Assembly: GCA_035945115.1 (NCBI GenBank)
Contig: DASZAN010000123.1
Location: 28,073-92,072 of the forward strand
From: Stellaceae bacterium
GTDB taxonomy: Bacteria; Pseudomonadota; Alphaproteobacteria; ATCC43930; CGMCC-115725
Reading direction: 5' to 3'
Length of the DNA: 64,000 bases
Positions within the stretch are counted from its first letter, which is position 1. Each line of letters starts with the position of its first letter. Of the stretch, positions 1 to 64,000 are shown in pieces. Position numbers and translations under genes: made by a program. The notes below the pieces were generated by a model, which saw only the letters and a list, made by a program, of their open reading frames with translations, did not search any database and had not been told where the DNA came from.

Positions 1-143
1 GCCGGCATCGGCGGGACTGCCGCGCTCGCTCTTTTGCTTGCTGGTCTTTCGCCCCGCGCGCTTTGCCATCGCCACCCCTCGAGCCGCCACCCTTGTGCCA
101 AAAAGATATGGGATGGGACGCGGCGACGCCAGGCGCGCTTGGG

Positions 144-974
144 CTAGCCGGACAATTCGCGCGAGCGCCGGGCGGCGGCGAGCACGGCGCGGGTGAGGAG
201 CGGCTCAAGCCCGTCCTTCGCCATCAGCACATCGAGGGCGGCCCGCGTGGTGCCGCCGGGGCTGGTGACGTTCTCGCGCAATTGCGCCGCCGTCTCCGGC
301 GAGAGCCGCGCCAGCTCGCCGGCGCCCGTCACCGTCGCCCGCGCCAGACGCGCGGCGAGATCGGTGGGCAAGCCCGCCGCGATGCCGGCCTTGGCGAGGC
401 ATTCAATGAGCAGGAAGACATAGGCGGGACCGCTGCCGGAGACCGCCGTCACCGCGTCGATGAGCGCTTCCTGCTCGACCCAGGCCACCTCGCCGACCGC
501 GGCGAGCAGCCGCTCGGCCACGTCGCGCTGCGCCGGCGTGACGCGGGGACCCGCGCAGGCGACGGAAATGCCGCGCCCGATCGCCGCGGGGGTGTTGGGC
601 ATGCTCCGCACCACGGCCGCCCTATCGCCGAGGGCGCGGGCAAAGAAGCCGAGCGTCTGACCGGCGGCGATCGAGAGCCAGAGGCTGTGGCCACCGGCGA
701 AGCGGCGATAATCGCCGAGCGCCGCCGCCATCACCTGCGGCTTCACTGCGAGCAAGATCGCTTCGGGGACGAGTGCGGGATCGATCGAGGCGGCGGCCGC
801 GAATAGCTCGATACCCGGCCGCGCGCGAAAAACCTCGGCACCCGGACCGGGCTCCACCACGAGATAGCGCTGGGCGACGCCGCGCTCGAGCCAGCCGCTG
901 AGCAGCGCCCCACCCATCTTGCCGCAACCGACGAGAAGCAGCGTCGAAAGCGCCGGCGCCGCCGCTCTGCTCAC
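144..974 (-). CDS. proC: pyrroline-5-carboxylate reductase
   Basis: ORF translation shows the NADP-binding motif LLLVGCGKMGGALL and the ProC C-terminal motif (SPGGTT). A GTG start at 974 was chosen because it overlaps the upstream gene's stop by 4 nt. Confidence 0.85.
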   Translation of the reverse strand: MSRAAAPALSTLLLVGCGKMGGALLSGWLERGVAQRYLVVEPGPGAEVFRARPGIELFAAAASIDPALVPEAILLAVKPQVMAAALGDYRRFAGGHSLWLSIAAGQTLGFFARALGDRAAVVRSMPNTPAAIGRGISVACAGPRVTPAQRDVAERLLAAVGEVAWVEQEALIDAVTAVSGSGPAYVFLLIECLAKAGIAAGLPTDLAARLARATVTGAGELARLSPETAAQLRENVTSPGGTTRAALDVLMAKDGLEPLLTRAVLAAARRSRELSG

Positions 975-1474
975 GCCTCGCCCAGGGGATCGATCATCGC
1001 CGCGGCAAGCGCTTCCTCGGCCGCCTTTCCGCCCCAGACCACGAGCTGGAAGGCGGGAAAGAAGCGCTCGCATTCGGTGACGGCGATGTCGACGAGATCC
1101 TCGATTTGCTCGACGCAGGCGCCGGTCGCGCCCCGGAGCAGCACGCCCTGACGGAAGGAGGGCGACGAATCCCGCGGCGAGAGATCGAAATGGCCAAGCC
1201 AGAGCCGCTCATTGACGACGGCGAGGAGTTCGAACACGGCGCCCCGCCGCGGCTTCGGCACCTTCATCTCGAAGCCGCAGGAGAAATGGAGCGCGCTCAC
1301 TTCACGCTGCCAGACGAAAAGGAGTCGGTAGTCGCACCAGCGGCCGCCGATCTCCACCACCATTTCCTCGTCGCTGGCGCGGTCGTGCGCCCACTCATTC
1401 GCCTGCACGATTTCCTCGACGAGGTCGATGGGATTGGCGGCGAGGGTTGAGGTTTCCAGCGACAACGACGTCAT
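971..1474 (-). CDS. YbjN-domain protein (putative sensory transduction regulator)
   Basis: Translation from MTSLSLETSTLAANPIDLVEEIVQANEW resembles the YbjN family. There is an ATG at 1474, and the gene overlaps proC by 4 nt in an operon-like arrangement. Confidence 0.6.
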   Translation of the reverse strand: MTSLSLETSTLAANPIDLVEEIVQANEWAHDRASDEEMVVEIGGRWCDYRLLFVWQREVSALHFSCGFEMKVPKPRRGAVFELLAVVNERLWLGHFDLSPRDSSPSFRQGVLLRGATGACVEQIEDLVDIAVTECERFFPAFQLVVWGGKAAEEALAAAMIDPLGEA

Positions 1475-1579
1475 CGGCCCTCCCTGCGGGCGCCGGGCGG
1501 GACGGATGTCTTGTGGGCACTTCCCCGGTTCACCACAACATCTAGCATGCCAAACCCGGGGCGCGGACACAAGCGGTTG

Positions 1580-1900
1580 TTAGGCCGGCGGCGCGCCGGG
1601 ATCGGCCGACTTGCTCTTGCGCGTCCGAGACGGCGCCTCCCCCTTCGCCTCCTGCTCGGCGAGCTTCGCCTCGAGCGCGGCGACGCGGGCCTCGAGCGCC
1701 TCCTGGGCCGCACGCGCATTGGCCGCCATCGCCTGGACCGCGTCGAATTCCTCGCGCCGCACCAGGTTCATGCGGCCAAGGATGCGCTCGAATTGCTCGC
1801 GCATGCGCGTCTCGACCTCATCGCGCACGCCCGTCAAGGCGCCAAGCGCGCCGCTCGCCACGCGCGCGAGATCGTCGAGCAAGCGGTTTTCCGAGGACAT
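1580..1900 (-). CDS. ubiK: ubiquinone biosynthesis accessory factor UbiK / BMFP family
   Basis: A 106-aa coiled-coil protein (LLDDLARVASGALGALTGVRDEVE...) typical of the YqiC/UbiK family. Confidence 0.6.
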   Translation of the reverse strand: MSSENRLLDDLARVASGALGALTGVRDEVETRMREQFERILGRMNLVRREEFDAVQAMAANARAAQEALEARVAALEAKLAEQEAKGEAPSRTRKSKSADPGAPPA

Positions 1901-2110
1901 GGGCTAACTCCTCATCTGCTGCGGCGAGGCGGCAAAACGTTGCCGAAAGCTCGATGATCAGCAATATGTACATCCGCCGGAGCAAAATCGAGAGCAGTCC
2001 GGCGCAATGAAATGCTGCACGCCTGTGGTGCGACCTTGATGCAGCTGCCCGCACAAGCGGCTTTGCGCCCCGAACGGCAGCGCTTATAAACAGCGCGGCA
2101 GCGGAGGGCG

Positions 2111-3103
2111 ATGTTCGTGATCGTCATCACGGGGGGCGCGGGGTTCATCGGGTCCAATCTCGTGGCGGCGCTCGAAGAGCGCGGCGAGCGCGATCTCGTC
2201 GTCTGCGATCGCCTCGGCAGCGACGGCAAATGGCGCAATATCGGCAAGCGCGAGCTTGCCGCCATCGTGCCGCCCGAGGCGCTCCTCGATTTTCTCGATG
2301 AGCGCGGCCGCGAGATCGACATCCTCTTTCATCTGGGCGCCATCTCCTCGACGACGGAGAGGGACGCCGACCTCATCGCCGCCACCAACTTCACGCTGTC
2401 GCAACGCCTCTGGGAGTGGGCCGCGGCGAGCGAGACGCGTTTCATCTATGCCTCCTCCGCCGCCACCTACGGCGACGGCGAGGCGGGATTCGACGATGAC
2501 GTCGCGGCGACGGCGCTCGCGCGCTTGCGGCCGCTCAACGCCTATGGCTGGTCGAAGCATCTCTTCGATCGCCGCGTCGCGCGGCTCCTCGAGCACCACG
2601 GGCAACGGCCGGCGCAATGGGCAGGCCTCAAATTCTTCAATGTCTACGGGCCCAACGAGTATCACAAGGGCGCCATGCAAAGCGTCGCCGTGCAGATTTA
2701 CCGCCGCGCCGCCAACGGCGACGCGGCGCGGCTCTTCCGCTCGCATCGCGACGGCATTCCCGACGGCGGCCAGAAACGCGATTTCGTTTATGTCCGGGAC
2801 GCCGTCGACATGATGCTCTGGGTTTACGACCATCCCGCGGTGAACGGGCTCTTCAACATCGGCAGCGGCGCGGCGCGGAGCTTCGCCGATCTCGCTGCCG
2901 CGGTGTTCCGCGCGATGGGGCACGCGCCGCGCATCGACTATGTCGACACACCCGTCGAGATTCGCGACAAGTATCAATACTTCACCGAAGCGCGGATGGA
3001 CCGCTTGCGCGCCGCCGGATACGACAAGCCCGCGACCTCGCTCGAAGACGGTGTCGCCGACTATGTGACGCGCTATCTCGCCGCGGCCGATCCTTATCGC
3101 TGA
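2111..3103 (+). CDS. hldD: ADP-L-glycero-D-manno-heptose-6-epimerase
   Basis: The N-terminal GGAGFIGSNLV Rossmann motif and overall similarity to the RfaD/HldD epimerase family; 330 aa. Confidence 0.8.
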   Translation: MFVIVITGGAGFIGSNLVAALEERGERDLVVCDRLGSDGKWRNIGKRELAAIVPPEALLDFLDERGREIDILFHLGAISSTTERDADLIAATNFTLSQRLWEWAAASETRFIYASSAATYGDGEAGFDDDVAATALARLRPLNAYGWSKHLFDRRVARLLEHHGQRPAQWAGLKFFNVYGPNEYHKGAMQSVAVQIYRRAANGDAARLFRSHRDGIPDGGQKRDFVYVRDAVDMMLWVYDHPAVNGLFNIGSGAARSFADLAAAVFRAMGHAPRIDYVDTPVEIRDKYQYFTEARMDRLRAAGYDKPATSLEDGVADYVTRYLAAADPYR

Positions 3104-3105
3104 GA

Positions 3106-3951
3106 ATGCTGGCGCCGATGCTGCTCATTCCCTTTCCGAACATCCATCCCGAGATCTTCTCGATCGGGCCGTTTCATCTCGACGGCTGGACGCTCGGGCC
3201 CTTCGCCATCCGCTGGTACGCACTCGCCTACATCGCCGGCCTCATCATCGGCTGGCGCTACTGCCTGGCGCTTGCCAGGCGGCCGCCACAAATCGCCAAG
3301 GCGCAGGACATCGACGATTTCCTGGTGTGGGCGACGATCGGCGTCGTGCTCGGCGGCCGCATCGGCTATGTGCTCTTCTACGACCCGCTGCGCTATCTCG
3401 CCGAGCCCGCCGAGATCATCAAGCTGTGGCATGGCGGCATGTCCTTCCATGGCGGCGCGCTCGGCGTCTGCGTCGCGATCTTCCTCTTCTGCCGACAGCG
3501 CCAGATCGCCTTGCTGGGTTTTGCCGACATCATCGCCTGTGCCGTGCCGATCGGCCTCTTCTTCGGGCGCATCGCCAATTTCATCAATGGCGAGCTCTGG
3601 GGGCGGCCGACCGATGTCGATTGGGCGATGATCTTTCCCGGCGATCCCGACCATCTGCCGCGCCATCCGAGCCAGCTTTATGAAGCCTTCCTCGAAGGCA
3701 TCGTGCTCTTCCTGCTGATCTGGGTCTTGCAACGCTTCTTCGCCGGGCGGCGGCGGCAGGGCTTGCTCACCGGCACCTTCCTCGCCGGCTACGGCATCGC
3801 GCGCATCATCGTCGAATTCTTCCGACAGCCGGACGCGCAGCTGGGATTTCTCTTCGCCGGCGCGACCATGGGTCAGCTGCTGTCGCTCCCGCTGGTCGTC
3901 GTCGGCCTCTGGCTGGTGCTGCGCGCGAAGCCGGCGCCGGCGCGGGCGTGA
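3106..3951 (+). CDS. lgt: prolipoprotein diacylglyceryl transferase
   Basis: A multi-TM protein with Lgt signature regions (FHGGALG, GRIANFINGELWGRPT). The start was re-set to the ATG at 3106, 3 nt after the hldD stop. Confidence 0.85.
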   Translation: MLAPMLLIPFPNIHPEIFSIGPFHLDGWTLGPFAIRWYALAYIAGLIIGWRYCLALARRPPQIAKAQDIDDFLVWATIGVVLGGRIGYVLFYDPLRYLAEPAEIIKLWHGGMSFHGGALGVCVAIFLFCRQRQIALLGFADIIACAVPIGLFFGRIANFINGELWGRPTDVDWAMIFPGDPDHLPRHPSQLYEAFLEGIVLFLLIWVLQRFFAGRRRQGLLTGTFLAGYGIARIIVEFFRQPDAQLGFLFAGATMGQLLSLPLVVVGLWLVLRAKPAPARA

Positions 3952-5048
3952 ATGAGCTCACGCGTCTGTTGGCGCGCCGCATCCGCGCGACGGGGCCGTT
4001 GAGCATCGCCGAGTACATGACGGAGGCCCTCCACCATCCGACGCTCGGCTACTACGCCCGGCGGGATCCGATCGGCCGCGCCGGCGACTTCATCACCGCG
4101 CCCGAGGTGAGCCAGATCTTCGGTGAGCTCTTGGGGCTCTGGTGCGCCGACGTCTGGGAGCGGATGGGCCGCCCCGATCCGGTCATCCTCGCCGAACTCG
4201 GCCCCGGACACGGCAGCTTGATGGCGGACGCGCTCCGCGCGCTCCGCGTGGCGCCGCACTTCCGCCGGGCGCTGCGGCTTCACCTCGTCGAGGCGAGCGC
4301 GATGTTGCGCCGCCGGCAGGCGGAAAAGCTCGGTGGCGCCGAGCCCGTCTGGCATGACGATCTTACGCGCCTTCCCGACGGACCGCTCATCTTGATCGCG
4401 AACGAGTTCCTCGACGCGCTGCCGATCCGGCAATTCGTGCGCGGCGCATCGGGTTGGCACGAGCGGCGCGTGGTGCTCGCCGAGGACGGCGAGCGCCTGG
4501 CCTTCGCGGTCGATAGCGCGCCGAGCCTCGCGCCGGCGCTCGCCCCGCCGGCCCTGCAATCGGCCCCGCCCGGCAGCATCTGGGAGATATGCCCGGCGGC
4601 GACGACGATGGGCGCCACCCCCGGCGCACGATTGAAGGGGCAAGGCGGAGTCGCGCTCTTCATCGATTACGGCTATGTCGCGAACGCCGGCGGCGACACG
4701 CTACAAGCGCTGAAGCAGCATCGACGCCACGACGTGCTCGCGGATCCCGGCGACGCCGATCTCACCGCCCATGTCGACTTCGCCGCCGTCGCCGCCGCCG
4801 CGGTCCAAGCCGGCGCGCGCGCCTTCGGCCCCGTGAGCCAAGCCGCATTTTTGAGGGCGCTCGGGGCGAAGGAACGCGCGGCGCAATTGCGTAAGCAGGC
4901 AACGCCGGCTCAAGCGGCGGCGATCGAGAGCGGGTGTCGTCGCTTGTTAGACGAGAACGAGATGGGCACGCTCTTCAAGGCCCTCGCCATCGTCGATCCC
5001 AAGCTCGGCGTACCCGCGGGCTTCACGGAGGAAAGACCGCCGTGCTGA
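3948..5048 (+). CDS. class I SAM-dependent methyltransferase, MidA/NDUFAF7 family (DUF185)
   Basis: LGYYARRDPIGRAGDFITAPEVSQIFGELLGLW is the characteristic MidA N-terminus. The gene overlaps the lgt stop. Confidence 0.75.
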   Translation: MNELTRLLARRIRATGPLSIAEYMTEALHHPTLGYYARRDPIGRAGDFITAPEVSQIFGELLGLWCADVWERMGRPDPVILAELGPGHGSLMADALRALRVAPHFRRALRLHLVEASAMLRRRQAEKLGGAEPVWHDDLTRLPDGPLILIANEFLDALPIRQFVRGASGWHERRVVLAEDGERLAFAVDSAPSLAPALAPPALQSAPPGSIWEICPAATTMGATPGARLKGQGGVALFIDYGYVANAGGDTLQALKQHRRHDVLADPGDADLTAHVDFAAVAAAAVQAGARAFGPVSQAAFLRALGAKERAAQLRKQATPAQAAAIESGCRRLLDENEMGTLFKALAIVDPKLGVPAGFTEERPPC

Positions 5049-5054
5049 ACCGCA

Positions 5055-5160
5055 CTTTTCCAGATCGCGTGTGCCGCCCCCTCCCACCCCCAGGGAGAAG
5101 AGAGGGAAAGAAAAGCACCCGCGCGTCCCCTCTCCCCTTGTAGGAGAGGGACAGGGTGAG
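5055..5160. repeat. G/C-rich palindromic REP-like element (cccctc...gagggg motifs)
   Basis: ccccctcccacccccagggagaagagagggaaag ... cccctctccccttgtaggagagggacagggtgagggg. Confidence 0.5.
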
Positions 5161-5953
5161 GGGACGTCGCGTGCTCACATCGTCAGAATGTTTGCGCGCG
5201 ACCGCGCTCGACCTTCCCATCATCCGCCATGGCTTTTTCACGCGGCAAGGCGGCGTCAGCGAGGGGATTTTCGCCTCGCTTAATTGCGGCTTCGGCTCGA
5301 GCGATGACGCCGCGAAGGTGGCGGAAAATCGTGTCCGCGCGATGGCCGTGCTCGGCCTCAGCGGCGATCGTCTCGCCACCTGCTATCAGGTGCACAGCGC
5401 CGAGGTGGTCGTCGTCGATCGCCCCTGGCCGCGCGACCAACGACCACGCGCGGACGCCATGGTGACGCGCACGCCCGAGATCGCCCTCGGCATTCTCACC
5501 GCCGATTGCGCGCCGGTGCTCTTCGCCGATGCCGAAGCGCGCGTCATCGGTGCCGCCCATGCCGGCTGGCGCGGCGCGCTCTCGGGCGTGCTCGAGGCGA
5601 CGGTCGAGGCGATGAAAAAACTCGGCGCCACGCCGCCGCGCATCCACGCCGCGATCGGCCCGTGCATCGGTTGGAATTCCTACGAGGTGGGCCCAGAATT
5701 TCCCGCGCCGTTCCTCGCCGAGAATGCCGCCAATGCCTCTTTCTTCCGTCCCGCGCCGCGCGAAGGTCACTTCCTCTTCGATCTCGCTGGTTACGGCGCG
5801 GCGCGTCTCAAGCGGCTCGGTCTCGCGCCGATCGAAACGATTCCCGGCAATACCGCTGCCGAGGCGGCGCGGTTTTTCTCCTATCGCCGCTCCTGTCGCC
5901 GGAAAGAGCCGGACTACGGCCGCGAGCTCTCGGCGATCGCGCTCGCGCCTTGA
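5156..5953 (+). CDS. pgeF: peptidoglycan editing factor PgeF (YfiH/laccase-domain purine nucleoside phosphorylase)
   Basis: The Cu-oxidase_4 family motifs HGFFTRQGG, LTADCAPVLF and HAGWRG are present. Confidence 0.8.
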   Translation: MRGRRVLTSSECLRATALDLPIIRHGFFTRQGGVSEGIFASLNCGFGSSDDAAKVAENRVRAMAVLGLSGDRLATCYQVHSAEVVVVDRPWPRDQRPRADAMVTRTPEIALGILTADCAPVLFADAEARVIGAAHAGWRGALSGVLEATVEAMKKLGATPPRIHAAIGPCIGWNSYEVGPEFPAPFLAENAANASFFRPAPREGHFLFDLAGYGAARLKRLGLAPIETIPGNTAAEAARFFSYRRSCRRKEPDYGRELSAIALAP

Positions 5954-6226
5954 GCGGAGCTTCGTCCGCCTGCTCGCGCGTTACGATCAGCAACGTGAAT
6001 TCGATGAGCGAAGCAAAATTGCGGGCGCACGCGAAGTCGCATGCAGGCTGTTAACAATTGAGCTTTACGTTTGCCGGATGACCTCGGGGCGGACGGATTG
6101 ACCGCATTCGGGGCACACACCTTGCGCTTGCGGTCGCTGCGCAGTCGCTCCAGCGCCGTCCTCGCCCCCGTCGCCATGCGCTCGCGCTCGCGGACCCTAT
6201 AACCGCACAAAATTGACGCGGGAGAC

Positions 6227-6502
6227 ATGAACATGAGCGTAGCCGACAACGCCATCGCGGAAGACCGAGCCGGGATCGTCACGCAGTTCGACGTGCCGGG
6301 CAATGGAATGCAATTTTTCGGCATAATGATCATGCTCTTGGCCGTTGCCGTTTTCCCGCCAGCCTGGTTCATGATCCACGGCGACGAGGGCGCGGTCGTC
6401 ACATCCGCGTTCCTGACATGGACCGTGATGTTCCTATCAGGCGCGGTCTTTTTCGGCTGCGGCAAGATCGTCACGCAGATTTGGCGGGCGACCACGTCGT
6501 AG
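6227..6502 (+). CDS. hypothetical small membrane protein
   Basis: A 91-aa ORF in an otherwise empty intergenic region, with two predicted hydrophobic helices. No recognisable family. Confidence 0.35.
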   Translation: MNMSVADNAIAEDRAGIVTQFDVPGNGMQFFGIMIMLLAVAVFPPAWFMIHGDEGAVVTSAFLTWTVMFLSGAVFFGCGKIVTQIWRATTS

Positions 6503-6624
6503 CCTATCGCCGCACACCCCCCGTGCCTCGTTCTACAGAGGCGCGGCCCCACCTCAGAACGGCCGCGCCTCTTCCTCTGCTCTGATCAGCGGCGTGAGGG
6601 GGTAAACCATCACGCTCCTGGGCT

Positions 6625-7407
6625 TTAAGCCTCGCGCCGGAACGGATTGCGCAAGACGCCGATGCCGGTGATCTCGATCTCGACCACGTCGCCGGATTGG
6701 AGGTTCGGCGAGGTGCCGTCGGTGCCCATCCAGACGACATCGCCGGGGTAGAGCGTGAGATAGCGGCTCATCGCGCTGAGATATCGCGCGACGCCGAACA
6801 ACATCGCGTTCGTGGGAAAGCGCAGCGTCTCCTCGCCGTTGACGCGGACGATGGTCTGGAGGTCGTCGAGATCGACCTCGGTCTCGATCCACGGACCCAT
6901 CGGCTTGAAGGTGTCGGTGTTCTTGGCCCGCCACAGCGTGCGATCCGAGCGCTGCCAGGTGCGTTCGCTGACATCGTTGCCGATGGTGTAGCCGAGCACG
7001 CATGAGAGTGCGTCCGCCTCGGAGAGATGCTTTGCCTTCTTGCCGATCACGACCACCAACTCGCCTTCGTACTGAACCTTGTCGCTCGCATCGCGCGGGA
7101 TGATGACGGTCTCGCCGGCGGCGATGAGCGCGTTGTTGGCGCGGTAACCGATATCGGGTTGCTTCGGCAGCTCCGGCGGCACGCCACGCTTCCGCGCCTG
7201 CTCGAGTACGTGGGCGCTGTAATTGAGCCCGGCGCAATAGAAGGTGCGGGGGATGACGGGCACCTCAATCTTGACGCCGGCGAGCGCGTGGCTCCTCGAC
7301 GTCCGCGCGTAGCCGGCGAAGGGATCGCCTGCCACTTCGGCGATGCGCTCGCCTTCGAGGATGCCATAGGCGGTCTTGCTGTTCGCGGTGAATCGGATCC
7401 AGCGCAT
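6625..7407 (-). CDS. fumarylacetoacetate hydrolase (FAH) family protein
   Basis: FAH-fold signature (GLNYSAH, GELVVVIGKK, GTDGTSP). The start was set at MRWIRF. Confidence 0.8.
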   Translation of the reverse strand: MRWIRFTANSKTAYGILEGERIAEVAGDPFAGYARTSRSHALAGVKIEVPVIPRTFYCAGLNYSAHVLEQARKRGVPPELPKQPDIGYRANNALIAAGETVIIPRDASDKVQYEGELVVVIGKKAKHLSEADALSCVLGYTIGNDVSERTWQRSDRTLWRAKNTDTFKPMGPWIETEVDLDDLQTIVRVNGEETLRFPTNAMLFGVARYLSAMSRYLTLYPGDVVWMGTDGTSPNLQSGDVVEIEITGIGVLRNPFRREA

Positions 7408-7467
7408 GATCACCACCTCGTGCGCCGATGGTAGCGCATCTTAGCGGCAGCGACAGCGCATGCCGGT

Positions 7468-8685
7468 TTATGGCGGGTTCGACGAGGTCGCGCTCAACAA
7501 CCCCGCGAGCCGCGCGATGCCCTCGCCGATCGTCGCTTCGTCGGCGCGGGAGAAGCTGAGGCGGAGCGTGTTGGCACCGCTGCCGTCGGCGTGAAAGGCG
7601 CGGCCGGGGACGAAGGCGACGCGGGCTTCTTTGACGGCGCGCTCAAGCAGCTGCGCGGCATCGATCTCCGCCGGCAAGGTGAGCCAGAGGAACATGCCGC
7701 CTTGGGGCTTCGTCCATTGCACACCCGGCGGCATCTCGGCGGCGAGCGCTTGCAGCATGGCGTCGCGGCGCGCGCGGTAGGTGGCGCGAATGGGCGCAAT
7801 ATGCGCCGGCAGCACCTCTTGCACCACCTCGTGCATCACCATCTGGCTCAGCGTGGGCGTGTGGAGATCGCTTGCCTGCTTGATGAGGACGAGCCGGCGG
7901 ATCACCGGCAGCGGCGCCGCCACCCAGCCGAGGCGCAAGCCCGGCACCACCGTCTTCGAAAACGTGCCGCAATAAAGGACGCGGCCTTGATCGATGCCGC
8001 CCCTGCGCGCTGCCTCGAGCGCGAGGAGCGCCGGAACCGCGGTGCCGTCGTAGCGAAGCGCTTCGTAGGCGGCGTCCTCGATCACCGGCACGTCGGCGGT
8101 CGCGAGCGCATCGAGCAGCGCCCGGCGCTCCGCGGCATCCAGACTCTCGCCGGTGGGATTGGCGAAGCTCGGCATGACATAAGCGAGCGCGGTGCGGCCG
8201 CGGCCGCTCGTCACCGGCGCCGGCCGATTGTCGCCGCGCCGCGGCAGGGGTGCATAGACGGGCTCGTAAGCGCTCATCGCCTGCAGCGCGCCAAGGTATG
8301 TGGGACGCGCCACCAGCACGGTGTCGCCAGCGCCGATGAAGAGCTTGGCGATGAAGTCGAGCGCCTGTTGCGAGCCGCTGGTGATGAAGATGTGCTCGAC
8401 GGTGCACGGCGCGCCGAGCGTGGTCATGTATTGGGCGATCCATTCGCGGAGCGGCCGATAGCCTTCGCTCGGCGAATATTGCAGTGCCGCCGCGGCGCGT
8501 TCGGACTCGCCGAGAATACGGTGATGAGCGGCCGCGATGGCTGGCACCGGAAAGAGCGCGGGATCGGGAATGCCGCCGGCAAAGGAAATGATGTCGGGCT
8601 GGTCGAGCAGCTTCAGCAGCTCGCGGATTTCCGAGGCGACCATGCCGCGCGCGCGGGCGGCGTAACGTTGCTCCCAAGCGGTCAT
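7468..8685 (-). CDS. PLP-dependent aminotransferase (class I/II, AAT-like)
   Basis: Sequence SEGYRPLREWIAQYM ... SFSKTVVPGLRLGWVAAP gives a PLP-binding lysine context. The start is at MTAWEQRYA. Confidence 0.75.
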   Translation of the reverse strand: MTAWEQRYAARARGMVASEIRELLKLLDQPDIISFAGGIPDPALFPVPAIAAAHHRILGESERAAAALQYSPSEGYRPLREWIAQYMTTLGAPCTVEHIFITSGSQQALDFIAKLFIGAGDTVLVARPTYLGALQAMSAYEPVYAPLPRRGDNRPAPVTSGRGRTALAYVMPSFANPTGESLDAAERRALLDALATADVPVIEDAAYEALRYDGTAVPALLALEAARRGGIDQGRVLYCGTFSKTVVPGLRLGWVAAPLPVIRRLVLIKQASDLHTPTLSQMVMHEVVQEVLPAHIAPIRATYRARRDAMLQALAAEMPPGVQWTKPQGGMFLWLTLPAEIDAAQLLERAVKEARVAFVPGRAFHADGSGANTLRLSFSRADEATIGEGIARLAGLLSATSSNPP

Positions 8686-8868
8686 GAGCGCCCCCCAGCA
8701 AAATTGAGACAATATTATTGACCTATTTTGCCGCTCCGGGCAAGGTGAATTGCGGGCGCGAGCGCACCCCTCCTATGATCCCGCGTCCATCGCCATGCCT
8801 TACCTCATCGCCTTCATCATCCTCTTCCTGCTGGGGCTGCTGGTTGCCTGTGTCGTCTCTTAAGCGTC

Positions 8869-9035
8869 CTACGCGAGGAAATTCCTCCTCCCCCCTTGAG
8901 GGGGAGGATGCCCGAGGGCCAGTGGCCCTCGGGCAGGAGGGGGGACTGCGCGAAGCGCCTGAAGACTCCCCTTCGACGAGACATCGGCTGCGCCCCCCCT
9001 CCCTACCCGCCCCCTCAAGGGGGGAGGGGCGTGCG
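8869..9035. repeat. cluster of G/C-rich palindromic REP-like elements (ctccccccttgagggggag; tgcccgagggccagtggccctcgggca; ccccctcaaggggggagggg)
   Basis: Several perfect palindromes between the aminotransferase gene and the lipoprotein gene. Confidence 0.55.
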
Positions 9036-9038
9036 AAG

Positions 9039-9890
9039 TTGCAGGGGCTCGCGCTCGCGATGCTCGCGCTCGCCGCCTGTCAGCCGCTGCCGCATCCCTT
9101 TGCCGATCAGGCGCCGCCGCCGCATGCGGCGATCCTCTCGCCGCGCGACAGCGCCGGGATTCACGTGGAGCGCATCGCCGGCGTTCCCGCGGCGTTTTCG
9201 GACGCGCTTGCCGAATCGCTCGCCGCCGCTCTGCGCGATGCCGAGATTCCCGCGAGCACGGCGGGGGCCAACAAGGCGAGCTATCGCGTCCTGGGCGTCG
9301 CCCATCCCGCTCGTTTTGCCGACGGGCGCGAGGCGATTGCGGTCGATTGGGAACTGCGCGGCCCCAATGAGCGAAGCCTTGGCCATGCGACGGCAGGGAT
9401 TCCCGCCGCCGACTTGTTGGCGGCGACCCAAGAGACTGCCGCCCACGCGCTCGCCGAGCAGGCGGCGCCCGTTATCGCTCGCCTCGTCCAAGAGGAGCCG
9501 CCCGCCGAGGTGGGGGAGCCACGGCTTGCCATCCAGGCGGTGAGCGGCGCGCCCGGCGACGGCGACCGGGCGCTCGCCCGCGCCATCGACGGCGCGCTCC
9601 GCCGCGTCCATGTGCCGCTCGTCGAGAAGCCGGCGGACCAGGCGAGCTTCGTCCTCGCCGGCACGGTCGCCGTGTCGCCGCCGCAAGGGGGAAAGCAGCA
9701 GGTGAGCGTCCGCTGGGCGCTGCTCCGCCCGGACGGCAAGGAAATCGGCAAGATCGACCAGCAGAACGCGGTTCCGGCCGGCAGCCTCGATCATGCCTGG
9801 GGCGACATCGCCTATGCCGTGGCGGAGGCGGCGGCGCCCGGGGTGGCGGCGCTCATCGAGAAGGCAAAGGCGGCGGAAACCGGCTCCTGA
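9039..9890 (+). CDS. hypothetical lipoprotein (two internal repeat halves)
   Basis: Lipobox [11 protein letters not shown] immediately after the REP-like repeats. The start is uncertain (TTG at 9039 or ATG at 9060). No family recognised. Confidence 0.45.
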
Positions 9891-10009
9891 GCCGCCCTGC
9901 AAGGGCGTTTACAGCACAAGACATGCTTGTTACAGTCGCGCCCGCTCGGCACGGGGGTCCTCGGCGGGCTCTTTGGGGCGCAGCACCCGCAGACCGGCGA
10001 AGCGTTCGG

Positions 10010-10942
10010 ATGAAAATTCTCACTTGCAACAGCAATCGGCCGCTCGCCGAGGCGATTTCGGCCTACCTCGCAACGCCCCTCACCAATGCGAGCGTCAGGC
10101 GCTTCGCCGACATGGAGGTGTTCGTCGAGATCCACGAGAACGTCCGCGGCGAGGACGTCTTCGTCGTGCAGTCGACGTCATATCCCGCCAACGACAATCT
10201 GATGGAGCTGTTGGTGACGCTCGACGCGCTGAAGCGCGGCTCGGCCAGGCGCACCACCGCCGTCATCCCCTATTACGGCTATGCGCGCCAGGACCGGAAA
10301 TCGGGACCGCGCACGCCCATCTCGGCGAAACTCGTCGCCAACATGATCACCGCCGCCGGCGCCGACCGCGTGCTCACGCTCGATCTCCATTCCGGGCAGA
10401 TTCAAGGATTCTTCGATATCCCGACCGACAACCTCTATTCGGCGCCGGTCTTCGTCAAAGACATCAAGGAGCGCTATAACGGCGACGATCTCGTCATCGT
10501 CTCGCCCGATTCGGGCGGCGTGGTGCGGGCGCGCGCGGTGGCGCGGCGCTTGGACGCCGATCTCGCGATCATCGACAAGCGGCGCGAGCGCGCCGGCGTC
10601 TCCGAGGTCATGAACATCATCGGCGATGTCGACGGGCGCCGCTGCATCCTCATCGACGACATCGTCGACAGCGCCGGCACGCTCTGCAACGCCGCCGAAG
10701 CGCTGAAGGAGCGCGGTGCCAAATCGGTCGCCGCTTACGTGACGCACGGCGTCTTCTCGGGCGGCGCGGTGGCCCGCGTCACCGCCTCGCCGATGGAGGC
10801 GATGGTGACGACCGACAGCATTCTCGCCACCGAGGCGGTGCGGGTTGCCAAGAACATCCGCCAGCTCACCATCGCGCCGCTCATCGCCGAGGCGATCCAA
10901 CGCATCAGCGAGGAGCGGTCGGTCTCGAGCCTGTTCGACTAG
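10010..10942 (+). CDS. prs: ribose-phosphate pyrophosphokinase
   Basis: MKILTCNSN..., the PRPP-binding motif, and [14 protein letters not shown]. Confidence 0.9.
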
Positions 10943-11047
10943 GTCTTAGCGCGGGCGCCCCGGCACCCCTGGAGGCCGGCGCTCGCCAGCGGGGAAATCC
11001 GCGCAATGGCGCGCGGATCCGCGTGTTGAGGAGAGAAGGAGTTTGGG

Positions 11048-11854
11048 ATGAGCAACCTCGTCACCATCCGCGCCAGCGCGCGCGACCGGGCCGGAAAGGG
11101 GGCCGCCCGGGCGACGCGCCGCGAAGGTCGCGTTCCCGGCGTCATCTACGGCGAAAAGCAGCCGCCCGTGCTGATCAGCGTCGATCCCCGCGAGCTCATG
11201 GGGCATATGGGCAAGCAAGGATTCTTCGCGCGCCTCGTCAATGTCGAGTTGAACGGCAGCGCCGTGCGCGCGCTGCCGCGCGACGTGCAGCTCAATCCCG
11301 TCAGCGACAAGCCCGAGCATGTCGATTTCATGCGTGTCGGCGCCGACACCCGCGTCACCGTCGAGGTGCCGGTGGTGTTCGTGAACCAGGAGAAGTCGCC
11401 GGGCATCCGCCGCGGCGGCATCCTCAACATCGTGCGGCATGAGATCGAGCTCGTCTGCAAGGTCGACAACATCCCCGAGCGCATCATCGTCGACGTCGAG
11501 GGGCTCGAGATCGGCGACAGCATCCACATCAAGCAGGTGACCTTGCCGGCAGGCACGCGGCCCACCATCGCCCGCGACTTCACCGTCGCATCCGTGGCGG
11601 CGCCGACAGCGGTGCGCGAAGAGCAGGCGGCGGCGGCGGCGGCCGCGGCGGCGGCGGCCGCGGCAGCGGCCGAAGCGGAAGCGGCGGGGATCGTGCCAGC
11701 GGTGCCGGGGGCACCGGGCGCACCTGGTGCACCGGGTGCGACGCCGAGCGCAGCGCCAGGCGCAGCGGCGCCGGGCGCACCTGGTGCTCCGGCCGCAGGC
11801 GCAGCGGCGGCACCGGCAAAGGAAACGGGCGGCGCGGGCAAGGGCAGAGGCTGA
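11048..11854 (+). CDS. rplY: 50S ribosomal protein L25 / general stress protein Ctc, with a long Ala/Pro/Gly-rich C-terminal tail
   Basis: The N-terminal L25/Ctc domain is followed by poly-Ala and PGAPGAPGAPG repeats. Confidence 0.85.
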   Translation: MSNLVTIRASARDRAGKGAARATRREGRVPGVIYGEKQPPVLISVDPRELMGHMGKQGFFARLVNVELNGSAVRALPRDVQLNPVSDKPEHVDFMRVGADTRVTVEVPVVFVNQEKSPGIRRGGILNIVRHEIELVCKVDNIPERIIVDVEGLEIGDSIHIKQVTLPAGTRPTIARDFTVASVAAPTAVREEQAAAAAAAAAAAAAAAEAEAAGIVPAVPGAPGAPGAPGATPSAAPGAAAPGAPGAPAAGAAAAPAKETGGAGKGRG

Positions 11855-11858
11855 GCCC

Positions 11859-12494
11859 TTGGCGCTTCGGCTGCTGGTGGGGCTCGGCAATCCCGGCGCC
11901 CGCTACGCGCGCAACCGGCACAATATCGGCTTCATGGCGGTGGACGCAGTCCACCGCCGCCACCGCTTGCAGCATTATCGCGCCAAATTCGAAGCCGAAA
12001 TCGCCGAGGGTGAGATCGGCGGCGAGCGCGTCTATGCGCTGAAGCCCATGACCTTCATGAATGGCTCGGGCGAGGCGGTGGGCGCAGCGGCGCGCTTCTA
12101 CAAGATCGCACCCCAAGAGATCGCCGTGCTCTATGACGAGATCGACCTCGCGCCGGGGAAGCTCCGCGTCAAGCAGGGCGGCGGCGCCGCCGGCCATAAC
12201 GGCATCCGCTCCGTCGATGAGGCCATCGGCGAAGATTTCTGGCGTGTCCGCCTCGGCGTCGGCCATCCCGGCGTCAAGGAGCTGGTCCATCCCTATGTGC
12301 TCAGCAACTTCCCGGCCGAAGAATTAACCGAGTGGGTGGCGCCGCTGCTCGAGGCGGTCGCCGAAGCGATTCCGGTGCTGGTGGCGGGCGATGCCGCGGG
12401 CTTCATGAACAAGGTGGCGCTCATCCGCAATCCACCCGCGCCGAAGCCGCCGCGGCGCGACGGCGGCGAGACCTCCGAGGGAAGCAAGGAATAG
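11859..12494 (+). CDS. pth: peptidyl-tRNA hydrolase
   Basis: LLVGLGNPGARYARNRHNIGF with a TTG start 5 nt after the rplY stop. The rplY-pth-ychF gene order is conserved. Confidence 0.85.
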   Translation: MALRLLVGLGNPGARYARNRHNIGFMAVDAVHRRHRLQHYRAKFEAEIAEGEIGGERVYALKPMTFMNGSGEAVGAAARFYKIAPQEIAVLYDEIDLAPGKLRVKQGGGAAGHNGIRSVDEAIGEDFWRVRLGVGHPGVKELVHPYVLSNFPAEELTEWVAPLLEAVAEAIPVLVAGDAAGFMNKVALIRNPPAPKPPRRDGGETSEGSKE

Positions 12495-12503
12495 CGGCGG
12501 CAA

Positions 12504-13604
12504 ATGGGCTTCAATTGCGGCATTGTCGGCCTTCCCAATGTCGGGAAGAGCACACTCTTCAACGCGCTCACCGCGACGCAAGCGGCGGAGGCGGCGAACT
12601 ATCCCTTCTGCACGATCGAGCCCAATCTCGGCCGCGTCGCCGTTCCCGACGAGCGGCTCGAGGTCGCCGCCAAACTCGCGAAGTCGGCCAAGGTCATTGC
12701 GACGCAGCTTGAGTTCGTCGACATCGCGGGTCTCGTGCGCGGCGCCTCCCGCGGCGAAGGCCTGGGCAACCAGTTCTTGGGCCACATCCGCGCCGTCGAC
12801 GCGATCGCCCATGTGCTGCGCTGCTTCGAGGACCGCAACATCACTCATGTGGAAGGCGCGATCGATCCCATCCGCGACGCCGAGACGGTGGAGACGGAGC
12901 TCATGCTCGCCGATCTCGAGAGCCTCGAGCGGCGGCTCCAAGCGACGCAGAAGAAGGCGCGCGGCGCCGACAAGGAGGCGAAGGCGCAGGCGGCGGTCAT
13001 GGAAGCGGCGCTGGCGCGCTTGCGTGAGGGGAAGCCGGCGCGCGGCATGGCGCTCTCAGCCGAAGAGAGCGCGATTCTCAGGAGCTTCGAGCTGCTCTCG
13101 GCGAAGCCCGTGCTCTACATCGCCAATGTCGAGGAGAGCGCCGCGGCCAGCGGCAATGCGCAATCATCGCGCGTCGCCGAGTATGCGAAAGAGCGGAACG
13201 CCGAGAGCGTCGTCATTTCCGCCGCCATCGAAGCCGAGGTGGCGCATCTCGCCGATGAGAGCGAGAAGCGCGAATTCCTCGCCCATCTCGGCCTCGAGGA
13301 AGCAGGGCTCGCGCGCCTCATCCGTGCGGGCTATCGCCTCCTCGACCTCGTCACCTTCTTCACCGTCGGCCCCAAGGAAGCGCATGCCTGGACGGTGGCC
13401 AAAGGCACGAGAGCGCCGCAAGCCGCCGGCGCCATCCACACGGATTTCGAAAAAGGCTTCATCCGCGCGGAGGTGATCTCATACGACGATTTCGTCGCGA
13501 ACGGCGGCGAGCAAGGCGCCAAGGACGCCGGCAAGATGCGCCTCGAAGGCGCTGAGTATGTCGTGCAGGATGGCGACATCCTCTACGTGCGCTTCAATGT
13601 GTGA
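12504..13604 (+). CDS. ychF: redox-regulated ribosome-binding ATPase YchF
   Basis: GIVGLPNVGKSTLFNALT P-loop, the TGS domain at the C-terminus. Confidence 0.9.
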   Translation: MGFNCGIVGLPNVGKSTLFNALTATQAAEAANYPFCTIEPNLGRVAVPDERLEVAAKLAKSAKVIATQLEFVDIAGLVRGASRGEGLGNQFLGHIRAVDAIAHVLRCFEDRNITHVEGAIDPIRDAETVETELMLADLESLERRLQATQKKARGADKEAKAQAAVMEAALARLREGKPARGMALSAEESAILRSFELLSAKPVLYIANVEESAAASGNAQSSRVAEYAKERNAESVVISAAIEAEVAHLADESEKREFLAHLGLEEAGLARLIRAGYRLLDLVTFFTVGPKEAHAWTVAKGTRAPQAAGAIHTDFEKGFIRAEVISYDDFVANGGEQGAKDAGKMRLEGAEYVVQDGDILYVRFNV

Positions 13605-13711
13605 GGTTCGGGGACGGCTCCTATGCGCATCTCGACCTGGCAACGGTTTTTTTACGCATTTTGACGCAGAATCGTTGAGAAAGCTCCTCTCTCACTGCGG
13701 AGGCTTGGTCG

Positions 13712-16288
13712 ATGCCGCGCGGAGCGATCGAGGAGAGGGTGCGCCATGCACCCGCCTCATCCGAGGCCATCTGCAACGTCGAAGTGGGCAGCGGCTCGAG
13801 CGCTGCAGAGGATGCCTTTGACGCCGGCGCCGCCGCCGCTCGCGCCGCCATCGCCTCGATCAAGCGCCACCCGCTTTCCGCCCTGATCGTCTATGCGTCG
13901 TCGCGTTACGATGCCGCCGAAATCCTCCACGGCGTCGCCAGCGTGGTGAGCGACAAGACGCCCGTCTTCGGCGTAACGACGGCCGGAGAAGTCGCCAATG
14001 GCCGCACGACGCGGAGCGTCACCGTGGCGGCGCTCGCCTCGCCCCATCTCGTCGTCCATTGCGGCGTCGGCACGCATGTGTCTCGCGATTGGAAGGGCGC
14101 GCTCGCGGCGGCGATCGCCGCGCGCGCGATCCGTCCCTTCTTCGACATGTCAACGGCGGTGCGCCAGCAGTTGGTCCGCGAGGGCAAGAGCGTCTTCGCC
14201 ATGCTCTTCGCGCCAGGAAATACGCGGCATCACGATTCGCGCGGCTTCGAGCTCTTGGAAATGCTGAAGGCGCAATCGCTGGGATATTTCCCGGTCGTCG
14301 GCGGCGCCGCCGCCGATGATTGGTGCTTGGAGAAGAACGCAGTTCTCCTCGGCCGAGACGTCTACACCGACGGCGTGTTGATCGCCATCTTCGAGACCAA
14401 GCTGCAAATCGGCATTGGCCTCGGGCACGGGTTCCGCTCGACCGGACGGACGACCACCGTCACCGACTCGCGCGGCCAGGAGCTCTTGGCGCTCGACGGC
14501 CGGAAAGCCGCCGACGTCATCGCCGAGCTGGTCGGCCAGCCGCGGGAATCGCTGACCGGCAAGCATGTGACCCTAACCACCGGCCACGTCGTCGGCATCG
14601 CCAACGCCATGGGGCAATTCGGGATCAGCGTGTGCACGTTCATGACCGCCAGTGGCGGTGTGCGGATGTCGCAGCCGGTCGCCCCCGGCACGGTCCTCAG
14701 CATCATGGAGCCGGACCCGGACCATATGCGGGCCGCCGGCGCCGATGCCGTGCAGAAGGCGATGCTTCGCGGCGCGGTCACGCAGCCGGCCATCGCGCTC
14801 GTGAACTATTGTGCGCTCCGAGCGCGCATCGTCGGCGCGGAGGAGGCGCACCGCGAGCTGGTCGATATGGCGCGCCCGATCGGCGATGCGCCTCTGGTCG
14901 GCTTTTGCAGCTTCGGCGAGGCGGGACTTGGCGATGACGGCATCAGCCGGCATGCAAACGCCGCCATTTCCGTGCTTGTCATTGGCAAGGAGCTGTCGCA
15001 TGCCGCGCGGGTCGCGCTTGAAGCGGAGGACCTGCGCAAGGCGCTTGAACGGAAGACCGAGGAATTGGAGCAACGCGTTGCCGCTCGCACGCGCGAGCTG
15101 CAAATCGAGAAGGAGCGCGCCGAGGCCGCCGAACGGAAGCTCGCCCACGCCCAAGCGCAGCTCATCGACGCGATCGAAACCCTGCCGGAAGGCTTCGTCT
15201 TCTACGACTCGAGCGACCGCCTCGTCCTCTGCAACCAAAAGTACCGGGAGCGCTATCCCGAATCGGCCGATCTCTTAGTTGCCGGCGCTCGCTTTGAATC
15301 GGTGCTGCGCGACGGACTCGCGCGCGGGCAATATCCGGAGGCGGCTGGCCGCGAGAATGAATGGTTGGCGCAGCGAATGGCCGTTCACCGCCAGCCCTAT
15401 GCCAGCTTCGAGCAGCAAGGAGCGAACGGACGATGGCTCCAGGTGATCGAGCGCCGCACGAACGACGGCGGCACCGTCGGCATCCGCATCGACATCACGG
15501 AGCGAAAGCTGAGGGAATCGGAGCTGCTGCGCGCCAAGGAGACGGCGGAAGTGGCGAGCCGCACGAAGACCGAATTCCTCGCCAATATGAGCCACGAGCT
15601 GCGCACGCCCTTGAACGCGATCATCGGCTTTTCCGACGCGCTCAGTCTCGGCGCAATGGGCGGTGAGCTCAGTCCGAAGCACCGCGGCTACGTTGACGAC
15701 ATCCATCGCTCCGGCATTCATCTGCTCGAGATCATCAACGATGTTCTCGATCTTTCGAAGATCGAGGCCGGTCACCTTGCGCTGCACCCACAGCCGACGA
15801 GCATCGCAGAAATCCTCGGCGTCTGCGAACGTTTGATCCGCGAGCGAGCGCGCGCCAGCGGCATCAAATTCGCGATTGCCATGCCGCCCGACCTGCCGGC
15901 CGTGATCGCCGATCCGCTGCGCATGAAGCAGATCCTGCTGAACCTGCTGTCCAATGCTGTCAAGTTCACGCAGCAGGGCGGCCGCGTCGACCTCACGGTC
16001 TCCTGCACCCCAAGCGACCTCAGCTTCGTCGTCGCGGACACCGGCATCGGCATGCACCCACAAGACATTCTTGTCGCCCTCGAGCCCTTCCGACAAATCG
16101 ACGGATCATTGGCGCGGCGCCACCAAGGCACCGGCCTCGGGCTGCCGCTCGCCAAACGGCTGACCGAACTTCACGACGGACGCCTCGAGATCGCAAGCGA
16201 GCCGGGCAAAGGCACGCAGGTCTCGGTTTCGCTGCCGAGCTCGCGATTAGTGCCAGCGCCGCCCGCTCCCACCGTGGACTTGCAATAG
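13712..16288 (+). CDS. cytoplasmic sensor histidine kinase with N-terminal FIST (N+C) domains, a PAS domain, HisKA and HATPase_c
   Basis: The FIST region spans roughly residues 30-420. A coiled linker follows, then a PAS segment (LPEGFVFYDSSDRLVLCNQKYRE), the H-box (MSHELRTPLNAI), and the N/G boxes. Confidence 0.8.
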   Translation: MPRGAIEERVRHAPASSEAICNVEVGSGSSAAEDAFDAGAAAARAAIASIKRHPLSALIVYASSRYDAAEILHGVASVVSDKTPVFGVTTAGEVANGRTTRSVTVAALASPHLVVHCGVGTHVSRDWKGALAAAIAARAIRPFFDMSTAVRQQLVREGKSVFAMLFAPGNTRHHDSRGFELLEMLKAQSLGYFPVVGGAAADDWCLEKNAVLLGRDVYTDGVLIAIFETKLQIGIGLGHGFRSTGRTTTVTDSRGQELLALDGRKAADVIAELVGQPRESLTGKHVTLTTGHVVGIANAMGQFGISVCTFMTASGGVRMSQPVAPGTVLSIMEPDPDHMRAAGADAVQKAMLRGAVTQPAIALVNYCALRARIVGAEEAHRELVDMARPIGDAPLVGFCSFGEAGLGDDGISRHANAAISVLVIGKELSHAARVALEAEDLRKALERKTEELEQRVAARTRELQIEKERAEAAERKLAHAQAQLIDAIETLPEGFVFYDSSDRLVLCNQKYRERYPESADLLVAGARFESVLRDGLARGQYPEAAGRENEWLAQRMAVHRQPYASFEQQGANGRWLQVIERRTNDGGTVGIRIDITERKLRESELLRAKETAEVASRTKTEFLANMSHELRTPLNAIIGFSDALSLGAMGGELSPKHRGYVDDIHRSGIHLLEIINDVLDLSKIEAGHLALHPQPTSIAEILGVCERLIRERARASGIKFAIAMPPDLPAVIADPLRMKQILLNLLSNAVKFTQQGGRVDLTVSCTPSDLSFVVADTGIGMHPQDILVALEPFRQIDGSLARRHQGTGLGLPLAKRLTELHDGRLEIASEPGKGTQVSVSLPSSRLVPAPPAPTVDLQ

Positions 16289-16411
16289 GGGGCAGGCCCG
16301 GCGACATTCGCCGCCGGTGCCAAAGACCGGTGTCAAGGACGCCGGCAAGATGCGGCTTGCCCGCAATGCCCCGAGTTTTTCGCGCTCAGCATCGGCGACT
16401 CCCTGAACCCG

Positions 16412-17800
16412 TCAGGCGGCAACCAAGCGCCTCTCGATCGCCCACGCCAAGGTGTCATCGAGGGCGCGCTCGATCCGCACCAGCAACTCGTCGATCTCGC
16501 TTTCAGTCACGATCAGCGGTGGACACAAATTGACGACGTCGCCGAGACCCCGCGTGATCACACCGTGCGAAAGCGCGCACTTGGCCACATGGGCGGCGAC
16601 GGCATCGGCGGGCGCGAAGTTCTCGCGCGTACGCTTGTCCTTGACGAGCTCGAGTCCGGCGACAAGGCCAACGCCGCGCGCCTCGCCGACGAGCGCGTGC
16701 GCGCCGAGGCGCCGCACCCGCTCTTGGAAGCGAGGTGCCACACGGCGCACATGGCCGACGATGTCGCGATCCTCGTAGATCCTAAGCGTCTCCAAAGCCA
16801 CCGCGGCGGCAACGGGGTGGCCGCCATAGGTGAAGCCATGGCCGAAGGTGCCGATTTTTTCGCTCTGCTGCACCGTCGCGCGGTAGATCTTTTCGTTGAT
16901 CATGAGCGCGGAGATCGGCTGATAGGCGGCCGAGAGCTGCTTCGCCATCGTCATCATGTCGGGCTGGAGACGGTACGTCTCCGTCCCAAACATATTGCCG
17001 GTGCGGCCGAAGCCGCAGATCACCTCGTCGGCGATAAGCAAGACGTCGTATTTGCGCAGGATCTCCTGGACCTGCTCGAAATAAGTACGCGGCGGCACGA
17101 TGCAGCCGCCCGACACCATGACGGGCTCGGCGATGAAGGCGCCGACGGTCTCGGGCCCTTCGCGGAGAATGAGCGCCTCGAGCGATTGGGCGCAACGCGT
17201 CGCGAACGCCTCTTCACTCTCGCCCGCTCGTCCAAAGCGGTAGTAGCCCGGGCAATCCGTGTGGAGGACGCGGCCGATCGGCAGATCGAAATCGCGATGA
17301 TTGTTGGGAAGGCCCGTCAGGCTCGCGGCGGCGACCGTGACGCCGTGATACGCCCTGATGCGCGAGATGATCTTCTTCTTCTCCGGCTTGCCGATGGCGT
17401 TGTGGTAGTACCAGACGAGCTTCACCGCGCTGTCATTGGCCTCGGAGCCGGAATTGGCGAAGAAGACTTTCGACATCGGCACCGGCGCAAGCCCAATGAG
17501 GCGCTCGGCGAGCTCGATCCCCGGCTCGTTCGATTTGCCGCCGAACACGTGATAGAACGGCAAGGTGCGCAACTGCCGCACCGCGGCATCGACGAGGCGC
17601 TCTTCGCTGAAGCCCAACGAGGCGCAGAACAAGCCGCCCAACCCTTCGATGTAGCGATTGCCCGCGTCGTCGAAGACATAGATCCCCTCGCCCCGCGTGA
17701 TGACGAGCGGCCCCTCCTTCTCATGCGCGGCGAGATTCGTGTAGGGGTGCAGATAGTAGGCGATGTCGCGAGCTTGCGCGGAATTGAGGCGAGCGCTCAT
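16412..17800 (-). CDS. class III (omega) aminotransferase, aspartate aminotransferase family
   Basis: The start is at MSARLNSAQ. Motifs GLGGLFCASLGF and ADEVICGFGRTG are typical of omega-transaminases. Confidence 0.85.
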   Translation of the reverse strand: MSARLNSAQARDIAYYLHPYTNLAAHEKEGPLVITRGEGIYVFDDAGNRYIEGLGGLFCASLGFSEERLVDAAVRQLRTLPFYHVFGGKSNEPGIELAERLIGLAPVPMSKVFFANSGSEANDSAVKLVWYYHNAIGKPEKKKIISRIRAYHGVTVAAASLTGLPNNHRDFDLPIGRVLHTDCPGYYRFGRAGESEEAFATRCAQSLEALILREGPETVGAFIAEPVMVSGGCIVPPRTYFEQVQEILRKYDVLLIADEVICGFGRTGNMFGTETYRLQPDMMTMAKQLSAAYQPISALMINEKIYRATVQQSEKIGTFGHGFTYGGHPVAAAVALETLRIYEDRDIVGHVRRVAPRFQERVRRLGAHALVGEARGVGLVAGLELVKDKRTRENFAPADAVAAHVAKCALSHGVITRGLGDVVNLCPPLIVTESEIDELLVRIERALDDTLAWAIERRLVAA

Positions 17801-18051
17801 GGGATGCCTCCGGCAACAGCGCCCGACGAACGCCGCCTCGTCGAGATCCGGGAGCTGCGTTGCGTCAGGCCGATATGGAATGCCAAATGGTATACCAACT
17901 GAGGCCGACGCGTCAAAAGCGGCTCGTGTCGCCTCAGTTTGGGTGTGACCGCTCGCACCGGCAAGCCGGATAACGCAGCGTCGGCCGAACATCCGCTTAG
18001 CCCCCGATCGCGGCGCAAAAGCGAACATGGCGAGAGGACCGGGTTGTGCCA

Positions 18052-18110
18052 CAACCGGAAGTCAGTCGGTTGTTCAATCGCCTCGTCGGCGCCGGCAAGA
18101 CGGGACGGGG
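18052..18110 (-). pseudogene. remnant of the C-terminus of a PF04392-type ABC substrate-binding protein gene
   Basis: The minus-strand translation CLPPSRLAGADEAIEQPTD* matches the conserved C-terminus (VLPPTIMVRADEVIE*) of the four intact paralogs. Nothing of the gene remains upstream. Confidence 0.5.
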
Positions 18111-18164
18111 GAAGACACTCGCGACCGCCACCGCGACGAAGAAGTTTCCGCCGAGCTGATCGAG

Positions 18165-19205
18165 CTAGACCGTTCGCAGGAACTCCACCACGGCTGCGTT
18201 TACTTCGGCCGCGCGCTCCTGCTGAACGTGATGGCCGGTGTCGGGGATGATATGTGTCCCTTTGAGGCCGGGAACCGTATTCGGCAGTTGCCGAAGAGCC
18301 TCTGCGCCAAACCCTTTTATGAAAGCATCTTCGCTGCCAGCGATAAAGAGAGCGGGCTGCCGTACTTTCGTGCCTTCCCATGCCGCCGACAATTCCCAAT
18401 TACGATCGATATTGCGATACCAATTCAGCCCACCTCGAAAGCCCGTGCGCTTATATGTGTCGACGTAGTAAGCGACATCCTCCTCAGTCAACCAGGATGG
18501 CGTCTGGTCCGGCACGATGCTTTCGCCAAGGAACCCTTGGCCGGGCTTCATCATCAGTGATACGCCCTTGCCGTAGAGCATAGTTCGCATCGTCCGATCA
18601 ATATCCCGCTCGAACTCGGCCTCAGCGACACCGGGTGTCTGAAAATACTGCGCATAAAAAGTCGTCGTCCCCGCATCCCGAAGAGCTTTCAACGGTGCCT
18701 CTGGTCCCCGCGGGAAATAGGGATTCATGGCAACGACGGCGCGAAAAACATCAGGTCTGAGCTGCGCACAGGCCCACCCGACGAACGCGCCCCAGTCATG
18801 GCCGATGATGACAGCCTGCTTTCCGCCAAGTGTCGAGACGAGTTGAACCATGTCGCCGACATTGTGGACAATCGTGTACGCCGATATGTCCTCGGGCGCG
18901 TCGGTCTGACCAAAACCACGCATATCGGGCGCAACTGCATGAAAGCCCGCGTCTGCGAGCGCGCGAAGCTGGTGCCGCCACGAATACCAGCACTCTGGCC
19001 ACCCATGGCAAAGAAGCACGAGCGGCCCTTGACCCTGTTCGGCGATGTGAAAGCGAATGCCAATCAGCCTAACCATCCGATGCGTCAGTTCGTTCTGCAT
19101 ATTTTGCTCATCATCGGCAGCGACGGCACGTGGGATGAAAGCAGGCGTCAACGTTGAGAGGGCAAGTGCCTGGAGGAAGGTCCGCCGTTCATATGGACCA
19201 ATCAT
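18165..19205 (-). CDS. alpha/beta hydrolase (epoxide-hydrolase-like), Tat signal
   Basis: RRTFLQALALS is a twin-arginine signal. HGWPECWYSWRHQ and GHDWGA provide the nucleophile elbow. GC content is noticeably lower than that of the neighbours. Confidence 0.8.
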   Translation of the reverse strand: MIGPYERRTFLQALALSTLTPAFIPRAVAADDEQNMQNELTHRMVRLIGIRFHIAEQGQGPLVLLCHGWPECWYSWRHQLRALADAGFHAVAPDMRGFGQTDAPEDISAYTIVHNVGDMVQLVSTLGGKQAVIIGHDWGAFVGWACAQLRPDVFRAVVAMNPYFPRGPEAPLKALRDAGTTTFYAQYFQTPGVAEAEFERDIDRTMRTMLYGKGVSLMMKPGQGFLGESIVPDQTPSWLTEEDVAYYVDTYKRTGFRGGLNWYRNIDRNWELSAAWEGTKVRQPALFIAGSEDAFIKGFGAEALRQLPNTVPGLKGTHIIPDTGHHVQQERAAEVNAAVVEFLRTV

Positions 19206-19262
19206 GATGGCTCTCCTTGCATCCAACCCGCTACCCATTCAACGCGAATAGACTCGCGGCCC

Positions 19263-20249
19263 TTACTCAATCACCTCGTCGGCGCGGACCATGATTGTTG
19301 GTGGAAGCACCACGTCGAGCGCCTTTGCAGTCTTCATATTCACAACTAGGGTAAATCTCGTTGGCTCCTCGACTGGCAAGTCCGACGGTCGCGCTCCCCT
19401 AACTATCTGGTCGGCTAAAGCAGCCGTGCGGCGGTAACTCTCCGCTAATGATGGCCCGAAAGACATCAAGCCGCCGTCCTGCACCTCCGGCGGAAAGGAG
19501 TGGATGGAAGGGAGATGATGAGCAAGCGCCAGCTCGGCGACTTGCTTCCGCCGCCCGAACAGTGCGTTGTCGGTCATGAAGACTAGGCCTTGTGCCCCAG
19601 CTCTTACCGCGTCGTCGAATGCCGGGGCCAAATCATCGACTCCCGCGAGTTCGCGCGGATAGACTTCGATGGCCAATCTCGAGGCTGAGCGGCGAATGTC
19701 ATCGAGCATCGCCGCATTCTCAAGCAGTGAAGCGCTCCAGATCACCGCCACGCGCTTCGCGCTTGGAATAGCATCCACGAGCAGCTCCAGACGCTTGCCG
19801 CCTAGCTCCGCTTCGCTATAAGCAACTCCGGTGAAATTCCCCCCGGGATGCGCGAGGCTTTCGACGATGCCGAGCCCAACCGGGTCCGCGACGGATTGGA
19901 AGACGACGGGCGTCACGAGACCCGCGCGTTTGATCGCCAGGACAGCGGGAGACGTAATGGCGATGATCACGGTTGGCTTCTCGGCGCCAAGATGCTCGAC
20001 GAGCATTCTTAAGCGCTCCTCATTTCCTTCGGCGCCGAGCAGTTCAATTTCAGCGGTGCGGCCATCCTCGTAGCCGAGCGCGCGAAGCTCCGCGAACAAG
20101 TATTGGACTGGTGATCGATTTGGGAAGCCACTGTGCAGGATGCTGATGTGCGGTCGTCCTTGCGCAGATGTGGGGGTTGCACCGGCGATAAGCAGCGCTG
20201 CGGTAGCTGTTGCTGGGCCGAAGAGAGCAATGAACGTCCGCCGCCTCAT
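19263..20249 (-). CDS. ABC transporter substrate-binding protein, PF04392/COG2984 family (paralog 1)
   Basis: Tat-like MRRRTFIALFG start. The C-terminus LPPTIMVRADEVIE is shared by all paralogs. Confidence 0.8.
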   Translation of the reverse strand: MRRRTFIALFGPATATAALLIAGATPTSAQGRPHISILHSGFPNRSPVQYLFAELRALGYEDGRTAEIELLGAEGNEERLRMLVEHLGAEKPTVIIAITSPAVLAIKRAGLVTPVVFQSVADPVGLGIVESLAHPGGNFTGVAYSEAELGGKRLELLVDAIPSAKRVAVIWSASLLENAAMLDDIRRSASRLAIEVYPRELAGVDDLAPAFDDAVRAGAQGLVFMTDNALFGRRKQVAELALAHHLPSIHSFPPEVQDGGLMSFGPSLAESYRRTAALADQIVRGARPSDLPVEEPTRFTLVVNMKTAKALDVVLPPTIMVRADEVIE

Positions 20250-20616
20250 TTGTCCCCCTTATTCGTCGGACGCGGCGTGACCAAGCTGCGCCCAATCGCT
20301 CCTATTCTATCAGGCTACAAGAGGAAGGCGTGTGCGAAACGTCACAGCTTCTGGCTCTTTCCGGCTTCCGGCACTCGCCATCGCTGCCGCAATCGCGACG
20401 TCTGAGTTGGGTCAACAGCAGCGGTCGAGACAGCGCCCGCATCGCGTCTGCGTACCCGCGGATTGTGTTGTCAAACTCGGTTTTTCTCGGCGAACCGGAC
20501 CCAGAGTTGCGGATTTGCCGCCTCACGCCGGGCTGCCTGGCATAAGTCTAGGCTGGGCAGGCAGATCCCGCCGTTGGCGGCGCGCGCCAGAGGAGTTTGG
20601 CAAGTCGTCTCAGGTT

Positions 20617-20850
20617 CTGCGCCGTTGCCGTGAGCAGGACCTCGTCCCTGGCACCGCTTAACCCTCGCAGACCAGGTCGTCGCTGGCTGCGGCTCGGTGC
20701 CAGAAACTGACCCACAGGGTAAAGCCCTTTCTCCGCGATCGCCGCGACCTTATTGGCGGTAGCACCGTGCGCATTGACGTTCGGCCGGACGCCTAGCCAC
20801 CCGCCGCCGGCGTCAGTCCGTTTCGATCGGCAATGACATATCCTTCGCCC
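20617..20850 (-). mobile_element. IS5-family transposase C-terminal remnant
   Basis: The minus-strand translation ...VRPNVNAHGATANKVAAIAEKGLYPVGQFLAP...ATAQNLRRLAKLLW resembles the conserved C-terminal end of IS5/IS1182-type DDE transposases. There is no N-terminus or inverted repeats. Confidence 0.4.
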
Positions 20851-21687
20851 ATTCACCCATAGAGCCGTCATAGAGCAATAGATTGTCGTAGCCCAGCTGG
20901 TACAGCAGGAAGAGATCGATGGTGGCAGAAATACCGCCGCCGCAATAGCAGATGATCTGCTTCTCCTTGGTCACGCCCTCCGCCGCGAAGCGCGCCGCAG
21001 CATCGCTCGGGGCAACGAAATCTTTCGCCGCGGGGCTTATGAGCGCCGCGGCCGGGACATTGACGCTGCCCGGGATCCGCCCTGGCCTGCCGTAGCGGCT
21101 GGGATCGCGACCGCTGTGGAATTGCGGGCCAAGCGCATTGACCAGGACGACATCCCGGCAATCGAGCGCCGCGAGGACCGCTTTCTTGTCGACGAAGAAG
21201 CCCGGCCGCGGTGCGGCCTCGAAGACGGAAGGGGGATAACCCTTGGCGGGTCCGCTCTCGGTGGGACGACCCTCAGCCCGCCATTGTCAAAGCCGCCATC
21301 GAGCACCGCCGCTTCGTCGAAGCCGAGCGACTTGAGCATCCACCAAAAGCGTGTCGCCCACATCATCGTGCCGATGCTGTAGAGGACGACACGAGTTCCC
21401 TGGCCGATGCCGTGACGCGCAAAAGCTCTCTCGAGCGCGGCCGCCGTTGGCATCATGAAGCGCAGCCGCGTGGCAGCATCGGAGAACTCGCCCTGCAGGT
21501 CGAGAAAATCGGCGCCGGGGACATGCGCCTCTTCGAAGCTTTTGCTCCCGGGAACGGGAAGGTAGGGGTCGTCGCTGCCAGGGGGCGCGGGAGCGAGATA
21601 GGTCGTGCAGTCATAGACTCTCAGATCCGCGCGGCCCAGCTCGGCGGCCAACTGCGCGGTGCTGATGAGCGCCTTCGAGTCGCGCAT
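20814..21687 (-). pseudogene. sseA: 3-mercaptopyruvate/thiosulfate sulfurtransferase (two rhodanese domains) interrupted by a -1 frameshift
   Basis: The N-terminal rhodanese domain reads in one frame up to ...LDGGFDNGG. The C-terminal domain (AEGRPTESGP...QIICYCGGGISATIDLF...MGEWAKDMSLPIETD*) continues in another frame. A single missing base is inferred near 21265-21275. Confidence 0.6.
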
Positions 21688-21780
21688 CACCTTCCTCGAA
21701 AAACTGCCGTGATTGAACGGCGATCCTAGCATTATTCGGCAACGCCATTTAAGAGTTATCGAGGGTCCGAGATGGGTCAA

Positions 21781-21955
21781 ACTCATTGGCCTCGGAGCCG
21801 GAATTGTGTCGCCTCAGTTTGGGTGTGACTGCTCGCACCGGCGAGCCGGATAACCCGTCGTCGGCCGAACGTCCGCTTAGCCCCCGATCGCGGCGCAAAA
21901 GCGAACATGGCGAGAGGACCGGGTTGTGCCATAAGCAGAAGTCGGCTGCTCATTC
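21781..21955. repeat. duplicated composite fragment: 23 bp from inside the aminotransferase CDS (17437-17459) joined to about 125 bp of its upstream region (17929-18050)
   Basis: Direct sequence comparison shows near-identity, with the junction at ggaattg|tgtcgcc. In both copies the fragment is followed by an SBP gene 3' end. Confidence 0.7.
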
Positions 21956-22933
21956 AATCACCCCGTCGGCGCGCGCAATCAGCACTGGCGAAATCTCGAG
22001 GTTAAGCGCCTTCGCGGTCTTTAGATTGATGATCATGTCGAAGTGGGTCGGCTGCTCGATCGGGATGTCGGCTGGTTTCGCGCCCTTGGCGATGCGATCG
22101 ACGTACAACGCCACATCTCTGAGGACAGCGGTGACAGTGACGCCATAGCTCAGCAGTGCACCCGATTCGGCGTGCTCGGGAAACGCGCCGATGGCGGGGA
22201 TGCGACGCTCGAGCAGAAGCGCGAGAAGCGCCACCCGATCGCGATAGAAGCGCGGAGTCGCCGGGATCACCAAGGGCGCACCCGGTGTCTCTGCCATGGG
22301 TGCGAGAGCGGCCGAATAGTCGGGCGGCTCGCCGCTAGCCTCGACAAGATGAGGCTCGAAACCGAGCGTTCTCGCCACTTCCGCTGCGGCGTCGGCTTGG
22401 TCGCGCGATACCGCATCCCACAGCAGCCAAAGCGCGCGCGCCTCGGGCATGGCTTGCCGCGCGAGCTCGACGCGCTTCTTTGCCAACTCGATTTGGCGAA
22501 CGAATATCCCGGTCATGTTGCCGCCGGGCTTGGCGAGGTTCGTGACAAAGCCCTTCGCGAAAGGATCGAAGTCGAGGGCAAAAAAGACCACAGGAACTTG
22601 GTTTCCCGCAGCGCCCACTGCCGCGCTGAGCGCCGCCTCGTTTCCAGCGGCAATGAGAATGTCGCAGCCGCGAGCGGTCAGCTCGCGATAGCCCGCCGCA
22701 TAGTCGTCGAGGCTCCGTATGTGCACGAAGTCAAAGGCGAAGTTCGCACCCTCTTGGTAGCCGAGCTCGCCCATGCGCTTCACAAACGCGTCGTGCTGCG
22801 CCGAGCGTGGCAGCAGCGTGACATAGCCGACGCGCAACATCTTCTGTGGCGACTGCGCGACGGCGCGGGCCAAGGGGACGAGGACAGCGGTCAGCCCTCC
22901 AAGGGCCGCACGCCGGGTCATACCGGCGCTCAT
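21950..22933 (-). CDS. ABC transporter substrate-binding protein, PF04392 family (paralog 2)
   Basis: Same family as the other paralogs; ends in ADGVIE; its start overlaps the paralog 3 stop. Confidence 0.8.
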   Translation of the reverse strand: MSAGMTRRAALGGLTAVLVPLARAVAQSPQKMLRVGYVTLLPRSAQHDAFVKRMGELGYQEGANFAFDFVHIRSLDDYAAGYRELTARGCDILIAAGNEAALSAAVGAAGNQVPVVFFALDFDPFAKGFVTNLAKPGGNMTGIFVRQIELAKKRVELARQAMPEARALWLLWDAVSRDQADAAAEVARTLGFEPHLVEASGEPPDYSAALAPMAETPGAPLVIPATPRFYRDRVALLALLLERRIPAIGAFPEHAESGALLSYGVTVTAVLRDVALYVDRIAKGAKPADIPIEQPTHFDMIINLKTAKALNLEISPVLIARADGVIE

Positions 22934-23904
22934 TCGATCACCTCGTCGGCTTGGGCGAAGAGCGAGGGCGGGATGGTCAGGCCGAGCGCATTGGCGGTCT
23001 TGAGGTTGATCACCAGCTCGAATTTAGTCGTCCGCGCCACCGGCAGGTCGGCGGGTTTTTCGCCCTTGAGAACGCGGCCGGCGTAGACGCCAGCGAGGCG
23101 ATAGGAATCCGCGCGGCTGGCGCCATAGCTCATCAGGCCCCCGGCCGCGACGTAGTCGCGATACTGGTAGATCGAAGGTACCCTGTGTTTAGCGGCCAAC
23201 GCCGCGACCTGCTCGCGCCGGTCATCTAACAAATTCCCGCTGCCGACCATGAGCGCGTCGGCGCGCGGTTGGGTTAATTCCACGAACGCCGTATCGATCT
23301 CACCGGCGGTGCTGGCCTTGAGGATACGGATTTGCAGCCCGAGCGCTCGCGCCGCCTCCTCAATCTCATTGGATTGGGTCTCCGCTCGCGGATCGTTCGG
23401 GTCCACGAGCAACCCGACAGTCTTGGCCGCAGGGAGCAAATCGTGCAGCACCCCTAGTCGCTTCGCCACCAACTCGGAACTCAGCTGGGTGACGCCGGTG
23501 GCGTTGCCGCCCGGCCTGTTAATGCTCGCGACGAGGCCGAGTTTGACGGGGTCACCGGCTGTCTCGAAGACGATCGGAATGACCGTGGTCGCGGCCTTGG
23601 CTGCAAGGGCCGCGGATGTACCAGCCGCTGCGATCAGGCTTACCGGGCGCCCGACCAACTGCGCCGCAAAGGCTGGCAGCCGATCCAGTCGATTTTCCGC
23701 CCAGAGATAGTCGACTGTGACGTTTTGACCATCGGCGTAGCCGGCTTCCTTCAGGCCCGCGACAAAGGCCGACGTGTTGCGCCGAAGCGGCGCGGCCGAT
23801 CCGCCGCTGAGGTAGCCGATCGAGGGCATGGTCGCCTGCGCGCGCGCCGCCAGCGGCCACGCCGCAGCGCCGCCGACAAGCGCGATGAAATTCCGCCTCC
23901 TCAT
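22930..23904 (-). CDS. ABC transporter substrate-binding protein, PF04392 family (paralog 3)
   Basis: MRRRNFIALVGGAAAWPLAARAQ Tat signal; ends in ADEVIE. Confidence 0.8.
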   Translation of the reverse strand: MRRRNFIALVGGAAAWPLAARAQATMPSIGYLSGGSAAPLRRNTSAFVAGLKEAGYADGQNVTVDYLWAENRLDRLPAFAAQLVGRPVSLIAAAGTSAALAAKAATTVIPIVFETAGDPVKLGLVASINRPGGNATGVTQLSSELVAKRLGVLHDLLPAAKTVGLLVDPNDPRAETQSNEIEEAARALGLQIRILKASTAGEIDTAFVELTQPRADALMVGSGNLLDDRREQVAALAAKHRVPSIYQYRDYVAAGGLMSYGASRADSYRLAGVYAGRVLKGEKPADLPVARTTKFELVINLKTANALGLTIPPSLFAQADEVIE

Positions 23905-23951
23905 GTGTGGATGGCCCCCGCGATGCAAGAGGTCATGGAGCGCGTGGTGCC

Positions 23952-24932
23952 TCACTCAATCACCTCGTCGGCGCGGACCATTAGCGAAGGTGGAATTGTT
24001 AGCCCGAGCGCCTTTGCCGCCTTTGCATTGAGAACCAGCTCGATCTTGGACAATTGCACCACCGGAAGATCGGCGGGCCTTGCGCCGCGGAGGATGCGCC
24101 CGACATAGGCGCCAGCCTCGCGATAAGCGATTGCGTAGTCCGGCCCGTAACTCGCGAGGCCTCCCGCCTCGGAATAGTAGCGCGTATCGAATATCGCCGG
24201 CACAGCTTGGCGAGCGGCAAGCGCAACCAATTGCTCGCGCCGGCTCTCGAAAAGCGGACTACTCGAGACCAGGAGTGCATCAGGGCGCTGCTGAGCAAGG
24301 CTCGCGAAAACGCGGTCGAGTTCCCTCTCGCTGCTGGCTTTGAGGACATTGAGCCGCACGCCAAGCCGGTTCGCTGCTACTGGTAAAGATGCAGCGTCGA
24401 ACTCGGCAACCGCGGTACCGGGATTGACGAGGACGGCGATGTTCTCAGCGGTGGGCACGAGATCGTGCAATATCTCAAGCCGCTTGGCCGTTAGCTCCGA
24501 GGAAAGCAGGCTAATGCCGGTGACGTTTCCGCCCGGTCGGTTGAGTGTTGCGACGAGGCCGGAGGCGACGGGATCGATCCCGGCGGTAAACACGATCGGA
24601 ATATTGGCAGTCGCTCGTTTTGCCGCTCGTGCTGAGCGGCCGCCGCCGGTCGCGGCGATAACGGCGACGCCGCGTGCGGCGAGATCGCGCGCCAATTCGG
24701 CGAGCCGATCATCGTTGCCCTCGGCCCAGCGGTACTCAATCGCGACATTCTGGCCCTCGACATAGCCGACCTGACCAAGGCCGATCTTGAAGGCCGCGAC
24801 GCGCGGCGCCCACGGCGCGGGCCACGCGCTGTTGAGAAAGCCGATCACCGGCATCGGCGTCTGCTGCGCACGCGCAGCAAATGGCCACGATGCTGCCGCA
24901 CTCACGGCGATCATGAAATCGCGCCGCCTCAT
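23952..24932 (-). CDS. ABC transporter substrate-binding protein, PF04392 family (paralog 4)
   Basis: MRRRDFMIAVSAAASWPFAARAQ; ends in ADEVIE; the first gene of a three-gene tandem. Confidence 0.8.
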   Translation of the reverse strand: MRRRDFMIAVSAAASWPFAARAQQTPMPVIGFLNSAWPAPWAPRVAAFKIGLGQVGYVEGQNVAIEYRWAEGNDDRLAELARDLAARGVAVIAATGGGRSARAAKRATANIPIVFTAGIDPVASGLVATLNRPGGNVTGISLLSSELTAKRLEILHDLVPTAENIAVLVNPGTAVAEFDAASLPVAANRLGVRLNVLKASSERELDRVFASLAQQRPDALLVSSSPLFESRREQLVALAARQAVPAIFDTRYYSEAGGLASYGPDYAIAYREAGAYVGRILRGARPADLPVVQLSKIELVLNAKAAKALGLTIPPSLMVRADEVIE

Positions 24933-25266
24933 GTCTCCCCCTGGCCCCAACCGCCCCTATTCTATCAGGCTACGGACTAGCCGGCGTGCGAAACGTCACA
25001 GCTTCCGCTCTTACGGGCCTTGGGCGCGCACGAATACCGCCGCTCCTTGCGATGTCTCAGTTGGGTCAAAGTGAGAAGAGCTGTGCCGTCACGCATAGGT
25101 CGGTAAACCGCCTGAAGGCGGACTTGCGGAGAGCAAAGCGTTTGGTTGCACTTTGACCCTAACCGGTCATTGTCCTTGCTAACCAGCCGGCGGCGGCAAT
25201 GAGACCGAGGCGGGCCAATTGATACGGTCGAAAACGTCACCGAATTCGCCACAGGCGCCGCGCCTC

Positions 25267-26142
25267 TCACGCGAGGTTCCGGATGCTCCGATGACGGTGC
25301 GGTGCAAGCTCCCGCGGAAGCGCCCTCCGGTTCAGCCCGCCCTCGTCGATCCATTTCTGCGATGATCGGACGGCCTGTTCGATGAGCGATCGCGCGGCCG
25401 AGAAATCGAAGGGAGACACGGCGAGCGGGCACAGCGTCGGCACGACGTGAACCTCGATGTCCTGGGGCATCCGCTCCAGTTCATAGATGAGCTGCCAATT
25501 AATCATCAAGGTGATCGCGTGCAGCGCCTTGGCGATCGCGCGCTTCGGCGGTTCTATCAGCGCGCAGGCGTAGCCGGTCGGAAGAATGATGATCCGCGAC
25601 GCCCCGAGCTCAATGGCCAGGCGCACGGGTGTGTTGGCCGCAATCGCTCCGTCCATCAACGCTTCGCCCTCGATCTCCACGGTCGGGAAAACCCCAGGGA
25701 TCGCCGTGGTCGCCAGAATGGCCTCGACCGCCAGACCAGTGGACAGGCGAACCGCCAGCCCCTGCTGGTTCGTCGCCATGATGTGGAGCGGAATCTGCGC
25801 CTCCTCCAGACGCTCAAAGGGCAAATTTCTTTCGACCACTTGGCGGAGCCCACCCGGATCGACGACGTTGCCCGGATGTCTGATGAGCCCGAGGACGCTC
25901 CCCAGGGTCAACGGAAAAATGTCTGAGCGCCGCAGACCCGACCAGATCCGCTCCAACGCGGCGACCCCTCCGGCGTTCGGGGTGCCTGCAAAGTAGCTCG
26001 CGTTGATCGCGCCGACCGACGCACCAACCACGAAATCTGGTTGCACCCCAGATGACAATAATACGCGCAACATGCCAACTTGGATCGCACCGAGGCTTCC
26101 CCCGCCGGCGAAGACGAATGCTGTTTTCCTGCCCTGAGCCAC
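25267..26142 (-). CDS. patatin-like phospholipase
   Basis: FAGGGSLGAIQVG (oxyanion and Gly-rich motifs), GASVGAI (GxSxG) and DGA. The start is uncertain (GTG near 26142). Confidence 0.75.
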   Translation of the reverse strand: MAQGRKTAFVFAGGGSLGAIQVGMLRVLLSSGVQPDFVVGASVGAINASYFAGTPNAGGVAALERIWSGLRRSDIFPLTLGSVLGLIRHPGNVVDPGGLRQVVERNLPFERLEEAQIPLHIMATNQQGLAVRLSTGLAVEAILATTAIPGVFPTVEIEGEALMDGAIAANTPVRLAIELGASRIIILPTGYACALIEPPKRAIAKALHAITLMINWQLIYELERMPQDIEVHVVPTLCPLAVSPFDFSAARSLIEQAVRSSQKWIDEGGLNRRALPRELAPHRHRSIRNLA

Positions 26143-26349
26143 AGAGCCCCGTCCTTCTTCCTGCCCGACCGCCGGCCCCCTCGACAATCGGTCGACCTTG
26201 CTTATTCCATGAGATAAGTCGCCATTCCCGCCGAGCGCCCTATCGACTGATCAACAGCGGTCATGGACTGACGCGAGATCACCCCCTCGGGAGCTTCTCG
26301 CGCAGCACGACGCCGATCCCAAACTTGTAGACCAACTGGCCGCACGAGA

Positions 26350-26574
26350 TCAGTGGCCAATCCCGGCAACGGATCGTAGTCCCCCCTCCGCCCAGCGGTA
26401 TTCGATTGCAACGTTCTGACCCTCGCGATAGCCCGCTTCACTGAGCCCTTGCAGAAAGCCCGCCAAGTAAGGCGCGTATCCCTGTCGCGATGCTCCATTG
26501 AGAAAGCCAATCACCGGCATCGCCGCCTGATCGGCGCGCGCCAGCAGGGGAGCCGCGACGGCTGTGCCGAGCAC
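26350..26574 (-). pseudogene. 5' fragment of a fifth PF04392 SBP paralog (truncated after about 65 codons)
   Basis: N-terminal [46 protein letters not shown] matches the paralogs, then diverges and terminates. It is preceded by the same conserved upstream element. Confidence 0.55.
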
Positions 26575-26727
26575 ACCTATGAAATGGCCCCGCCGGATTT
26601 GTCCCCCCTCGTCGCCTGCTCTGGCGAAACCTCGCTGCGCTGAATTGAGGCTATTCTATCACCTTGGCATCGGGCGGGTGTGCGAAACCTCACCCGGTGG
26701 TACCCTAGAGCCCGAACGAGGGTTTTT

Positions 26728-27408
26728 ATGGAACTGAACGCCGACTTCTCCAAACGCGCCGTCGTTCATGCCGCGCGCGTTTCGTGGGTGCCCTCGCCAA
26801 TTGCTGGGGTCGAAAGGCGCATGCTCGACCGGATTGGCGAAGAGGTGTCACGCGCCACGTCGATCGTGCGCTATGCGTCGAACTCGCGTTTCTCCGCGCA
26901 TACCCATGGCGGCGGTGAGGAGTTCATCGTCCTCGACGGTGTGTTCTCTGACGAGCACGGCGATTTCCCAGCCGGCTCTTACATCCGCAATCCACCGGGT
27001 TCACGCCACACGCCGGGCTCGGAAAAGGGATGCATCATTTTCGTGAAGCTCTGGCAGTTCGATCCCGAAGACCGCAAGCACGTCCGCATCGACGCGACCA
27101 AAAGACCGTTTTTGCCCACGCGGGATCGGCCGGGGGTTGAGGTTTTGCTGCTGCACGAAGACGCGCGCGAAAACGTGCGCCTTGAACGTTGGAGCGCGGA
27201 TACGCAAATCTTTCTGCGCGCTACCGGCGGAGCGGAAATCCTGGTTCTCGAAGGTGGCTTCAGCGACGGCGACGAGACGTTTGAACCGCAATCCTGGTTG
27301 AGGTTGCCCGTCGATGCGATGCTCACGGCTCGGCCCGGCGCGAACGGTTGCAAAGTCTGGGTCAAGACCGGCCATCTCGCGCGACCGCAAACCGCGCCGA
27401 GGCTTTAA
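26728..27408 (+). CDS. bicupin protein (ChrR-like cupin domains)
   Basis: Two cupin beta-barrel motifs (HTHGGGEEFIVLDG ...). Confidence 0.6.
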   Translation: MELNADFSKRAVVHAARVSWVPSPIAGVERRMLDRIGEEVSRATSIVRYASNSRFSAHTHGGGEEFIVLDGVFSDEHGDFPAGSYIRNPPGSRHTPGSEKGCIIFVKLWQFDPEDRKHVRIDATKRPFLPTRDRPGVEVLLLHEDARENVRLERWSADTQIFLRATGGAEILVLEGGFSDGDETFEPQSWLRLPVDAMLTARPGANGCKVWVKTGHLARPQTAPRL

Positions 27409-27479
27409 GTCTTTCGAACCTGTCGCAAGGCGTAGGCGCTAAAATGTTCGGCGCCCTCTTGGTCGCCAAGCTCGCCCCG

Positions 27480-28298
27480 CTAAAGGATCTTCGAGAGAAA
27501 CGCCTGCGTCCGCTTTTGAACGGGGCTCAGGAAGAGGCGGTCGGGCGTGCCCTCTTCGACGATCCGGCCGTCGTCCATCATGACCACGCGATCGGCGACC
27601 TCGCGGGCAAAGCCCATCTCGTGCGACACCACGATCATGGTCATGCCCTCGCGGGCAAGCTCCCGCATCACCTCGAGCACCTCGCCGATCATTTCCGGAT
27701 CGAGCGCGCTGGTCGGCTCGTCGAACAGCATGAGACTCGGCTTCATGGCGAGCGCGCGCGCGATCGCGACGCGCTGTTGCTGACCGCCCGACAATTGCGC
27801 CGGATAGACATCGACCTTGTCGGATAGGCCGACGCGGGCGAGGAGGTCACGGCCGATTGCAACGGCCTCGCGCTCGGGGATGCCCAAGACATGGATCGGC
27901 GCCTCGATGACGTTGCCGAGGGCGGTCTTGTGGTGAAACAGGTTGAAGCGCTGGAAGACCATGCCGATTTCGCGCCGCTGCCGCGCGATGTTCCGCTCGC
28001 GGTCCTCCATCAAGCGGCCACGGCTTTCGCGATAGCCGATCAGGTGTCCGTTGACGAAGATGCGGCCGCTCTCGATCTTTTCGAGGTGGTTGAGACAGCG
28101 CACGAAGGTGGTCTTGCCGGACCCGGACGGGCCGATGATGACCACCACCTCGCCGCGCCGAACGGTGAGCGACACACCCTTCAAAACCTCGAGCTTTCCG
28201 TAGGATTTGCGCACCTCGACGGCGCGGACCACCTCCTCGCTCGCGGGCTCGGGGACGCCGCCGATCGACGATACAATATCCGCGCTGGCGCCGCTCAT
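27480..28298 (-). CDS. amino-acid ABC transporter ATP-binding protein
   Basis: Walker [10 protein letters not shown], signature [15 protein letters not shown], and Walker [13 protein letters not shown]. Confidence 0.9.
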
Positions 28299-29077
28299 GC
28301 CTTCTTCCGCACCGCCGCGAAAATCGCGGAGCCGAAGAAGCGCTCGCCGAAGCCCGGCACGATGGTGGCGCGGCCCGAGGGCTCGCTGCAGCGCAATTCG
28401 ATCCGGTTTTGGATGATGCCCCAAAGGGTGGTGAGCGTGAGATAGTAGAGCGCCACGACGGAATAGAGCTCGAACACGCGGAACGTCGCCGATGTCAGCG
28501 TCTCCGTCGTGAGCAACAGCTCGGGCACGCCGATGACGCTGACCAGCGTCGTGTTCTTCAGCATCGCGTTGAATTCGTTGCCGAGCGGCGGGATCACGAA
28601 GCGCGCCGCTTGCGGCAGCACAATTCGCCGCATCAGGAGCCCATAAGTCATGCCGACCGATTTCGCCGCCTCGGTCTGCCCGCTATCCACCGCGGAGATG
28701 CCGGCGCGGATGATCTCGGCCATATAGGCCGTCTCGTTCAAGCTCAGCGCGACGAGGCCCGCTTGGACATTGCCGGGGATGGTCAGGATGCCCAGCGAGA
28801 TGTCCTCGAAGCGGAAGATGCCGCCGGCAGCAAGGCCCGTGTAGATGAAGACGATCTGAACCAGGAGCGGCGTTCCCCGCATGATCCAGATATAGCCGCG
28901 TACCAGATACTGGAGCGGCGCTAGTCGCGACATGCGGCCGAGCGCGGCGAACAGGCCTAAAAGCGTGCCGAGCGCCTGTGCGGCGACGCTCAGCACCAAC
29001 GTCAGCATCAGGCCATGGAGATACGCCGAACTCGGACGAAGCAAATAATGCCAGAAGAAAGGCCAATCAAAGCTCAT
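28295..29077 (-). CDS. amino-acid ABC transporter permease (His/Glu/Gln/Arg/opine family)
   Basis: TM protein with an EAA-like loop; overlaps the ATPase gene by 4 nt. Confidence 0.8.
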
Positions 29078-29086
29078 CGGCCTTCC

Positions 29087-29941
29087 TCACTTCATCATGT
29101 CTCCCTCGATATGCCACTTCTTGAGGATAGCGAGCAGTGCGCCGTCCTGCTTCATGGCATCGACCGCCTTCTGGACTCCCTCGGCCATTCCCGCATCGTT
29201 CTTGCGCAGCCCGATCGCCGTGAGGATCTGGTGGAAGGGCGGACCCGCCACTTCGAACGTCTTCGGCGACTTGTCCATATAGTAGGCAGCACTCTCGAGT
29301 GTCGTGCCGTAGACGTCGACTTGACCGATCTGCAGCGCCTGCAGCGCGTCGGTATCCTTCGGGAAGACGACGACGTCGGCTGACTTCTTTCCGGCCGCTT
29401 GGAACTTCTTGTTCTGATCCTCGATCAGCTCCTGGATGGTGGTTCCGTTCTCGACCGCCACCTTGTGGCCGGAGAGATCCTCGATCGAATGGACCTTCTT
29501 GGGATTGCCGGAATGAACCAGGAACGCCTCGCTCGAATTCATGTAGTCGACGAGGTCGATGGTCTGACGCCGCTCGGGCTTGTCGAAGAGTTGCGAGATG
29601 ACGGCGTCGCATTGCTGCGCCAACAGGGCGGGAACGAGGCCTTTGAACGGAATATTCTTCCATTCGACCTTCACGCCGAAGCGCTTCGCGATCTCGTTGC
29701 CGATGTCGATGTCGGAGCCGACCGGCTTGGTGCTCTCGTCGAGAAACTCGATCGGCGGGCTCGTCATGTCCGAGCAATAAACGATCGCGCCGGAGTCGGC
29801 GATGCGTTTCGGCGCCATGGCGCTGGCCGCCGCAGCGCTGCCGGGGAGCGCCACGCCCCATCCGATGAGCGCGGAACAAGAAACGACCAGCGATAGTATC
29901 AGGCTAGGGCGAGCGTCTCGCCCGGCTTGCTCGTGTAGCAT
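29087..29941 (-). CDS. amino-acid ABC transporter substrate-binding protein (SBP_bac_3)
   Basis: A signal peptide followed by a periplasmic-binding-protein family 3 fold. Confidence 0.75.
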   Translation of the reverse strand: MLHEQAGRDARPSLILSLVVSCSALIGWGVALPGSAAAASAMAPKRIADSGAIVYCSDMTSPPIEFLDESTKPVGSDIDIGNEIAKRFGVKVEWKNIPFKGLVPALLAQQCDAVISQLFDKPERRQTIDLVDYMNSSEAFLVHSGNPKKVHSIEDLSGHKVAVENGTTIQELIEDQNKKFQAAGKKSADVVVFPKDTDALQALQIGQVDVYGTTLESAAYYMDKSPKTFEVAGPPFHQILTAIGLRKNDAGMAEGVQKAVDAMKQDGALLAILKKWHIEGDMMK

Positions 29942-30626
29942 GATGCTGCTCCCTATGTTGCGCGGTTATGACCCACAGCGCGTCTTCCCAGGAACGCTTC
30001 ACATGTCGCGTAGCGATCTTGGCAGCGCGCTTTTCGTCGCGAGCGGTCACGGCATCGACGAGCTCGCGATGCTCTTTCCGGGTGAGTGGCCATTTGTCAA
30101 ACCACAGCACGTCGATCCAGGTCAGCAGGCGCAGCCGATCGTAGATCTGAAGCAAGGTCTCGCGGACGAAGCTGTTGCCGCTTTCGCGGGCGATCACTTC
30201 GTGGATGCGGAGCCCCAGCTGGACCTCTTGCCTGAGTTCCGCCGCACGGGGGTTTTTCTTCCGTTCGAAAACGGCAAGCTGCCGGATGATGTCCCTGAGC
30301 TCGCGGATGCCCTCGTCGCTGATCAGCCGGGCGGCGGCGCGTACCGCATGCACCTCGAGCAGCTCGCGGAATTCGTAAATCTCGTCCACCGCCTTGGGAT
30401 CGAACTCCGGCGCGAAATAACCCAGGCCGGGCTTGCTGACGGCGAGACCGTCCCGTTCGAGCCGCCCCAGAGCTTCGCGCAGCGGCGTGCGGCTGACCTG
30501 AATCCGGCGCGCGAGCTCGCGCTCACCGAGGCGTTCGCCCGGACGCACCTCGCCGGATAGGATCATTGATCTCAGCGAATCGTACGCGATCTGGCTCAGC
30601 GACCGGTCGCTTTCTTGATCCGTCAT
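29904..30626 (-). CDS. GntR-family transcriptional regulator (FadR/FCD subfamily)
   Basis: N-terminal winged-helix HTH (IAYDSLRSMILSGEVRPGERLGERELARRIQVSRTPLREAL) plus an FCD domain. Confidence 0.8.
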   Translation of the reverse strand: MTDQESDRSLSQIAYDSLRSMILSGEVRPGERLGERELARRIQVSRTPLREALGRLERDGLAVSKPGLGYFAPEFDPKAVDEIYEFRELLEVHAVRAAARLISDEGIRELRDIIRQLAVFERKKNPRAAELRQEVQLGLRIHEVIARESGNSFVRETLLQIYDRLRLLTWIDVLWFDKWPLTRKEHRELVDAVTARDEKRAAKIATRHVKRSWEDALWVITAQHREQHHATRASRARRSP

Positions 30627-30757
30627 GCCGCACTCAGAGTGGTGTCAACGGAGCTGATCCGTTCATGGCGCCCGCGCAGTGCGCTAATGCTGCGCCACAA
30701 GGTGATTGGCTGATTGACAGCCGCGCTGCGGCAGGCATACCGTATGGTATACCAGCG

Positions 30758-32071
30758 ATGAACGACGTCAAGCACAGCCTTCACGCGGCGCGCTCTCAGT
30801 CGTCGCTGCCGGCGTCGCTCTGGGCGGCGACCGCATCGCCGTGTCCGGCGCTCGAACAACTGACCGGCCACCGCACGGTCGACGTCGCCATCATCGGCGC
30901 CGGATACACCGGCCTCTCGACGGCGCTTCATCTCGCGGTCGCGGGCGTCGATTGCGCGGTCATCGATACGCACGAGCCTAGTTGGGGCGCTTCCGGCAGA
31001 AATGGCGGACAAGTCTTGCCCGGACTCAAAGTGGCGAAAGCAGCGCTGCAGCGCCGATTTGGCGAGGACATCGGCAACCGCGTTCACAAGCTCTGCGAAA
31101 CCGCCGCCCAATTCCTCTACGACCTCGTCGAGGAGCACGGGATCGGCTGCGATTTGGCACGGACCGGGAGCATCCGCGCCGCCCACAACCGAGCGATGCT
31201 GGCAATGCTCAGGGAGAATTTCGCAGCGCTTGTCGCGGAGGGTGTGCCGGCGCGTTTTCTCGGTGCGGATGACATTGCGCGCTCGCTGGGCACGCGCGCC
31301 TATCTCGGCGGCCGCTTTGATCCGCGCAGCGGGACGCTGCACCCGCTCAAATACGCTCGCGGTCTCGCCGCTGCGGCATTGCGCAAAGGCGCGATGATCT
31401 ACCGCGACTCCCCGGCGACTGCCTTGAGTGGGAAAGGCGGGCGCTGGCATGTGACAACGCCCGACGGAGTGCTCGTCGCTCGGCAGGTTGTCGTCGCCAC
31501 CAACGGCTACACGGACAGGCTTTGGCCGCGCCTCGCCGCCACGATGTTGCCGGTGCACAGCTTCCAGATCGCGACGGCTCGGCTCAGTGGCGACGCAACC
31601 GCCTCGATATTGCAGGACAGGGTCTGCTTCTCGGATACGCGGCGACTCATTCTCTATGCGCAGCGCTCGGCCGACGACCGACTCGTGCTCGGTGGTCGTG
31701 CCTCGTTCACCCTCGTCGACCGTGCCGCCGACTACAAGGTCCTGCATCGCGTGCTGGTCGGCCTCTTCCCGCAACTTCGCGCGACGCCCATTGAGTATCG
31801 ATGGGCGGGTCGCGTGGCATTGACGCGGGATTCCATTCCCCATCTGCACGCGCCCGCGCCCGGCATTCTCATCGCCACCGGGTTCAACGGGAAGGGCGTC
31901 GCGATGACGACGCTGATGGGCAAGATCCTCGCCGATCATATTCGTTTCCCGGACGAGCCCTCGGCCTATCCGATCACCGAGATTCGCCCGATTCCGCTTT
32001 ATTTCGTCCGCGAGCCGGCGCTCAATCTCGCCATGTACTACGAGACCTTGATGGATCGGCTCGGTCGGTGA
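30758..32071 (+). CDS. FAD-dependent oxidoreductase (DadA/PuuB-like)
   Basis: Dinucleotide-binding [16 protein letters not shown]. The start is at MNDVKH. Divergent from the GntR gene. Confidence 0.75.
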
Positions 32072-32082
32072 GACGCGGCGAG

Positions 32083-33221
<1,139 letters not shown>

Positions 33222-33225
<4 letters not shown>

Positions 33226-34103
33226 TCACCATGCTTCGCCGCGTGGGTTTGTTGGCACCCACGGTTTTGACCATCGGGGTGCTGTTGATCGTGCCGCTGG
33301 GGATCATGGCCTATGTCTCGACGCTGGCGCGTGGGCCGACGGGCGGCGTCATCTGGACCGAGCACACGGCCGCGGCGTACGCACAGTTTCTGTTCGAGCG
33401 CGATCTGGCCGATCGCCTCGTCGTCAACACCGACTATCTGCACATCTTCGCCCGGTCGATGGGACTGGCGGCCATCACGACTGTCGTGACCTTTCTTGTC
33501 GCGTTTCCCATGGCGCTGTGGATGGCGTTTCAGCCACCACAGCGACGTATGCTGCTGGTCTTCATCGTCACCGTTCCGTTCTGGACCAACATCCTCGTGC
33601 GAAATTACGCCTGGATCCTGCTGCTCAGAAATGACGGCGTGATCGATTGGGGGCTACGTAAGTTGGGGATCACGACCGGCTCGCTCGACGTCCTCTACAC
33701 GCCCTTCGCCACCAGCATTGGCCTGACCTACTCGTTTCTCCCCTACATGGTGCTGCCCATTTATGTGAGCCTCGAGAAGCTCGATCGGCGCCTGATCGAG
33801 GCCGCGTTCGACTTGGGTGCCGATCGTTGGCGCGCCTTTCGCCGCGTGATCCTGCCGCTGTCGCTGCCAGGCGTCATCGGTGGCGCCATCCTGGTGTTCA
33901 TTCCGGGGCTCGGCGCCTTCATCAGCCCGGAGCTGCTGGGCGGGGCCAAGTCGATGATGATCGGCAGCTTGATCCAGCAGCAATTCGGGCAATCGCGGAA
34001 TTGGCCCTTCGGCGCGGCGCTGTCCTTCGTCTTGCTTATTCTCGTGGTGCTCGCGCTCTCGGCGCACGCCGTGCGCTTCCGGCGCCAGGCGGGCAGGCGA
34101 TGA
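33222..34103 (+). CDS. ABC transporter permease (PotB-like)
   Basis: Six TM segments with an EAA loop; overlaps the neighbouring genes. Confidence 0.8.
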
Positions 34104-34906
34104 GGGAGAGGACGATGGCACGGCACCTCGACCTTTGGCGCTGTCCCGGTACGCGCGCTGTCGCGATCGCTGCGTTTTTCTACCTCTACCTGCCGATCGT
34201 GGCGCTGGTCATTCTCTCCTTTAGCGCCGGCGACTCCTCGCTCGCGCGGTGGGAGGGCTTCAGTTTTCGCTGGTATCTCGACGTCCTCGACAATGCCGAC
34301 ATGCTGCGTGCCATTCGCAATTCCCTGGCCGTCGCCAGTGTTGCGACCGTGACCGGCACTTTCGTTGCGACCATGGCGGCGCTGGCGACCGCCGGTCCAC
34401 GCTTTCGCCTGCAAGCCGTGTTCGAAGGAATGATCGGCCTACCCCTGATCGTTCCGGACATCGTCGCGGGGATCGCCACGCTGCTCTTCTTCGTGATCGT
34501 CGGCATCCCCCTTGGTCTCGTGAGCATCATGCTCGCGCATACCGTCTTTGCCGTGCCGTTCGCCTATCTGCCGATCCGCGCGCGGCTCGATGGGCTCGAT
34601 CCCGCCCTCGCCGAAGCGGCGGCCGATCTCTATGCCACGCCTTCCCAAGGCTTCCGCCGAATCATCCTGCCGCTGATCTGGCCGGGAATCGCCGCGGGTG
34701 CGATGCTGGCCTTCATCAGCTCCCTCGGCGATGTCGTGATCAGCTACTTCGTCTCGGGACCAGGCGCTACGACGCTACCGGTCTATGTCTTCAGCATGGT
34801 GCGCATGGGCGTGACGCCAGCCGTCAACGCTGTCTCGACATTGCTCATGCTGGCCTCGATGTCGCTGCTCACCGTCTCGTATCTGCTCAGCCGCAGCTTG
34901 CGGTGA
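34100..34906 (+). CDS. ABC transporter permease (PotC-like)
   Basis: ATGA overlap with the preceding gene; permease fold. Confidence 0.8.
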   Translation: MRERTMARHLDLWRCPGTRAVAIAAFFYLYLPIVALVILSFSAGDSSLARWEGFSFRWYLDVLDNADMLRAIRNSLAVASVATVTGTFVATMAALATAGPRFRLQAVFEGMIGLPLIVPDIVAGIATLLFFVIVGIPLGLVSIMLAHTVFAVPFAYLPIRARLDGLDPALAEAAADLYATPSQGFRRIILPLIWPGIAAGAMLAFISSLGDVVISYFVSGPGATTLPVYVFSMVRMGVTPAVNAVSTLLMLASMSLLTVSYLLSRSLR

Positions 34907-34938
34907 ATGCTTCAGCATCAACAGGGGAGGATGATTTC

Positions 34939-35985
34939 ATGCGACAAGGTATCGCCCTAGCAGCGGCCTTCATGCTTTCCTTCCTCGGCGCCCGCGCAAA
35001 CGCCGCCGAGGAAAAGCAGCTTCTGCTCTTCAATTGGTCCAACTACATGTCGCCGGACTTGCTGAAGCGCTTCGAGGCGGAGACCGGGATCAAAGTCACG
35101 CTCGACACCTACGACACGAATGAATCGATGCTGGCAAAGCTGCAAGCGGGCGGCGCCGGATATGATGTCGTCGTGCCCACCGGCCCGACCCTGCAGCAGA
35201 TGATCCGCGACGGGCTCGTCCTCAAGGTCGATGCGAACGCCATGCCGAATTACAAGAATGTCAAGAAGCCCTTCGACCATCCCGACTTCGATTCCGAGCG
35301 CGGCTTTTCCGTCCCCTATATGTGGGGCTCGACGGGCTTGGTCTACGACACGACGAAAGTCGCGGGCGGGAAGATCGACGACAGCTGGAAAGAGCTCTTT
35401 GAGCCGCGGCCGGATTTCGTCGGCAAAATCGGCATGCTCAAGGACATGGGCGAAGTCATGACGGCCGCCGCCTACTATCTCGGCTTCGATCAATGCACGG
35501 AAAAGCCGGAGGAAGGCCAAAAGATCCTCGAGCTTCTCGAGAAGCAGAAGCCAGCCGTCAAGATTTACTCGGCCGAGGGAACCGTTGACCGTGTTGCCGG
35601 CGGCGAGGTGACGATGGAGCATATGTGGAACGGCTCGTTTCATCGCGCGCATGCGAAATTGCCGACCATCGTCTACGTTTACCCGCGCGAAGGGCTGAAC
35701 CTTTGGGGCGACAATTTCGCCGTGCCGAAAGGGGCGAAGCATGTCGAGAATGCCAAGCTCTTCCTCAATTTCATGATGGACCCCAAGAACGCCGCGGAAG
35801 CGTCGAATTTCACCGGCTACAACAATGCGATCGCTGGCTCGGAGGCGTACCTCAAGGAAGATCTTCGCAACGATCCTGCCTTCAACACCCCCGAACCGAT
35901 GATCACTCGGCTCAAGCAAACGCGGCTTTGCTCGAAGGCCGCCCTCGATCTGCGCGAACGGATCTGGACGCGGCTGTTGCGCTAG
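34939..35985 (+). CDS. polyamine/opine-type periplasmic substrate-binding protein (PotD/PotF-like)
   Basis: Signal peptide MRQGIALAAAFMLSFLGARANA and SBP_bac_1/8-like sequence. Confidence 0.8.
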   Translation: MRQGIALAAAFMLSFLGARANAAEEKQLLLFNWSNYMSPDLLKRFEAETGIKVTLDTYDTNESMLAKLQAGGAGYDVVVPTGPTLQQMIRDGLVLKVDANAMPNYKNVKKPFDHPDFDSERGFSVPYMWGSTGLVYDTTKVAGGKIDDSWKELFEPRPDFVGKIGMLKDMGEVMTAAAYYLGFDQCTEKPEEGQKILELLEKQKPAVKIYSAEGTVDRVAGGEVTMEHMWNGSFHRAHAKLPTIVYVYPREGLNLWGDNFAVPKGAKHVENAKLFLNFMMDPKNAAEASNFTGYNNAIAGSEAYLKEDLRNDPAFNTPEPMITRLKQTRLCSKAALDLRERIWTRLLR

Positions 35986-36084
35986 ACCATTTCCTATTCC
36001 TGGCGGTACGGCCGCAAGCCGCTCCGCCCCTTGCGGGGCGGAGCGCACTTAGATCGGTACTCACCTACTTGCGGCGTTCAGTGC

Positions 36085-37236
36085 TCACGCCGGCTCGGAT
36101 GCCTTGAGGCGTATGAGCTTGCTCAGGAGGGCGTCGAAGCCCTGACCCTCGCCGGCGTGGAGGTCGATCCGACCCACCTTCTCGACCAGCCGCTCGAGGC
36201 TCTCGAGCTCCTTGAGCCTGAGGAGAAGCGGGTTCTCCTCCATGAGCTTGGCGGTGTTGAGGAGCGAGCGCGTCGCCGCGGTCTCTTCCTGTCGGCGGAT
36301 CAAGTTGGCCTTGGCCATCCGCTCCGCCTCCACCACCTTGTTCACGAGCTCGCGGATCTCGCCGGGAAGGATCACATCCTTCACGCCGAGCTCAGTCACC
36401 TCGATGCCGGTCTCGACCAGACGCTCGCGCACATAGGCGCGCAGCTCCGCATCGAGCACGCTCTTGGCCGACAGCACCTCGTCGAGCGTGCGCGCCGCAA
36501 CTGCCTCGCGGATCGCGAACTGCACGAGCCGGTAGAGCCAGCCATCGACGTCGACGACCGCGCTCACCGCGCGCTCGGGATCGACGATCCGGCGAAGCGC
36601 CGTCAAGGTCACGCGCAGTGCGATGCGATCCTTGGTGAGCATCTCCTGCGCCGTGATCTCGACCGCCTGTGGCCGGAGATCGAGACGCTTCACCTCGACC
36701 TTGCGGTTGACCGACCAGTAGGCGTGCCGGCCAGGCGCGAGCCGCTCCACGAGCCGGCCCTCGACGTAGAGGAGGCCCGCCTCGTGGTTCTCGACCACCG
36801 TCTCGGCGAGATAGGGGTTACGCGCCCGCTCGACCAGCGCCAGATGCTGCGGTGCTACCTTCGGATCGCGTGCGACGTCGATGCGCTCGACCTCGACCGT
36901 GGTCGCGACCTTCCAGTAGGCGCGGAGCTGCCACGGGCCAATGAGCTGCGCTGGCCGACCGTCGAGGCTGATGATTGCGACCTCGTCGGCACGCGTCTCG
37001 ACCGCCGTGAAGAGCTCGAGCGCGATGTCCGGCCGCTCGGCCTTGATCACGGCGTAGCGCTCTGGCGGGAACTCGGTGCGCACGACCGGGAAGGTCTCGA
37101 CCTTGAGCTCGCCAAGCGGATCAAAGACGCGGTGACGGCCCGGCGGCAGCACGCGCTCGAGCCGACCGTTGCGCAGCAGAAACGCGCGCTCGCCGTCCTT
37201 AACGATCACCTGCAACACGACAAGGTACCTGGTCAT
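36085..37236 (-). CDS. SPFH/band-7 domain protein
   Basis: Start at MTRYLVVLQVIVKDGERAFLLRNG, then the SPFH core and a long coiled-coil tail. Confidence 0.7.
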   Translation of the reverse strand: MTRYLVVLQVIVKDGERAFLLRNGRLERVLPPGRHRVFDPLGELKVETFPVVRTEFPPERYAVIKAERPDIALELFTAVETRADEVAIISLDGRPAQLIGPWQLRAYWKVATTVEVERIDVARDPKVAPQHLALVERARNPYLAETVVENHEAGLLYVEGRLVERLAPGRHAYWSVNRKVEVKRLDLRPQAVEITAQEMLTKDRIALRVTLTALRRIVDPERAVSAVVDVDGWLYRLVQFAIREAVAARTLDEVLSAKSVLDAELRAYVRERLVETGIEVTELGVKDVILPGEIRELVNKVVEAERMAKANLIRRQEETAATRSLLNTAKLMEENPLLLRLKELESLERLVEKVGRIDLHAGEGQGFDALLSKLIRLKASEPA

Positions 37237-37562
37237 GACACTCTCCACACTTGGCTGCGCGACGGATTTCGCGCGGCTGGCTTCGGATCGAGGAGGGTGG
37301 GTTCCGGACGCGTCTTCCCGCGGGAGGCGGCGGGCCGGGGCTTGAGCCGCACGGGCGGCGGGCACACGTCCCCGCCGTCAGCTCAAGGCATGACGAGCGA
37401 AAGCGCTACCCGACGCCCGCGCGGGCGATATCCACCCCGGCGCAGGGCCGTTCCAACGGTGTCTGGTACGGGCAAGAGGCCTTTCGGCCAAACGACCGGA
37501 CCGCGACTGAAGCGCGCGTCCGGTCCCCCTCAGAGGTGTTCAGTTTTCCAGGCTGAACCGGC

Positions 37563-37636
37563 GCGTAGGAGCGGGAGTCGAACCCGCGACCCGATGCTTA
37601 AAGGGCATCTGCTCTAACCACCTGAGCTATCCTCGT
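37563..37636 (-). pseudogene. tRNA-Lys(UUU)-like gene with a 1-nt defect in the 5' acceptor strand
   Basis: The reverse complement folds as a tRNA (D arm gctc/gagc, anticodon loop CTTTAAG, T arm gcggg-ttcgact-cccgc). However, the 5' acceptor reads cgaggat where cgtagga is needed to pair with the 3' strand. Confidence 0.45.
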
Positions 37637-37639
37637 TTG

Positions 37640-37707
37640 TGCAACCGATCGGACTCGAACCGATGCCTCCGGGTTTCCCCGGCGCTCTTCCCTTGAGCTA
37701 CGATCGC
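37640..37707 (-). pseudogene. tRNA-like gene (Phe-GAA-like) with a truncated anticodon arm
   Basis: Good acceptor (gcgatcg/cggttgc with GU pairs), D arm and T arm are present. The anticodon region is only ccggg-gaaa-cccgg, 3 nt short. Confidence 0.4.
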
Positions 37708-38234
37708 GGCCTTCGTTCAGCGGAACACGAAACGCACAGAGTGCGATCGCGCCAGCCGGGACCCAACGAACCCGGACACGAAGCCGAGCGAAGGGAGCGC
37801 GCTTGTACATGAGTCGCAATCGGCGCACAAGGTGAAAAACGCGCACGACAATTGCTTTCTTTTTCGACGGTGAGAAATTTTCTCGCGACGAGGCCAAAAC
37901 GACCGCTCCATGAAATGTGCAAATGCGCCGTTCATGAAATTCTGTGCTGGAAATTCGAAGACCGTCTGCCGTTCTGAATTAGGAAAAGCCGCCCGATGAA
38001 AAAAATTTTTTGCGAAATGGATTGCAAGTGCCGCGTCGTCCGTTCATATCTAACGCCATGACACAGAGACTGAACATATCATTCGCCAGGACTGCCGCCA
38101 TGTTAGTGGCGACGCGGCCGTGGTATTGCGCGCGCCAATCGCGACCCGAACGTAAATTCGGGACGCGGCACGGCAGCAGCGACGGAGATTCAGCCGGGTG
38201 AGTGCACCCGCATCGACCGAAAGGTTGACTGAAC

Positions 38235-38270
38235 CCCGCCGCGCGCAAGCCCGAGCGGGGTTTTTCATTG
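38235..38270 (+). terminator. rho-independent terminator
   Basis: ccccgc-(15 nt)-gcgggg hairpin followed by TTTTT, sitting in a low-GC segment. Confidence 0.5.
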
Positions 38271-38399
38271 CGGTTTTTCAATGGGCCGACTTGTAGTCGT
38301 GTGGGCTCAGACCCACCTTTGCGCTCAAATTTGGGCGGGCTGGTTTCAAGCGGTCGGATCGAGAGGAGACAGCCATCTCCTCTCGTTCGTCAATTTTTC

Positions 38400-38470
38400 G
38401 GGCCGAGCGCTGGGCGCGGCTGATCCTTGCAAGATCGGAGCGCTGAGTTCGATTCTCAGTCGGTCCACCA
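38400..38470 (+). tRNA. tRNA-Ala(UGC)
   Basis: Acceptor gggccga/tcggtcc, anticodon stem-loop tgatc-CTTGCAA-gatcg, T arm ctgag-ttcgatt-ctcag, CCA encoded. The D arm is short. Confidence 0.6.
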
Positions 38471-38545
38471 GCCTTCGCTCGCTTCGCGAGCTACGGCTCG
38501 GCAAGCCAGGCTCGATTTGACCAGCTAAGCGAGCGAAGGCTGCCG
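38471..38545. repeat. long perfect hairpin (12-bp stem gccttcgctcgc / gcgagcgaaggc) directly after tRNA-Ala
   Basis: Inverted repeat read directly from the sequence. Confidence 0.6.
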
Positions 38546-38607
38546 CGCCGTAGCCCAAAGGGCGGAGGCGGGCTGCTGCCGTGAGCTACCAGAGCAACGA
38601 CATTGGC

Positions 38608-38847
38608 ATGACCTACGTCTATATTCTCCAAAGCATGCAACGGCTCGAGCGGTTTTACGTCGGGGTGACAGCCGACTTTAGATCTCGTCTTCGGAGGCAC
38701 AACGCGGGTGAAGTGTCGCATACGTCGAAATATACGCCTTGGGCGGTGAAGACCTATATCGCGTTTTCGGATGAGACGCAGGCCTATGCGTTCGAGAAAT
38801 ATCTCAAATCGCCGTCCGGAAGGGCCTTTGCGAAGAAGCGTCTTTGA
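38608..38847 (+). CDS. GIY-YIG nuclease family protein (YhbQ/Slx1-like, about 79 aa)
   Basis: MTYVYILQS...RFYVGVTADFRSRLRRHNAGEVSHTSKYTPWAV...FSDETQAYAFEKYLK is a textbook GIY-YIG core. Confidence 0.75.
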   Translation: MTYVYILQSMQRLERFYVGVTADFRSRLRRHNAGEVSHTSKYTPWAVKTYIAFSDETQAYAFEKYLKSPSGRAFAKKRL

Positions 38848-38890
38848 TCGAACGACAAGCCCAGGACAAAACTGGGCACTTACACCGCTG

Positions 38891-39352
38891 CTACTGCCAC
38901 GTTCGTATCTCGTGCAGCCGCGGATCACCCATGTAGATCGCGTCAATGAGCGCGAACACTTGCGGTGCAAGCGGTGTTCCGATGATCTCCGACCGCTTGA
39001 GCGCCGAGTCTGCGAGGTCGCCGTCAGAGGTCAGACGACCTTGAGCGTCAACAACCATGAACTGAGGCGATCCCTCGACAATTCTGTAGTCGAGCGCGAC
39101 GGCATAACGGTCCTGCTTTGTCGCGGAAGCTCCCCACTTTCCAAGTATCAAATCGAAACTTGCGCCGTGATCGGGACGTTGCTCCGCCCAGCCGACGAAG
39201 TACGCGGCCACTGCCGCGCCGCCCCTGTGGATGAGACCCCAGACGCGTTTGGTAGTCGAGCCGCAACAATCACAATGTCCATCGCTCGTGCCACTTTGCT
39301 CGACCTCGAAAGATCGCCAATCGACCGGCCCGTCATTTGGAAGCTCAGACAC
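38891..39352 (-). CDS. hypothetical protein (contains an HCDCCG Cys-rich motif)
   Basis: A 153-aa ORF in a lower-GC segment between the GIY-YIG gene and the tRNA array. No family recognised. Confidence 0.45.
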   Translation of the reverse strand: MSELPNDGPVDWRSFEVEQSGTSDGHCDCCGSTTKRVWGLIHRGGAAVAAYFVGWAEQRPDHGASFDLILGKWGASATKQDRYAVALDYRIVEGSPQFMVVDAQGRLTSDGDLADSALKRSEIIGTPLAPQVFALIDAIYMGDPRLHEIRTWQ

Positions 39353-39494
39353 TTAGCGCTTCGCAGCTAGCCGTTTATCACGTTGCGAGTATAGCTAACT
39401 TCGTGAAGTTAACAGACATCATTTCTGCGTCTGAGCGATCTCTTGGTCGGTATGGGCAGTTCGAAAATCCAGTGCCCAATTGGTCCACCAATTC

Positions 39495-39568
39495 GCGGGC
39501 ATAGCTCAACGGCAGAGCATTGCGTTGCCAACGCAAAGACGAGGGTTCGAGTCCCCCTGTCCGCTCCA
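39495..39568 (+). tRNA. tRNA-Gly(GCC)
   Basis: gcgggca...TTGCCAA...ggttcgagtcc...tgtccgc-t-CCA. Confidence 0.8.
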
Positions 39569-39572
39569 TTTC

Positions 39573-39667
39573 GGTTGTCGGCTCTGGTGAGCGGGTGCGC
39601 CTTATAAGCGCGCGAGAGCGGCTGGACGAGCTGCGACGGGTTGGTTCGATCCCAACGACAACCACCA
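39573..39667 (+). tRNA. type-II (long variable arm) tRNA, anticodon uncertain; loop CTTATAA would give UAU
   Basis: 95 nt. Acceptor ggttgtc/gacaacc, T arm gttgg-ttcgatc-ccaac, CCA. The anticodon stem tgcgc/gcgcg has the loop cttataa. Confidence 0.5.
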
Positions 39668-39671
39668 TTGC

Positions 39672-39743
39672 TGCGGGGTGGCACGGTGCCCGCGTCGGCT
39701 CATAACCGGCGTCGCGTCCGTTCGACTCGGACCTCCGCAACCA
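39672..39743 (+). tRNA. tRNA-Met/Ile2 (CAU) with a reduced D arm
   Basis: Only 72 nt including CCA. Anticodon stem-loop gtcgg-CTCATAA-ccggc and T arm gtccg-ttcgact-cggac. Confidence 0.6.
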
Positions 39744-39746
39744 CTT

Positions 39747-39819
39747 GCCTTTCTGGTGTAGATGGTCTGCACGCCTGTCTGAAGAACAGGAGGTCTCTGA
39801 TCGTTACAGAGGGAAGGCG
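39747..39819 (+). tRNA. tRNA-Phe(GAA)-like with a non-canonical T loop (ATCGTTA) and no CCA
   Basis: Acceptor gcctttc/ggaaggc, anticodon stem-loop cctgt-CTGAAGA-acagg. Confidence 0.45.
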
Positions 39820-39821
39820 CC

Positions 39822-39897
39822 GCGGCGCTTGTAGTTTGGTGACTGCCTTAGCCTTCCAAGCTAATGAGGGCGGGTTCGATTCCCCCGCGCCGCTCCA
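39822..39897 (+). tRNA. tRNA-Gly(UCC)
   Basis: Acceptor gcggcgc/gcgccgc, anticodon stem-loop ttagc-CTTCCAA-gctaa, CCA. Confidence 0.75.
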
Positions 39898-39904
39898 GTT
39901 TCAT

Positions 39905-39981
39905 TCCCAGCGGTCCCCATTGGCAGGGGAACGAGACTGTTAATCTCGTCGCTCCAGGTTCGAATCCTGGGCTGGGAGCCA
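39905..39981 (+). tRNA. tRNA-Asn(GUU)
   Basis: Acceptor tcccagc/gctggga, anticodon stem-loop cgaga-CTGTTAA-tctcg, T arm ccagg-ttcgaat-cctgg, CCA. Confidence 0.8.
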
Positions 39982-40056
39982 TTTAAGCCCGAGCTGAAGC
40001 CAGCCGCCCGGTCTCCAAAACCGCGGCGCGTGGGAGCGTTACCTACCGGGCGTGCC
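39982..40056 (+). other. degenerate tRNA-sized spacer (possible Trp-CCA-like anticodon hairpin cggt-CTCCAAA-accg)
   Basis: 75 nt between two tRNAs. No canonical T loop or acceptor pairing could be found. Confidence 0.2.
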
Positions 40057-40132
40057 AGTGCCGTGGCGGAGTGGTCATCGCCGGGGTCTGCAAAACCTCT
40101 CTATCTGGGTTCGATTCCCAGCGGCACTTCCA
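40057..40132 (+). tRNA. tRNA-Cys(GCA)
   Basis: Acceptor agtgccg/cggcact, anticodon stem-loop ggggt-CTGCAAA-acctc, T arm ctggg-ttcgatt-cccag, CCA. The first nucleotide overlaps the previous spacer's terminal A. Confidence 0.65.
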
Positions 40133-40133
40133 T

Positions 40134-40209
40134 GGTGGTCGTGGACCTCTGGCGAAGTCGGCGCGTCGTGACCGCGCTCAGGCGAGTTCGATTCTCGTCG
40201 GCCACCCCA
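40134..40209 (+). tRNA. tRNA-His(GUG) with an encoded G-1
   Basis: G-1 plus gtggtcg pairs with cggccac-C73. Anticodon stem-loop gcgcg-TCGTGAC-cgcgc; CCA. Confidence 0.75.
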
Positions 40210-40284
40210 GCCCGCATAGCACAGCAGCAGTGCAGCCGCCTTGTAAGCGGAAGGCCGTGGGTGCAAATCCTACTGCGGGCACCA
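40210..40284 (+). tRNA. tRNA-Tyr(GUA) with a SHORT variable arm (type I), T loop TGCAAAT
   Basis: Acceptor gcccgca/tgcgggc-A73, D arm gcac/gtgc, anticodon loop CTTGTAA, 75 nt. Confidence 0.55.
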
Positions 40285-40291
40285 GATTGAT

Positions 40292-40368
40292 GGCGGATTA
40301 CGGCGTGGTCGCCGCGGCCGGCTCTGACCCGGCTTGATTAGAGAGTTCGATTCTCTCGTCCGCTGCCA
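40292..40368 (+). tRNA. tRNA-Gln(CUG)
   Basis: Acceptor ggcggat/gtccgct (two GU pairs), anticodon stem-loop gccgg-CTCTGAC-ccggc, T arm gagag-ttcgatt-ctctc, CCA. Confidence 0.7.
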
Positions 40369-40370
40369 TG

Positions 40371-40442
40371 ACGCGGGGCCTCTAGCGAGGGCGCCGGCCT
40401 TTGAAGCCGGCCAGATCGGTGCGATCCCGGTACCCGCTGCCA
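40371..40442 (+). tRNA. tRNA-Gln(UUG)-like, with poorly paired acceptor and T loop TGCGATC
   Basis: Anticodon stem-loop ccggc-CTTTGAA-gccgg is perfect and CCA is present. The acceptor pairing could not be satisfied. Confidence 0.45.
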
Positions 40443-40447
40443 ATCAT

Positions 40448-40523
40448 GTCCCATTCGGCTACTGGCTAGGCCGCCACCCTCTCAAGGTGGAAAAGGCGGG
40501 ATCGAAACCCCCATGGGACACCA
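40448..40523 (+). tRNA. tRNA-Glu(CUC)
   Basis: Acceptor gtcccat/atgggac, anticodon stem-loop ccacc-CTCTCAA-ggtgg, CCA. Confidence 0.75.
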
Positions 40524-40527
40524 ATTC

Positions 40528-40604
40528 GCGCGCGTATCCCAACAGGCAGAGGAACAACGTTGAGAGCGTTGACAGTGCGCGTTCGAATCGCGCCGCGCGC
40601 ACCA
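40528..40604 (+). tRNA. tRNA-Leu(GAG) with a short (5-nt) variable arm
   Basis: Acceptor gcgcgcg/cgcgcgc-A73, anticodon stem-loop caacg-TTGAGAG-cgttg, T arm gcgcg-ttcgaat-cgcgc, 77 nt including CCA. Confidence 0.55.
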
Positions 40605-40606
40605 GA

Positions 40607-40684
40607 GGGCCGGTAGACCAATCGGTAGGAGTCATCGCGCTTAGAACGCGAGCAGTGTGGGTTCGAATCCCTCCCGGCCTACCA
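40607..40684 (+). tRNA. tRNA-Leu(UAG) with a short variable arm
   Basis: Acceptor gggccgg/ccggcct-A73, anticodon stem-loop tcgcg-CTTAGAA-cgcga, CCA. Confidence 0.55.
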
Positions 40685-40690
40685 TTTTAC

Positions 40691-40779
40691 GGAAGGTGCC
40701 GCTGAAAGGCCGGCAACTGGTCTTGAAAACCAGGGTAGCGTGATGAGCGCTAAGGGTTCGATTCCTTCACCTTCCGCCA
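40691..40779 (+). tRNA. tRNA-Ser(UGA), type II
   Basis: Acceptor ggaaggt/accttcc-G73, anticodon stem-loop ctggt-CTTGAAA-accag, a long variable arm, CCA. Confidence 0.8.
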
Positions 40780-40782
40780 TTT

Positions 40783-40870
40783 GGAGAGTCAATCGGCGAG
40801 GTCGCCGAGCGCGCCTGCTAAGCGCGGCGCCGTTCGCGTGGCCGGTGAGTTTCGATTACTCGGCTCTCCG
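40783..40870 (+). tRNA. tRNA-Ser(GCU), type II, no encoded CCA
   Basis: Acceptor ggagagt/gctctcc-G73, anticodon stem-loop cgcgc-CTGCTAA-gcgcg. Confidence 0.75.
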
Positions 40871-40872
40871 CC

Positions 40873-40946
40873 GCTCGTGTAGCTCAATGGCAGAGCAGCG
40901 CATTGGTATCGCGCCGATTGCGGTTCGATCCCGCACATGAGCTCCA
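40873..40946 (+). tRNA. tRNA-Thr(GGU)
   Basis: Acceptor gctcgtg/catgagc, D arm gctc-aatggca-gagc, anticodon loop TTGGTAT, T arm tgcgg-ttcgatc-ccgca, CCA. Confidence 0.8.
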
Positions 40947-40951
40947 GTTTC

Positions 40952-41044
40952 GGGAGACGCCAATAAGGTCGGGCTGGTGCCGACGCCGCGCTGTAAACGC
41001 GGTCCCGCACGGGCAAGAGGTTCGATTCCGTCCGTCTCCCACCA
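40952..41044 (+). tRNA. tRNA-Tyr(GUA), type II (canonical bacterial form)
   Basis: Acceptor gggagac/gtctccc-A73, anticodon stem-loop ccgcg-CTGTAAA-cgcgg, variable stem cccg/cggg, CCA. Confidence 0.65.
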
Positions 41045-41045
41045 T

Positions 41046-41118
41046 GGGCCTCTCGTCCAATGCAGGACACGCGCCTGATTAGCGTGGAATCGCAGTGCAA
41101 ATCTGCGGGGGCCTACCA
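41046..41118 (+). tRNA. tRNA-Ile(GAU), T loop TGCAAAT
   Basis: Acceptor gggcctc/ggggcct, D arm gtcc/ggac, anticodon loop CTGATTA, T arm cgcag-tgcaaat-ctgcg, CCA. Confidence 0.75.
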
Positions 41119-41124
41119 ATTCCG

Positions 41125-41199
41125 GGGTCGCTAACTCAACGGCAGAGTACCCGCCTCTTAAGCGGTGAGATCATGGTTCGAATCCATGGCGGCCCACCA
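41125..41199 (+). tRNA. tRNA-Lys(CUU)
   Basis: Acceptor gggtcgc/gcggccc, D arm actc/gagt, anticodon loop CTCTTAA, T arm catgg-ttcgaat-ccatg, CCA. Confidence 0.75.
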
Positions 41200-41251
41200 T
41201 TGCGCCGAGAGGCGCGGCATCGGCACAGGTCCGCGAGCAGCCGATGCACCC

Positions 41252-41326
41252 GCACTGTGAGCCATGTGGCCGAGGCGCTGCCCAGTCACGGCAGATAGAC
41301 GGGTTCGATCCCCGTACAGTGCGCCA
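41252..41326 (+). tRNA. tRNA-Asp(GUC) (anticodon loop CAGTCAC, A at position 33)
   Basis: Acceptor gcactgt/acagtgc-G73, anticodon stem ctgcc/ggcag, T arm acggg-ttcgatc-cccgt, CCA. Preceded by a 52-nt spacer containing two hairpins. Confidence 0.7.
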
Positions 41327-41333
41327 GTTTCGG

Positions 41334-41408
41334 CGGAGTGTAAGTCAGCAGCAGACGGCTTGCTTTGGAAGCAAGCAGACGGGGGTGCAAGTCCCTCCAC
41401 TCCGACCA
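41334..41408 (+). tRNA. tRNA-Pro(UGG), T loop TGCAAGT
   Basis: Acceptor cggagtg/cactccg, anticodon stem-loop cttgc-TTTGGAA-gcaag, CCA. Confidence 0.75.
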
Positions 41409-41411
41409 TTT

Positions 41412-41483
41412 GCCCTCGCCGCTGAGACGGAAGCGGGTTTCCTAAACCTGCGCAGCGCGGTTTGATTCCGCGCGGGGGCGCCA
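41412..41483 (+). tRNA. tRNA-Arg(CCU)
   Basis: Acceptor gccctcg/cgggggc, anticodon stem-loop cgggt-TTCCTAA-acctg, T arm cgcgg-tttgatt-ccgcg, CCA. Confidence 0.6.
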
Positions 41484-41484
41484 T

Positions 41485-41559
41485 GGGCGCTTAGTAGAGT
41501 GGTCATAACGGCTGGCCTACACCCAGCAGACGGTGGTTCGATTCCATCAGCGCCTACCA
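41485..41559 (+). tRNA. tRNA-Val(UAC) (anticodon loop CCTACAC)
   Basis: Acceptor gggcgct/agcgcct-A73, anticodon stem gctgg/ccagc, T arm ggtgg-ttcgatt-ccatc, CCA. Confidence 0.65.
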
Positions 41560-41562
41560 TTT

Positions 41563-41639
41563 TGCAGCGTTACGCTTCCGGTGAGGCGCCCCGCCTTTCA
41601 AGCGGGAGAGGCTCGGTTCGACTCCGGCACGCTGCACCA
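41563..41639 (+). tRNA. tRNA-Glu(UUC)
   Basis: Acceptor gcagcgt/acgctgc, anticodon stem-loop cccgc-CTTTCAA-gcggg, CCA. Confidence 0.75.
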
Positions 41640-41646
41640 ATTTCCT

Positions 41647-41718
41647 GGCCCACCCGCTGAGACGGACGCGGCGCTTCGAACGCCGCAATGCGGAGTTTGA
41701 TTCTCCGGTGGGCCCCCA
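41647..41718 (+). tRNA. tRNA-Arg(UCG)
   Basis: Acceptor ggcccac/gtgggcc, anticodon stem-loop cggcg-CTTCGAA-cgccg, T arm cggag-tttgatt-ctccg, CCA. Confidence 0.7.
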
Positions 41719-41719
41719 T

Positions 41720-41794
41720 GCGCACGCAGCTCGATGGACGAGCGCCGCTCTGCGAAGGCGGAGGCTGAAGGTTCGATTCCTTTCGTGCGCGCCA
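41720..41794 (+). tRNA. tRNA-Arg(GCG) (unusual anticodon; bacteria normally use ACG)
   Basis: Acceptor gcgcacg/cgtgcgc, D arm gctc-gatggac-gagc, anticodon stem-loop ccgct-CTGCGAA-ggcgg, CCA. Confidence 0.65.
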
Positions 41795-41799
41795 ATTCT

Positions 41800-41871
41800 G
41801 GTCACGTCCCGATGGATCGGGCATCCGCCTTCTAAGCGGGTTGAATGCGGGTTCGAATCCTGCCGTGACCG
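41800..41871 (+). tRNA. tRNA-Arg(UCU), no encoded CCA
   Basis: Acceptor ggtcacg/cgtgacc-G73, anticodon stem-loop tccgc-CTTCTAA-gcggg, T arm gcggg-ttcgaat-cctgc. Confidence 0.7.
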
Positions 41872-41873
41872 CC

Positions 41874-41951
41874 GCGCGACTAGCCCAATTGGCAGAGGCG
41901 GCTCGCTCAAAACGAGCAACGGTCTCGGTTCGAGTCCGAGGTCGCGCACCA
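41874..41951 (+). tRNA. tRNA-Leu(CAA) with a short variable arm
   Basis: Acceptor gcgcgac/gtcgcgc-A73, anticodon stem-loop gctcg-CTCAAAA-cgagc, T arm ctcgg-ttcgagt-ccgag, CCA. Confidence 0.6.
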
Positions 41952-41955
41952 CTGC

Positions 41956-42029
41956 GGGCGTATAGCTGGAAGGACAAGCTGCCGCCTTTTAAGCGGTTGA
42001 TGAGAGTTCGATTCTCTCTGCGCCCACCA
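41956..42029 (+). tRNA. tRNA-Lys(UUU)
   Basis: Acceptor gggcgta/tgcgccc-A73, anticodon stem-loop gccgc-CTTTTAA-gcggt, T arm gagag-ttcgatt-ctctc, CCA. Confidence 0.75.
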
Positions 42030-42034
42030 TTGCC

Positions 42035-42105
42035 GCTCCGGTCGTTCAACAGTAGGATGGCGCCCTCGTAGAGCGCAGATTTCGGTGCAACTCCGAACTG
42101 GAGCT
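42035..42105 (+). tRNA. tRNA-Thr(CGU), T loop TGCAACT, no CCA
   Basis: Acceptor gctccgg/ctggagc, anticodon stem-loop gcgcc-CTCGTAG-agcgc, T arm ttcgg-tgcaact-ccgaa. The last gene of the array. Confidence 0.55.
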
Positions 42106-42110
42106 CTTTC

Positions 42111-43733
42111 TCACGAGTTCCCCAGCACCGTCTCCGCGGCGACATAGCCCCAGGTCATGCACGGGCCGAGCGTCGTTCCGGCGCCGATGGCGCGGGTGCC
42201 GATCGGGTTCGCCATGGCGTTGCCGGCGGCGAGCAAGCCGGGAATGACGGTGTGGTCTTGGCGCAGCGCCTGCGCTCTGTTATTGGTGCGGACGCCGCCC
42301 TTGGTGCCGACGGTCATGAGATCGATGGCCATCGCGTAGAAGGGCGGCTGCTCGATCTTGCCGAGTGCTACGCCCGTCCGGCCCAGCTTGTAGTGCTCCC
42401 ACACGCTTTCGCCACGGTGAAAATCCTCGTCACGGCCCATCTCGCAGAAGCGGTTGAAGCGCTCGACCGTTGCTTTGAGGGTCGCCGCGGGAATGCCGAT
42501 GCGCCCGGCAATTTCCTCTAGGCTCGTTCCCTTGATGACCCAGCCCTTCTCATGCGACGCATACCAGCGGAAGGCCGCGCCGTGCCGCAGGTAGCGGCTG
42601 TCGGCGATGACATAGGCCGGCACATGCAGCAGCTCGCCCGAACTCGGATCGCGCCGGTCGAGCGCCTCGCCCAGATTGTAGGAGAGTTCGCTCACGAAGC
42701 GTCGGCCGTGGCGATCGACCAGGATCGCATGCGGCGCGGCTTGGAAGGTGGCGGGGATGCCGGAAGGCTGGCCTTCATAAGTGACCGGCAGCAGCGGGTA
42801 GATATTGGCTTGATCCATACGGTCGAGCCGCGCACCCGCGGCTTCGGCCATGCGCTGGCCATCGCCCTCGTTGCTGCGCGGACTGCCGATCCGCTGGAAG
42901 CGTCCGCCGAAATGACGCTCGACGAGCGCGGTATTCCACTCGAATCCGCCGGTGGCGAGAAGGACGCCGCGCCGTGCCCGGATCGTCACGGGTTTCCCGT
43001 CGCTGAGCCCCGTCACGCCGACGACGCCACCCGTGCGATCATCGAGCATGAGGCTTTGGGCGCGCGTCGCCAGCAGCAAGCGGCAGGATCGGTCGAGACA
43101 CGCCTTCAAGAGCCCGGCGACGAGCGCGTTTCCTTGGCCGATGCTATCGGTGATCCGCCGCCGCAAGAGAGCCGGAAGGAGTCGGAAGCCGGTTCGCACG
43201 GGGTGGTGATAGGGATCGAGCGCGAGCACCTCTTGATAGGTGAAGATGTGCGGCAGCGTCGACCGCCGGATCCTTTGCGCGTAAGGCCCCAAGATTTTGC
43301 GGCTAAGGAGACGAGGCGAGACCATGCGGCCCACCTTCTTGCCGCCGGCATACTCGGCCATTGGGTCGGGCTCGTTCGTCAAGGCGAAGCGAAGCGGCGT
43401 GTTCTGCTCGACGAACTCGAGCATGATGGGCGCGGTCGCGGCAAAGCGCCGCCAGAGCAAATCCTCGCTGTTGTGCCAACCCGGCGGCGCGGTGGCGCGC
43501 AGGTATTGCAGCGCCTCGTCCGGGCTGTCGCTCAAGCCCGCGGCACGGGCGTGGTGGTTCGCCGGGATCCAGATGCCACCGCCCGACATCGCGCTCGCGC
43601 CGCCGGCAAGCGCCGCTTTTTCGAGGATGGTGACACTGAGGCCGCCGGACGAGGCCCTGAGCGCCGCCGTGAGCCCGGCGCAACCCGAGCCGATCACGAG
43701 AAAATCGGTCTCGATTCGGTTGGGATCGCTCAT
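42111..43733 (-). CDS. FAD-binding dehydrogenase (fumarate reductase/succinate dehydrogenase flavoprotein-like, KstD-like)
   Basis: Start at MSDPNRIETDFLVIGSGCAGLTAAL (GxGxxG). A C-terminal FAD_binding_2 capping motif is present. Confidence 0.75.
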   Translation of the reverse strand: MSDPNRIETDFLVIGSGCAGLTAALRASSGGLSVTILEKAALAGGASAMSGGGIWIPANHHARAAGLSDSPDEALQYLRATAPPGWHNSEDLLWRRFAATAPIMLEFVEQNTPLRFALTNEPDPMAEYAGGKKVGRMVSPRLLSRKILGPYAQRIRRSTLPHIFTYQEVLALDPYHHPVRTGFRLLPALLRRRITDSIGQGNALVAGLLKACLDRSCRLLLATRAQSLMLDDRTGGVVGVTGLSDGKPVTIRARRGVLLATGGFEWNTALVERHFGGRFQRIGSPRSNEGDGQRMAEAAGARLDRMDQANIYPLLPVTYEGQPSGIPATFQAAPHAILVDRHGRRFVSELSYNLGEALDRRDPSSGELLHVPAYVIADSRYLRHGAAFRWYASHEKGWVIKGTSLEEIAGRIGIPAATLKATVERFNRFCEMGRDEDFHRGESVWEHYKLGRTGVALGKIEQPPFYAMAIDLMTVGTKGGVRTNNRAQALRQDHTVIPGLLAAGNAMANPIGTRAIGAGTTLGPCMTWGYVAAETVLGNS

Positions 43734-43878
43734 CCGATCAACCCGAGGACGTTGCGTCGCGCGTAGAGCCGGTCCCCATACTCCCGGAGATCGGCTGAGA
43801 GACGCAAGCCATCGCTTGCCGTTACTATGGCGAGGCCACGACCTCTGTCGCCGTTTCACCTCGCTCGACCATGGGGAG

Positions 43879-44373
43879 ATGGACATGCCCTCGACAACGC
43901 GGCGCGATCGCAGCGCGCTTGAAGCTTCCCTTTCCGCCGGCACGGTCGTCGTCGCCTCCACCGGCGTTGGCAAGTTCCAGCAACTCATGTTGGACGGACG
44001 CCACGCGCTCCATGGCGATGAGCCGCGCTCGGCCGGCGGCGATGATACCGGGCCAGGTCCCTACGAGCTGCTGCTGATGGCGCTCGGCAGCTGTACGTCG
44101 ATGACGGTCCATCTCTATGCCGCGCGCAAGAAATGGCCGGTGGAGCAGGTCGTCGTCCGGCTTCGCCAGGAACGCGTTCATGCGCGGGACTGCGCTGATT
44201 GCGAGCAGCCGGGCGCGATGGTCCATCGCATCGAGAAGACGATCGAGCTCGTCGGCGCGCTCGACGAGGCGCAACGACAGCGCTTGCTCGAGATTGCCGA
44301 CCATTGTCCGGTTCACCGCACCTTGACAGCCAAGATCGAAATCGCGAGCGCCCTCGCCCCCACCGGCGACTGA
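43879..44373 (+). CDS. OsmC/Ohr family peroxiredoxin-like protein
   Basis: PYELLLMALGSCTSMTV ... ADHCPVHRTL gives the paired Cys motifs of the OsmC family. Confidence 0.75.
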   Translation: MDMPSTTRRDRSALEASLSAGTVVVASTGVGKFQQLMLDGRHALHGDEPRSAGGDDTGPGPYELLLMALGSCTSMTVHLYAARKKWPVEQVVVRLRQERVHARDCADCEQPGAMVHRIEKTIELVGALDEAQRQRLLEIADHCPVHRTLTAKIEIASALAPTGD

Positions 44374-44456
44374 TCATGGCAGCGAGCTTGTCGACGCGAT
44401 GCTTGCGCCGCGTTTCTCGCCGCCTATGATCGCGTGCATCACCAGGGAGGAGATGC

Positions 44457-45125
44457 ATGGGACAAATGGTTTCGCTTACCGCCAAGGACGGCCACAAATT
44501 GTCCGCCTACCGCGCCGATCCCGCGGGGAAGCCCAAGGGCGCGCTCGTCGTCATTCAGGAAATTTTCGGCGTCAATCATCACATCAAGAATGTCGCCGAC
44601 GGCTTCGCCAAGCACGGTTACGTCGCGGTGGCGCCGGCGCTCTTCGATCGCGTCGAGCGCGGCATCGAGCTCGGCTATGACCAGAAGGACATCGAGGCCG
44701 GCCGCGCCATCCGCATGAAGGTCCCGCTCGACGGCAGCCTCGCCGATCTGCAAGCGGCCATCGACTACGCGAAATCGGTCGGCAAGGTGGGAGTCGTCGG
44801 TTACTGCTGGGGCGGCGGGCTTGCCTTCATCGCCGCGGCACGCTTGCCGAACGTCGCCGGCGCGGTGGGATATTACGGCGGCCTCGTCGCGGCGCATGCC
44901 AACGAGAAGCCGAAGGCGCCGGTGCTGCTCCATTTCGGCGAGACCGACCAGAGCATCCCGCTCAGCGATGTCGAAAAGGTCCGCCAGGCGCGGCCCGACG
45001 TGCCGATCCACATCTATAAGGCAGGCCACGGCTTCGCGTGCGACGAGCGCGGCAGCTTCCACGCCGAAAGCGCCAAGCTCGCCCTCGACCGCACCCTCAG
45101 ATTCTTCGCCGAGACGGTGGGATAG
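44457..45125 (+). CDS. dienelactone hydrolase family protein
   Basis: VVGYCWGGGLA nucleophile motif and a C-terminal His motif. Confidence 0.8.
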   Translation: MGQMVSLTAKDGHKLSAYRADPAGKPKGALVVIQEIFGVNHHIKNVADGFAKHGYVAVAPALFDRVERGIELGYDQKDIEAGRAIRMKVPLDGSLADLQAAIDYAKSVGKVGVVGYCWGGGLAFIAAARLPNVAGAVGYYGGLVAAHANEKPKAPVLLHFGETDQSIPLSDVEKVRQARPDVPIHIYKAGHGFACDERGSFHAESAKLALDRTLRFFAETVG

Positions 45126-45218
45126 GCGCGTCTCTCAACAGCGGCGCGTGTTTGGATGCACGGCTTTGAGCTGGCGTCGCGGCACCGCAGCGCGCGTGCG
45201 GGCAATCGATGGCGCCCG

Positions 45219-45533
45219 ATGCTCTTTCTGACCATCTGGCGGGCGCGGCGGGCGATCCGGGGGATTGCGCGGCGCTACTCTCCGCGGGCCAAAGTATTTA
45301 GCTTCGGCGCCACGTGGATCGATCCGCGCCATCTCGCGATTTGGATCGCGACCGAGACGGATGACGAACGCGACCGCCTTAGCGCGATGCCGGATGTGAT
45401 CGACGCCTTCCGCCGGGCGCTACTGGAGGCGGGCTATCCGCCGGCCGCGGTTCCCGCGGTCGGCTTCGAATTCGAATCGGAAGAAACTGTCCGGCGCGAT
45501 TACAAGGGCAATTGGTTCTATCGCATGAAGTGA
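45219..45533 (+). CDS. hypothetical protein
   Basis: ORF with plausible codon usage; start uncertain; no family recognised. Confidence 0.35.
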   Translation: MLFLTIWRARRAIRGIARRYSPRAKVFSFGATWIDPRHLAIWIATETDDERDRLSAMPDVIDAFRRALLEAGYPPAAVPAVGFEFESEETVRRDYKGNWFYRMK

Positions 45534-45597
45534 CGCCGACGTTGGGCGCCGCTCGCGCGCGAATCCTTTGCCAAGACGGTAGGATAGAGGCGCGCCG

Positions 45598-46155
45598 TCA
45601 GCGCGCGCCCGGCTGCGTGGTCGCGATGCTGGTGCTGGCGTTTTGCAGCTTGGCGCGGAGCGCGTGGATGGCGTTGAGGAGGTCGTCGGCGAAGGCGACG
45701 ACGCGCCGCGCTTCAGTGGCGACGAAGGCGTTCGTTCCGCAATCGCCGGCCGCGAGCGAGGTCAGGATTTGCTGCGACGCGCGGGCGTTGGCGACTTCGA
45801 CCTTGAGCGCCTTCTCCACCTGATCGTCAACCGTGAATTGATCGAGGGGATGCGCCATTCTCGCCGCGAGGCCGATGAGCACGCCAATATTGCTGCCGTC
45901 TCGCACGAGATCGCGGACCTCCTGAGCGAGCGCGGCAAAGCAGCGATCGCCCGCGCCGGCGCCGGTCCCACCGGCGACGTCGGTGAGAAACTCCTCAACC
46001 GCGCTGACCCGCCGCATCATCCCCGCCCAGTTCGCGCGGTCGCTCTCGTCGAGCGTCGGCGGCGCGGCGCGCGCGGTTGAAGAGAAAACGAGAAAGCCGC
46101 ACAACACAAGCGGCACGGTGCGCCCGATGGCGTCACCAAAACGGTGCACGGTCAT
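45598..46155 (-). CDS. hypothetical secreted protein
   Basis: N-terminal signal peptide (LVLCGFLVFSSTARA). Confidence 0.45.
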   Translation of the reverse strand: MTVHRFGDAIGRTVPLVLCGFLVFSSTARAAPPTLDESDRANWAGMMRRVSAVEEFLTDVAGGTGAGAGDRCFAALAQEVRDLVRDGSNIGVLIGLAARMAHPLDQFTVDDQVEKALKVEVANARASQQILTSLAAGDCGTNAFVATEARRVVAFADDLLNAIHALRAKLQNASTSIATTQPGAR

Positions 46156-46317
46156 TTGCCCCCCCCGGCGGATGAGAGGGGCAGTATATACCGAAGGGTG
46201 ACGCCCTTCGGAGATTTTTCTTTAGGGTAGCTGCGTCCGCGCACAGCCGGATCGATGGCGCGGGTCATGACAGCCGATCGCGCGATCCCCACATAGGCGA
46301 CGGTGGAGGAGTGGCAC

Positions 46318-47016
46318 ATGATCACGTTTCGCGACCGCATGGCGCGCGGCGAGAGCCGGACCGGCTGGCTCGACAGCCGCCATACCTTCTCCTTCGCGGA
46401 TTATTGGGACCCCGCGCAGATGGGGTTTCGGACCCTTCGGGTCATCAACGAGGATCGCGTTATTCCCGGTGCGGGTTTTCCCACGCACGGCCATCGCGAC
46501 ATGGAGATCATTACCTATGTGCTCGAGGGCGCGCTCGCGCACAAGGACAGCCTCGGCAGCGGCGCGACAATCCGGCCGGGCGAGGTCCAGCGCATGAGCG
46601 CGGGCACCGGCATCCGCCACAGCGAGTTCAACGCGTCGAAAAGCGCGGGCGTGCACTTCCTGCAGATCTGGATTCTGCCGGACCGCGCGGGCTTGCCGCC
46701 GAGCTACGAGCAAAAGGCGTTTCCGCCGGCGGAACGGCGCGGCCGCCTGCGCCTCGTCGCATCGCCCGACGGCGCGGAAGGTGCCGTGACCCTGCATCAG
46801 GATGCGCGGCTCTATCTGGGCGCGCTCGGCGCGGGCGAGCGCGTATCGCACGACATCGCCAAAGGCCGCGGCCTCTGGCTCCAGGTGGCGCGCGGCATCG
46901 TCGCGCTCGACGGCACGGAGATGCGCGAAGGCGACGGCGCCGCGGTCGAGGGTCAACCGTCGGTCGCGATCACGGCAGAGACGGACGCGGAGATTCTACT
47001 CTTCGACCTCGCCTGA
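46318..47016 (+). CDS. pirin family protein
   Basis: HGHRDMEIITYVLEG gives the cupin metal-binding motifs. Confidence 0.8.
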   Translation: MITFRDRMARGESRTGWLDSRHTFSFADYWDPAQMGFRTLRVINEDRVIPGAGFPTHGHRDMEIITYVLEGALAHKDSLGSGATIRPGEVQRMSAGTGIRHSEFNASKSAGVHFLQIWILPDRAGLPPSYEQKAFPPAERRGRLRLVASPDGAEGAVTLHQDARLYLGALGAGERVSHDIAKGRGLWLQVARGIVALDGTEMREGDGAAVEGQPSVAITAETDAEILLFDLA

Positions 47017-47080
47017 CCCGCCTCGCCCTCCCTCTCGATTAGGGGAGAGGGGGTGCGCGATGGCGCTCTTTTTTCCCTGC

Positions 47081-47458
47081 TTACTCGTCCTCGGGATGGA
47101 TCTTGTGCCAGCGGTCTCTTAGGCCCTGCATGGCATTTTCGAATCCGTGCTTGGCGCGATCCCAATGATCGGCGCTCGCGGTTTGCAGCTGCTGCGCCGC
47201 TCTCTTGGTTTTGCTCCAGGCCTGATCGATATCCTTGCCGGCGTGCTCGCCCTTGCGGTGGAGCTTGTCGTTCCACTCCTCCATTTCGCGGTTCGCGTCG
47301 CGCACGTACTCGTCTTTTTTGGCGGAGAAATCGCCCTCGGCGGCCAAGCGGAGGTAAGCGGCGTCTTCGGGTGGCGAAAGGCGCGGCGCGGCGGCTGCCG
47401 GCAACACGCTCGCCAGGACGAGCCCAGCACTGAGACATGAGATGAGGATCGGTTTCAC
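47081..47458 (-). CDS. hypothetical periplasmic protein
   Basis: Signal peptide ILISCLSAGLVLASVLPAAAA followed by a charged helical region. Confidence 0.45.
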   Translation of the reverse strand: MKPILISCLSAGLVLASVLPAAAAPRLSPPEDAAYLRLAAEGDFSAKKDEYVRDANREMEEWNDKLHRKGEHAGKDIDQAWSKTKRAAQQLQTASADHWDRAKHGFENAMQGLRDRWHKIHPEDE

Positions 47459-47570
47459 GATGCACTCCCGTGATGATTGATCGCCATCCATGCCCAACGC
47501 TCGAGTTCATGGAAGCGTTCCTGCAATCAACTGCGCAGCGCGCTGGCGTGCATCGCCGCCATCCCTCAAG

Positions 47571-48755
47571 ATGCCCCTCATGAGCCCACACGACACCGAG
47601 GCGATCGCCGGCTGGGTCGTGGCGCAAGGCCTCGCCGGCGCTGCGGAGAAGACGCTGCTCGACGGGTTTTGCGAACGCTGCCGCGACGGCGGGATCGAGC
47701 TCTCGCGGGCCGTCGCCATCATCGACACGCTCCATCCCATCTATGAAGGCCGCGCCTTCGAGTACCGCTCGACCAGTGTCGGCGAGGCGGCGGAGAATTG
47801 GCGGCGCAGCGCCTTCTTCCATTTGATGTCGACCGGCGCCGACGAGGTGCGGCGCCGCATCGGCCTCGGCGATCCCGCGGATTTTTTCAATCTCGATGTC
47901 ATGAAGGCGGAAGGAAACACCGATTACGTGGCTTTCGCCCAACGCTTCGCCAGCGGTGGCGTCATCGGCGAGATGGATTGCTTTTATTCGCAGTGGGCGA
48001 CGCGGCGGGCGGACGGATTCCGCGAGAGCGATCTGGCGGCGCTGCGCCGCCTCGTGCCGTCCTTGGGGCTCGCCATCAAATGCGCCTCGCTCGCGCGCAT
48101 CGCCGGCACGCTCGTCGAAGTCTATCTCGGCCGCGATGCCGGGCAGCGCGTGCTCGCAGGTCGCATCTCGCGCGGCGTCGCCGACCGCATCAACGCCGTG
48201 CTGTGGTTCTCGGATCTGCGCGGCTATACCGGCATTACCGACAGCGCGCCGCCCGACGAGATCATTCCCCTGTTGAATGACTACGCCGAGGCGGTCATTG
48301 CCGCGATCCACGAGGCGGGCGGCGACGTGCTGAAGCTCATCGGCGACGGCACGCTTGCCATCTTCAAGGCGGATGATCCCGCCGCCGCCTGCACCGCCGC
48401 GCTCGCCGCCGCCGCCGATTTGCGCCGCCGCATCGGTGCGCTCAAGGAGCGCCGCGCCGGGGAAGGTCGGCCGGTCACCTCGCTTTATCTCGGCCTCCAT
48501 CTTGGCGACGTCTTCTACGGCAATATCGGCAGCGAGGACCGCCTCGACTTCACGGTGGTGGGCCCGGCGGTCAACGAGGTGGCGCGCATCGCCGCGATGT
48601 GCCGCTCGGTCGATCGCGGCATTCTGCTGTCGTCGGAATTCGTCGCGGCGATGGAGGAAACCGAGCGCTGGCAATTCGTGTCGGTCGGCCGCTACGCGCT
48701 GCGCGGCGTCGGCCGCGCCAAGGAGCTCTTCACGCTCGATCCCGCAACGCTTTGA
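47571..48755 (+). CDS. class III adenylate/guanylate cyclase with an N-terminal sensory region
   Basis: C-terminal CYCc domain (FSDLRGYTGITD ... GDGTLAIF ... GLHLGDVFYGNIGS). Confidence 0.75.
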   Translation: MPLMSPHDTEAIAGWVVAQGLAGAAEKTLLDGFCERCRDGGIELSRAVAIIDTLHPIYEGRAFEYRSTSVGEAAENWRRSAFFHLMSTGADEVRRRIGLGDPADFFNLDVMKAEGNTDYVAFAQRFASGGVIGEMDCFYSQWATRRADGFRESDLAALRRLVPSLGLAIKCASLARIAGTLVEVYLGRDAGQRVLAGRISRGVADRINAVLWFSDLRGYTGITDSAPPDEIIPLLNDYAEAVIAAIHEAGGDVLKLIGDGTLAIFKADDPAAACTAALAAAADLRRRIGALKERRAGEGRPVTSLYLGLHLGDVFYGNIGSEDRLDFTVVGPAVNEVARIAAMCRSVDRGILLSSEFVAAMEETERWQFVSVGRYALRGVGRAKELFTLDPATL

Positions 48756-49263
48756 AGGTGCGCTCGAAGTCGGAGGCCGTTTCGTCCAACGGCGCGGCCT
48801 CGGCGCGGCGCTTGCGCTTCGGCCGCTCCCAGACGATGCCGGGAAAGCCCTTGAGCGGGACCAGACGGGCGCCGGCATAGGCCCAGTCCTGCCGCTCGGC
48901 GATGCCGACATGGTAGAGCGGCTCGCGCCCGGAACGGCTCTGAAAGAGCGCGCGGGGGATGTTCACCATGTGCGGCGACCGCGTCCGCTCGTAATAGAGG
49001 GGCGTGCCGCAGCGCTTGCAGAAGGCGCGTGTCGTGCCGGTTTTCTTGTCCTCGTAGCGGGCGATCCGGCTCTTGCCTTTGACGATGCGGAAGCGCTTGC
49101 GCCAACTGCCGACATATGTCGCATAGGCGGCGCCGTGCGCGACGCGGCTCGCCGCCGAATGATCGTGCCAGGCCCAGCGCGCGGGATAGTCGATCTCGAG
49201 GCGGACATCGCCGCAAAGGCAGCGCGCCGGAACGCGCTCGCGGTCTTCGCTGCTCTCTTTCAT
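48730..49263 (-). CDS. GFA (glutathione-dependent formaldehyde-activating / CENP-V-like) family protein
   Basis: CLCGDVRLEI ... CKRCGTPLYY gives the Zn-binding Cys pattern of the GFA fold. Confidence 0.6.
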   Translation of the reverse strand: MKESSEDRERVPARCLCGDVRLEIDYPARWAWHDHSAASRVAHGAAYATYVGSWRKRFRIVKGKSRIARYEDKKTGTTRAFCKRCGTPLYYERTRSPHMVNIPRALFQSRSGREPLYHVGIAERQDWAYAGARLVPLKGFPGIVWERPKRKRRAEAAPLDETASDFERTFKALRDRA

Positions 49264-49266
49264 GAG

Positions 49267-51363
49267 CTAATGCGCCAAGGGATCAGGCCTGATCTGGATC
49301 TTGATCGCGCGTGGCAGGTTGGCCGTGCCGCCTTCGAGATGGAACATCGTGCGCGTGCCGTCGGTGGTCCAGAGCGCGCGGCCTTTCCAGCCGTTGCTCT
49401 CGTCGTCGATGCGCGCATCGACATTCTTGGCATGAAGACCCATCGGATAGGGCACGACGAAGTTGAGGAACTTGCCGGCGACGAAAGCCATGACCGAGCT
49501 GTTGAGATTGCCCATGACGAAAGGCGTGTCCTTCCCCAAGCCCATCACATTGAAACGGTCGGTCCAGACGTAGTAGCTGCCCTCGGCGCTGCCGCCGTCC
49601 CTCACCTCTTTGAATTGCGGGCCCGGCAGCGTGTAGAGCGTCCAGCCTTCGGGACAGTGCTTGCCGGTGGCGGTTGGGCCTTTCAGCACCTTGCATTGCC
49701 GGCGATCGAAGCGGCCCAAATGGCCGCTCGCGAGCGACACCCAATAGATGCCCGCGGAATCGACATCGCCGCCGCGCGGGCCGAAGCCGGGCAAAGGCAG
49801 CTCGTAGATTTCCGTGAGCGCGGTGTGGATGGGATCCTTGCCGGGATCGACGCGCAGGATCGCGCCGGGATAGCCGATGACCGTCCCCCAAATGGCGCCG
49901 TCCGAGGGGCTGATGGCGACGGCGTAGAGATTGGCGGCGATGCGCTTGTCCTTCGTGGGGTCGACGGGCTCTCCGGGGTCGACATAGTCGTCGCGCTTGC
50001 CGTTGCCGTTGGTGTCGAGGACGAAGGGCGTCCAGCCCTGCGCCTTCTGCTCGTCGCCCGTCTCCTCGAAGAGGCGGCGGTTGAGCCAGCCGATGACGCC
50101 GGGTCCGGCAACACCCGCACTCGTCCACAAGGTCTGATCGGCATCGGACGCGAAGTTCAGGTGATGCGTCGGAAAGCAGGTGTCGATGAGCGTGAAGTTG
50201 CCGCTCTTGGGATCGTACATCGAGAGCTGGCGATTGCTCTCCTCGAGCGGAAAGGCCTTGGCCGCGGGATGATCGGAGCCTTTGCGGCAGAAATCGGGAT
50301 TTTTCGCCGGCCGGATGCGCGGCGTGAACCAGATGCGGCCCTCTTCGTCCATCATCGGATTGTGATTGATGTTTTGGCTGTCCCAGATGGGCTTATCGCC
50401 CCAATAGGGCGAAGGTGCCATGGGATTGTCCTTGGTCGAGGGCGTCCTCGGATCGCGCACGGGATGCTTCACCTCGGCAGCGGTATTCCCGACGGGATCG
50501 AGGATCGGCACGAAATCGGTGCTGTCCTCGGGCGAGCCATAGAGCTTGCCGTTGGCGTTGAGGCGGGGATTGCGCCGATCGGTCGAGACCTCGTCATGCA
50601 GGTACGAGGTGGGATGGCCCCACTCCCATTGCGTGATGACGATGTTGCGCTCGACGCCTTTGGGCCGCTCGGGCTTGGCGAAGGGCAGCTCGCCCGCGGC
50701 GATGCGATCGGTCCAGTCGCCGAAGAGCTGCAGCGCCTTTTCCGTGTCGAGCCGGACGATATCGCGCGCCATGAACATCTGCGCGCCGCCCGATTGGAGG
50801 CGCCGCTCCCAGGCTTCCGCCGAATTCTTGAAGCTGCCGAGTGCAGGCGAGATGGTGCGCGTGCCGGGTGTGCCGAGGGGATGGCAGGAAAGGCAGGCGC
50901 CCGATTTGATGGTGTTGAGCCAAGCGCCCTGGCTCTTCATCTTCGGCAGCGGAAATTCGCTCGCGGCCGGCACGTGCAGCATCGCATACCAATAGACCGC
51001 GGGATAAATCTCGGCCGCGGTCTTTTCGTTCGGCGCTGGTGTCGCGGTGAGATCGAGTACCCGGCCCGGCGACGCATTCACTTTCGCTGAATCGACGAGC
51101 CCGTAGCCGCGCACGAAGACGCGATAGTTTGCCTTGGGCAGATCGGGGATGAGATAGCGCCCGTCATCGTCGGTGACGACGGTCTTCGCGTATTTCGTCG
51201 GCAAGTCGGTGGTCTCGGCGATGACCCACACGCCCGCCTCGGGACCGGCGGCGCTGGTGACACGGCCGGCGAGATCGCTGGCACCTGGCTGCGGCGCTTG
51301 CGCCAGCGGACTCGCCGCAGCGAGCGCCGCCACGATGCCGAGGAGTGTCGCCGCCCGCTTCAT
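49267..51363 (-). CDS. large secreted protein with an N-terminal carboxypeptidase-regulatory-like domain
   Basis: Signal peptide MKRAATLLGIVAALAAA. The segment GRVTSAAGPEAGVWVIAETTD...DDDGRYLIPDLPKANYRVFVRGYG is a CarbopepD_reg_2-like beta-sandwich. The remaining roughly 550 aa are of unknown function. Confidence 0.6.
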   Translation of the reverse strand: MKRAATLLGIVAALAAASPLAQAPQPGASDLAGRVTSAAGPEAGVWVIAETTDLPTKYAKTVVTDDDGRYLIPDLPKANYRVFVRGYGLVDSAKVNASPGRVLDLTATPAPNEKTAAEIYPAVYWYAMLHVPAASEFPLPKMKSQGAWLNTIKSGACLSCHPLGTPGTRTISPALGSFKNSAEAWERRLQSGGAQMFMARDIVRLDTEKALQLFGDWTDRIAAGELPFAKPERPKGVERNIVITQWEWGHPTSYLHDEVSTDRRNPRLNANGKLYGSPEDSTDFVPILDPVGNTAAEVKHPVRDPRTPSTKDNPMAPSPYWGDKPIWDSQNINHNPMMDEEGRIWFTPRIRPAKNPDFCRKGSDHPAAKAFPLEESNRQLSMYDPKSGNFTLIDTCFPTHHLNFASDADQTLWTSAGVAGPGVIGWLNRRLFEETGDEQKAQGWTPFVLDTNGNGKRDDYVDPGEPVDPTKDKRIAANLYAVAISPSDGAIWGTVIGYPGAILRVDPGKDPIHTALTEIYELPLPGFGPRGGDVDSAGIYWVSLASGHLGRFDRRQCKVLKGPTATGKHCPEGWTLYTLPGPQFKEVRDGGSAEGSYYVWTDRFNVMGLGKDTPFVMGNLNSSVMAFVAGKFLNFVVPYPMGLHAKNVDARIDDESNGWKGRALWTTDGTRTMFHLEGGTANLPRAIKIQIRPDPLAH

Positions 51364-51433
51364 GCCCCACCTCCCCCATTCTTCTGTGCGGGGAAGTGTA
51401 GCAGGGGGAGCGCGCCCCCTCACCCTCCCGCCG

Positions 51434-52648
51434 CTACTTCTGCGCCAAGGGACAGCCGCCCTCGGCGAGCGAGCGGAAGGCTTGATCACCCGGAATGGTG
51501 CCGATGATCTTGAGGTAGTCCCAGGGACCCTTGGACTCCGCGGGCTTCTTCACTTGCGCCAGATACATGTCGTGGACGAGGCGGCCGTCGATGCGGAGCC
51601 GCGCGCCCTTGGCGAAAAAATCATCGACCGGCAGCTCGCGCATCTTCGCCATCACCTGGGGCGCCGCGTCGGTGCCGGCGGCGGCCACCGCGCGCAGATA
51701 ATGCCGCGTCGCCGAATAGACGCTGGCATGATCCATGGTCGGCATCGCCTTGTGCCGCTCGAAGAAGCGCTTGGCCCAGGCACGGCTTCCCTCGTCGCGG
51801 TCCCAGTAGAAAGCCGTGACGAAGGTGAGACCTTGCGCCGCCTGCAAGCCCAAGCTGTGCACGTCGGTGATGAAGACGAGGAGCGAGACCAACGTCTGGC
51901 CGCCTTCAGCGAGACCGAACTCGTTCGCCTGCTTCGTCGCCGTCGTCATGTCGCCGCCGCCATTGGCAAGCGCCACCACCTTGGCGCCCGACGCCTTCGC
52001 CTGCAGCAAATACGAGCTGAAATCGGCGGTGTTGAGGGGATGGCGCACGCTTCCCAGCACCTTGCCGCCGCCCGCTTCCACCGCGCGGCGCGCATCGGCT
52101 TCGAGCGAATGGCCGAAGGCGTAATCGACGGTGATGAAGAACCAGGTGTCGAGACCGCGGGCGAGTGCGGCGCGGGCGAGGCTCGTTGTCAGCGCGTAGC
52201 TGTCGTAAAGCCAGGCCGCCGCGGTGGGCGTGCAAGCCTTGCCGGTGTAGTCGGTGGTGCCGACGGCGTTGGCGATGGCGATGCGGTTCCTCTCGTGCGC
52301 CAATGACTCGACGGCAAGCGCCACCGCGGAATTGGAAAAATCGAGCACCATGTCGACGTGGTCGACATCGAACCACTGCCGCGCGATGGCGGCGCCGATA
52401 TCGGCTTTGTTCTGGTGATCGGCGAACACAACCTCGATCGGCGCCCCGATCACCTTCCCGCCCATGTCTTCCGCCGCCATGCGCGCGGCGAGCACGGAGC
52501 CGGGTCCCGCAAGGTCCGCATAAAGCCCGGTCTGATCGTTGAGCACACCGATCTTGACGACGCCGTCGGAGATTTGCGCCGACGCGGGTTCGAGAGCAGC
52601 GAGCGCGGCGGCGAAAGCGAGCGCGAGGGCGCGGAGTCCGGCGAGCAT
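51434..52648 (-). CDS. branched-chain amino acid ABC transporter substrate-binding protein (LivK-like, Peripla_BP_6)
   Basis: The RBS aggagg precedes the ATG at 52648. Signal peptide followed by a family-6 periplasmic-binding-protein fold. Confidence 0.75.
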   Translation of the reverse strand: MLAGLRALALAFAAALAALEPASAQISDGVVKIGVLNDQTGLYADLAGPGSVLAARMAAEDMGGKVIGAPIEVVFADHQNKADIGAAIARQWFDVDHVDMVLDFSNSAVALAVESLAHERNRIAIANAVGTTDYTGKACTPTAAAWLYDSYALTTSLARAALARGLDTWFFITVDYAFGHSLEADARRAVEAGGGKVLGSVRHPLNTADFSSYLLQAKASGAKVVALANGGGDMTTATKQANEFGLAEGGQTLVSLLVFITDVHSLGLQAAQGLTFVTAFYWDRDEGSRAWAKRFFERHKAMPTMDHASVYSATRHYLRAVAAAGTDAAPQVMAKMRELPVDDFFAKGARLRIDGRLVHDMYLAQVKKPAESKGPWDYLKIIGTIPGDQAFRSLAEGGCPLAQK

Positions 52649-52780
52649 GGCAATCTCCCCTCCTCTGGGCACCCCGAGCATAGCGGCGCTCCTCGGGCGC
52701 GCCACTAGGCGGCCGACGCACTTAGCCCCGTCCCGCTTGACATTCGGTAAGTATACACTTACGGGAATCCCTGGGCCGCG

Positions 52781-53077
52781 CTGGCGGACCCGACCCGGCG
52801 GCAGGTATTCGAGCGGCTGAAATCCGGCCCGCGCGCGGTGGGCGCGCTCGCACGCGGCATGCCGGTAAGCCGGCCCGCAGTGTCGCAGCACCTCAAAGTG
52901 CTGAAGGACGCGGGCCTGGTCGCCGATCGGCCGCAGGGCAGAAATCGCGTCTACTATCTCGATCCCCACGGATTGGGCGCGCTCCGTCGCTGGCTCGACC
53001 AGTTCTGGGATGAAGCGCTGGAAAACTTCCGCGCCGAGGTGGAGCGCAAACCCCGACAGCAGAAGGAGCCACGATGA
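52781..53077 (+). CDS. ArsR/SmtB family transcriptional regulator
   Basis: LADPTRRQVFERL ... the HTH and LVADRPQGRNRVYYL wing are present. There is no in-frame ATG/GTG/TTG upstream of the HTH, so the start codon is uncertain (possibly CTG). Confidence 0.6.
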   Translation: MADPTRRQVFERLKSGPRAVGALARGMPVSRPAVSQHLKVLKDAGLVADRPQGRNRVYYLDPHGLGALRRWLDQFWDEALENFRAEVERKPRQQKEPR

Positions 53078-53541
53078 CGGCCATAACCCTCGCGCCGGTG
53101 CGCAAAAGCGTGCGCGTCAAGGCCGCACCGGCGCATGCTTTCGAGGTCTTCACCGCCAGAATGGGAACTTGGTGGCCGCGAGAGATGAAGATCGTCACGG
53201 CGCCGCTCAAGACGGTCGTCGTGGAGCCACGCGCCGGCGGACGGTGGTACGAACGCGGCGAGGACGGCGCCGAAGCCAACCTCGGCAAGGTTCTGGCCTG
53301 GGAGCCGCCGCACCGGGTCGTGATGAGCTGGGAGATCAACCAGCATTGGCGACCCGATGCCACGGTGCGGGCTGAGGTCGAAGTCAACTTCATCGCCGAC
53401 GGGCCCGATCTCACCATCGTCGAAGTGGAACATCGCAAGCTCGAAGTCCTCGGTGCGGAAGCCGGCGCCTCAGTGCGAGAGAGAGTCGACAGCGGCTGGC
53501 CGCGCGTGCTCGAGCACTTCAAAGCGGCCGTTGACGCCTGA
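53074..53541 (+). CDS. SRPBCC (AHSA1-like) domain protein
   Basis: Typical partner gene co-transcribed with ArsR; overlaps the ArsR stop. Confidence 0.7.
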   Translation: MTAITLAPVRKSVRVKAAPAHAFEVFTARMGTWWPREMKIVTAPLKTVVVEPRAGGRWYERGEDGAEANLGKVLAWEPPHRVVMSWEINQHWRPDATVRAEVEVNFIADGPDLTIVEVEHRKLEVLGAEAGASVRERVDSGWPRVLEHFKAAVDA

Positions 53542-53576
53542 GCCGACCCCCCGATCGCCGGCACGAAGAGGACCTG

Positions 53577-54218
53577 ATGAGCATCGAACTCTATGTCTTC
53601 CCACCGAGCCCACGCGCCTTCAAGGTGATGGCCCTTGCCAATCATCTCGACCTTGACTGGACGCCGCGTATGGTCGACCTGCGCAAAGGCGATCAGAAGA
53701 CGCCTGCCTATGCCGCGCTTAATCCCAACATGCGTATGCCCACGCTAAAAGACGGCGATTTCGTCCTCTGGGAATCGAACGCGATCCTGCAGTACCTCGC
53801 CTTGAAGCGGCCGGAGAGCGGGCTTCTGCCCAAGGACGAGCGTGCACGCCTCGACGTGATACGCTGGCAGTTCTGGGACCTCGCGCATTGGGAGTCGGCG
53901 GCGGCAGTATTCATTTTCGAATACGTCGCCAAGCCGCTCGTGCGCGGCTCCGCCGACCCGGACCTGGCGGCGATTGCCAAGGCGACCGAGCCTTTCCACC
54001 GTGCGGCGCGTGTCCTCGACGATCAGCTACAGGGACGGAAATTCATCACGGGCGACACGCTGACGGTCGCCGATTTTTCGCTGAGTGCCGGCCTCCACCT
54101 CGCGGAAATGGCGCACCTCCCGATCGAGCCGTACGCCGCGATCAAACGTTGGTTCGCGACACTCAACGCGCTGCCCGCCTGGCACAAGACGCGCGCGCAG
54201 GCGATGGGGGCGCCGTAG
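53577..54218 (+). CDS. glutathione S-transferase
   Basis: N-terminal thioredoxin-like GST domain plus a helical C-terminal domain. Confidence 0.8.
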   Translation: MSIELYVFPPSPRAFKVMALANHLDLDWTPRMVDLRKGDQKTPAYAALNPNMRMPTLKDGDFVLWESNAILQYLALKRPESGLLPKDERARLDVIRWQFWDLAHWESAAAVFIFEYVAKPLVRGSADPDLAAIAKATEPFHRAARVLDDQLQGRKFITGDTLTVADFSLSAGLHLAEMAHLPIEPYAAIKRWFATLNALPAWHKTRAQAMGAP

Positions 54219-54232
54219 CGGCTTAGGCGATG

Positions 54233-54877
54233 TTATGTCTCACCCGCGCGCAAGCCGGCATCGGGGTCGATCGAATAAGGATGCACCGGCGGCAGCTCGC
54301 CGGCCGTCTCTTTGACGCGCGCGATCCAGGCGCTGAGCGCGGGATAGTGGGCAAAATCGAAGCCCGCGTCTTCGCCGAGATGAGTGTAAGCGAAGACCGC
54401 GATGTCGGCGATGGTGTAAGCGTCCGCGGCAAGAAAGGCACGCATGCCGAGATGGCGCTCGAGTGCCTGAAGCGCGCGCTCGGCGCCGGTGCGGTTGCCC
54501 GGCACCAGCGCGGCGTTGGCGTGAAGCCGCCCGGTCAACGTCCAGAAGCGAAGCGTGCCGAGATTGGGCTCGACGTAGTACTGCTCGAAAAAAAGCCACT
54601 GCATCACCTGCGCGCGGGCGAGCCGTTCGGCCGGCAAAAAACGCGTGCCTTCGGCGAGATAGCAGAGGATCGCGTTCGACTCGGCGATGAACTGACCTGG
54701 GGCGGGCTCAAGCACGGGAATGGCGCCGACGGGGTTTTTCTCAAGAAACTCCGGCGTACGCGCTTCGCCGCGGAAGATCGCCACCGGCACGGTCTCCCAC
54801 CCAAGACCGAGATGCCGAAGAAGCATGCGGATTTTGTAGCCGTTCTGCGAAGGCAAATAATCATGGAGCCGAAGCAT
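54233..54877 (-). CDS. glutathione S-transferase
   Basis: GST N and C domains; convergent with the previous GST. Confidence 0.8.
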   Translation of the reverse strand: MLRLHDYLPSQNGYKIRMLLRHLGLGWETVPVAIFRGEARTPEFLEKNPVGAIPVLEPAPGQFIAESNAILCYLAEGTRFLPAERLARAQVMQWLFFEQYYVEPNLGTLRFWTLTGRLHANAALVPGNRTGAERALQALERHLGMRAFLAADAYTIADIAVFAYTHLGEDAGFDFAHYPALSAWIARVKETAGELPPVHPYSIDPDAGLRAGET

Positions 54878-55089
54878 CGCTGACCTCGTGGCTGAGAGGT
54901 CGCCATCTCTAAGCCCGCGGTGGGCACGCGCACTCCGATTCTTGCGGCGAATTGGCCGAGAGCTGGCAGCTCGTGCCGCGCCCCTACTCCGCAGCGTCGG
55001 CGGAGACGGGGACGCGGATGCGCCAGGCGGGGCACCCGATCAAGACGGTGGTGCCACGCCCGGGCGCGCTCGCAATCTCGAGCGTGCCG

Positions 55090-55399
55090 CCATGGGATTC
55101 AGCTCCACGCCTTCGAGCGCAAGAACGCTTGGGCGATAAAGCTGCTGGCTGATCCCGATCTCGCCGTACATCGCCTCTACAATGTGCAACAGCGCAATTT
55201 CACGCCGAAGCGCGGGCCCTTCCGCGACCTCGCGATTCCAACGACGCTCCTCCTCGATGAGGACGGCGGCGTGCTCTGGCTCGAGCAGACCAGCGACTTC
55301 CGCGTCCGCCCGCAGGCAGACGCGCTCCTCGCCAAGGCGCGGGTGCTGCTCGGCAAGGACGACACGGCCGCCGGAGACTGCGACGTCTGCGCCGCCTGA
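55090..55399 (+). pseudogene. C-terminal fragment of a Bcp-type peroxiredoxin (thioredoxin fold), with the N-terminal CxxxxC region missing or frameshifted
   Basis: HAFERKNAWAIKLLADPDLAVHRLYNV ... TTLLLDEDGGVLWLEQ aligns with the Bcp C-terminal half. No in-frame start and no peroxidatic Cys region are present. The upstream frames show only a PDQDGG fragment. Confidence 0.4.
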
Positions 55400-55401
55400 C
55401 C

Positions 55402-56250
55402 TTAGGCGCGGCTGAAAATGAGGAGCGTGCCGCTGGCTTCCCGTGGCGGCACGAGAATGGTGCCATCCCCCGCTTCCTCATGGGGCACGTGCCAGCGTGC
55501 GAGATGATCCGCTGTCGCCCCGAGATCGCGGGTCACAAACCGCACCGCCGCCATGGCTGGCAACGGGCGTCTCAACGCCGGCTCGATCTCGGGGTAGAGC
55601 GCGGCGAAATCGTCAGACGTGGCGAAGGTGAGGCGATGCGGCCCGGCATGAACCGTTAGAACCTCGTCCGTGAGGGTGACGCCCGTCGGAAAGAGCTTCT
55701 CGTAAGCGGCGGCGAGCGGCTTCGTCCGTTCCACCAGCACCACCACGCCGGCGATGCCGACAACGGCGTTGGTATGGCGGAGCCAATCGGGCCGCCGCAC
55801 CAGCTCCGGCGTCAGATGCTGGCACACGAAGCTCATGAGTTCCGGCGTCTCCTCGGGCGGAAGCGAGATCAGCTTGAAGCGCGGCAGCACCGTGCCTTCC
55901 GGCAATTCGAGCTGCCGCGTCAAATCGCGCGGCGCCGCCGGATGAAGGCCCTGGCGCGCAAGGGCGGCGGCGGTGTCGGCGCCGGCGCGCGGTGCAAAGG
56001 CGAGGCCGCGCGGCCCCTCGCCATGCACGAGAAAGTCGGCGAGCCCGCCTGTGTCCTGGCGTGGGTCGACGACGCCCATCAGCTCGAGATAGTCGCGCTC
56101 GAACATGATGCAATAATTGCCGGTGCCCTTCTGGAGATGGCGGCCGCGCGGCGTCAGCGTGAATCCCAGGCGCTCCCAGGTGAGGCGCGCCCGCTCGAGA
56201 TCGCCGACGGCGATGATGACGTGATCGATGCCGGAAAGCGGCGAGGTCAT
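55402..56250 (-). CDS. VOC (glyoxalase/bleomycin-resistance/dioxygenase) family protein, two domains
   Basis: IDHVIIAVGDLERA ... beta-alpha-beta-beta-beta modules. Confidence 0.65.
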   Translation of the reverse strand: MTSPLSGIDHVIIAVGDLERARLTWERLGFTLTPRGRHLQKGTGNYCIMFERDYLELMGVVDPRQDTGGLADFLVHGEGPRGLAFAPRAGADTAAALARQGLHPAAPRDLTRQLELPEGTVLPRFKLISLPPEETPELMSFVCQHLTPELVRRPDWLRHTNAVVGIAGVVVLVERTKPLAAAYEKLFPTGVTLTDEVLTVHAGPHRLTFATSDDFAALYPEIEPALRRPLPAMAAVRFVTRDLGATADHLARWHVPHEEAGDGTILVPPREASGTLLIFSRA

Positions 56251-58316
56251 CAGCGGAGACTCGCTTCGATGTTGCCGCCGTCGACCGTGACGACGGCAGC
56301 GGTGGTGGTGCGCGCTTGCGCGAGAAACACGAAGGCTTGCGCCACGTCCTCGGCGGAGACTTCGCGGCGCAGGAGATTGCCGCTCATATAGTCGGTCTCA
56401 GAGACGCCGCGGGCGCGGGCGCGCTCGGCGATCATCGCCTCGGTCAGGAGGCCGGAGCGGATGCGGTCGGCATTGACGGCGTTCGAGCGAATGCCCTCGG
56501 CACCATAATCGAGCGCGTATTGCTTCATGAGGAAGAGCGTCGTCGCTTTGGGCAAGCCGTAGGGACCGAAATCGCGGCCGGGATTGACCGCCTGCTTCGA
56601 GGTATTGAAGAGCAAGCATCCGCCAGTGCCCTGCGCGCGCATGATGCACACGGCATTCTGCGCCACGCTCTGATGAGCGAAGAAATTCAGCTCGAAGGAG
56701 CGGCGCAGCATTGCCTCGTCCACCTCGCCGATGCGGCCTTGCCAGGCGGCGCCGGCGTTCGACACGACGATGTCGACGCCACCGAACGCTGCGGCGACGC
56801 TGTCGAAGGCGGTGGTGACGGCGGCGGCATCGGTCACATCGCACTCCACGGCAAGCGACGGGCCACCAATCGCTTTCACCACGCCGAGCGCCGCCGCGAT
56901 GTCGCGGTCGAGCACCGCCACTTCGGCCCCAGCGATCGCGAGCGCCTTCGCCGTCGCCGCACCGATGCCGCTGCCACCGCCGGTGACGGCCGCCACGTGC
57001 CGCGCGAGCGGTTTTTCCGCGGCTCTGCCGAGCTTCGCTTGCTCCAGCGACCAATATTCGACGTCGAACATGTCGCTCTCGTCGATCGGCTGGAAGCGGC
57101 CGATCGCTTCGGCGTCGGTGACGACGGCGATGGTGTTCTCGGCGATGTCGGCGACAATCGCTGCATCCTTGTAAGAGGCGCCCAAGCCGAAGAGGCCGAG
57201 GCCCGGCACCAACACGACGCGGGGGCGCGGATCGAGCGCGAGGCGCGACGTCTTCTGCCGCGCATTGTGGCGGGCGAAGTAGGCGCGGTAGCGCTCGGCA
57301 TAGGCTGCAATCGCCGCCGCCACCGCCTCGCGCCACGCGTCGACCCGCCCGGCTTCCGGCGGCGGCAGGATGAGCGGCCAATTCTTGGTGCGGATGGTGT
57401 GATCCGGCGTCACCACGCCTTGCTGCGAATAGCGCGAGAGATCGACGCCGTTGACGTAATTCAAAATCTCGGGCGAGGTGCGGAAGCAGAGGATCTGGCG
57501 CTTGGCGCGGCCGCTCGCGCGGTCGTTCTCGATCGCGGCAAGACCGCGCAGCACCGGCGCCACTTGCGCCACGGGCACGATCGCCGCCGGGAGCGCGACT
57601 ACCGCGAACACGTTCCGCCGGCCGCGCGCGAGCCGCGCCTCCGCAAGGTTCGCCATCTCGATCATGCGCTCATAGGCGTCGCGCGCGTCTTCGCCCAAGG
57701 TGAAGATGCCGTGCTTTAGCAGGATCAAGCCGTCGACGCGGGGATCGCGCTCGTAAATCTCAGCCGCCTTCTTGGCGAGCGCGAAGCCAGGCATGATGTA
57801 GGGGACGAGCGCCATGCGGCCGTCATAGACCTCGCGGCAGAGCGCCTCGCCGTCGGGCTGATCCGTCAGCGCCAGCACCGAGGTGGCGTGCGTGTGGTCG
57901 ATGAACTTGTGCGGCAGGAAGGCGTGAAGCAGCGTCTCGACCGAGGGGTTGGGGGCGGCGCTGTCGAGGAGCGCGCCGCGCTGTGCGTTCACCATGTCCT
58001 CGTCGGAGAGCTTATCGAGCGCACGCAAGCGGCGGAGCGGGTCCAATCGCACCGCCGGCAGGCCCGCGGGCTCGATGTTGCCCATGTCCCAGCCCGAGCC
58101 TTTGACGCAAAGCACCGCGACCTCCTCGCCGAGGAGATCAGGCATCACCGTCTTGACCGAGCTGTTACCGCCGCCATGGAGCACGAGGCGCGGATCTTGC
58201 CCGAGGAGCCGCGTCGTGTAGACGCGAAGCGCGAGATCGCGCGGGACGCCTTGGCTAGCGTAGCGGGCGATGAAGGATTCCGCCTCGGCATCGGACCAGT
58301 GGGAGTTCATGGACAC
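56250..58316 (-). CDS. bifunctional class-II aldolase / short-chain dehydrogenase
   Basis: N-terminal class II aldolase/adducin domain (HGGGNSSVK, HTHATS). The C-terminal SDR domain has TGGGSGIGAATA and the catalytic YxxxK region. Confidence 0.85.
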   Translation of the reverse strand: MSMNSHWSDAEAESFIARYASQGVPRDLALRVYTTRLLGQDPRLVLHGGGNSSVKTVMPDLLGEEVAVLCVKGSGWDMGNIEPAGLPAVRLDPLRRLRALDKLSDEDMVNAQRGALLDSAAPNPSVETLLHAFLPHKFIDHTHATSVLALTDQPDGEALCREVYDGRMALVPYIMPGFALAKKAAEIYERDPRVDGLILLKHGIFTLGEDARDAYERMIEMANLAEARLARGRRNVFAVVALPAAIVPVAQVAPVLRGLAAIENDRASGRAKRQILCFRTSPEILNYVNGVDLSRYSQQGVVTPDHTIRTKNWPLILPPPEAGRVDAWREAVAAAIAAYAERYRAYFARHNARQKTSRLALDPRPRVVLVPGLGLFGLGASYKDAAIVADIAENTIAVVTDAEAIGRFQPIDESDMFDVEYWSLEQAKLGRAAEKPLARHVAAVTGGGSGIGAATAKALAIAGAEVAVLDRDIAAALGVVKAIGGPSLAVECDVTDAAAVTTAFDSVAAAFGGVDIVVSNAGAAWQGRIGEVDEAMLRRSFELNFFAHQSVAQNAVCIMRAQGTGGCLLFNTSKQAVNPGRDFGPYGLPKATTLFLMKQYALDYGAEGIRSNAVNADRIRSGLLTEAMIAERARARGVSETDYMSGNLLRREVSAEDVAQAFVFLAQARTTTAAVVTVDGGNIEASLR

Positions 58317-58326
58317 TCGCCGGCCA

Positions 58327-59436
58327 TCACTCCCCCGCCAGCCGCGCGCGGCGTTCGGGGAAGAGCGCGAGCAGTCCCTCGCGCGAAGCTGGGCACACGC
58401 CGCGTTCGGTGATGAGGCCGGTGACGAGGCGGGCCGGTGTCACATCGAAGGCGTAGTTGGCGGCGGGGCTGCCGTCGGGGACGAGGCGCACACGCGCGGT
58501 GGTGCCGTCGGCAAGGCGGCCGGCGATTTCCGTCACCTCGCTCGCATCGCGCTCCTCGATGGGAATGGCGCGCCCGTCCTCGATCGACCAGTCGATCGTC
58601 GGCGAGGGCAGCGCGACGTAGAAAGGAACGGCATTGTCGTGCGCGGCAAGCGCTTTCAGATACGTGCCGATCTTGTTGGCGACGTCGCCCGCCGCGGTGG
58701 TGCGGTCGGTGCCGACGATGGCGAGATCGACGCGGCCATGCTGCATCAAATGGCCGCCGGCGTTGTCGACAATGACGGTGTGGGGGATGCCTTCCTGGCC
58801 CAATTCCCAGGCGGTGAGGCTCGCCCCTTGATTGCGCGGTCGCGTCTCGTCGACCCAGACGTGAAGCGGGATGCCCGCTTCCTGCGCGGCGTAGATGGGC
58901 GCGAGCGCGGTGCCCCAATCGACCGTGGCGAGCCAACCGGCGTTGCAGTGGGTGAGCACGTTGACGGGCTCGCCGCCGCGCTTCTTGCGCGCCGACGCTT
59001 CGATGACGGCGCGGCCGTGGCGACCGAGCGCGCGATTCATCGCCACGTCCTCCTCGCAAATCTCGTCGGCGCGCGCATAAGCGGCGGCGGCGCGATCTTT
59101 TTCGGCGAGCGGCGCCAGGAGCGCACGCATCTCCTCGAGCGCCCAGCGGAGGTTGACGGCGGTGGGGCGCGTCGCCAGCAGCACGCGGCAGGCGTTCTCG
59201 AGCGCGGGATTGCAAGGGTCTTCGCGCATCGCCAGCGCCACGCCATAGGCCGCGGCGGCCCCGATGAGCGGCGCGCCGCGCACCAGCATGGCACGGATGG
59301 CATGCGCCGCGTCCGTCAGCGTCGCAAGGCGGGCGATGACGAGCTCATGCGGCAGCTCCGTTTGGTCGATGATGCCGACGGTGGCGCCATCCGGCTCAGG
59401 CCAAATGGTGCGCATGGGTTTGCCGTTGACACGCAT
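58327..59436 (-). CDS. mtnA: S-methyl-5-thioribose-1-phosphate isomerase
   Basis: eIF-2B alpha/beta/delta fold ([40 protein letters not shown]). Confidence 0.85.
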
Positions 59437-59487
59437 ATTCTTACTTTATCCCGCGATCGTCGCTTGTGCCAGCCGACCAACGCTGTA

Positions 59488-59612
59488 GAGGCGATGTGCG
59501 TCCTTCGACAGTCTCAGCCCTTCGGCAAGCTCAGGGGAGGAAGATCGGGTCAGGCATCTATCGAGGAGCCACCAGAAAGCGCCTCATCCTGAGCCTGTCG
59601 AAGGACGCATCG
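59488..59612. repeat. REP/MITE-like element: about 27-bp imperfect inverted repeats (gcgatgtgcgtccttcgacagtctcag / cctgagcctgtcgaaggacgcatcgc) flanking about 60 bp
   Basis: Inverted repeat read directly from the sequence, in the mtnA-amidohydrolase intergenic region. Confidence 0.5.
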
Positions 59613-59685
59613 CGGTTTTGCAGCCATATTGCCGCCCGGCACCATGCGGCCTACCCTTAGGCAAAAGTATCGGGAGGGTTCGGCC

Positions 59686-61116
59686 ATGTCCTTCGAGGGA
59701 TTTCCCGGCAGCGCCGTGCGCGAGAAGCTCGATCATCCCGTGATCGATGCCGATGCGCATGTGGTGGAATGCGATTTCGCGCATCAGGACTTGGTGGGCG
59801 AGATCGCCGGATCCGAAGTGTTGAAGCGGGTGCAGCAGGAGCGCGCCGCCCACGGGCCGACGGTCCGCGGTTTCTGGTGGGGACTACCGTCCGGACCCCA
59901 TACCGCCGACCGCGCACTCGCGATGCTGCCGCGCTATTTCCGCTCCAAGCTCGATGAATGCGGCATCGACTTCGCGCACTGCTACACGACGCGCGGCTTG
60001 AGCCATATGTTCATCACCGACGAGGCGGCGCGGCGGGCGAGCTGTCGCGCGCTCAACATGCTCTATGCCGAGATGTTCGCCGATGTTGCCGACCGCGTAC
60101 GGCCGGTTGCGATCATTCCGACATACACGCCCAAGGAGGCGATCGAGGAGCTCGACTTCGCCGTTAACGAGCTCGGCTTCAAATCGGTCATGATCGGCAC
60201 CGAGCTGCGCGGCCCGGCACGGCGCGCGACCGGCGGCGATCCCTTCCTCGAGGCGCCGCAGGCGACGCGCTCGATCGCGATGGATGCGCCTTACGACTAT
60301 GATCCCTTCTGGCGGCGTTGCATCGAGCTCAAGATCGCGCCCGCCTGCCACACGCCGTCCCGCGGCATCGGCTATCGCTGCTCGCCCTCGAACTACGTCT
60401 ACAATCATCTCGGCGACTTCGCCAATGGCGCCGAGTTCTTCTGCCGCTCCCTGATTTTTGGCGGTGTCACCCGGCGCTTTCCCAATCTGAGCTTCGCCTT
60501 CCTCGAAGGCGGTGTCGCCTGGGCGGTCAATCTCTTGAACGACATCGTCGAGCATTGGGAAAAGCGCAATCCCGAAGCGATGGCGCGCAATCTCGATCCG
60601 GCGAAGCTCGATGTGGATCTGCTCGAGCGGCTCTTCCGCGAATACGGCACGAAGCGCCTCACCGCCGAGCGCTTCCGCGCCGAGCCGCATGGCGCGCTCT
60701 CGACCGGACATGCCGCCGGCCCCAATGAATTCGCCGCCTGCGCGCTTCGCGATGTGCGGGAGCTCCGCGAGCTCTTCATCGATCCCTTCTATTTCGGCTG
60801 CGAGGCCGACGACCGCATGGTGAGCGTCGCCTTCAACCGCCGGCTCAATCCGGTGGGCGCCACGCTGAAGGCGGTCTTCGGCTCCGATATCGGCCATTGG
60901 GACGTGCTCGACGCCAAGAGCGTGGTGACGGAAGCGTGGACGATGGTCGAGGCGAAGCTGCTCACACCAGAGAACTTCCGCGACTTCACCTTCGTCAATC
61001 CGGCGATGCTCCACCTCTCGATGAATCCCGATTATTTCGCGGGCACCGTCGTCGCCGAGGACGCACGAAAGCTGCTCGCTACATCTGCGCCGCAGAAGGC
61101 CGCGGCGCGCGCCTAA
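59686..61116 (+). CDS. amidohydrolase family protein (amidohydrolase_2 / ACMSD-like metal-dependent hydrolase)
   Basis: DADAHVVE metal-binding His motif and a TIM-barrel hydrolase fold. Start at MSFEGFPG. Confidence 0.7.
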   Translation: MSFEGFPGSAVREKLDHPVIDADAHVVECDFAHQDLVGEIAGSEVLKRVQQERAAHGPTVRGFWWGLPSGPHTADRALAMLPRYFRSKLDECGIDFAHCYTTRGLSHMFITDEAARRASCRALNMLYAEMFADVADRVRPVAIIPTYTPKEAIEELDFAVNELGFKSVMIGTELRGPARRATGGDPFLEAPQATRSIAMDAPYDYDPFWRRCIELKIAPACHTPSRGIGYRCSPSNYVYNHLGDFANGAEFFCRSLIFGGVTRRFPNLSFAFLEGGVAWAVNLLNDIVEHWEKRNPEAMARNLDPAKLDVDLLERLFREYGTKRLTAERFRAEPHGALSTGHAAGPNEFAACALRDVRELRELFIDPFYFGCEADDRMVSVAFNRRLNPVGATLKAVFGSDIGHWDVLDAKSVVTEAWTMVEAKLLTPENFRDFTFVNPAMLHLSMNPDYFAGTVVAEDARKLLATSAPQKAAARA

Positions 61117-61752
61117 CTAGCGCACGCCGCCGAATCGTTCGCCGGCGATGATCGGGTCGGCGATGATGCGGATTTCTTCGATCGGCGGGGCCGAATCTGC
61201 CGTCCCCTTCGGCGGCCGGATCGCGATTTGGGCGCCAAGGATGATGTCGACGGCAAGCCCGTCCTTGCTCAGCTGCAGCAAAATCGCCTCGGTCAGCATC
61301 CACTCACGGCCCGGGATGTAGAAGACGGTGCCCTTGCACGCGACCGGCCGCGCATTGTCGACAACCGCGCTGTTGATTTTCTGCAATTCCGCCGCTTGCT
61401 CTGCGCTGTAGTTCGTCGCGTCGACGGTGCGGCCGGTGAAGTCGCGCCCGAGAAATTCGCAAATGGCGGTGCCGATGAGCCGATACTTGAAGCGCAACGG
61501 ATCGCGCTCAACGCCGACCATGAACACATACGGCAGTAGCCGCACGATCTCCGTGGGATCGATGTCGGCGCGTTGCGGCATGGCGCGGCCGCGACGCTTG
61601 TCGTTCCAATAGCGATAGATCGCGACGAGCGTCGGGTGCGTGATCTCGTCTGAATGCTGCGATGCCGCGTCAGCCACAGCCCAAGCTCCGGCAAAGAATG
61701 GCCCCGGCGCAAGTTTTAGCATCGCTCCTCGTGTCGCCCGGTTAACGCTCAT
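61117..61752 (-). CDS. PAS-domain protein (small stand-alone PAS, DUF1457-like)
   Basis: [27 protein letters not shown] ... [16 protein letters not shown]. Confidence 0.55.
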
Positions 61753-61942
61753 ATTCACGTTTTGTTCTAAGCGTTCTTTTCGGATCGACGCGGCGCTGCG
61801 CCACGACAACCACTGCAGGCGTGCGCTCACGGCGGGTCAATTCGTTGTGAAGACACGGTCTCGTCATCATGGCGTCTGCGCTTGCCTGATAGCGTTCCAG
61901 AAAGCGCGAGAGAGCGCTCGCTCTTTTTCTGGGAGAAACAGT

Positions 61943-63106
61943 ATGCCCCGGCTTTTTGAACCGTCGATGGATGTGCGACGCATCGCGACGCGTCTTGCTC
62001 CGCTCGCTGCTCTTGCTGCATGGGCCCTTGCGATCCCCGCTTTCGCCGACCCGCTCGATCTCCCGCGCGAGAGGGTGACTCTGGTGGCCCCGCCCTTCGT
62101 TCATGCCCATGAGCAAGCGACGACGGCCGGTCCCAAGATCATGGAATTCCGCCTCGTCGCCGAAGAAAAGCCGATGGTTATCGACGCGGCCGGCACGACG
62201 GTGCAGGCGATGACCTTCAACGGCTCGATCCCCGGTCCGCTCATGGTCGTACATGAGGGCGATTACGTCGAACTCACCCTGGTCAATCCCGCCAGCAACA
62301 CCATGGCGCACAACATCGACTTCCACGCCTCGACCGGCGCACTTGGCGGCGGCACGTTGACGCTGGTCAATCCCGGCGAGGAGGCGGTGCTGCGCTTCAA
62401 GGCGACGCGCGCCGGCGTCTTCATCTATCACTGCGCACCGGGCGGGCCGATGATCCCCTTCCACGTCGTCTCCGGCATGAACGGCGCCATCATGGTCCTG
62501 CCGCGCGAGGGGCTCAGCGATGGCCAAGGCCACGCGCTCCACTATGACCGCGTCTACTACGTCGGCGAGCAAGACTTCTATGTGCCGCGCGACGATAAGG
62601 GGCACTACAAGACCTACAAGGCCCCGGCCGATGCCTTCAACGACACGGAAAAAGCGATGCGCTCGCTGGTGCCGACGCATGTCGTTTTCGAGGGCCGCGT
62701 CGGCGCGCTCACCGGCAAGGACGCGCTCACGGCCAAGGTGGGCGAGACCGTGCTCATCGTCCATTCCGAAGCCAATCGCGATTCCCGCCCGCATCTCATC
62801 GGCGGCCATGGCGATTACGTCTGGGAGACCGGCAAGTTCGCCAATCCGCCGGAGAAGGATCTCGAGACCTGGTTCATCCGTGGCGGTTCGGCGGGCGCAG
62901 CGCTCTATACCTTCCGCCAGCCCGGCATTTACGCCTATCTCACGCACAATCTCATCGAAGCGGTCGAGCTCGGCGCCACCGCCCATTTCAAAGTCGAGGG
63001 CGAGTGGAACAACGATCTGATGACACAGGTCAAACCGCCCTCGCCGATCGCCGCCGAAGGGTCCAGCACGGCGCTCGCGCCCTCGCGCGCTCCCGTCCGC
63101 TACTAA
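61943..63106 (+). CDS. nirK: copper-containing nitrite reductase
   Basis: Tat/Sec signal, then the type-1 and type-2 Cu ligand motifs ([20 protein letters not shown]). Confidence 0.9.
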
Positions 63107-63124
63107 GCCGATCGCGCCGGGACG

Positions 63125-63871
63125 ATGCGGCCCACATCGATCCCGATCATCGCCGCAACGGCTTTCATCGCGCTCGCCGCGATGGCGCCGCGCATCGATG
63201 AGAAAGCGAGCGAGGCGCCGGACATGGTCGTGCTCGCGCCGCAGGTTTTCCTCTATCCGATGGCGGGCGACTTCACGCGCGGCGGAAAGCCGGCGGCGGT
63301 GCCGCTACGCGAGATGCGTCCGCCGCGCCCGCTCGCGATCATGCGGCGCGAGGTGACCGCGGCGGAATACCGGCGCTGCATCGAGGACGGCGGCTGTCTC
63401 GATGTGCCGGGCCTCGCGGATGCGGGTGAACACCCCGCCGTCACGGTGAGCTGGCGCGATGCCACCGCCTATGCGGCGTGGCTCTCGCGCCGCCTCGGCG
63501 CCACATATCGTCTGCCGACCGACGAGGAATGGGCGTTCGCCGCCGGAAGCCGCTTCACCCCGCTCGCCGCGCAGGCAAGCGGGAATGATCCCGGGGCGAT
63601 TGCGCTCGCCGCCTACGAACGGGAAGCGGCGCTGGCGGTTGCAGCGGATGGAGCGACGAACGCCAACGAGAACGGTCTTTTCGACCTCACCGGCGCCCTC
63701 GCCGAATGGACCGACACCTGCTATCGCCATGTGGAACTCGATGCAGGTGCCGCGCCAGTCGTCAATTGCGGCATCCGCGTCGTCGAAGGCAGCCACCGCA
63801 CCTATATGCCGGACTTCATCCGCGACCCCCGCGCGGGTGGCTGCTCAATAGGCGCGCCGCCTAGAGTCTGA
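63125..63871 (+). CDS. nirV: formylglycine-generating-enzyme (SUMF1) family protein NirV
   Basis: FGE-sulfatase domain immediately downstream of nirK, in the conserved nirKV arrangement. Confidence 0.8.
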   Translation: MRPTSIPIIAATAFIALAAMAPRIDEKASEAPDMVVLAPQVFLYPMAGDFTRGGKPAAVPLREMRPPRPLAIMRREVTAAEYRRCIEDGGCLDVPGLADAGEHPAVTVSWRDATAYAAWLSRRLGATYRLPTDEEWAFAAGSRFTPLAAQASGNDPGAIALAAYEREAALAVAADGATNANENGLFDLTGALAEWTDTCYRHVELDAGAAPVVNCGIRVVEGSHRTYMPDFIRDPRAGGCSIGAPPRV

Positions 63872-63872
63872 T

Positions 63873-64000
63873 CCATTCAGGTTGAAGCGTAGCCTGCGTT
63901 TCGGAAGTAGTTGGCGCACTCTTGCGGCGAGACGCTGCTGAGGAGGGTTCCGATCTGGCGCCATGTGTCCTCGACGGTTCGCTTGGCGGCTTTGCGGAGC
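63873..64000 (-). other. partial ORF at the window edge; the C-terminus resembles a DDE transposase tail (...ECANYFRNAGYAST*)
   Basis: Only 42 codons are visible, so the assignment is tentative. Confidence 0.25.

Follow-up and report, generated by a model that had tools for sequence, protein, structure and literature searches.

How do genes that resemble one another only distantly come to begin with the same upstream element? The question is raised by a 64-kb stretch of DNA (the window) from a soil alphaproteobacterium, a Stellaceae bacterium (Rhodospirillales; the original prediction had looked to Bradyrhizobiaceae), in which all three transcription units of a periplasmic solute-binding-protein gene family are headed by one common promoter-and-leader cassette of ~100 bases. 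On balance, and with moderate confidence, we favor a lineage-specific promoter cassette that reached the paralogs by recombination after these had diverged. The shared element would then be a 5′ regulatory cassette, specific to this lineage, heading every unit of an expanded orphan family of Tat-type PF04392 proteins.

The window contains four intact PF04392 (TrpX-like) binding-protein genes, one 5′ relic, and one 3′ relic (Table 1), that is, six pieces where five paralogs had been counted. Open reading frames were found on the minus strand at the positions predicted for the single gene and for the triple (21950-24932), and the family assignment held as well: all four intact genes matched PF04392 across the entire domain with 89 to 164 bits (Pfam cut-off, 25.9 bits). 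Their N termini are Tat-like (RRxF[IM], then a hydrophobic core, then AxA), in agreement with the proposed Tat-type export, but the start MRRRxF ascribed to every intact copy does not extend to T3. Of the 4-nt overlaps described within the triple, the one between the T3 ATG and the T2 stop is present; the one between T1 and T2 would need an alternative GTG start at 23955, and the ATG at 23904 is favored because the 48-nt T1-T2 spacer that it implies is kept in contig L117. Protein identity to S1 among the window paralogs is 28-39%, with 53% for the closest pair, so the duplications are not recent. Apart from the 5′ relic, tblastn revealed no additional copies in the 64 kb. T1 has a 100% match in a Stellaceae bacterium MAG.

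Table 1. Coordinates of the binding-protein genes, cassettes, relics, and neighboring features in the window
Feature	Position	Strand	Details
S1 cassette	20250..20346	-	dyad TGTGACGTTTCGCACA 20331-20346; spacer 18 nt; TGATAGAAT 20304-20312
T1 cassette	24933..25000	-	dyad TGTGACGTTTCGCACG 24985-25000; spacer 17 nt; TGATAGAAT 24959-24967
5′ relic cassette, subtype A	26599..26694	-	dyad GGTGAGGTTTCGCACA 26679-26694; TGATAGAAT 26653-26661
S1, single intact PF04392 gene	19263..20249	-	328 aa, MRRRTFIAL..., C terminus RADEVIE; 140.9 bits
T1, triple operon gene 1	23952..24932	-	326 aa from ATG 24932, MRRRDFMIAV...; 163.8 bits
T2, triple operon gene 2	22930..23904	-	324 aa from ATG 23904; ORF and Pfam match
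T3, triple operon gene 3	21950..22933	-	327 aa, MSAGMTRRAAL...; 89.5 bits
5′ relic, T1/T2-like binding-protein gene	26377..26598	-	homology stops after ~73 codons
3′ relic, binding-protein gene	18073..18110	-	reads ...LAGADEAIE, stop lost
Repeat copy 1	17926..18098	-	binding-protein 3′ end and downstream REP-like flank; upstream of aminotransferase gene
Repeat copy 2, downstream of T3	21783..21978	-	colinear with 17433-18098, without 17456-17925
Alpha/beta-hydrolase gene	18165..19238	-	directly downstream of S1; own RRTFL twin-arginine motif
IS1182-family transposase relic	20555..20680	-	C-terminal ~40 residues; 726 plasmid records
Rhodanese (sulfurtransferase) gene, two frames	20813..21786	-	parts 21037-21786 and 20813-20974
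REP-like upstream module TTGACCCAACTCAGACGTCGC	20395..20415	-	outside core cassette
REP-like element GGGTCAAAGTGC ... TTTGACCCAACTGAGACATCGC	25010..25170	-	upstream of T1 cassette

The cassette begins with a dyad, TGTGA-N6-GCAC(A/G), followed by a 17-18 nt spacer, the extended -10 TGATAGAAT (general form, TGnTAnnnT), a short leader of 20-50 nt usually containing the 21-nt block GCGCAGCTAGGTTCCCGCCGC, a G-rich ribosome site, and the start. Its 5′ edge is sharp, at the 16-bp dyad TGTGA-CGTTTC-GCACA; at its 3′ end the ribosome site is followed by ATG-AGG-CGG-CGC-GAx-TTC, of which ATG-AGG-CGG-CG gives the Tat-like M-R-R-R. The conserved block, from the dyad through about codon 7, therefore measures ~70-100 nt rather than the ~50 bp first described. 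Two words, the 14-mer GTGA[C/G]GTTTCGCAC (20332-20345, 24986-24999, and 26680-26693) and the 11-mer TGATAGAATAG (20302-20312, 24957-24967, and 26651-26661; 0.05 matches expected by chance), have three occurrences each in the window, all of them at these positions. All three cassettes sit in equal position, ahead of a binding-protein start, which bears out the copies predicted upstream of the single paralog, the triple operon, and the truncated copy. Leaders vary: that of S1 lies in a 54-nt stretch to the ATG at 20249, with GCGCAGCTTGG and the ribosome site GGGGGAC; the 5′ relic keeps the full leader AGCCTCAATTCAGCGCAGCGAGGTTTCGCC...; and T1, whose right half-site is GCACG, has a short 26-nt stretch to the ATG without the GCGCAGCTAGGTTCCCGCCGC block, a form shared by the T1 orthologues in L118-L122.

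Read from the sequence alone, the -10 and activator site make the cassette a candidate sigma-70 promoter without a -35 box, and a dyad centered about -40.5/-41.5 would have the geometry of class II activation by the CRP/FNR family. The dyad lies 21-22 bp from the second -10 position, and a 22-bp spacing has been described as a property of class II CRP promoters exclusively (PMC10187061). In 9 of 10 positions the dyad agrees with TGTGA-N6-TCACA, a consensus that serves CgrA of Rhodospirillum centenum (Rhodospirillales) as well (PMC4681086). As in class II promoters of Escherichia coli CAP and R. centenum CgrA, a 16-bp dyad, TGTGA-N6-(T/G)CACA, overlaps the -35 region at this spacing, without a -35 hexamer and with a strong -10 (here extended); the differences are the GCACA right half-site, the conserved site center, and the lack of a regulator gene, no CRP/FNR-family gene having been found in the 64-kb window. 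The central GTTT is conserved as strongly as the half-sites; a pure CRP site would not be expected to show this, which may simply reflect common origin. The cassette is probably of the class II CRP type, a geometry by which a CRP-like regulator encoded elsewhere would co-activate the whole binding-protein battery. Each promoter would drive one gene or a translationally coupled array purely of binding-protein genes, and through the common cassette all genes of the family probably answer to one switch.

An exact 22-base pattern with the dyad and -10 fixed occurred 36 times on 34 soil-metagenome contigs; the invariance of those two elements among the 34 matches is uninformative because the selection fixed them. 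The leader was left free by the pattern. A start of the form M-(R/K/N)-R-R, encoded by (A/T)TG-A(A/G)(G/C)-CG(G/A)-CG, lies 36-55 nt past the -10 in 31 of 34 assessable cases, and the leaders have a median nucleotide identity of 83%, against a median of 39% for the 19 distinct downstream proteins. Conservation sets in abruptly with the dyad and stops around codon 7, and nothing promoter-like is conserved upstream of the dyad. Motif-independent sampling via protein homologues yielded only four cassettes; their -10 variants (TGGTATGAT, TGCTAGAGT, and TGGTAGACT) all retain TGnTAnnnT at unchanged spacing, and the dyad center varies (CGTTTG, GGTTTC, or TGTTTC) with the half-sites kept. Some cassette copies start GGTGA, AGTGA, or CGTGA. 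Variation in the -10 is thus confined to positions that such an element tolerates, and together with the fixed distance to the start codon this supports a gene-specific regulatory site, as had been proposed, rather than a generic REP.

The history of the cassette appears to differ from that of the genes behind it. Other taxa, sampled at 80 loci, had no copy of it, even with up to 3 mismatches allowed. Several of the proteins encoded behind a cassette are closer to homologues from other taxa, which lack it (70%, 63%, and 60%), than to one another (median, 34-41%), and subtypes of the cassette do not go with similarity of the proteins (0.39 vs 0.40). The 5′ relic cassette is 87-88% identical to those of L082 and L085 up to the start codon, where a different paralog follows; at the site beside a cupin gene, the window and L082 carry different paralogs, with the break in synteny exactly at the cassette 3′ end. 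T1 orthologues either follow a cassette immediately or occupy the second place of an array. As a likely route, the cassette would have moved among previously diverged paralogs via homologous recombination or gene conversion, with two kinds of conserved sequence as substrate, the 5′ block and the ...GCCGACGAGGTGATCGAATGAGGCGGCGC junctions between genes; that recombination would also have left the window with its truncated gene relics, 5′ and 3′. Putative mobile promoters offer a parallel, being upstream sequences of at least 50-100 nt that recur, with at least 80% identity, ahead of different genes of one genome (Matus-Garcia et al. 2012, PMC3488235). There too, upstream DNA is reused, uncoupled from downstream-gene history, but those were defined on nonhomologous downstream genes, whereas the present genes all belong to one family, as distant paralogs, and conservation reaches into the first signal-peptide codons.

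Vertical descent under extreme purifying selection, with a cassette as old as the family, retained here for a lineage-specific regulator and lost or replaced elsewhere, would account for a conserved dyad, -10, leader block, and ribosome site beside a free spacer, the pattern of selection on function, and for T1-orthologue cassettes that are stable between two organisms with 85% identical proteins. It is nonetheless unlikely, as the 0/80 count would require many independent losses, and the uncoupling of subtype from protein, the synteny break, and the placing of one orthologue first or second in an array would be left unexplained.

A role at the RNA level, with the leader bound by a small RNA or RNA-binding protein, or sequestering the ribosome site with the promoter elsewhere, draws on the GCGCAGCTAGGTTCCCGCCGC block and the unusually long G-rich ribosome site, both conserved though not forced by the search, and on a leader UUCCC that by inspection could pair with GGGAG. 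The small RNAs GcvB of enterobacteria and AbcR1/2 of Rhizobiales control many binding-protein mRNAs, and those regulons likewise co-regulate many such genes via a short shared 5′ untranslated sequence; here, however, the shared block includes the predicted promoter, and T1 can do without the leader block, its cassette and those of its orthologues appearing intact in the absence of that block. With no Rfam match at E ≤ 1, no conserved structure or compensatory pairs in RNAalifold on 29 cassettes, and the sharp end of conservation at the dyad, we rate this account as quite unlikely.

That the element was simply duplicated with the genes, as the original prediction had it, is harder still to sustain. 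A common ancestral gene is expected for paralogs of one family, and S1 and T1 also have in common a REP-like module that lies ~60 nt farther upstream, in matching register. But with proteins only 28-39% identical to S1, neutral upstream DNA of such age would be unrecognizable, while the 14-mer and 11-mer are identical and the leaders are 83% identical over 19 proteins; the closer cassette-less homologues, the subtypes that do not track protein similarity, and the variable placing of T1 orthologues also speak against residual homology, which we regard as improbable.

A dedicated recombination system, in which the 5′ block and junctions are homology handles for shuffling binding-protein genes behind a fixed expression site, would fit the synteny break at the cassette, the uniform array junctions, the solo 5′ relics in the window, L118, L089, L092, and L111, and the collapsed gene in L101/L110, of which the first 7 and last ~10 codons are left. 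It is very improbable: no associated recombinase or invertase gene was found, silent copies are absent since each unit has its own promoter, and ordinary homologous recombination among repeats also yields relics. Scarcely credible is a generic repeat (REP or MITE) near binding-protein genes by chance, since, although REP-like modules (TTTGACCCA-N5-GACATCG) flank many cassettes, with inverted copies in L084 and a related module after the last gene of several units, the core cassette lacks terminal inverted repeats, includes the start and first codons, and stands only ahead of PF04392 genes, with no other copy in the window.

The spread of one promoter cassette, our preferred reading, concerns genes that are orphans, as had been predicted: the cluster contains neither a permease nor an ATPase of the cognate PF04392 type, and the nearest ABC systems (27480-29941 and 31801-35985) belong to the BPD_transp_1 type and have binding proteins of their own (SBP_bac_3 and SBP_bac_8). 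Among 51 related loci of at least 10 kb, only 9 have an ABC ATPase within 6 kb, and cassette-headed operons consist purely of binding-protein genes, 1 to 8 per operon (3 in the window triple). In the Bug/TctC expansions of Bordetella and Cupriavidus, tens of paralogous periplasmic binding proteins have few membrane components encoded beside them, or none, and presumably use a common transporter or take part in signaling (PMC5812351). By analogy, the present proteins would deliver many different ligands to a shared distant permease/ATPase or to sensor proteins. Fold family and transporter class differ (PF03401/TTT there, PF04392/ABC here), and we know of no common promoter cassette or polycistronic binding-protein-only arrays among Bug genes. 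TrpX-type ABC binding proteins (PDB 3LFT, 3LKV, and 6HNI; Streptococcus suis TrpX, PMC9382623) have the same full-length PF04392 domain, but window-family proteins score 60-149 bits against a TrpX equivalog cut-off of 390, do not adjoin TrpYZ-type genes, carry a Tat-like rather than a lipoprotein signal, and are predicted to be controlled by the cassette instead of a T-box.

The surroundings are mosaic, as described originally. The predicted 5′ fragment is present, with 50-55% identity to T1/T2 across 73 residues (tblastn), but its start codon has been lost (ATG to ATC at 26598). The 3′ remnant also exists, in a segment (17926-18098) that repeats 21806-21978 with 89% identity and includes the final 26 nt of a binding-protein gene. 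Repeat copy 2, given the sequence that it lacks, represents a duplicated aminotransferase 5′ end that later suffered a deletion. The IS1182-family relic has no Pfam match, and the rhodanese gene, split in two frames, is likely a pseudogene. The alpha/beta-hydrolase gene is probably cotranscribed with S1, and the pair recurs on contig L001. The spacers of subtype A fold into a GC-rich hairpin that shows a few compensatory changes (mean z, -1.4), a feature for which the promoter model has no explanation. Of the REP-like modules, TTGACCCAACTCAGACGTCGC is common to the T1 upstream region and many metagenome contigs, and the element upstream of the T1 cassette is ~72% identical to an intergenic region of L084.

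All four intact genes proved to be full-length PF04392 proteins, as originally predicted, with Pfam scores of 140.9, 89.5, 162.5, and 163.8 bits (cutoff, 25.9) and coverage of profile positions of about 17 to 293 of 293. Their nearest solved structures were 3LKV (5.5e-34), 3LFT (5.3e-26), and 6HNI (2.7e-25). Against the TrpX equivalog model (NCBIfam NF041285), they scored 59.5 to 149.3 bits versus a cutoff of 390 and are therefore distant family members rather than orthologues of the tryptophan-binding TrpX. Protein identity to the single gene, S1, was 28 to 39%, with T1 and T2 of the triple operon being the closest pair (53%); the window paralogs are old. The proposed family expansion stood, but the count of five paralogs, two of them degraded, became four intact genes and two relics, beyond which no further PF04392 copies were found in the 64-kb window; the 5′ relic scored 15.7 bits, below the family cutoff. 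Likewise, the MRRRxF(I/M) start said to be common to all intact copies was seen in S1, T1, and T2 but not in T3 (MSAGMTRRAAL). A hydrophobic stretch and AxA follow in each (by eye, MRRRTFIAL...SAQ, MRRRDFMIAV...ARAQ, MRRRNFIAL...ARAQ, and MTRRAALGGL...AVAQ), and these N termini look like Tat signals, for which the criterion was an (S/T)-R-R-x-F-L-K-like motif, then a hydrophobic core, then an AxA cleavage site. No TAT_signal model matched (Pfam, E ≤ 0.01; NCBIfam, E ≤ 0.1), so it is the motif that argues for Tat export. Within the triple operon, the 4-nt overlap expected throughout was found between the T2 stop and the T3 start, whereas a 48-nt spacer lies between T1 and T2; its conservation with a junction on another contig argues that T2 starts at ATG 23904 and not at the overlapping GTG 23955.

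Features of the mosaic region and cassettes from contigs carrying T1 orthologues (L117 to L123; elements listed in order)
Feature	Position	Strand	Content
S1	19263-20249	minus	PF04392 (ABC_sub_bind), intact
T1	23952-24932	minus	PF04392, intact
T2	22930-23904	minus	PF04392, intact
T3	21950-22933	minus	PF04392, intact
5′ relic	26598-26377	minus	T1/T2-like, 50-55% identity over 73 codons; start codon mutated to ATC
3′ relic	about 18073-18110	minus	reads ...LAGADEAIE, stop codon lost
Alpha/beta-hydrolase gene	18165-19238	minus	24-58 nt downstream of S1; own twin-arginine motif ERRTFLQAL
IS1182-family transposase relic	about 20555-20680	minus	last ~40 residues; tblastn versus plasmids, 726 plasmid records
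Two-domain rhodanese (sulfurtransferase) gene	20813-21786	minus	two frames: 21037-21786, 20813-20974
L118-L122 cassette			TGTGACGTTTGGCACA, 17 nt, TGATAGAAT; before 85% orthologue of T1
L117 cassette			TGTGACGTTTCGCACA, 17 nt, TGGTATGAT
L123 cassette			TGTGACGTTTGGCACA, 18 nt, TGCTAGAGT
L118 cassette, opposite strand			TGTGAGGTTTCGCACA, 18 nt, TGGTAGACT; then 46-codon relic

The common upstream motif of the original prediction was recovered as part of a larger cassette that runs from a dyad through a spacer, an extended −10 element, a leader, and a ribosome site into the first codons. The window contains exactly three copies each of GTGA(C/G)GTTTCGCAC and TGATAGAATAG, always paired and on the minus strand, shortly upstream of S1, of T1, and of the 5′ relic and nowhere else; chance alone would yield 0.05 matches to the 11-mer TGATAGAATAG. 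T2 and T3 carry no copy, so the cassette marks the starts of transcription units, not of genes.

A strict pattern (GTGANGTTTCGCAC-N15-22-TGATAGAAT, 22 bases) had no matches in the GTDB species representatives (185,579, one genome per species) and 36 matches on 34 contigs in soil metagenomes; no match to the cassette was found among PLSDB plasmids. For 34 matches the downstream sequence was long enough to assess; 31 of them had a start, (A/T)TG-A(A/G)(G/C)-CG(G/A)-CG (M-R/K/N-R-R), lying 36 to 55 nt past the −10, and the 3 exceptions were broken copies. One of these, on contig L093 (about 97 to 214, minus strand), is cut after ...GGTTCTCGCCGCGCAG and continues into an open reading frame beginning MPAQYVKAYVKRNKNNAADAEAI, the N terminus of which we take to resemble those of IS110-family transposases; an IS110-like element could possibly target the conserved leader. 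Aligned copies have nothing in common upstream of (C)TGTGACG, then share the spacer, the −10, the leader (consensus, AGCCTCAATTCAGCGCAGCTAGGTTCCCGCCGC), a G-rich ribosome site (GGGAGGGGGAC), and ATGAGGCGGCGCGAxTTC, past which their coding DNA is unrelated. Median identity was 86% for the whole cassette (over about 115 nt) and, at the nucleotide level, 83% for the leader, a stretch that the search left unconstrained, versus 39% (range, 31 to 99%) for the mature parts of 19 distinct downstream proteins. The spacer comes in subtypes, of which A contains a GC-rich hairpin and B ends in GTAGCC (S1 and T1); both occur in the window. Motif-independent sampling, by a search with the T1 protein that returned metagenome orthologues at 65 to 86% identity, yielded four additional cassettes that lie outside the reach of the strict pattern.

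The features retained throughout were TGTGA, GCACA, a TG located two bases ahead of the hexamer, hexamer positions T1, A2, and T6, and the spacing. Such a pattern is characteristic of an extended −10 promoter preceded by a protein site, and not of an RNA structure or a repeat; the regulatory interpretation made at the outset was broadly right. The elements are ordered as a 16-bp dyad, 17 to 18 nt, TGn, and TAnnnT, with 21 bp from the dyad to the A of the predicted TAnnnT in T1, the relic, and most metagenome copies, and 22 bp in S1, L123, and the minus-strand copy of L118; relative to the predicted −10, the dyad is centered at about −40.5/−41.5. Of the 10 positions of TGTGA-N6-TCACA, the dyad (TGTGACGTTTCGCACA) matches 9 in S1 and in most metagenome copies and 8 in both T1 and the relic. 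The cassette contains no −35 hexamer, which is why a consensus promoter scan misses it. TGTGA-N6-TCACA is a conserved site of CRP proteins from distant phyla, and the 22-bp spacing has been described as exclusive to class II CRP promoters (PMC10187061); the same palindrome is protected by CgrA, a cGMP-responsive CRP of Rhodospirillum centenum (PMC4681086). The cassette matches class II CRP/FNR-dependent promoters in its likeness to this dyad and its predicted placement near −41.5. From the dyad, the spacing, and the lack of a −35 hexamer, we therefore infer a putative class II activator-dependent promoter. Against a CRP-type activator in particular, the center of the dyad is conserved too; no CRP/FNR homologue was found in the 64-kb window.

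Other identities for the element fared less well. The subtype A spacer hairpin is real (down to −14 kcal/mol; mean z of −1.4; a few compensatory changes) but is absent from subtypes B and C and so is not a core feature. An Rfam scan of 17000-28000 at E ≤ 1 returned nothing relevant, the whole-window scan at gathering scores returned tRNAs only, and RNAalifold over 29 cassettes found no conserved structure and no covariation, with just 4 invariant pairs, all inside the dyad. The T1 cassette and its orthologues, moreover, lack the conserved 21-nt leader block between the −10 and the ribosome site, and a known structured leader or riboswitch was rejected. A generic REP, named in the original prediction as one finding that would undo it, was rejected along with a MITE identity: the core cassette was found only before PF04392 starts and never away from them. 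REP-like modules (TTTGACCCA-N5-GACATCG) do lie about 60 nt upstream of many cassettes, those of S1 and T1 included, and are separate from the core. The RegR box of Bradyrhizobium (TGCGNC-N3-5-GNCG, degenerate) bears only a loose likeness to the reverse strand of the dyad, and the host is not Bradyrhizobium. By eye, spacing and bases fit neither a sigma-54 promoter (GG-N10-GC) nor an ECF sigma promoter (GGAAC/CGTT type).

REP-like elements with inverted ends (GGGTCAAAGTG ... TTTGACCCAnnnnnGACATCG) were also seen at 20395-20415 and 25010-25170 of the window, at 200-393 of L084, and at about 2700-2800 of L118, and a similar TGACCCAAAGCGGACAT repeat occurs in four Pseudolabrys-like loci (L008, L036, L050, and L075). 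In several units, among them those ending in T3 and in the 3′ relic, the last gene is followed by a conserved module related to the REP-like one. It consists of a small hairpin right past the stop codon, with compensatory variants (GCAG/CTGC and CCGG/CCGG), followed by TTATGGCAC(A/G)AC..., and was seen at window positions 21872-21950 and 17992-18072, on L094 (6855-6943) and L096 (4454-4561), and past stop codons on L104, L108, and L115. This 3′ module could be a terminator or a REP relative.

The claim that the regulatory site was duplicated with the genes was not supported by comparison with other loci. Among 80 loci encoding T1 relatives in other taxa (including Pseudolabrys, Bradyrhizobium, Bosea, other Stellaceae MAGs, Rokubacteria, and Betaproteobacteria), the dyad was absent even with 3 mismatches allowed, and no convincing common upstream motif was found, only scattered GCTAnnnT −10-like boxes; Pseudolabrys-like loci showed a faint TTAGCTTGG likeness to the leader. 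The cassette is specific to this lineage, yet some cassette-bearing proteins were nearer to foreign proteins than to other cassette-bearing ones (median, 34 to 41%): identity is 70% between the L108 protein and one from Pseudolabrys, 63% between that of L115 and one from Bradyrhizobium, and 60% between T1 and one from Stellaceae. Cassette subtype was uncoupled from protein similarity, which was 0.39 within and 0.40 between subtypes. Gene positions shift as well, T1 orthologues standing directly behind the cassette in the window and on L118 to L122 but second in the array on L117, where the cassette precedes the first gene. At the cupin-adjacent site, the window and contigs L082 and L085 are 87 to 88% identical through the cassette and then carry different paralogs, with the break in identity falling within the first ~10 codons. 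Absence elsewhere, closer foreign proteins, uncoupled subtypes, and shifted positions together argue against simple co-duplication.

Most economically, these comparisons are explained by a cassette that spread, through homologous recombination or gene conversion, among paralogs whose divergence was already under way. Such recombination would move the cassette from paralog to paralog and would also yield relics of the kinds seen here, namely solo 5′ ends (in the window and on L118, L089, L092, and L111), a solo 3′ end (in the window), and a collapsed gene. The last, at 1516-1633 of L101 and in the same sequence on L110, keeps only the first 7 and last ~10 codons, with the cassette and MRRREF joined after a few codons to a C-terminal ...AQADEV..., as might result from deletion of the gene body between its conserved ends. 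Like putative mobile promoters (PMC3488235), the cassette exceeds 50 nt at ≥80% identity upstream in several places, but the downstream genes are non-homologous there, whereas here all are PF04392 paralogs; its spread resembles the “promoter propagation” described in that work, but within one gene family. The contrast between cassette and protein identity offers a clean natural case for the spread or homogenization of regulatory DNA among paralogs.

As had been noted, no cognate permease or ATPase of the PF04392 type adjoins the window genes. The neighbors encode hydrolase, rhodanese, patatin, and ChrR-type cupin proteins, and two nearby ABC systems (BPD_transp_1 permeases) have their own SBP_bac_3 and SBP_bac_8 binding proteins. 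Of 51 related loci (≥10 kb) in other taxa, only 9 had any ABC ATPase within 6 kb; some of the loci hold 6 to 7 genes ending in ADEVIE. The largest array, at 2637-10441 of L123, comprises eight consecutive PF04392 genes (32 to 69% identical) behind one cassette, almost all with 4-nt overlaps. Its neighbors are pspA/pspB and a gene for a sigma-54 activator; the array on L117 has at least four genes and that in the window three. Successive downstream genes often overlap at ATGA/GTGA, the junction, GCCGACGAGGTGATCGA(A/G)TGAGGCGGCGC, being nearly uniform. Arrays and the rarity of ABC ATPases in other taxa therefore place orphan status and array organization in a wider subfamily. Because the cassette marks unit starts, it would show that these genes are expressed as binding-protein-only arrays, which bears on whether one transporter is shared. 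Functionally, the nearest parallel is the expansion of orphan Bug/TctC proteins in Bordetella (PMC5812351), and by analogy the proteins described here may deliver to a shared, distant transporter or to sensors. More speculatively, and in our view rather improbably, a single CRP-like (cyclic-nucleotide-type) regulator might run a very large, orphan, Tat-exported battery through a portable cassette actively recombined from paralog to paralog, with the arrays (of up to eight genes) serving a single distant transporter or sensor as interchangeable modules for ligand capture. If that is true, regulons would be growing in a new way, with the cis element rather than the gene as the spreading unit.

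Literature searches on PF04392, COG2984, and orphan binding proteins with Bradyrhizobium found no description of the expansion or the cassette, and the Bradyrhizobiaceae framing first given to the region is not supported: a search with the T1 protein returned a 100% identical protein from a Stellaceae bacterium MAG, and Stellaceae is a family of Rhodospirillales. What was found combines known kinds (regulon promoter, propagated promoter, and orphan binding-protein expansion), the cassette itself being undescribed in the searched literature and Rfam. Soil bacteria commonly carry expanded families of orphan binding proteins whose ligands, partners, and control are almost wholly obscure; a sharply bounded cassette provides a direct experimental handle on signal and regulator for the whole family.

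The mosaic character of the region was borne out by partial repeat copies, an IS1182-family relic, and a split rhodanese gene. Directly downstream of T3, 21783-21978 is colinear with 17433-18098, a segment holding a binding-protein 3′ end, intergenic DNA, and the start of a class III aminotransferase gene, but lacks 470 bp of it (17456-17925). Between the two repeat copies lie S1 with its hydrolase gene, the IS1182-family relic, and the rhodanese gene, which occupies two reading frames and is therefore likely a pseudogene. The transposase relic, flanked by the region upstream of S1 and by the rhodanese pseudogene, had no Pfam match. G+C and third-position G+C were lower in the mosaic region than in the flanks. 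The pairing of S1 with the alpha/beta-hydrolase recurs on contig L001; the hydrolase may be cotranscribed with S1 and may give a hint to the S1 ligand. For the ChrR-type cupin (26680-27408, plus strand), the mechanically called GTG start falls inside the reverse complement of the cassette dyad, and an ATG at about 26728 is more likely the true start; it would then lie only ~35 nt from the dyad, and the divergent gene may therefore share regulation. Just past the aminotransferase gene, a FIST-PAS histidine kinase (13712-16288, plus strand) has no adjacent response regulator, and no connection between it and the cassette was seen. Dense tRNA arrays are unusual in Alphaproteobacteria and often signs of mobile or phage-derived DNA. 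One such array spans 37567-42106: ARAGORN called 27 genes in 37000-42500, of which 16 were confirmed by Rfam at the gathering score, and 25 are packed on the plus strand at 39495-42106, covering most amino acids. The array starts in DNA of lower G+C (0.58 to 0.59 at 38 to 40 kb versus 0.63 further on).

Follow-up and report, generated by a model that had tools for sequence, protein, structure and literature searches.

Bacterial tRNA gene arrays have been described as the "tRNA array unit", defined in Tran 2016 (PMC4758250), and as the "L-array", defined in Santamaria-Gomez 2021 (PMC8421152). Such arrays are on record from every class of Proteobacteria, and horizontal transfer has been given as their source (PMC4758250, PMC8421152). 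L-arrays were found to be horizontally transferred and supernumerary, often located beside homing endonucleases and silent until translational stress, and were long held to be cryptic (PMC8421152). The array described here, carried on a 64-kb stretch of DNA (the window) from a metagenome-assembled genome (MAG), falls within these published definitions.

A dense head-to-tail tRNA array had been proposed in the first-pass annotation of this DNA and proved to be real. Default ARAGORN predicted 27 tRNAs in the window, all within 37639-42106, with 25 of them on the plus strand of 39495-42106. Seven additional units were recovered by relaxed ARAGORN or manual cloverleaf reading in seven of the eight gaps between ARAGORN calls, yielding 32 tRNA units head-to-tail on the plus strand over 2,612 bp (39495-42106), a density of about 12 per kb. 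The eighth gap, 41200-41251, was rejected as a tRNA and is a non-tRNA spacer. Chance is excluded as the source of the array, since ARAGORN found no tRNA in the remaining 59 kb. Adding the tRNA-Ala(UGC) located 1 kb before the rest, as annotated, brings the total to 33 units, with each of the 20 amino acids represented; the units are listed below from 5' to 3'.

38400-38470, plus: tRNA-Ala(UGC), first of the array family (ARAGORN; no Rfam match)
39495-39568, plus: tRNA-Gly(GCC) (ARAGORN; Rfam 65.9 bits)
39573-39667, plus: long-extra-arm tRNA, anticodon UAU, A73, CCA (ARAGORN)
39672-39743, plus: tRNA(CAU), Met or Ile2, poor D arm (ARAGORN; no Rfam match)
39747-39821, plus: tRNA-Phe(GAA), T-loop ATCGTTA, CC end (ARAGORN; Rfam 44.8 bits)
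39822-39897, plus: tRNA-Gly(UCC) (manual cloverleaf; Rfam Sec model 44.2 bits)
39905-39981, plus: tRNA-Asn(GUU) (ARAGORN; Rfam 35.4 bits)
39985-40057, plus: tRNA-Trp(CCA), T-loop AGCGTTA (relaxed ARAGORN; L308 homolog 86% identical including T-loop)
40057-40132, plus: tRNA-Cys(GCA) (ARAGORN; Rfam 55.8 bits)
40134-40209, plus: tRNA-His(GUG), encoded G-1, C73 (ARAGORN; sequence read)
40210-40284, plus: tRNA-Thr(UGU), T-loop TGCAAAT (ARAGORN; Rfam 61.2 bits)
40292-40368, plus: tRNA-Gln(CUG) (ARAGORN)
40369-40444, plus: tRNA-Gln(UUG)-like unit, defective acceptor stem (no cloverleaf solution)
40448-40523, plus: tRNA-Glu(CUC) (ARAGORN; Rfam 42.6 bits)
40528-40604, plus: short tRNA-Leu(GAG), 77 nt, 5-nt variable loop (ARAGORN; L308 identity 90%)
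40607-40684, plus: short tRNA-Leu(UAG) (ARAGORN; top database matches are phage tRNA-Leu)
40691-40779, plus: tRNA-Ser(UGA), long arm (ARAGORN)
40783-40872, plus: tRNA-Ser(GCU), long arm, CC end (manual cloverleaf, 7/5/5 bp)
40873-40946, plus: tRNA-Thr(GGU) (ARAGORN; Rfam 56 bits)
40952-41044, plus: tRNA-Tyr(GUA), long arm, weak T stem (Rfam Sec model 27.4 bits; sequence read)
41046-41118, plus: tRNA-Ile(GAU), T-loop TGCAAAT (ARAGORN; no Rfam match)
41125-41199, plus: tRNA-Lys(CUU) (ARAGORN; Rfam 58.6 bits)
41200-41251, plus: 52-nt spacer, two hairpins (absent in phage homologs)
41252-41326, plus: tRNA-Asp(GUC) (ARAGORN; L308 identity 81%)
41334-41408, plus: tRNA-Pro(UGG), T-loop TGCAAGT (ARAGORN; L308 identity 91%, same T-loop)
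41412-41483, plus: tRNA-Arg(CCU), reduced D arm, T-loop TTTGATT (relaxed/manual reading)
41485-41559, plus: tRNA-Val(UAC) (ARAGORN; Rfam 56.1 bits)
41564-41639, plus: tRNA-Glu(UUC) (ARAGORN, mis-registered; loop CTTTCAA read directly; Rfam Sec model 44.9 bits)
41647-41718, plus: tRNA-Arg(UCG), paralog of Arg(CCU) (relaxed/manual reading; repeat D5)
41720-41794, plus: tRNA-Arg(GCG) (ARAGORN; Rfam 55.8 bits)
41800-41873, plus: tRNA-Arg(UCU), CC end (ARAGORN; Rfam 36.2 bits)
41874-41951, plus: short tRNA-Leu(CAA), phage-type D arm TAGCCCAATTGGCAGAGGCGGCT
41956-42029, plus: tRNA-Lys(UUU) (ARAGORN; Rfam 58.2 bits)
42035-42106, plus: tRNA-Thr(CGU), last unit (ARAGORN)

The spacers measure 0-8 nt with the 52-nt spacer as the single exception, and nucleotide 40057 is used twice, being both the terminal A of the CCA of Trp and the first nucleotide of tRNA-Cys. 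CCA was correctly annotated as encoded in most units (29 of 33); three others, Phe(GAA), Ser(GCU) and Arg(UCU), end in CC with the next tRNA directly after, and the last unit, Thr(CGU), has no encoded CCA. The array units are matched by the Rfam tRNA or tRNA-Sec models, with only 17 of the 33 passing the tRNA threshold and eight having no match to either covariance model, while a 7-bp acceptor stem and a 4-5-bp T stem are kept in about 29. The annotated anticodon list holds as a near-complete set, including the tRNA-His with encoded G-1 at 40134, but requires correction in its details: Thr is represented three times (UGU, GGU and CGU) rather than twice; only one Tyr(GUA) is present, the other supposed Tyr (39573-39667) being the long-extra-arm UAU tRNA; and the presumed Trp remnant is a complete unit whose odd T-loop is conserved in its phage homolog.

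The structural oddities of the array, namely the short tRNA-Leu (all of its Leu tRNAs being without a long arm), the long-arm UAU tRNA, the D-arm-poor tRNA-Arg and the odd T-loops, are of phage type. The 17-mer of the short tRNA-Leu D arm was matched in at least 120 viral contigs, in nearly all cases within a tRNA-Leu of 74-78 nt, and the D-arm-poor pattern of the Arg(CCU) type was found in three viral tRNA clusters. Long-arm UAU tRNAs also occur in viral tRNA clusters; that of the window is the best conserved unit of the array family (86% identity to viral contig L308), and five homologs share a 7/5 cloverleaf fold in which 10 pairs covary. The odd T-loops are common to L308. In curated databases, the array tRNAs match best to phage tRNAs and to cyanobacterial L-array plasmids, as exemplified by the L-array of the Nostoc PCC 7120 delta-plasmid, whose Ser(UGA) is 78% identical to that of the window. 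Being common to phage homologs, these unusual features do not represent random damage.

A search with a 19-mer of the UAU tRNA matched four IMG/VR viral contigs, in whose arrays the tRNA genes follow the order seen in the window. This collinearity with viral arrays, unit by unit, is the new point of the present analysis. The window array aligned with L308 at 69% identity over 928 + 986 collinear nt (blastn), with per-unit identities of up to 91%. L307 is clearly a phage, carrying its array between portal and capsid genes in the order portal (E 1.8e-132), homing endonuclease, array, HNH gene, scaffold gene and major head gene (E 1e-76). Thr(CGU) of L308 is directly followed by the start of an HNH gene. 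Pro(CGG) is present in the phage arrays and missing from the window array, whereas the 52-nt spacer is found only in the window copy. The CCA of Thr(CGU) was lost at the chromosome junction; the phage homologs read ACCA followed by the HNH gene. As the array meets the known definitions (PMC4758250, PMC8421152) and its collinearity with phage arrays explains its origin, the earlier suggestion of an uncharacterised accessory translation module is not upheld. Overall identity between the window array and the phage arrays sampled is only about 56-64%, so that we infer rather than observe the direction of transfer.

The Ala-ATTC-Gly junction is likewise common to the window and the viral arrays, the Ala homolog being the first gene in L307, L309 and L310, with ATTC and Gly directly after it. 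The window tRNA-Ala(UGC) displays G3:U70, A73, CCA and a reduced D arm, and the following features surround it.

38333-38399, plus: array leader upstream of Ala, homologous to the region before tRNA-Ala in phage contig L310
38471-38853, plus: GIY-YIG mini-element (Pfam GIY-YIG, E 8e-14)
38891-39352, minus: 153-aa hypothetical protein, GC3 0.64, within the ~1-kb Ala-Gly insert
39457-39494, plus: remnant duplicate of the T-arm and 3' acceptor of tRNA-Ala (…GGTCCACCA) with the original ATTC spacer before Gly (repeat D9)

The segment 38333-38470 matched L310 943-809 (blastn, 64% over 147 nt, E 3e-5), both leaders sharing GGCTGGTTTCAAGCG and a hairpin, and the junction GGTCCACCA-ATTC-GCG is identical in L310. 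The GIY-YIG open reading frame (79-88 aa; start 38581 or 38608, end 38847) is preceded by a leader with a 19-nt inverted repeat, I4 (38469-38487 / 38524-38542). In other contigs the conservation of the mini-element begins exactly after a tRNA CCA and ends about 5 nt past the stop, following single tRNA-Met or tRNA-Val genes unrelated to the array; its habitual location is thus the 3' end of a tRNA. The 153-aa protein has no Pfam, NCBIfam or PHROG match, and its homologs occur in varied chromosomal contexts without arrays. Neither the nuclease nor the hypothetical, the protein genes first noted with the array, is thus specific to it; the two have split Ala from Gly, with tRNA-Ala restored intact after the insertion.

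The array resides in a 4.3-kb low-GC islet (about 37811-42110), bounded on one side by the leader of an SPFH gene and on the other by the stop codon of a gene for an FAD-dependent oxidoreductase. The GC content of its non-tRNA parts is 0.48-0.59 against 0.65 for the window, and its GC3 is 0.64-0.66, compared with 0.82-0.88 for the genes on either side, marking it as foreign in composition. Homology stops at about 37803 with the SPFH relatives and at 42110 with the FAD relative; the array is absent at about 60 SPFH loci of relatives and at the 10 FAD loci examined, nearest relative included. The near-complete array looks accessory, and an insertion between the two genes, as originally raised, agrees with its absence from the relatives examined at either flank. 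The flanking genes are ordinary chromosomal genes and the GIY-YIG protein has a counterpart of 100% identity in a Stellaceae MAG, both in keeping with the alphaproteobacterial replicon named at the outset. No phage or integrase gene was found in the 64-kb window, their lack at the array's flanks having also been noted before, and no recombinase that would account for the insertion was found nearby. Outside the array lies one more feature.

37567-37707, minus: tandem pair of tRNA-like elements, SPFH/Band-7 gene leader (CDS 37236-36085)

These elements (37567-37633 and 37639-37707; Rfam 48.3 and 54.3 bits) had been taken for degenerate tRNA genes. They do exist, but the pair recurs upstream of SPFH in about 69 relatives and displays covariation, and is a tRNA-like leader conserved with the SPFH gene, unrelated to the array, rather than a pair of degenerate array members.

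Taken at face value, coverage of all 20 amino acids and the lack of any other tRNA within the window would suit a normal housekeeping set in one operon, as in Firmicutes. This is extremely unlikely, given that the array has no initiator-type tRNA (its single CAU unit lacks three consecutive G:C anticodon-stem pairs), its Leu tRNAs lack the long arm, barely half of its units pass the Rfam threshold, and its Arg anticodons include GCG and UCG in place of ACG; its low-GC islet, its collinearity with phage arrays and its absence from every relative examined at both flanks argue likewise. It is also very improbable that a phage fragment was wrongly joined to a chromosomal contig during assembly or binning: the source is a MAG and tRNA arrays hold short repeats, but an 11.3-kb stretch over both junctions is 100% identical in the Logan assembly of SRR12347823, the repeats here are imperfect and at most 35 nt, the junctions fall precisely at the FAD stop codon and the SPFH leader, and the islet holds non-phage inserts such as the GIY-YIG mini-element.

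A dead relic, that is, a phage tRNA block from an abortive or decayed insertion, unexpressed and slowly degrading, deserves more attention and is nonetheless judged unlikely. The chromosomal copy shows signs of erosion: the acceptor stem of Gln(UUG) is broken (4/7 pairs, or 5/7 in an alternative manual register, with the L308 homolog intact), making it probably a pseudogene, the T stem of Tyr is weak, the last tRNA is without CCA, Pro(CGG) is missing and a 52-nt spacer has been inserted. The separation of the first gene by the 1-kb insert, the lack of nearby phage genes or a recombinase and the long-held cryptic status of L-arrays elsewhere point the same way, as does the failure to find a promoter upstream of the array, the one sigma-70-like match in 5 kb lying inside the GIY-YIG gene and being no more than expected by chance. 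Against this stand the acceptor and T stems kept in about 29 of the 33 units, the CCA retained in as many, the sharing of the oddities with phage homologs and the restoration of tRNA-Ala. The segment is thus most probably a tRNA array unit or L-array that derives from phages and was acquired horizontally.

For such a phage-derived array, the ancestral unit would have begun with Ala-Gly-X(UAU)-Met-Phe and ended with Leu(CAA)-Lys-Thr(CGU); it exists in uncultured high-GC phages, located among structural genes with HNH homing endonuclease genes at its flanks. A copy of the array without any phage protein gene would have given rise to the present islet between the SPFH leader and the FAD stop codon, and a later ~1-kb insert, comprising a GIY-YIG mini-element targeting tRNA 3' ends and the hypothetical gene, would have cut off Ala. 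All array genes may be transcribed as a single precursor, in which the RNase P cut at each 5' end would also free the preceding 3' end owing to the short spacers (0-8 nt) and the encoded CCA. The product would be an additional tRNA set, divergent in structure, presumably chargeable and serving all 20 amino acids. If the Anabaena L-array and phage tRNA sets are a guide, it may serve as a normally silent reserve, sustaining translation when housekeeping tRNAs run short or are cut, for example under translational stress or by tRNA-targeting toxins or defence nucleases. This soil alphaproteobacterium would provide another example of a horizontally acquired spare tRNA set, a kind already known.

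The dense tRNA array reported in the first-pass annotation proved to be real. ARAGORN at default settings returned 27 tRNA genes in the 64-kb window, all within 37639-42106, of which 25 lie head to tail on the plus strand at 39495-42106; the calls also include an outlying tRNA-Ala(UGC) and a single minus-strand tRNA-like gene, and the Rfam covariance models matched the ARAGORN sites together with an extra minus-strand element at 37567-37633. Eight gaps, each about one tRNA in length, were left between the calls, and seven were filled by Gly(UCC), Trp(CCA), Gln(UUG), Ser(GCU), Tyr(GUA), Arg(CCU), and Arg(UCG) using relaxed ARAGORN settings and a manual cloverleaf search, while the remaining one (41200-41251) holds two hairpins and no tRNA, being the sole long spacer of 52 nt. 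The 25 default calls and the seven gap-filling units thus amount to an array of 32 units in 2,612 bp (approximately 12 per kb), accompanied by the Ala gene upstream. The principal landmarks are as follows:

36085-37236, minus strand: SPFH/Band-7 coding sequence
38400-38470, plus strand: tRNA-Ala(UGC), called by ARAGORN at default settings
39495-42106, plus strand: array of 32 tRNA units
42111-43733, minus strand: FAD-dependent oxidoreductase gene

Every unit of the array is on the plus strand with spacers of 0-8 nt, the 52-nt spacer being the one exception. With Ala counted, CCA is encoded in 29 of 33 units and 20 of 20 amino acids are covered; three units terminate in CC with the next tRNA following immediately. 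Spacers of zero to a few nucleotides and an encoded CCA would fit processing by RNase P only, plus trimming. The anticodons listed in the first-pass annotation were nearly all right, save that there are three Thr genes, that Trp is complete rather than a remnant, and that one presumed Tyr is a tRNA with a long extra arm and the anticodon UAU (hereafter X(UAU)), for which the reading as a second Tyr was unsupported.

The Rfam tRNA threshold was passed by only 17 of the 33 units; eight scored best with the tRNA-Sec model, under its cut-off, and eight gave no covariance-model match, although around 29 units keep a 7-bp acceptor stem and a 4-5-bp T stem. All three tRNA-Leu are short (77-78 nt, variable loop of 5 nt), a pair of paralogous tRNA-Arg combines a TTTGATT T-loop with a reduced D arm, four tRNAs carry TGCAA-type T-loops, and the T-loops of Phe and Trp are of an (A/G)-rich “NNCGTTA” type. 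The lone duplicated pair in the array is Arg(CCU)/Arg(UCG) (repeat D5), with the remaining repeat families representing shared T-arms only.

X(UAU) (39573-39667) displays a long extra arm, a 4-nt D loop, and A73. A consensus fold of five homologs using RNAalifold gave an acceptor stem of 7 bp and a T stem of 5 bp, along with a 6-bp extra arm, a 4-bp D stem, and the 4-nt D loop, and a possible eighth acceptor pair in the copy of the viral contig L309 would be G:A. Its top Rfam model was that of tRNA-Sec, at 33.6 bits versus a threshold of 47. Within the family of arrays collinear with that of the window, neither its D arm nor its anticodon arm varies, the invariant core being GGGTGCGCCTTATAAGCGCGCGA. 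UAU is the commonest anticodon of the allo-tRNAs (Mukai 2017, PMC5389517), and X(UAU) shares with allo-tRNA(UAU) the long variable arm, the 4-nt D loop, the tRNA-Sec-like D arm, and the soil-metagenome context. Unlike allo-tRNAs, which are defined by a 12-bp branch arranged as 8/4 or 9/3, X(UAU) folds as 7/5, and its classification as an 8/4 allo-tRNA found no support in this consensus fold of five homologs. It also bears A73 as the discriminator in place of G73 or U73, and lies inside an array for 20 amino acids, whereas allo-tRNA(UAU) lies next to toxin-antitoxin genes (PMC5389517).

The origin of the array was indicated by a 19-mer from the UAU anticodon arm, which matched four viral contigs in IMG/VR, L307-L310 (UViGs 3300027857_000032, 3300005541_000012, 3300021171_000006, and 3300046012_000505). 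All four carry related arrays with the same gene order as the window array, as exemplified by L309:

Order of tRNA genes in the array of viral contig L309
Start: Ala Gly(GCC) X(UAU) [Met] Phe Gly(UCC) Asn Trp Cys His Thr(UGU) Gln Gln Glu(CUC)
Continuing from Glu(CUC): Leu Ser Ser Thr(GGU) [Tyr] Ile Lys(CUU) Asp Pro(UGG) Arg(CCU)
From Arg(CCU) to the end: Pro(CGG) Val Glu(UUC) Arg Arg Arg Leu(CAA) Lys(UUU) Thr(CGU)

The window array and that of L308 are collinear almost end to end with 69% identity over 928 + 986 nt (blastn), and the best single units (Pro, Leu(GAG), X, Trp, Val, and Leu(UAG)) reach 82-91% identity. The odd T-loops are common to the window and its phage homologs, and are thus family traits rather than decay. 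L307 is a bona fide phage, in which the genes for portal (E 1.8e-132) and a homing endonuclease, the array, and the genes for an HNH endonuclease, scaffold, and major head (E 1e-76) follow one another; in L308, the CCA of Thr(CGU) directly adjoins the start of an HNH gene, beyond which comes a serine recombinase. On the strength of these sequence comparisons, the array appears to have a clear phage pedigree.

Several signatures extend beyond the four collinear contigs. The D arm of Leu(CAA) contains 23 nt identical to the short Leu(CAA) of the Nostoc PCC 7120 L-array, and a 17-mer of this stretch matched at least 120 IMG/VR viral contigs, almost always inside tRNA-Leu genes of 74-78 nt, many in clusters of up to 28 tRNAs; a 21-mer of the Leu(CAA) anticodon arm gave zero matches in viral contigs. 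Viral contigs abound in short tRNA-Leu genes of this kind, 74-78 nt long, with the D arm GCCCAATTGGCAGAGGC and lacking a long variable arm (at least 120 matches, L093-L212); such genes also occur at 40528-40684 and 41874-41951 in the window and at 3910-4446 in the cyanobacterial L-array locus L082, and no description of a short phage tRNA-Leu was found in a literature search. The D-arm-poor Arg pattern is present in three viral tRNA clusters, and seven sampled viral clusters hold long-arm UAU tRNAs; long-extra-arm UAU tRNAs with A73 were observed in the phage clusters of L133, L146, L160, L172, L178, L181, L182, and L307-L310. A whole-array blastn search of curated phages and plasmids returned single-tRNA matches only (≤4% coverage), such that no cultured phage or plasmid in these databases carries the array. 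Comparison of gene order with Nostoc L-arrays and the 120 viral loci bearing the Leu motif gave at most four neighbour pairs in common, and a protein-database search using a spurious ORF spanning seven tRNAs recovered the same contig and no further array copy.

In the chromosome, the array lies in a 4.3-kb islet of which both borders are the ends of conserved chromosomal units, with both junctions mapped to a precision of a few bases. The flanks encode ABC transporters, a GntR regulator, patatin, OsmC, dienelactone hydrolase, pirin, YchF, and an aminotransferase, all ordinary chromosomal genes; no integrase, transposase, or phage genes were found in the window flanks, bearing out the earlier observation on integrase and phage genes, and the adjacent integrase or phage protein genes that would mark a prophage or integrative element are thus missing. 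The GC content is 0.48-0.59 in the non-tRNA parts of 37811-39494 versus 0.65 for the whole window, and GC3 is 0.64-0.66 in the GIY-YIG gene and a gene for a 153-aa protein versus 0.82-0.88 in the flanking genes. A scan of genome contigs for SPFH yielded 80 loci from Bradyrhizobium, other Xanthobacteraceae, Rhodoplanes, Dongiaceae, and others, the close ones having 72-86% protein identity; their DNA homology to the window is confined to 36084-37803 (SPFH and its leader), no array was present within 10 kb of SPFH in the 60 loci scanned for one, and none of the 80 is close enough to reveal an empty site. On the other side, a metagenome scan with the FAD protein gave L216 as the best relative (84% identity), in which homology ends exactly at the FAD stop codon (42110) with no tRNA downstream, and an array next to the FAD gene was absent in 10 loci. 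The ychF homolog (L216 3248-3924, window 12930-13606) stands about 1.2 kb from the FAD gene in L216 versus 29 kb in the window, from which it follows that the region has been rearranged between relatives. In the Xanthobacteraceae MAG contig L017, a small cluster of phage-type tRNAs (145-603) occupies a position relative to SPFH that corresponds to that of the window array: a canonical Thr(CGU), two short atypical Leu (CAG, UAA), and a mini tRNA-like hairpin set, located upstream of the leader and on the other strand. The three tRNAs were considered as a second array at the same site, and this was rejected on the grounds that the cluster is small and that the contig does not go on as an array.

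Homology to phage L310 starts at 38333. Between the SPFH leader and the leader of the array, 37811-38332 (GC 0.55) had no match in anything searched; it holds a possible 47-aa ORF (38059-38202, plus strand) and then a terminator-like hairpin with a T-run (approximately 38235-38275, plus strand). A scan of 5 kb for promoters and terminators was uninformative, its one sigma-70-like match lying inside the GIY-YIG gene and being no more than chance would give. The Ala-Gly spacer of the phages is ATTC, and the window keeps a “…GGTCCACCA ATTC GCG” junction at 39482-39497, upstream of which lies a degenerate T-arm (39457-39490), with the intact Ala 1 kb further upstream. The insert between Ala and Gly comprises a GIY-YIG mini-element (38471 to approximately 38853) and the 153-aa gene. 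Relative to the phage arrays, the window copy is without Pro(CGG) and has gained the 52-nt spacer; its Gln(UUG) acceptor stem is broken, and the CCA of Thr(CGU) is gone where the array meets the chromosome. The 153-aa hypothetical protein (38891-39352, minus strand) has no family match and about 120 soil-metagenome homologs among the matches listed, an 88%-identical one adjoining a convergent tRNA-Met beside rpoD-dnaG (L084 10001-10617; L085); it was dismissed as a marker of the array, its homologs occurring in varied contexts without arrays.

The GIY-YIG gene begins 110 nt past tRNA-Ala and encodes an 88-aa protein consisting of the catalytic domain alone, nearest to UPF0213/SLX1 and 100% identical to a Stellaceae MAG protein. 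Its family counts at least 2,888 highly similar proteins of around 79 aa in soil alphaproteobacteria (metagenomes), and elsewhere the gene is found 127-146 nt downstream of tRNA-Met (L297-L301) or tRNA-Val (L303, L304). A conserved leader with a 19-nt inverted repeat begins exactly past the CCA of the tRNA, and similarity between copies stops about 5 nt beyond the GIY-YIG stop codon. Given these sharp limits and the unrelated tRNA neighbours, the unit looks like a selfish mini-element of approximately 380 bp that resides in tRNA 3′ flanks, and looks to be secondary to the array rather than its vehicle. A phage Seg-type homing endonuclease was also considered and rejected, as the protein is UPF0213/SLX1-like with no homolog among 50,697 phage records. 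In Bradyrhizobium huanghuaihaiense (L015 9031-9225), a weak GIY-YIG homolog (38% identity, E 5e-4) was noted some 280 nt ahead of the tRNA-like pair of the SPFH leader, which hints that the mini-element may also settle by tRNA-like sequences.

The two minus-strand elements (37567-37707), formerly regarded as degenerate tRNAs of the array, belong instead to a separate, conserved, structured SPFH leader. They are situated 330-470 nt upstream of the SPFH start (CDS 37236-36085) on the same strand, and the leader recurs in around 69 relatives (L003-L071; approximately 9500-9680 in loci with 10-kb flanks) from Bradyrhizobium, Rhodoplanes, Dongiaceae, and Stellaceae-like genomes. Element 1 has a complete acceptor stem, with a variable loop of about 3-8 nt (1 nt where vestigial) replacing the anticodon loop. 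Element 2 has an acceptor stem of just 3 bp, invariant D and T arms, an anticodon stem conserved with compensatory changes, and a 7-nt loop with conserved U33 and A37, in which the “anticodon” takes 18 different values. Covariation supports the folds of both elements, which Rfam recognises merely as tRNA; the named leader structure was 89.8% paired versus 36-47% when slid, a level reached by none of 500 shuffles. A literature search found no description of a tRNA-like leader with SPFH.

The earlier interpretation was borne out in part; its suggestion of an uncharacterised module was not upheld, since the region corresponds to the tRNA array unit, defined by at least 20 tRNA genes at two or more per kb (Tran 2016, PMC4758250), in both gene number (25 from ARAGORN at default settings, rising to 32 once the gap units are counted, with Ala in addition) and density, and fits an L-array. 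The term L-array denotes long, non-periodic arrays of as many as 43 genes on one strand, patchy in seven phyla including all classes of Proteobacteria, with supernumerary genes, an assumed horizontal spread, and often an adjacent homing endonuclease gene (Santamaria-Gomez 2021, PMC8421152). The window array agrees in its single orientation and spacing within co-transcription range, in its lack of periodicity beyond the one duplicated Arg pair, and in its patchiness, being absent from the SPFH and FAD loci of relatives, set in a low-GC islet, and collinear with phage arrays. It resembles the trn operon of plasmid delta in Nostoc/Anabaena PCC 7120 in having dozens of same-strand tRNAs with tiny spacers and encoded CCA, in its patchy distribution, ascribed horizontal transfer, and adjoining nuclease gene, and in its short tRNA-Leu, with Ser(UGA) 78% identical, whereas the gene order is unrelated. 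The Nostoc array is plasmid-borne and preceded by an HNH gene, while the window array is chromosomal and neighboured by a GIY-YIG mini-element that is not array-specific. The units of Mycobacterium chromosomes and plasmids, of mycobacteriophages, and of Acidithiobacillus ICEs (PMC4758250; PMC5966550) fall under the same numerical definition and likewise have related arrays in both phages and cellular replicons, a comparison made by definition, with sequence comparison only via the curated phage and plasmid searches; the window array differs in its alphaproteobacterial (Stellaceae) host and its lack of an ICE, plasmid, or prophage context. Among phage tRNA clusters with homing endonucleases (the T4 region with SegB, PMC2330249; L307-L310), the arrays of L307-L310 are homologous and collinear; HNH genes abut the array in L307 and L308, whereas none flanks the window copy, which is without any phage protein gene, and its GIY-YIG protein resembles UPF0213/SLX1, unlike the T4 Seg-type enzymes.

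The best-supported reading is that the array derives from a phage, belongs to the L-arrays, and has been kept as an additional tRNA operon that is probably used conditionally. The Anabaena L-array is silent until translation is impaired (PMC8421152); by analogy, the tRNAs of the window array might act as a reserve against translational stress or tRNA-targeting nucleases, and the idea of an anti-defence role for such tRNAs is to be found in PMC12803027. A mis-assembly is unlikely, the same 11.3 kb across the array having been assembled independently in Logan from SRR12347823. The array is also unlikely to be the housekeeping tRNA set; it does cover all amino acids, and it was found at neither border locus in the relatives scanned. 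A decaying, silent relic has a small chance of being the right description, with the broken Gln(UUG) stem and the lost CCA of Thr(CGU) on one side and the odd T-loops, as traits of the whole family, on the other.

It is decidedly improbable that the array has been domesticated as a self-sufficient set for alternative decoding, as opposed to a redundant spare, with tRNAs refractory to nucleases or toxins and with X(UAU) recoding AUA or acting as a regulatory sensor. In such a scheme, the divergence of the set (short Leu, D-arm-poor Arg, G55 T-loops, and Arg GCG/UCG replacing ACG) would render it refractory, X(UAU), as the most conserved member and with its A73, would be charged by a synthetase recognising class-II arms (Leu, Ser, or Tyr), and, once the array is switched on, AUA codons would be recoded or serve as a regulatory sensor.

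For long tRNA arrays outside Firmicutes, horizontal movement is assumed, yet donor-recipient pairs are seldom visible. Here, the chromosomal array of an uncultured soil alphaproteobacterium is matched gene by gene to arrays of uncultured phages, providing a concrete instance of a phage tRNA block that has ended up in a chromosome bare of phage genes. The comparison also defines a family of phage tRNA arrays, the signatures of which (odd T-loops, short tRNA-Leu, and the conserved UAU tRNA with its long arm) are usable to find further copies. Two by-products are perhaps of independent interest, namely the very abundant GIY-YIG mini-element, invariably placed at tRNA 3′ ends, and the SPFH tRNA-like leader with its hypervariable “anticodon”. 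Should the set be expressed, it would lend itself well to testing whether such arrays protect translation against tRNA-cleaving toxins or defence systems.

Follow-up and report, generated by a model that had tools for sequence, protein, structure and literature searches.

The segment that immediately precedes the tRNA array of this contig raises the question of whether its AT-rich stretch, tRNA-Ala gene, long hairpin, GIY-YIG nuclease gene and Cys-rich ORF form a single neighbourhood, and whether this neighbourhood points to a foreign origin of the array, as an earlier note had proposed. We examined this segment within the whole stretch of 64,000 nucleotides (the window) and against related loci. 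All of the listed features were found where they had been placed and are real, but they do not belong to one neighbourhood. The flagged 1.8 kb is best explained as a mosaic of four units that are unrelated to each other: the leader of a slipin gene, the control region of the tRNA array with its tRNA-Ala, a GIY-YIG cassette and the module of a 153-aa protein. We give a probability of about 0.6 to this explanation as a whole, its mechanism included. The anatomy of the region is well supported, and we infer from it that the cassette is expressed by read-through from the tRNA gene and that its nuclease promotes its spread between tRNA ends.

The low-GC stretch and its two control regions

The GC content of positions 37700 to 38300 was indeed low, at 0.561 compared with a window mean of 0.651 (sd 0.033), a value within the lowest 0.5% of 600-bp windows; across the 64-kb window, the 600 bp with the least GC were those from 37801 to 38400 (GC 0.543). 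This segment is not a single piece, however, since its left 140 bp belong to the slipin gene and are conserved in genomes without any array, whereas its core is the control region of the array.

On the minus strand, positions 37237 to 37838 carry the conserved 5' leader and promoter region of a slipin (SPFH/Band 7) gene, the ORF of which occupies 36085-37236. A promoter-like site is present (TTGTGC at 37830-37825 and TACAAG at 37807-37802). Positions 37409-37838 showed 85% identity to the region upstream of the slipin orthologues in loci L153-L157, where the neighbouring genes are different and no array is present, and a four-way alignment of the leader with L162 and L163 showed a mean column identity of 79%. 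Judging from these alignments, 37237-37838 is part of the slipin unit and not of the tRNA array. Two tRNA-like structures, both absent from the list of the earlier note, were found on the minus strand of this leader. Structure 1 (37640-37707; Rfam tRNA, 54.3 bits) is a cloverleaf with a GAAA tetraloop instead of an anticodon loop, a G3:U70 pair and no CCA, and is also found in L153 (GCAA loop), L163 (GAGA) and L162. Structure 2 (37567-37633; Rfam tRNA, 48.3 bits over model positions 4-67 only) has a bulged acceptor stem and a 7-nt 'anticodon' loop that varies among relatives (UUU, UGU, GUU, GAU); it is kept in L153, L162 and L163, and ARAGORN made no call for it.

The two divergent promoter regions are separated by an AT-rich spacer (37839-37964), which falls between the block conserved with L153 and that conserved with L165 and L166, and for which no homologue was found among the fetched loci. 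The GAGAAATTTTCTC palindrome (37872-37884) and the two CATGAAAT copies (37909 and 37933) that had drawn attention are present, but all of them are located in this spacer and neither feature is in a part conserved in relatives. The CATGAAAT repeat is expected by chance, since about three 8-mers repeated once are expected within 600 nt (about 1.8e5 position pairs for 65,536 words).

On the plus strand, an A/T palindrome (37996-38015) precedes a promoter-like site of the tRNA-array operon (38022-38050) made of TTGCAA (38022-38027), 17 nt and CATATC (38045-38050). The counterpart of this site in L165 and L166 is TTGCAA and TATATC with the same spacing, and this conservation suggests that the site could act as the array promoter. 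It is followed by a structured leader RNA of about 340 nt (38058-38399), defined by its alignment to L165 and L166 and by fold energies. The segment 38205-38400 is about 96-97% identical to L165 by eye and the segment 38010-38200 about 80%. The leader contains a 47-codon ORF (38058-38201) in which third codon positions change least, and two hairpins followed by U-runs. The first, T1 (38232-38262, U-run to 38278), has a fold energy of -23.4 kcal/mol (z -2.9) and is followed by UUUUUCAUUGCGGUUUUUC; it agrees with the rho-independent terminator that had been recognized on the plus strand at 38235-38270, and it was missed by a simple terminator scanner with a loop limit of 8 nt. The second, T2 (38360-38385, U-run to 38399; -21.9 kcal/mol, z -3.1), was absent from the earlier list and ends one base before the first tRNA gene (38400). 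Both hairpins are GC-rich and conserved in L165 and L166, the pairing of T2 being kept by two compensatory changes, and both are predicted to be intrinsic terminators. The promoter-like site, the two terminators and tRNA-Ala are all conserved in L165 and L166, and in each they adjoin array tRNAs. The suggestion that the AT-rich stretch encodes an unannotated RNA feature was thus borne out, since two other contigs have the promoter-like site and the terminator-bearing structured leader in conserved form upstream of the same unusual tRNA-Ala and array. From these three sequences, the leader may be an attenuator that would keep the array silent unless termination is overcome.

The tRNA-Ala gene and the tRNA array

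The tRNA-Ala(UGC) found by ARAGORN at 38400-38470 (plus strand) has a reduced D-arm, with a 4-bp stem, a 3-4-nt loop and no U8, while its T-arm is normal and its CCA is encoded. L165 and L166 retain the T-arm, the CCA, the alanine identity pair G3:U70 and an anticodon loop in which U33 is present and position 37 is a purine, and the small D-stem shows covariation there (GCGC/GCGC to GCAC/GUGC). The Rfam tRNA model (RF00005, threshold 29 bits) did not report this gene even at E<=10, because of its reduced D-arm. The earlier note had described this tRNA-Ala as isolated; it is in fact the first gene of the array operon, parted from tRNA-Gly by a 1,020-bp insertion. The order in the uninterrupted array of L166 is tRNA-Ala, ATTC, tRNA-Gly, Ile(TAT), Met and Phe. 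The rest of the array (39495-42106, plus strand, ARAGORN) contains 25 genes in 2.6 kb, 26 when tRNA-Ala is counted, and is an L-array, defined as a tRNA array unit of at least 20 tRNA genes at 2 or more per kb (PMC4758250).

With its 25-26 tRNA genes in 2.6-3.7 kb, this array is similar to other long tRNA arrays. The trn operon of Anabaena remains silent in standard conditions and is induced by translational stress (PMC8421152, PMC10272220, PMC4758250), so regulated expression is expected for the array studied here. The two systems differ in that Anabaena relies on the repressor TrcR whereas we found a long, attenuator-like leader with two intrinsic terminators, and in that the first array gene is here a D-arm-reduced tRNA-Ala; none of the words attenuator, terminator or leader is used in PMC8421152.

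The insertion between tRNA-Ala and tRNA-Gly

Comparison of the window with L166 showed that 1,020 bp (38471-39490) have been inserted between tRNA-Ala and tRNA-Gly, with the direct repeat GGTCCACCA on both sides. The left copy (38462-38470) is the 3' end of tRNA-Ala, and the right copy (39482-39490), which is followed by ATTC and tRNA-Gly (39495), represents the original Ala|Gly junction. In L166 this junction reads GGTCCACCA ATTC GCGGCGGTAGTTCAACGG, the same sequence as that given by combining the left and right junctions of the window. The homology of L165 and L166 to the window ends exactly at the CCA of tRNA-Ala, and the uninterrupted array of L166 has neither the GIY-YIG gene nor the 153-aa gene. 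The view that the GIY-YIG gene is insertion-like and tied to tRNA genes is therefore supported by this break of homology to relatives with an empty site. The same two genes had also been taken as evidence that the array is foreign, but both were inserted into the array later and are therefore uninformative about its origin. The insertion contains these two genes only, with no tyrosine or serine recombinase as in an integrase-borne tRNA island; no recombinase domain was found among the neighbouring genes and no integrase or phage gene within about 5 kb.

The right part of the insertion is the 153-aa protein module (38866-39490, minus strand), which comprises the ORF and its upstream region, ends in TTGGTCCACCA and was delimited by DNA identity to L002-L005. 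The Cys-rich ORF (38891-39352, minus strand) is a conserved gene, as proposed, with 122 homologues in which C27, C29 and C30 are invariant (CxCC motif), and its AF2 model (pLDDT 90) gave no specific fold match. In L002-L005 the DNA of the module is 82-90% identical and adjoins dnaG-rpoD-tRNA-Met or an EF-G-like gene, and no co-occurrence of this protein with tRNA arrays was found (0/40 loci). In L004 an 18-nt repeat of the tRNA-Met end flanks the module (16/18 positions matching). The 153-aa unit is a small mobile module with a copied tRNA 3' end and is unrelated to the GIY-YIG cassette. The 9-bp repeat seen here may belong to this module, the cassette having no target duplication of its own; no repeat of the tRNA end around the GIY-YIG cassette alone was found in the other loci. 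The 9-bp repeat at a tRNA 3' end, and the 18-nt repeat of the tRNA-Met end in L004, resemble the att-type duplication of genomic islets at tRNA 3' ends, but the insertion is tiny, there is no integrase, and elsewhere the cassette alone has no repeat.

The GIY-YIG nuclease gene

The gene at 38608-38847 (plus strand) encodes a 79-aa GIY-YIG protein of the minimal Slx1/UPF0213 type, which matched Pfam PF01541 over profile positions 2-74 of 78 with 52.2 bits (cut-off 22.6, E=7.9e-14). The NCBI annotation gives a protein of 88 aa starting from a GTG at 38581. In an alignment of 79 members, the catalytic motifs YVYIL, (F/H/Y)Y(V/I)G, R..L..HN and FE.YLK are conserved, and nearly invariant by eye. 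The best matches among solved structures were weak (E=0.035-0.07) and included SLX1 4XLG (E=0.035) and UPF0213 BH0048 1ZG2 (E=0.049). On this basis the protein, a predicted nuclease, belongs to the Slx1/UPF0213 (YhbQ-like) branch. It consists of a catalytic domain without any accessory domain; Pfam gave a sub-threshold T5orf172 match over the same residues and found no DNA-binding domain for a long target site. With no visible module for recognising tRNA gene ends, this 79-aa protein appears too small to find its own target.

More than 2,888 clusters of homologues were obtained, and the family is also present in Acidobacteriota, Verrucomicrobiota and Nitrospirota. Its dN/dS of about 0.1 indicates that the gene is functional and under strong purifying selection. 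Synonymous sites are saturated between loci (dS>=1), so the cassettes are old residents and not recent arrivals; decayed copies were found in L107 and L109. Relatives were searched for in 50,697 phage records (tblastn, E<=1e-3), 72,556 plasmids (E<=1e-10) and IMG/VR, and none was found. These results and the assignment to the Slx1/UPF0213 branch contradict the earlier description of this protein as a phage-type homing enzyme.

The cassette leader and the tRNA 3' ends

The GIY-YIG gene is part of a compact, promoter-less cassette of about 400 bp, whose family is present in at least several hundred species. The cassette consists of a structured leader of about 105 nt (38471-38575, plus strand), the 79-aa gene and an end close to the stop codon, the right boundary being known within about 35 nt. 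The leader is made of hairpin A (38471-38540), the near-invariant motif CUACGGCUCGGCAAGCC (38491-38507) and hairpin C (38542-38573). The perfect hairpin that the earlier note had seen at 38471-38545 is a piece of this conserved leader; it is real, but its perfect stem is of 14 bp and not 12. Between the convergent GIY-YIG and 153-aa genes is a small hairpin (GCCCAG-GACAAAA-CTGGGC, 38859-38877), which the scanner rated as terminator-like on the minus strand; its motif ACAAAACTGGGCAC is found after the GIY-YIG gene in L004/L005, L075, L078 and L082, and after tRNA-Met in L003.

A covariance model of the leader, built from 32 other loci and leaving this window out, matched the window with 111.8 bits (E=1.3e-18), the only plus-strand match with E<0.1 in the 64 kb. 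The minus-strand match at the same position (38.2 bits, E=3e-5) is expected for a largely palindromic leader. The model gave 90 matches with E<=1e-3, all adjoining GIY-YIG ORFs (77/80 loci plus L004/L005), and no match in 14 control loci. The leader sequence is conserved far above the neutral level, its cells are 92.6-93.5% paired, and 12-13 pairs have double changes compared with 5.5-6.1 in shuffles (0/500). Hairpin A, the motif CU(A/U)CGGCUCGGCAAGCC and hairpin C, by which the family leader is defined, are all present in the window. The order of the modules is permutable, which argues against a compact ribozyme fold, and at E<=10 no Rfam family, ribozymes included, was detected in the leader except for weak chance matches to microRNA precursors.

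The window junction, GGTCCACCA|GCCTTCGC at 38470/38471, showed that the first base of the leader immediately follows the CCA. A tRNA gene on the same strand ended 100-323 nt upstream of the GIY-YIG ORF in 69 of the 80 loci from other species, and these tRNAs fell into 11 anticodon classes; the chance expectation for such an upstream tRNA is about 0.1%. In 9 of the other 11 loci, a tRNA 3' end that is partial or cut by the contig edge lies directly before the leader. A tRNA 3' end thus directly precedes the cassette in 78/78 assessable loci, L141 and L149 being cut off, and the junction ACCA|GCCTTCGC was found in 55/69 loci. These 80 loci were the nearest relatives (>=65% identity) among at least 521 matches, so the tRNA-end rule is demonstrated within this subfamily only. 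The 69 complete tRNAs are single genes and never arrays, which does not agree with a link between GIY-YIG homologues and tRNA clusters in the 80 other genomes.

Within a single lineage, closely related GIY-YIG proteins can follow different tRNAs, which points to movement between tRNAs. In Bradyrhizobium, many species have the cassette at one and the same tRNA-Ala(GGC) locus, and much of the pattern in this genus is plain vertical descent. Presence or absence at orthologous sites, with a break of homology, was seen when the window was compared with L165/L166 (tRNA-Ala) and when L004/L005 were compared with L003/L158 (tRNA-Met). At this second site, an orthologous rpoD-tRNA-Met-153aa locus, L003 and L158 are empty whereas L004 and L005 carry a cassette that is 61% identical; from these sequences, the cassettes of the window and of L004/L005 appear to be independent insertions.

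Proposed expression and spread of the cassette

No description of a GIY-YIG cassette at tRNA ends was found in the literature. Read-through from the tRNA gene into the cassette is plausible given the orientation of the cassette, the lack of T-runs (57 of the 69 spacers contain no stretch of at least four T) and the fact that no promoter was detected. Transcription from the tRNA promoter would then yield a tRNA-leader-mRNA precursor, in which the hairpin abutting the CCA and the second hairpin could allow separation of the tRNA from the mRNA and protect the 5' end of the latter, while the invariant motif next to the start codon could serve in translation control or protein binding. The nuclease may cut the ends of tRNA genes in a structure- or site-specific way, and such cuts would trigger recombination that places copies of the cassette behind other tRNA genes.

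A different origin was suggested by the earlier note, in which the GIY-YIG gene is a phage-type homing endonuclease and, like the 153-aa gene and the low-GC DNA, is a sign that the array is an island brought in from a phage. The nuclease gene does adjoin 25 tRNA genes, and the region has the lowest GC of the window. The cassette also resembles SegB, a free-standing GIY-YIG homing endonuclease of T-even phages, in being a nuclease gene beside tRNA genes: SegB homologues often have a phage tRNA gene less than 1 kb away, and the enzyme recognizes a motif derived from the T-loop and cuts there, inside the tRNA gene, which provokes recombination that copies or amplifies the adjacent DNA (PMC13096335). 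However, SegB is phage-borne and has no fixed tRNA junction, whereas the cassette is chromosomal, starts at the base after the CCA and combines a bare 79-aa Slx1-type domain with a conserved structured leader. The 2006 classification (PMC1564403) assigns homing endonucleases to another branch of the superfamily, and the window protein is of the Slx1/UPF0213 and not of the homing endonuclease or UvrC type. The lack of matches in the searches of phage records (E<=1e-3), plasmids (E<=1e-10) and IMG/VR, the single chromosomal tRNAs that precede the homologues, the uninterrupted L166 array, the lack of arrays in the 40 loci of the 153-aa family and the lack of integrase or phage genes within about 5 kb largely refute an imported island, which we consider highly improbable. 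The nuclease could instead be a host gene, for instance for tRNA or RNA maturation or for repair at heavily transcribed tRNA genes, and its retention in tRNA operons would make its expression follow tRNA synthesis; the leader would be a processing or regulatory element, and the variety of tRNAs would come from old duplications and recombination between tRNA ends. The dN/dS and saturated dS indicate long-term retention under selection, and the conservation of the leader and the shared Bradyrhizobium locus agree with this explanation, as does the fusion of a Slx1-like domain to a TrmH-like tRNA methyltransferase, which suggested a role in RNA metabolism (Dunin-Horkawicz et al., PMC1564403). The same study described the 'Slx1 non-Eukaryota' class as vertically inherited housekeeping proteins and reported no link to tRNA genes. 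UPF0213 proteins (YhbQ of E. coli; BH0048, PDB 1ZG2) share the minimal domain without accessory domain and the GIY, YIG, Arg and Glu motifs, but the cassette gene differs in being promoter-less, in being joined to a tRNA 3' end by a leader and in being present or absent at orthologous sites, and its PDB matches are weak. Close relatives lack the cassette at the tRNA-Met and tRNA-Ala sites, so the GIY-YIG gene is dispensable and can be gained. The close copies behind different tRNAs within a lineage, the occurrence in Acidobacteriota, Verrucomicrobiota and Nitrospirota, the decayed copies and the interruption of an operon in the window also count against a host gene. The strong purifying selection on the protein and leader is equally compatible with a host function and a selfish one, and we regard the host gene as a possible but rather doubtful explanation.

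The leader could also act as DNA, its palindromes being extruded as hairpins or cruciforms and cut by the structure-specific Slx1-type nuclease, with a spread like that of REP/RAYT or single-strand IS200/IS605-like elements, which insert 3' of a short target, in this case the CCA. The exact left end is formed by hairpin A, a palindrome of 8-18 bp that is perfect or nearly so, and loops of the C-GAA-G type, which are unusually stable in DNA, recur. Elements of the IS200/IS605 type insert directly 3' of a fixed short sequence with no target duplication, as the cassette does. Leader modules are often tandemly duplicated or present on both sides of the ORF, and eukaryotic Slx1 cuts branched DNA (PMC1564403). 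The tolerance of G·U(T) pairs in the distal stem and the UNCG-type tetraloops (UACG/UUCG) point however to RNA, the leader is without exception on the strand of the tRNA transcript, and no dispersed leader without ORF was found. GIY-YIG enzymes hydrolyse DNA, and none is known to transpose it. An action of the leader as DNA is therefore improbable.

Expression as part of the tRNA transcript, the reading that we favour, has parallels among elements that occupy stable-RNA genes. The R2 retrotransposons in 28S rDNA, which encode a reverse transcriptase and an HDV-like ribozyme, and the rtT/tpr repeats behind E. coli tyrT are co-transcribed with the RNA gene that they occupy. The cassette is likewise a promoter-less unit behind a heavily transcribed stable-RNA gene, for which read-through and processing at the junction may be supposed. 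We tentatively suggest, as a possibility that we hold to be well short of established, that the cassette represents an undescribed class of minimal selfish elements of about 400 bp, without promoter or recombinase, which would have colonised the first base after the CCA across several phyla and would be expressed within the tRNA precursor, its leader RNA either freeing the tRNA cleanly or guiding the nuclease to tRNA ends. If this is true, the cassette would be a bacterial counterpart of the elements that live inside rRNA and tRNA genes and are co-transcribed with them.

A GIY-YIG nuclease gene attached to tRNA 3' ends

The 79-aa ORF at 38608-38847 of the window, which comes from a metagenome-assembled genome of the Stellaceae (Alphaproteobacteria), matched Pfam PF01541 (GIY-YIG). 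The NCBI call for this gene starts at a GTG at 38581 and gives 88 aa (38581-38847), 100% identical to an NCBI protein on a 92-kb Stellaceae contig; most homologues are 79 aa long, from an ATG. One genome per species was scanned with the 79-aa protein; this gave at least 521 relatives, of which we retained the best 80. These came from Rhizobium, Bradyrhizobium, Phenylobacterium, Rhizomicrobium and Stellaceae as well as from Acidobacteriota, Verrucomicrobiota and Nitrospirota.

Examination of these 80 loci showed that a tRNA gene of the same strand ended 100 to 323 nt (median 152) before the GIY-YIG ORF in 69 of them, and that all of these tRNAs were single genes. They were most often tRNA-Ala-GGC (31), Met (13), Val-TAC (7), Tyr (4), Ala-CGC (4) and Val-CAC (3), and more rarely Lys (2), Ile (2), Arg, Val-GAC and Leu (one each). 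At nine of the remaining 11 loci a tRNA 3' end, either partial or cut by a contig edge, stood directly before the cassette, that is, the unit of about 400 bp made of the GIY-YIG ORF and the structured leader that begins at the base after the tRNA CCA; the other two loci were cut off. At some of these nine loci the arrangement follows the later arrival of an island. Four homologous loci (L088, L096, L107 and L147) have only a partial tRNA 3' copy before the cassette, with an intact tRNA-Val 2.7 kb upstream in L107, and such loci show the pattern expected if a larger island had integrated into the tRNA gene after the cassette was already resident.

The junction ACCA|GCCTTCGC was found in 55 of the 69 loci. 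In two tRNA-Met loci, L089 (4826-4845) and L115 (4888-4906), the leader abuts the discriminator base of a tRNA without an encoded CCA (GGGCCCA|GCCTTCGC); apart from these two, ACCA precedes the leader in all other cassettes. Similarity between loci stops 0 to 35 nt from the GIY-YIG stop codon. The spacers between tRNA and ORF were mostly devoid of T-runs (57 of 69 had no run of four or more), so that nothing obvious would halt transcription arriving from the tRNA. A small hairpin with an ACAAAA loop (38859-38877; motif ACAAAACTGGGCAC) follows the GIY-YIG stop and was seen behind four different tRNAs, further sites being in L004 (about 1505-1535), L075 (5256), L078 (362) and L082 (5232). L003 has no GIY-YIG gene and carries this hairpin after tRNA-Met (about 690-720). 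The hairpin could be a leftover cassette end or a common terminator.

The solved structures that the nuclease matched best were SLX1 and BH0048 (UPF0213), each of them weakly. This puts it in the minimal class that Dunin-Horkawicz et al. 2006 named "Slx1 non-Eukaryota", a class held to be vertically inherited and for which one fusion to a tRNA methyltransferase was reported (PMC1564403).

The structured leader of the cassette

The leader contains three modules: a long hairpin beginning at position +1 (38471-38540), which is the perfect hairpin described in the earlier note, an almost invariant motif CU(A/U)CGGCUCGGCAAGCC, and a second hairpin with GAA internal loops (38542-38573). In 53 loci the motif lies within the first hairpin, and in 15 it stands immediately 5' of the start codon. 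In 35 sequences 92.6-93.5% of the cells were paired, and 12-13 pairs had changes on both sides versus 5.5-6.1 in shuffles (0/500), while shifting the structures by one to three columns reduced pairing to 29-47%. A covariance model built with the window left out scored the window at 111.8 bits and, over 855 kb of loci, gave 90 hits, every one adjoining a GIY-YIG ORF, and none in 14 control loci.

A helix designated S2:S3 (a UACG tetraloop stem) was rejected as a conserved element, having one compensatory change among the 35 sequences and one pair that fails in 10 of them. We also rejected the hairpin as a terminator of the tRNA-Ala, since it has no U-run and is kept as the left end of the cassette. 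The leader modules often occur in tandem duplicate in the spacers (L102, L143, L146, L134, L104, L148, L109 and L089) and are also found downstream of the GIY-YIG ORF (L074 3363-3476, L105 572-657 and L116 5244-5335). An Rfam search of 37400-39600 at E≤10 assigned neither the AT-rich leader nor the tRNA-Ala nor the cassette leader to any family, HDV-like, hatchet and other ribozymes included; the sole matches on the cassette hairpin were microRNA-like and due to chance.

Insertion at the Ala|Gly junction and the 153-aa module

The left junction of the window reads ...CAGTCGGTCCACCA|GCCTTCGC and the right one ...CCCAATTGGTCCACCA|ATTCGCGGGCATAGC, and the uninterrupted junction of L166, a relative of the array leader, reads ...CAGTCGGTCCACCA|ATTCGCGGCGGTAGT. 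After the CCA of its tRNA-Ala, L166 continues with ATTC and then tRNA-Gly(GCC), Ile(TAT), Met and Phe, the same order that starts the array of the window. This comparison indicates that 1,020 bp (38471-39490), bounded by the 9-bp repeat GGTCCACCA, were inserted in the Ala|Gly junction of the operon. The second relative, L165, breaks at the same CCA and has three unrelated genes before tRNA-Met and tRNA-Phe; this junction was hit on more than one occasion.

The insertion also carries the 153-aa module (38866-39490, minus strand). The 153-aa ORF is a genuine gene: its homologues number 122, and C27, C29 and C30 are invariant; a genome-contig scan with the protein gave no relative, and its structure model was confident without a specific match. 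Exact-sequence look-ups of this ORF and of the GIY-YIG ORF gave no match. The NCBI call for the 153-aa ORF (38891-39352) corresponds to a 106-aa version only (P0029), and in L001 one pipeline placed spurious ORFs across the 153-aa gene and array tRNAs (4243-4827 and 7027-7602).

The module was 82-90% identical to DNA in L002-L005 and L158, next to dnaG-rpoD-tRNA-Met in L003-L005 and L158 and to an EF-G-like gene in L002; remoter homologues of the protein are located between DUF1801 genes. It terminates in a copy of a tRNA 3' end, which in L003 is GGTCCACCA, the end of the array tRNA-Ala, even though tRNA-Met adjoins, and in L004 is a 16/18 copy of the tRNA-Met end. These copies at its boundary indicate that the 153-aa module also moves between tRNA ends. 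In L002 (620-1164, reverse) the closest relative of the 153-aa gene (93% identity) is convergent with the 3' end of the EF-G-like gene and not with a tRNA, and a pseudo tRNA end, GGTCCAGCC, is found on the far side of the 153-aa gene.

The AT-rich segment, the tRNA-Ala and the slipin leader

The GC content of 37700-38300 was 0.561 against a window mean of 0.651, within the lowest 0.5% of 600-bp windows, and 37801-38400 was the minimum-GC 600 bp across all 64 kb. ARAGORN called an array of 25 tRNA genes (39495-42106, plus strand), a "tRNA-Ala" found by this program only (38400-38470, plus strand) and an odd tRNA on the minus strand (37639-37707). The genes called around the region encode a solute-binding protein and an SPFH/Band 7 (slipin) protein, then an FAD oxidoreductase, OsmC and a dienelactone hydrolase, with no recombinase or phage gene among them. 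Two terminator-like hairpins were found on the plus strand, T1 (38235-38270; -23.4 kcal/mol, z -2.9), followed by U-runs, and T2 (38360-38399; -21.9 kcal/mol, z -3.1), which the earlier note had not listed. Two copies of CATGAAAT and a palindrome are present in the sole part of the region without a detected homologue; an 8-mer repeated once per 600 nt is the chance expectation.

When the 63-aa ORF at 38010-38201 was compared with 1.84 billion representative proteins, five matches emerged, evidently ORF calls on homologous DNA, and 37965-38470 of the window aligned in both readable contigs of these matches (L165 and L166). The three sequences share a promoter-like TTGCAA-N17-(C/T)ATATC, a leader of about 340 nt including both terminators (38058-38399) and then the same odd tRNA-Ala. 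In an alignment read by eye, identity to L165 was about 96-97% for the terminator-bearing stretch and about 80% for the 5' part, and RNAalifold predicted for the three leaders a chain of hairpins in which nine pairs, two of them in T2, are kept via double changes. By this comparison the AT-rich core is the putative control region of the array, and from conservation and position only we infer that its leader may be of the attenuator type. In the relatives the tRNA-Ala retains G3:U70, the UGC anticodon and the T-arm, and its miniature D-stem covaries (GCGC/GCGC to GCAC/GUGC); the Rfam tRNA model did not report the window copy at E≤10.

A 47-codon ORF opens at the predicted transcript start (window 38058-38201, L165 1389-1529, L166 225-368). 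It is open in all three sequences, ends at a shared position with TGA, TAA and TAG, respectively, contains a 3-nt indel that preserves the frame, and changes least at third codon positions. The 47/63-aa ORF was set aside as a protein gene because its matches are ORF calls over homologous DNA and third positions change least; it may be an attenuator leader peptide whose sequence is of little weight, or may be untranslated or a coincidence. An A/T palindrome of the GAAAATTTTC type (37996-38015), immediately 5' of the array promoter's -35 hexamer, is kept in L165 (about 1325-1345) and L166 and could serve as an operator or UP element; the GAGAAATTTTCTC of the earlier note (37872-37884), 125 bp farther upstream, is similar to it. 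The tRNAs of the array are often atypical: the Rfam tRNA threshold is reached by only 14 of the 25, the gene at 41563-41638 was called with an anticodon of 4 bases (tcaa), and tRNA-Ile(TAT) extends over 95 nt (39573-39667). The array has no Trp or Tyr tRNA, and Ala comes solely from the D-arm-reduced gene at 38400-38470.

At the left edge Rfam recognized two tRNA-like elements on the minus strand (37567-37633 and 37640-37707). Orthologues of the slipin gene (91% identity) are in wholly different neighbourhoods without any array, and the 430 bp upstream of them were 85% identical to 37409-37838 of the window, both tRNA-like elements included. Remoter copies, one labelled Candidatus Acidoferrum, kept a leader of about 600 nt with 79% mean column identity. 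This leader with its two tandem tRNA-like folds occupies 37237-37838 (minus strand) in the window, 4310-4932 in L153, 2330-3000 in L162 and 2344-3000 in L163. In the first element a GNRA tetraloop (GAAA, GCAA or GAGA) replaces the anticodon loop; in the second the "anticodon" varies freely and the acceptor stem is bulged. The conservation of this leader before array-less orthologues indicates that the first 140 bp of the flagged segment serve a native gene on the opposite strand as promoter and leader, and the two tRNA-like genes were rejected as members of the array. The surroundings of the slipin gene and its leader differed from one examined genome to the next (80-93% protein identity; a MAG labelled Candidatus Acidoferrum was among them); with synteny differing on both sides, no insertion boundaries of the array could be drawn from these orthologues. 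Our literature search, which covered few subscription journals, found nothing connecting tRNA-like folds with slipin genes.

Discussion

The tRNA-end cassette family is the most interesting result of this analysis. Empty sites were found in close relatives, at the tRNA-Ala in L165 and L166 and at the tRNA-Met in L003 and L158, and the orthologous tRNA-Met site of L004 and L005 holds a 61%-identical cassette, which points to two independent arrivals at a CCA beside the same 153-aa module. Within the Alphaproteobacteria, nucleases at least 78% identical follow tRNAs for Val, Tyr, Met and Lys, and within the Acidobacteriota they follow those for Val, Ile and Arg; decayed copies also count for mobility. 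A fast selfish cycle is opposed by the dN/dS of the nuclease, about 0.1 with synonymous sites saturated, and by the tRNA-Ala(GGC) copy, which looks vertically inherited across Bradyrhizobium. Taken together, the empty sites, tRNA switching, low dN/dS and vertical descent suggest a cassette that is old, constrained and gained just occasionally. Phage records, plasmids and IMG/VR yielded nothing that matched the nuclease, which argues that the cassette is not phage-borne, and a defence-system reading was dropped as neither protein could be given a meaningful family from NCBIfam or PADLOC. The closest functional analogue is SegB, a larger, phage-borne GIY-YIG homing enzyme whose cuts in tRNA genes fall at a T-loop motif and drive recombination nearby (PMC13096335). 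We infer the mechanism of the cassette throughout, and propose that the cassette represents a free-standing GIY-YIG gene whose targets are tRNA genes. The literature that we searched, most subscription journals being outside its coverage, contained no description of GIY-YIG genes located at the 3' ends of bacterial tRNAs, and the family is apparently undescribed; an earlier description is possible.

Each feature listed in the earlier note is present in the sequence. Its proposal of an RNA feature in the AT-rich DNA agrees with the conserved promoter-like site and terminator-bearing leader of L165 and L166, and that of an inserted, tRNA-linked nuclease gene with the position of the GIY-YIG gene in the 38471-39490 insertion behind tRNA-Ala. 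The phage type proposed for the nuclease did not stand against the phage, plasmid and IMG/VR records, nor did its link to tRNA arrays, the upstream tRNAs of the 69 loci being single; likewise, none of 40 loci with 153-aa homologues has an array. The nuclease and the Cys-rich gene had been taken as consistent with a foreign origin of the array, but they are later insertions and are therefore uninformative on its origin.

For the window the practical outcome is a corrected map of the region, and the attenuator, if true, would offer a route to ask how supernumerary tRNA operons get switched on. Thousands of small stand-alone GIY-YIG genes carry the annotation "GIY-YIG nuclease family protein" with no role assigned. 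One large subfamily fixed by a structured leader to exact tRNA 3' ends provides annotators with a simple rule and a covariance model, and turns these genes into a testable system in which it can now be asked what recognises tRNA gene ends, whether a single precursor contains both the tRNA and the nuclease mRNA, and whether cuts by the nuclease at tRNA ends drive the rearrangements that are common there.
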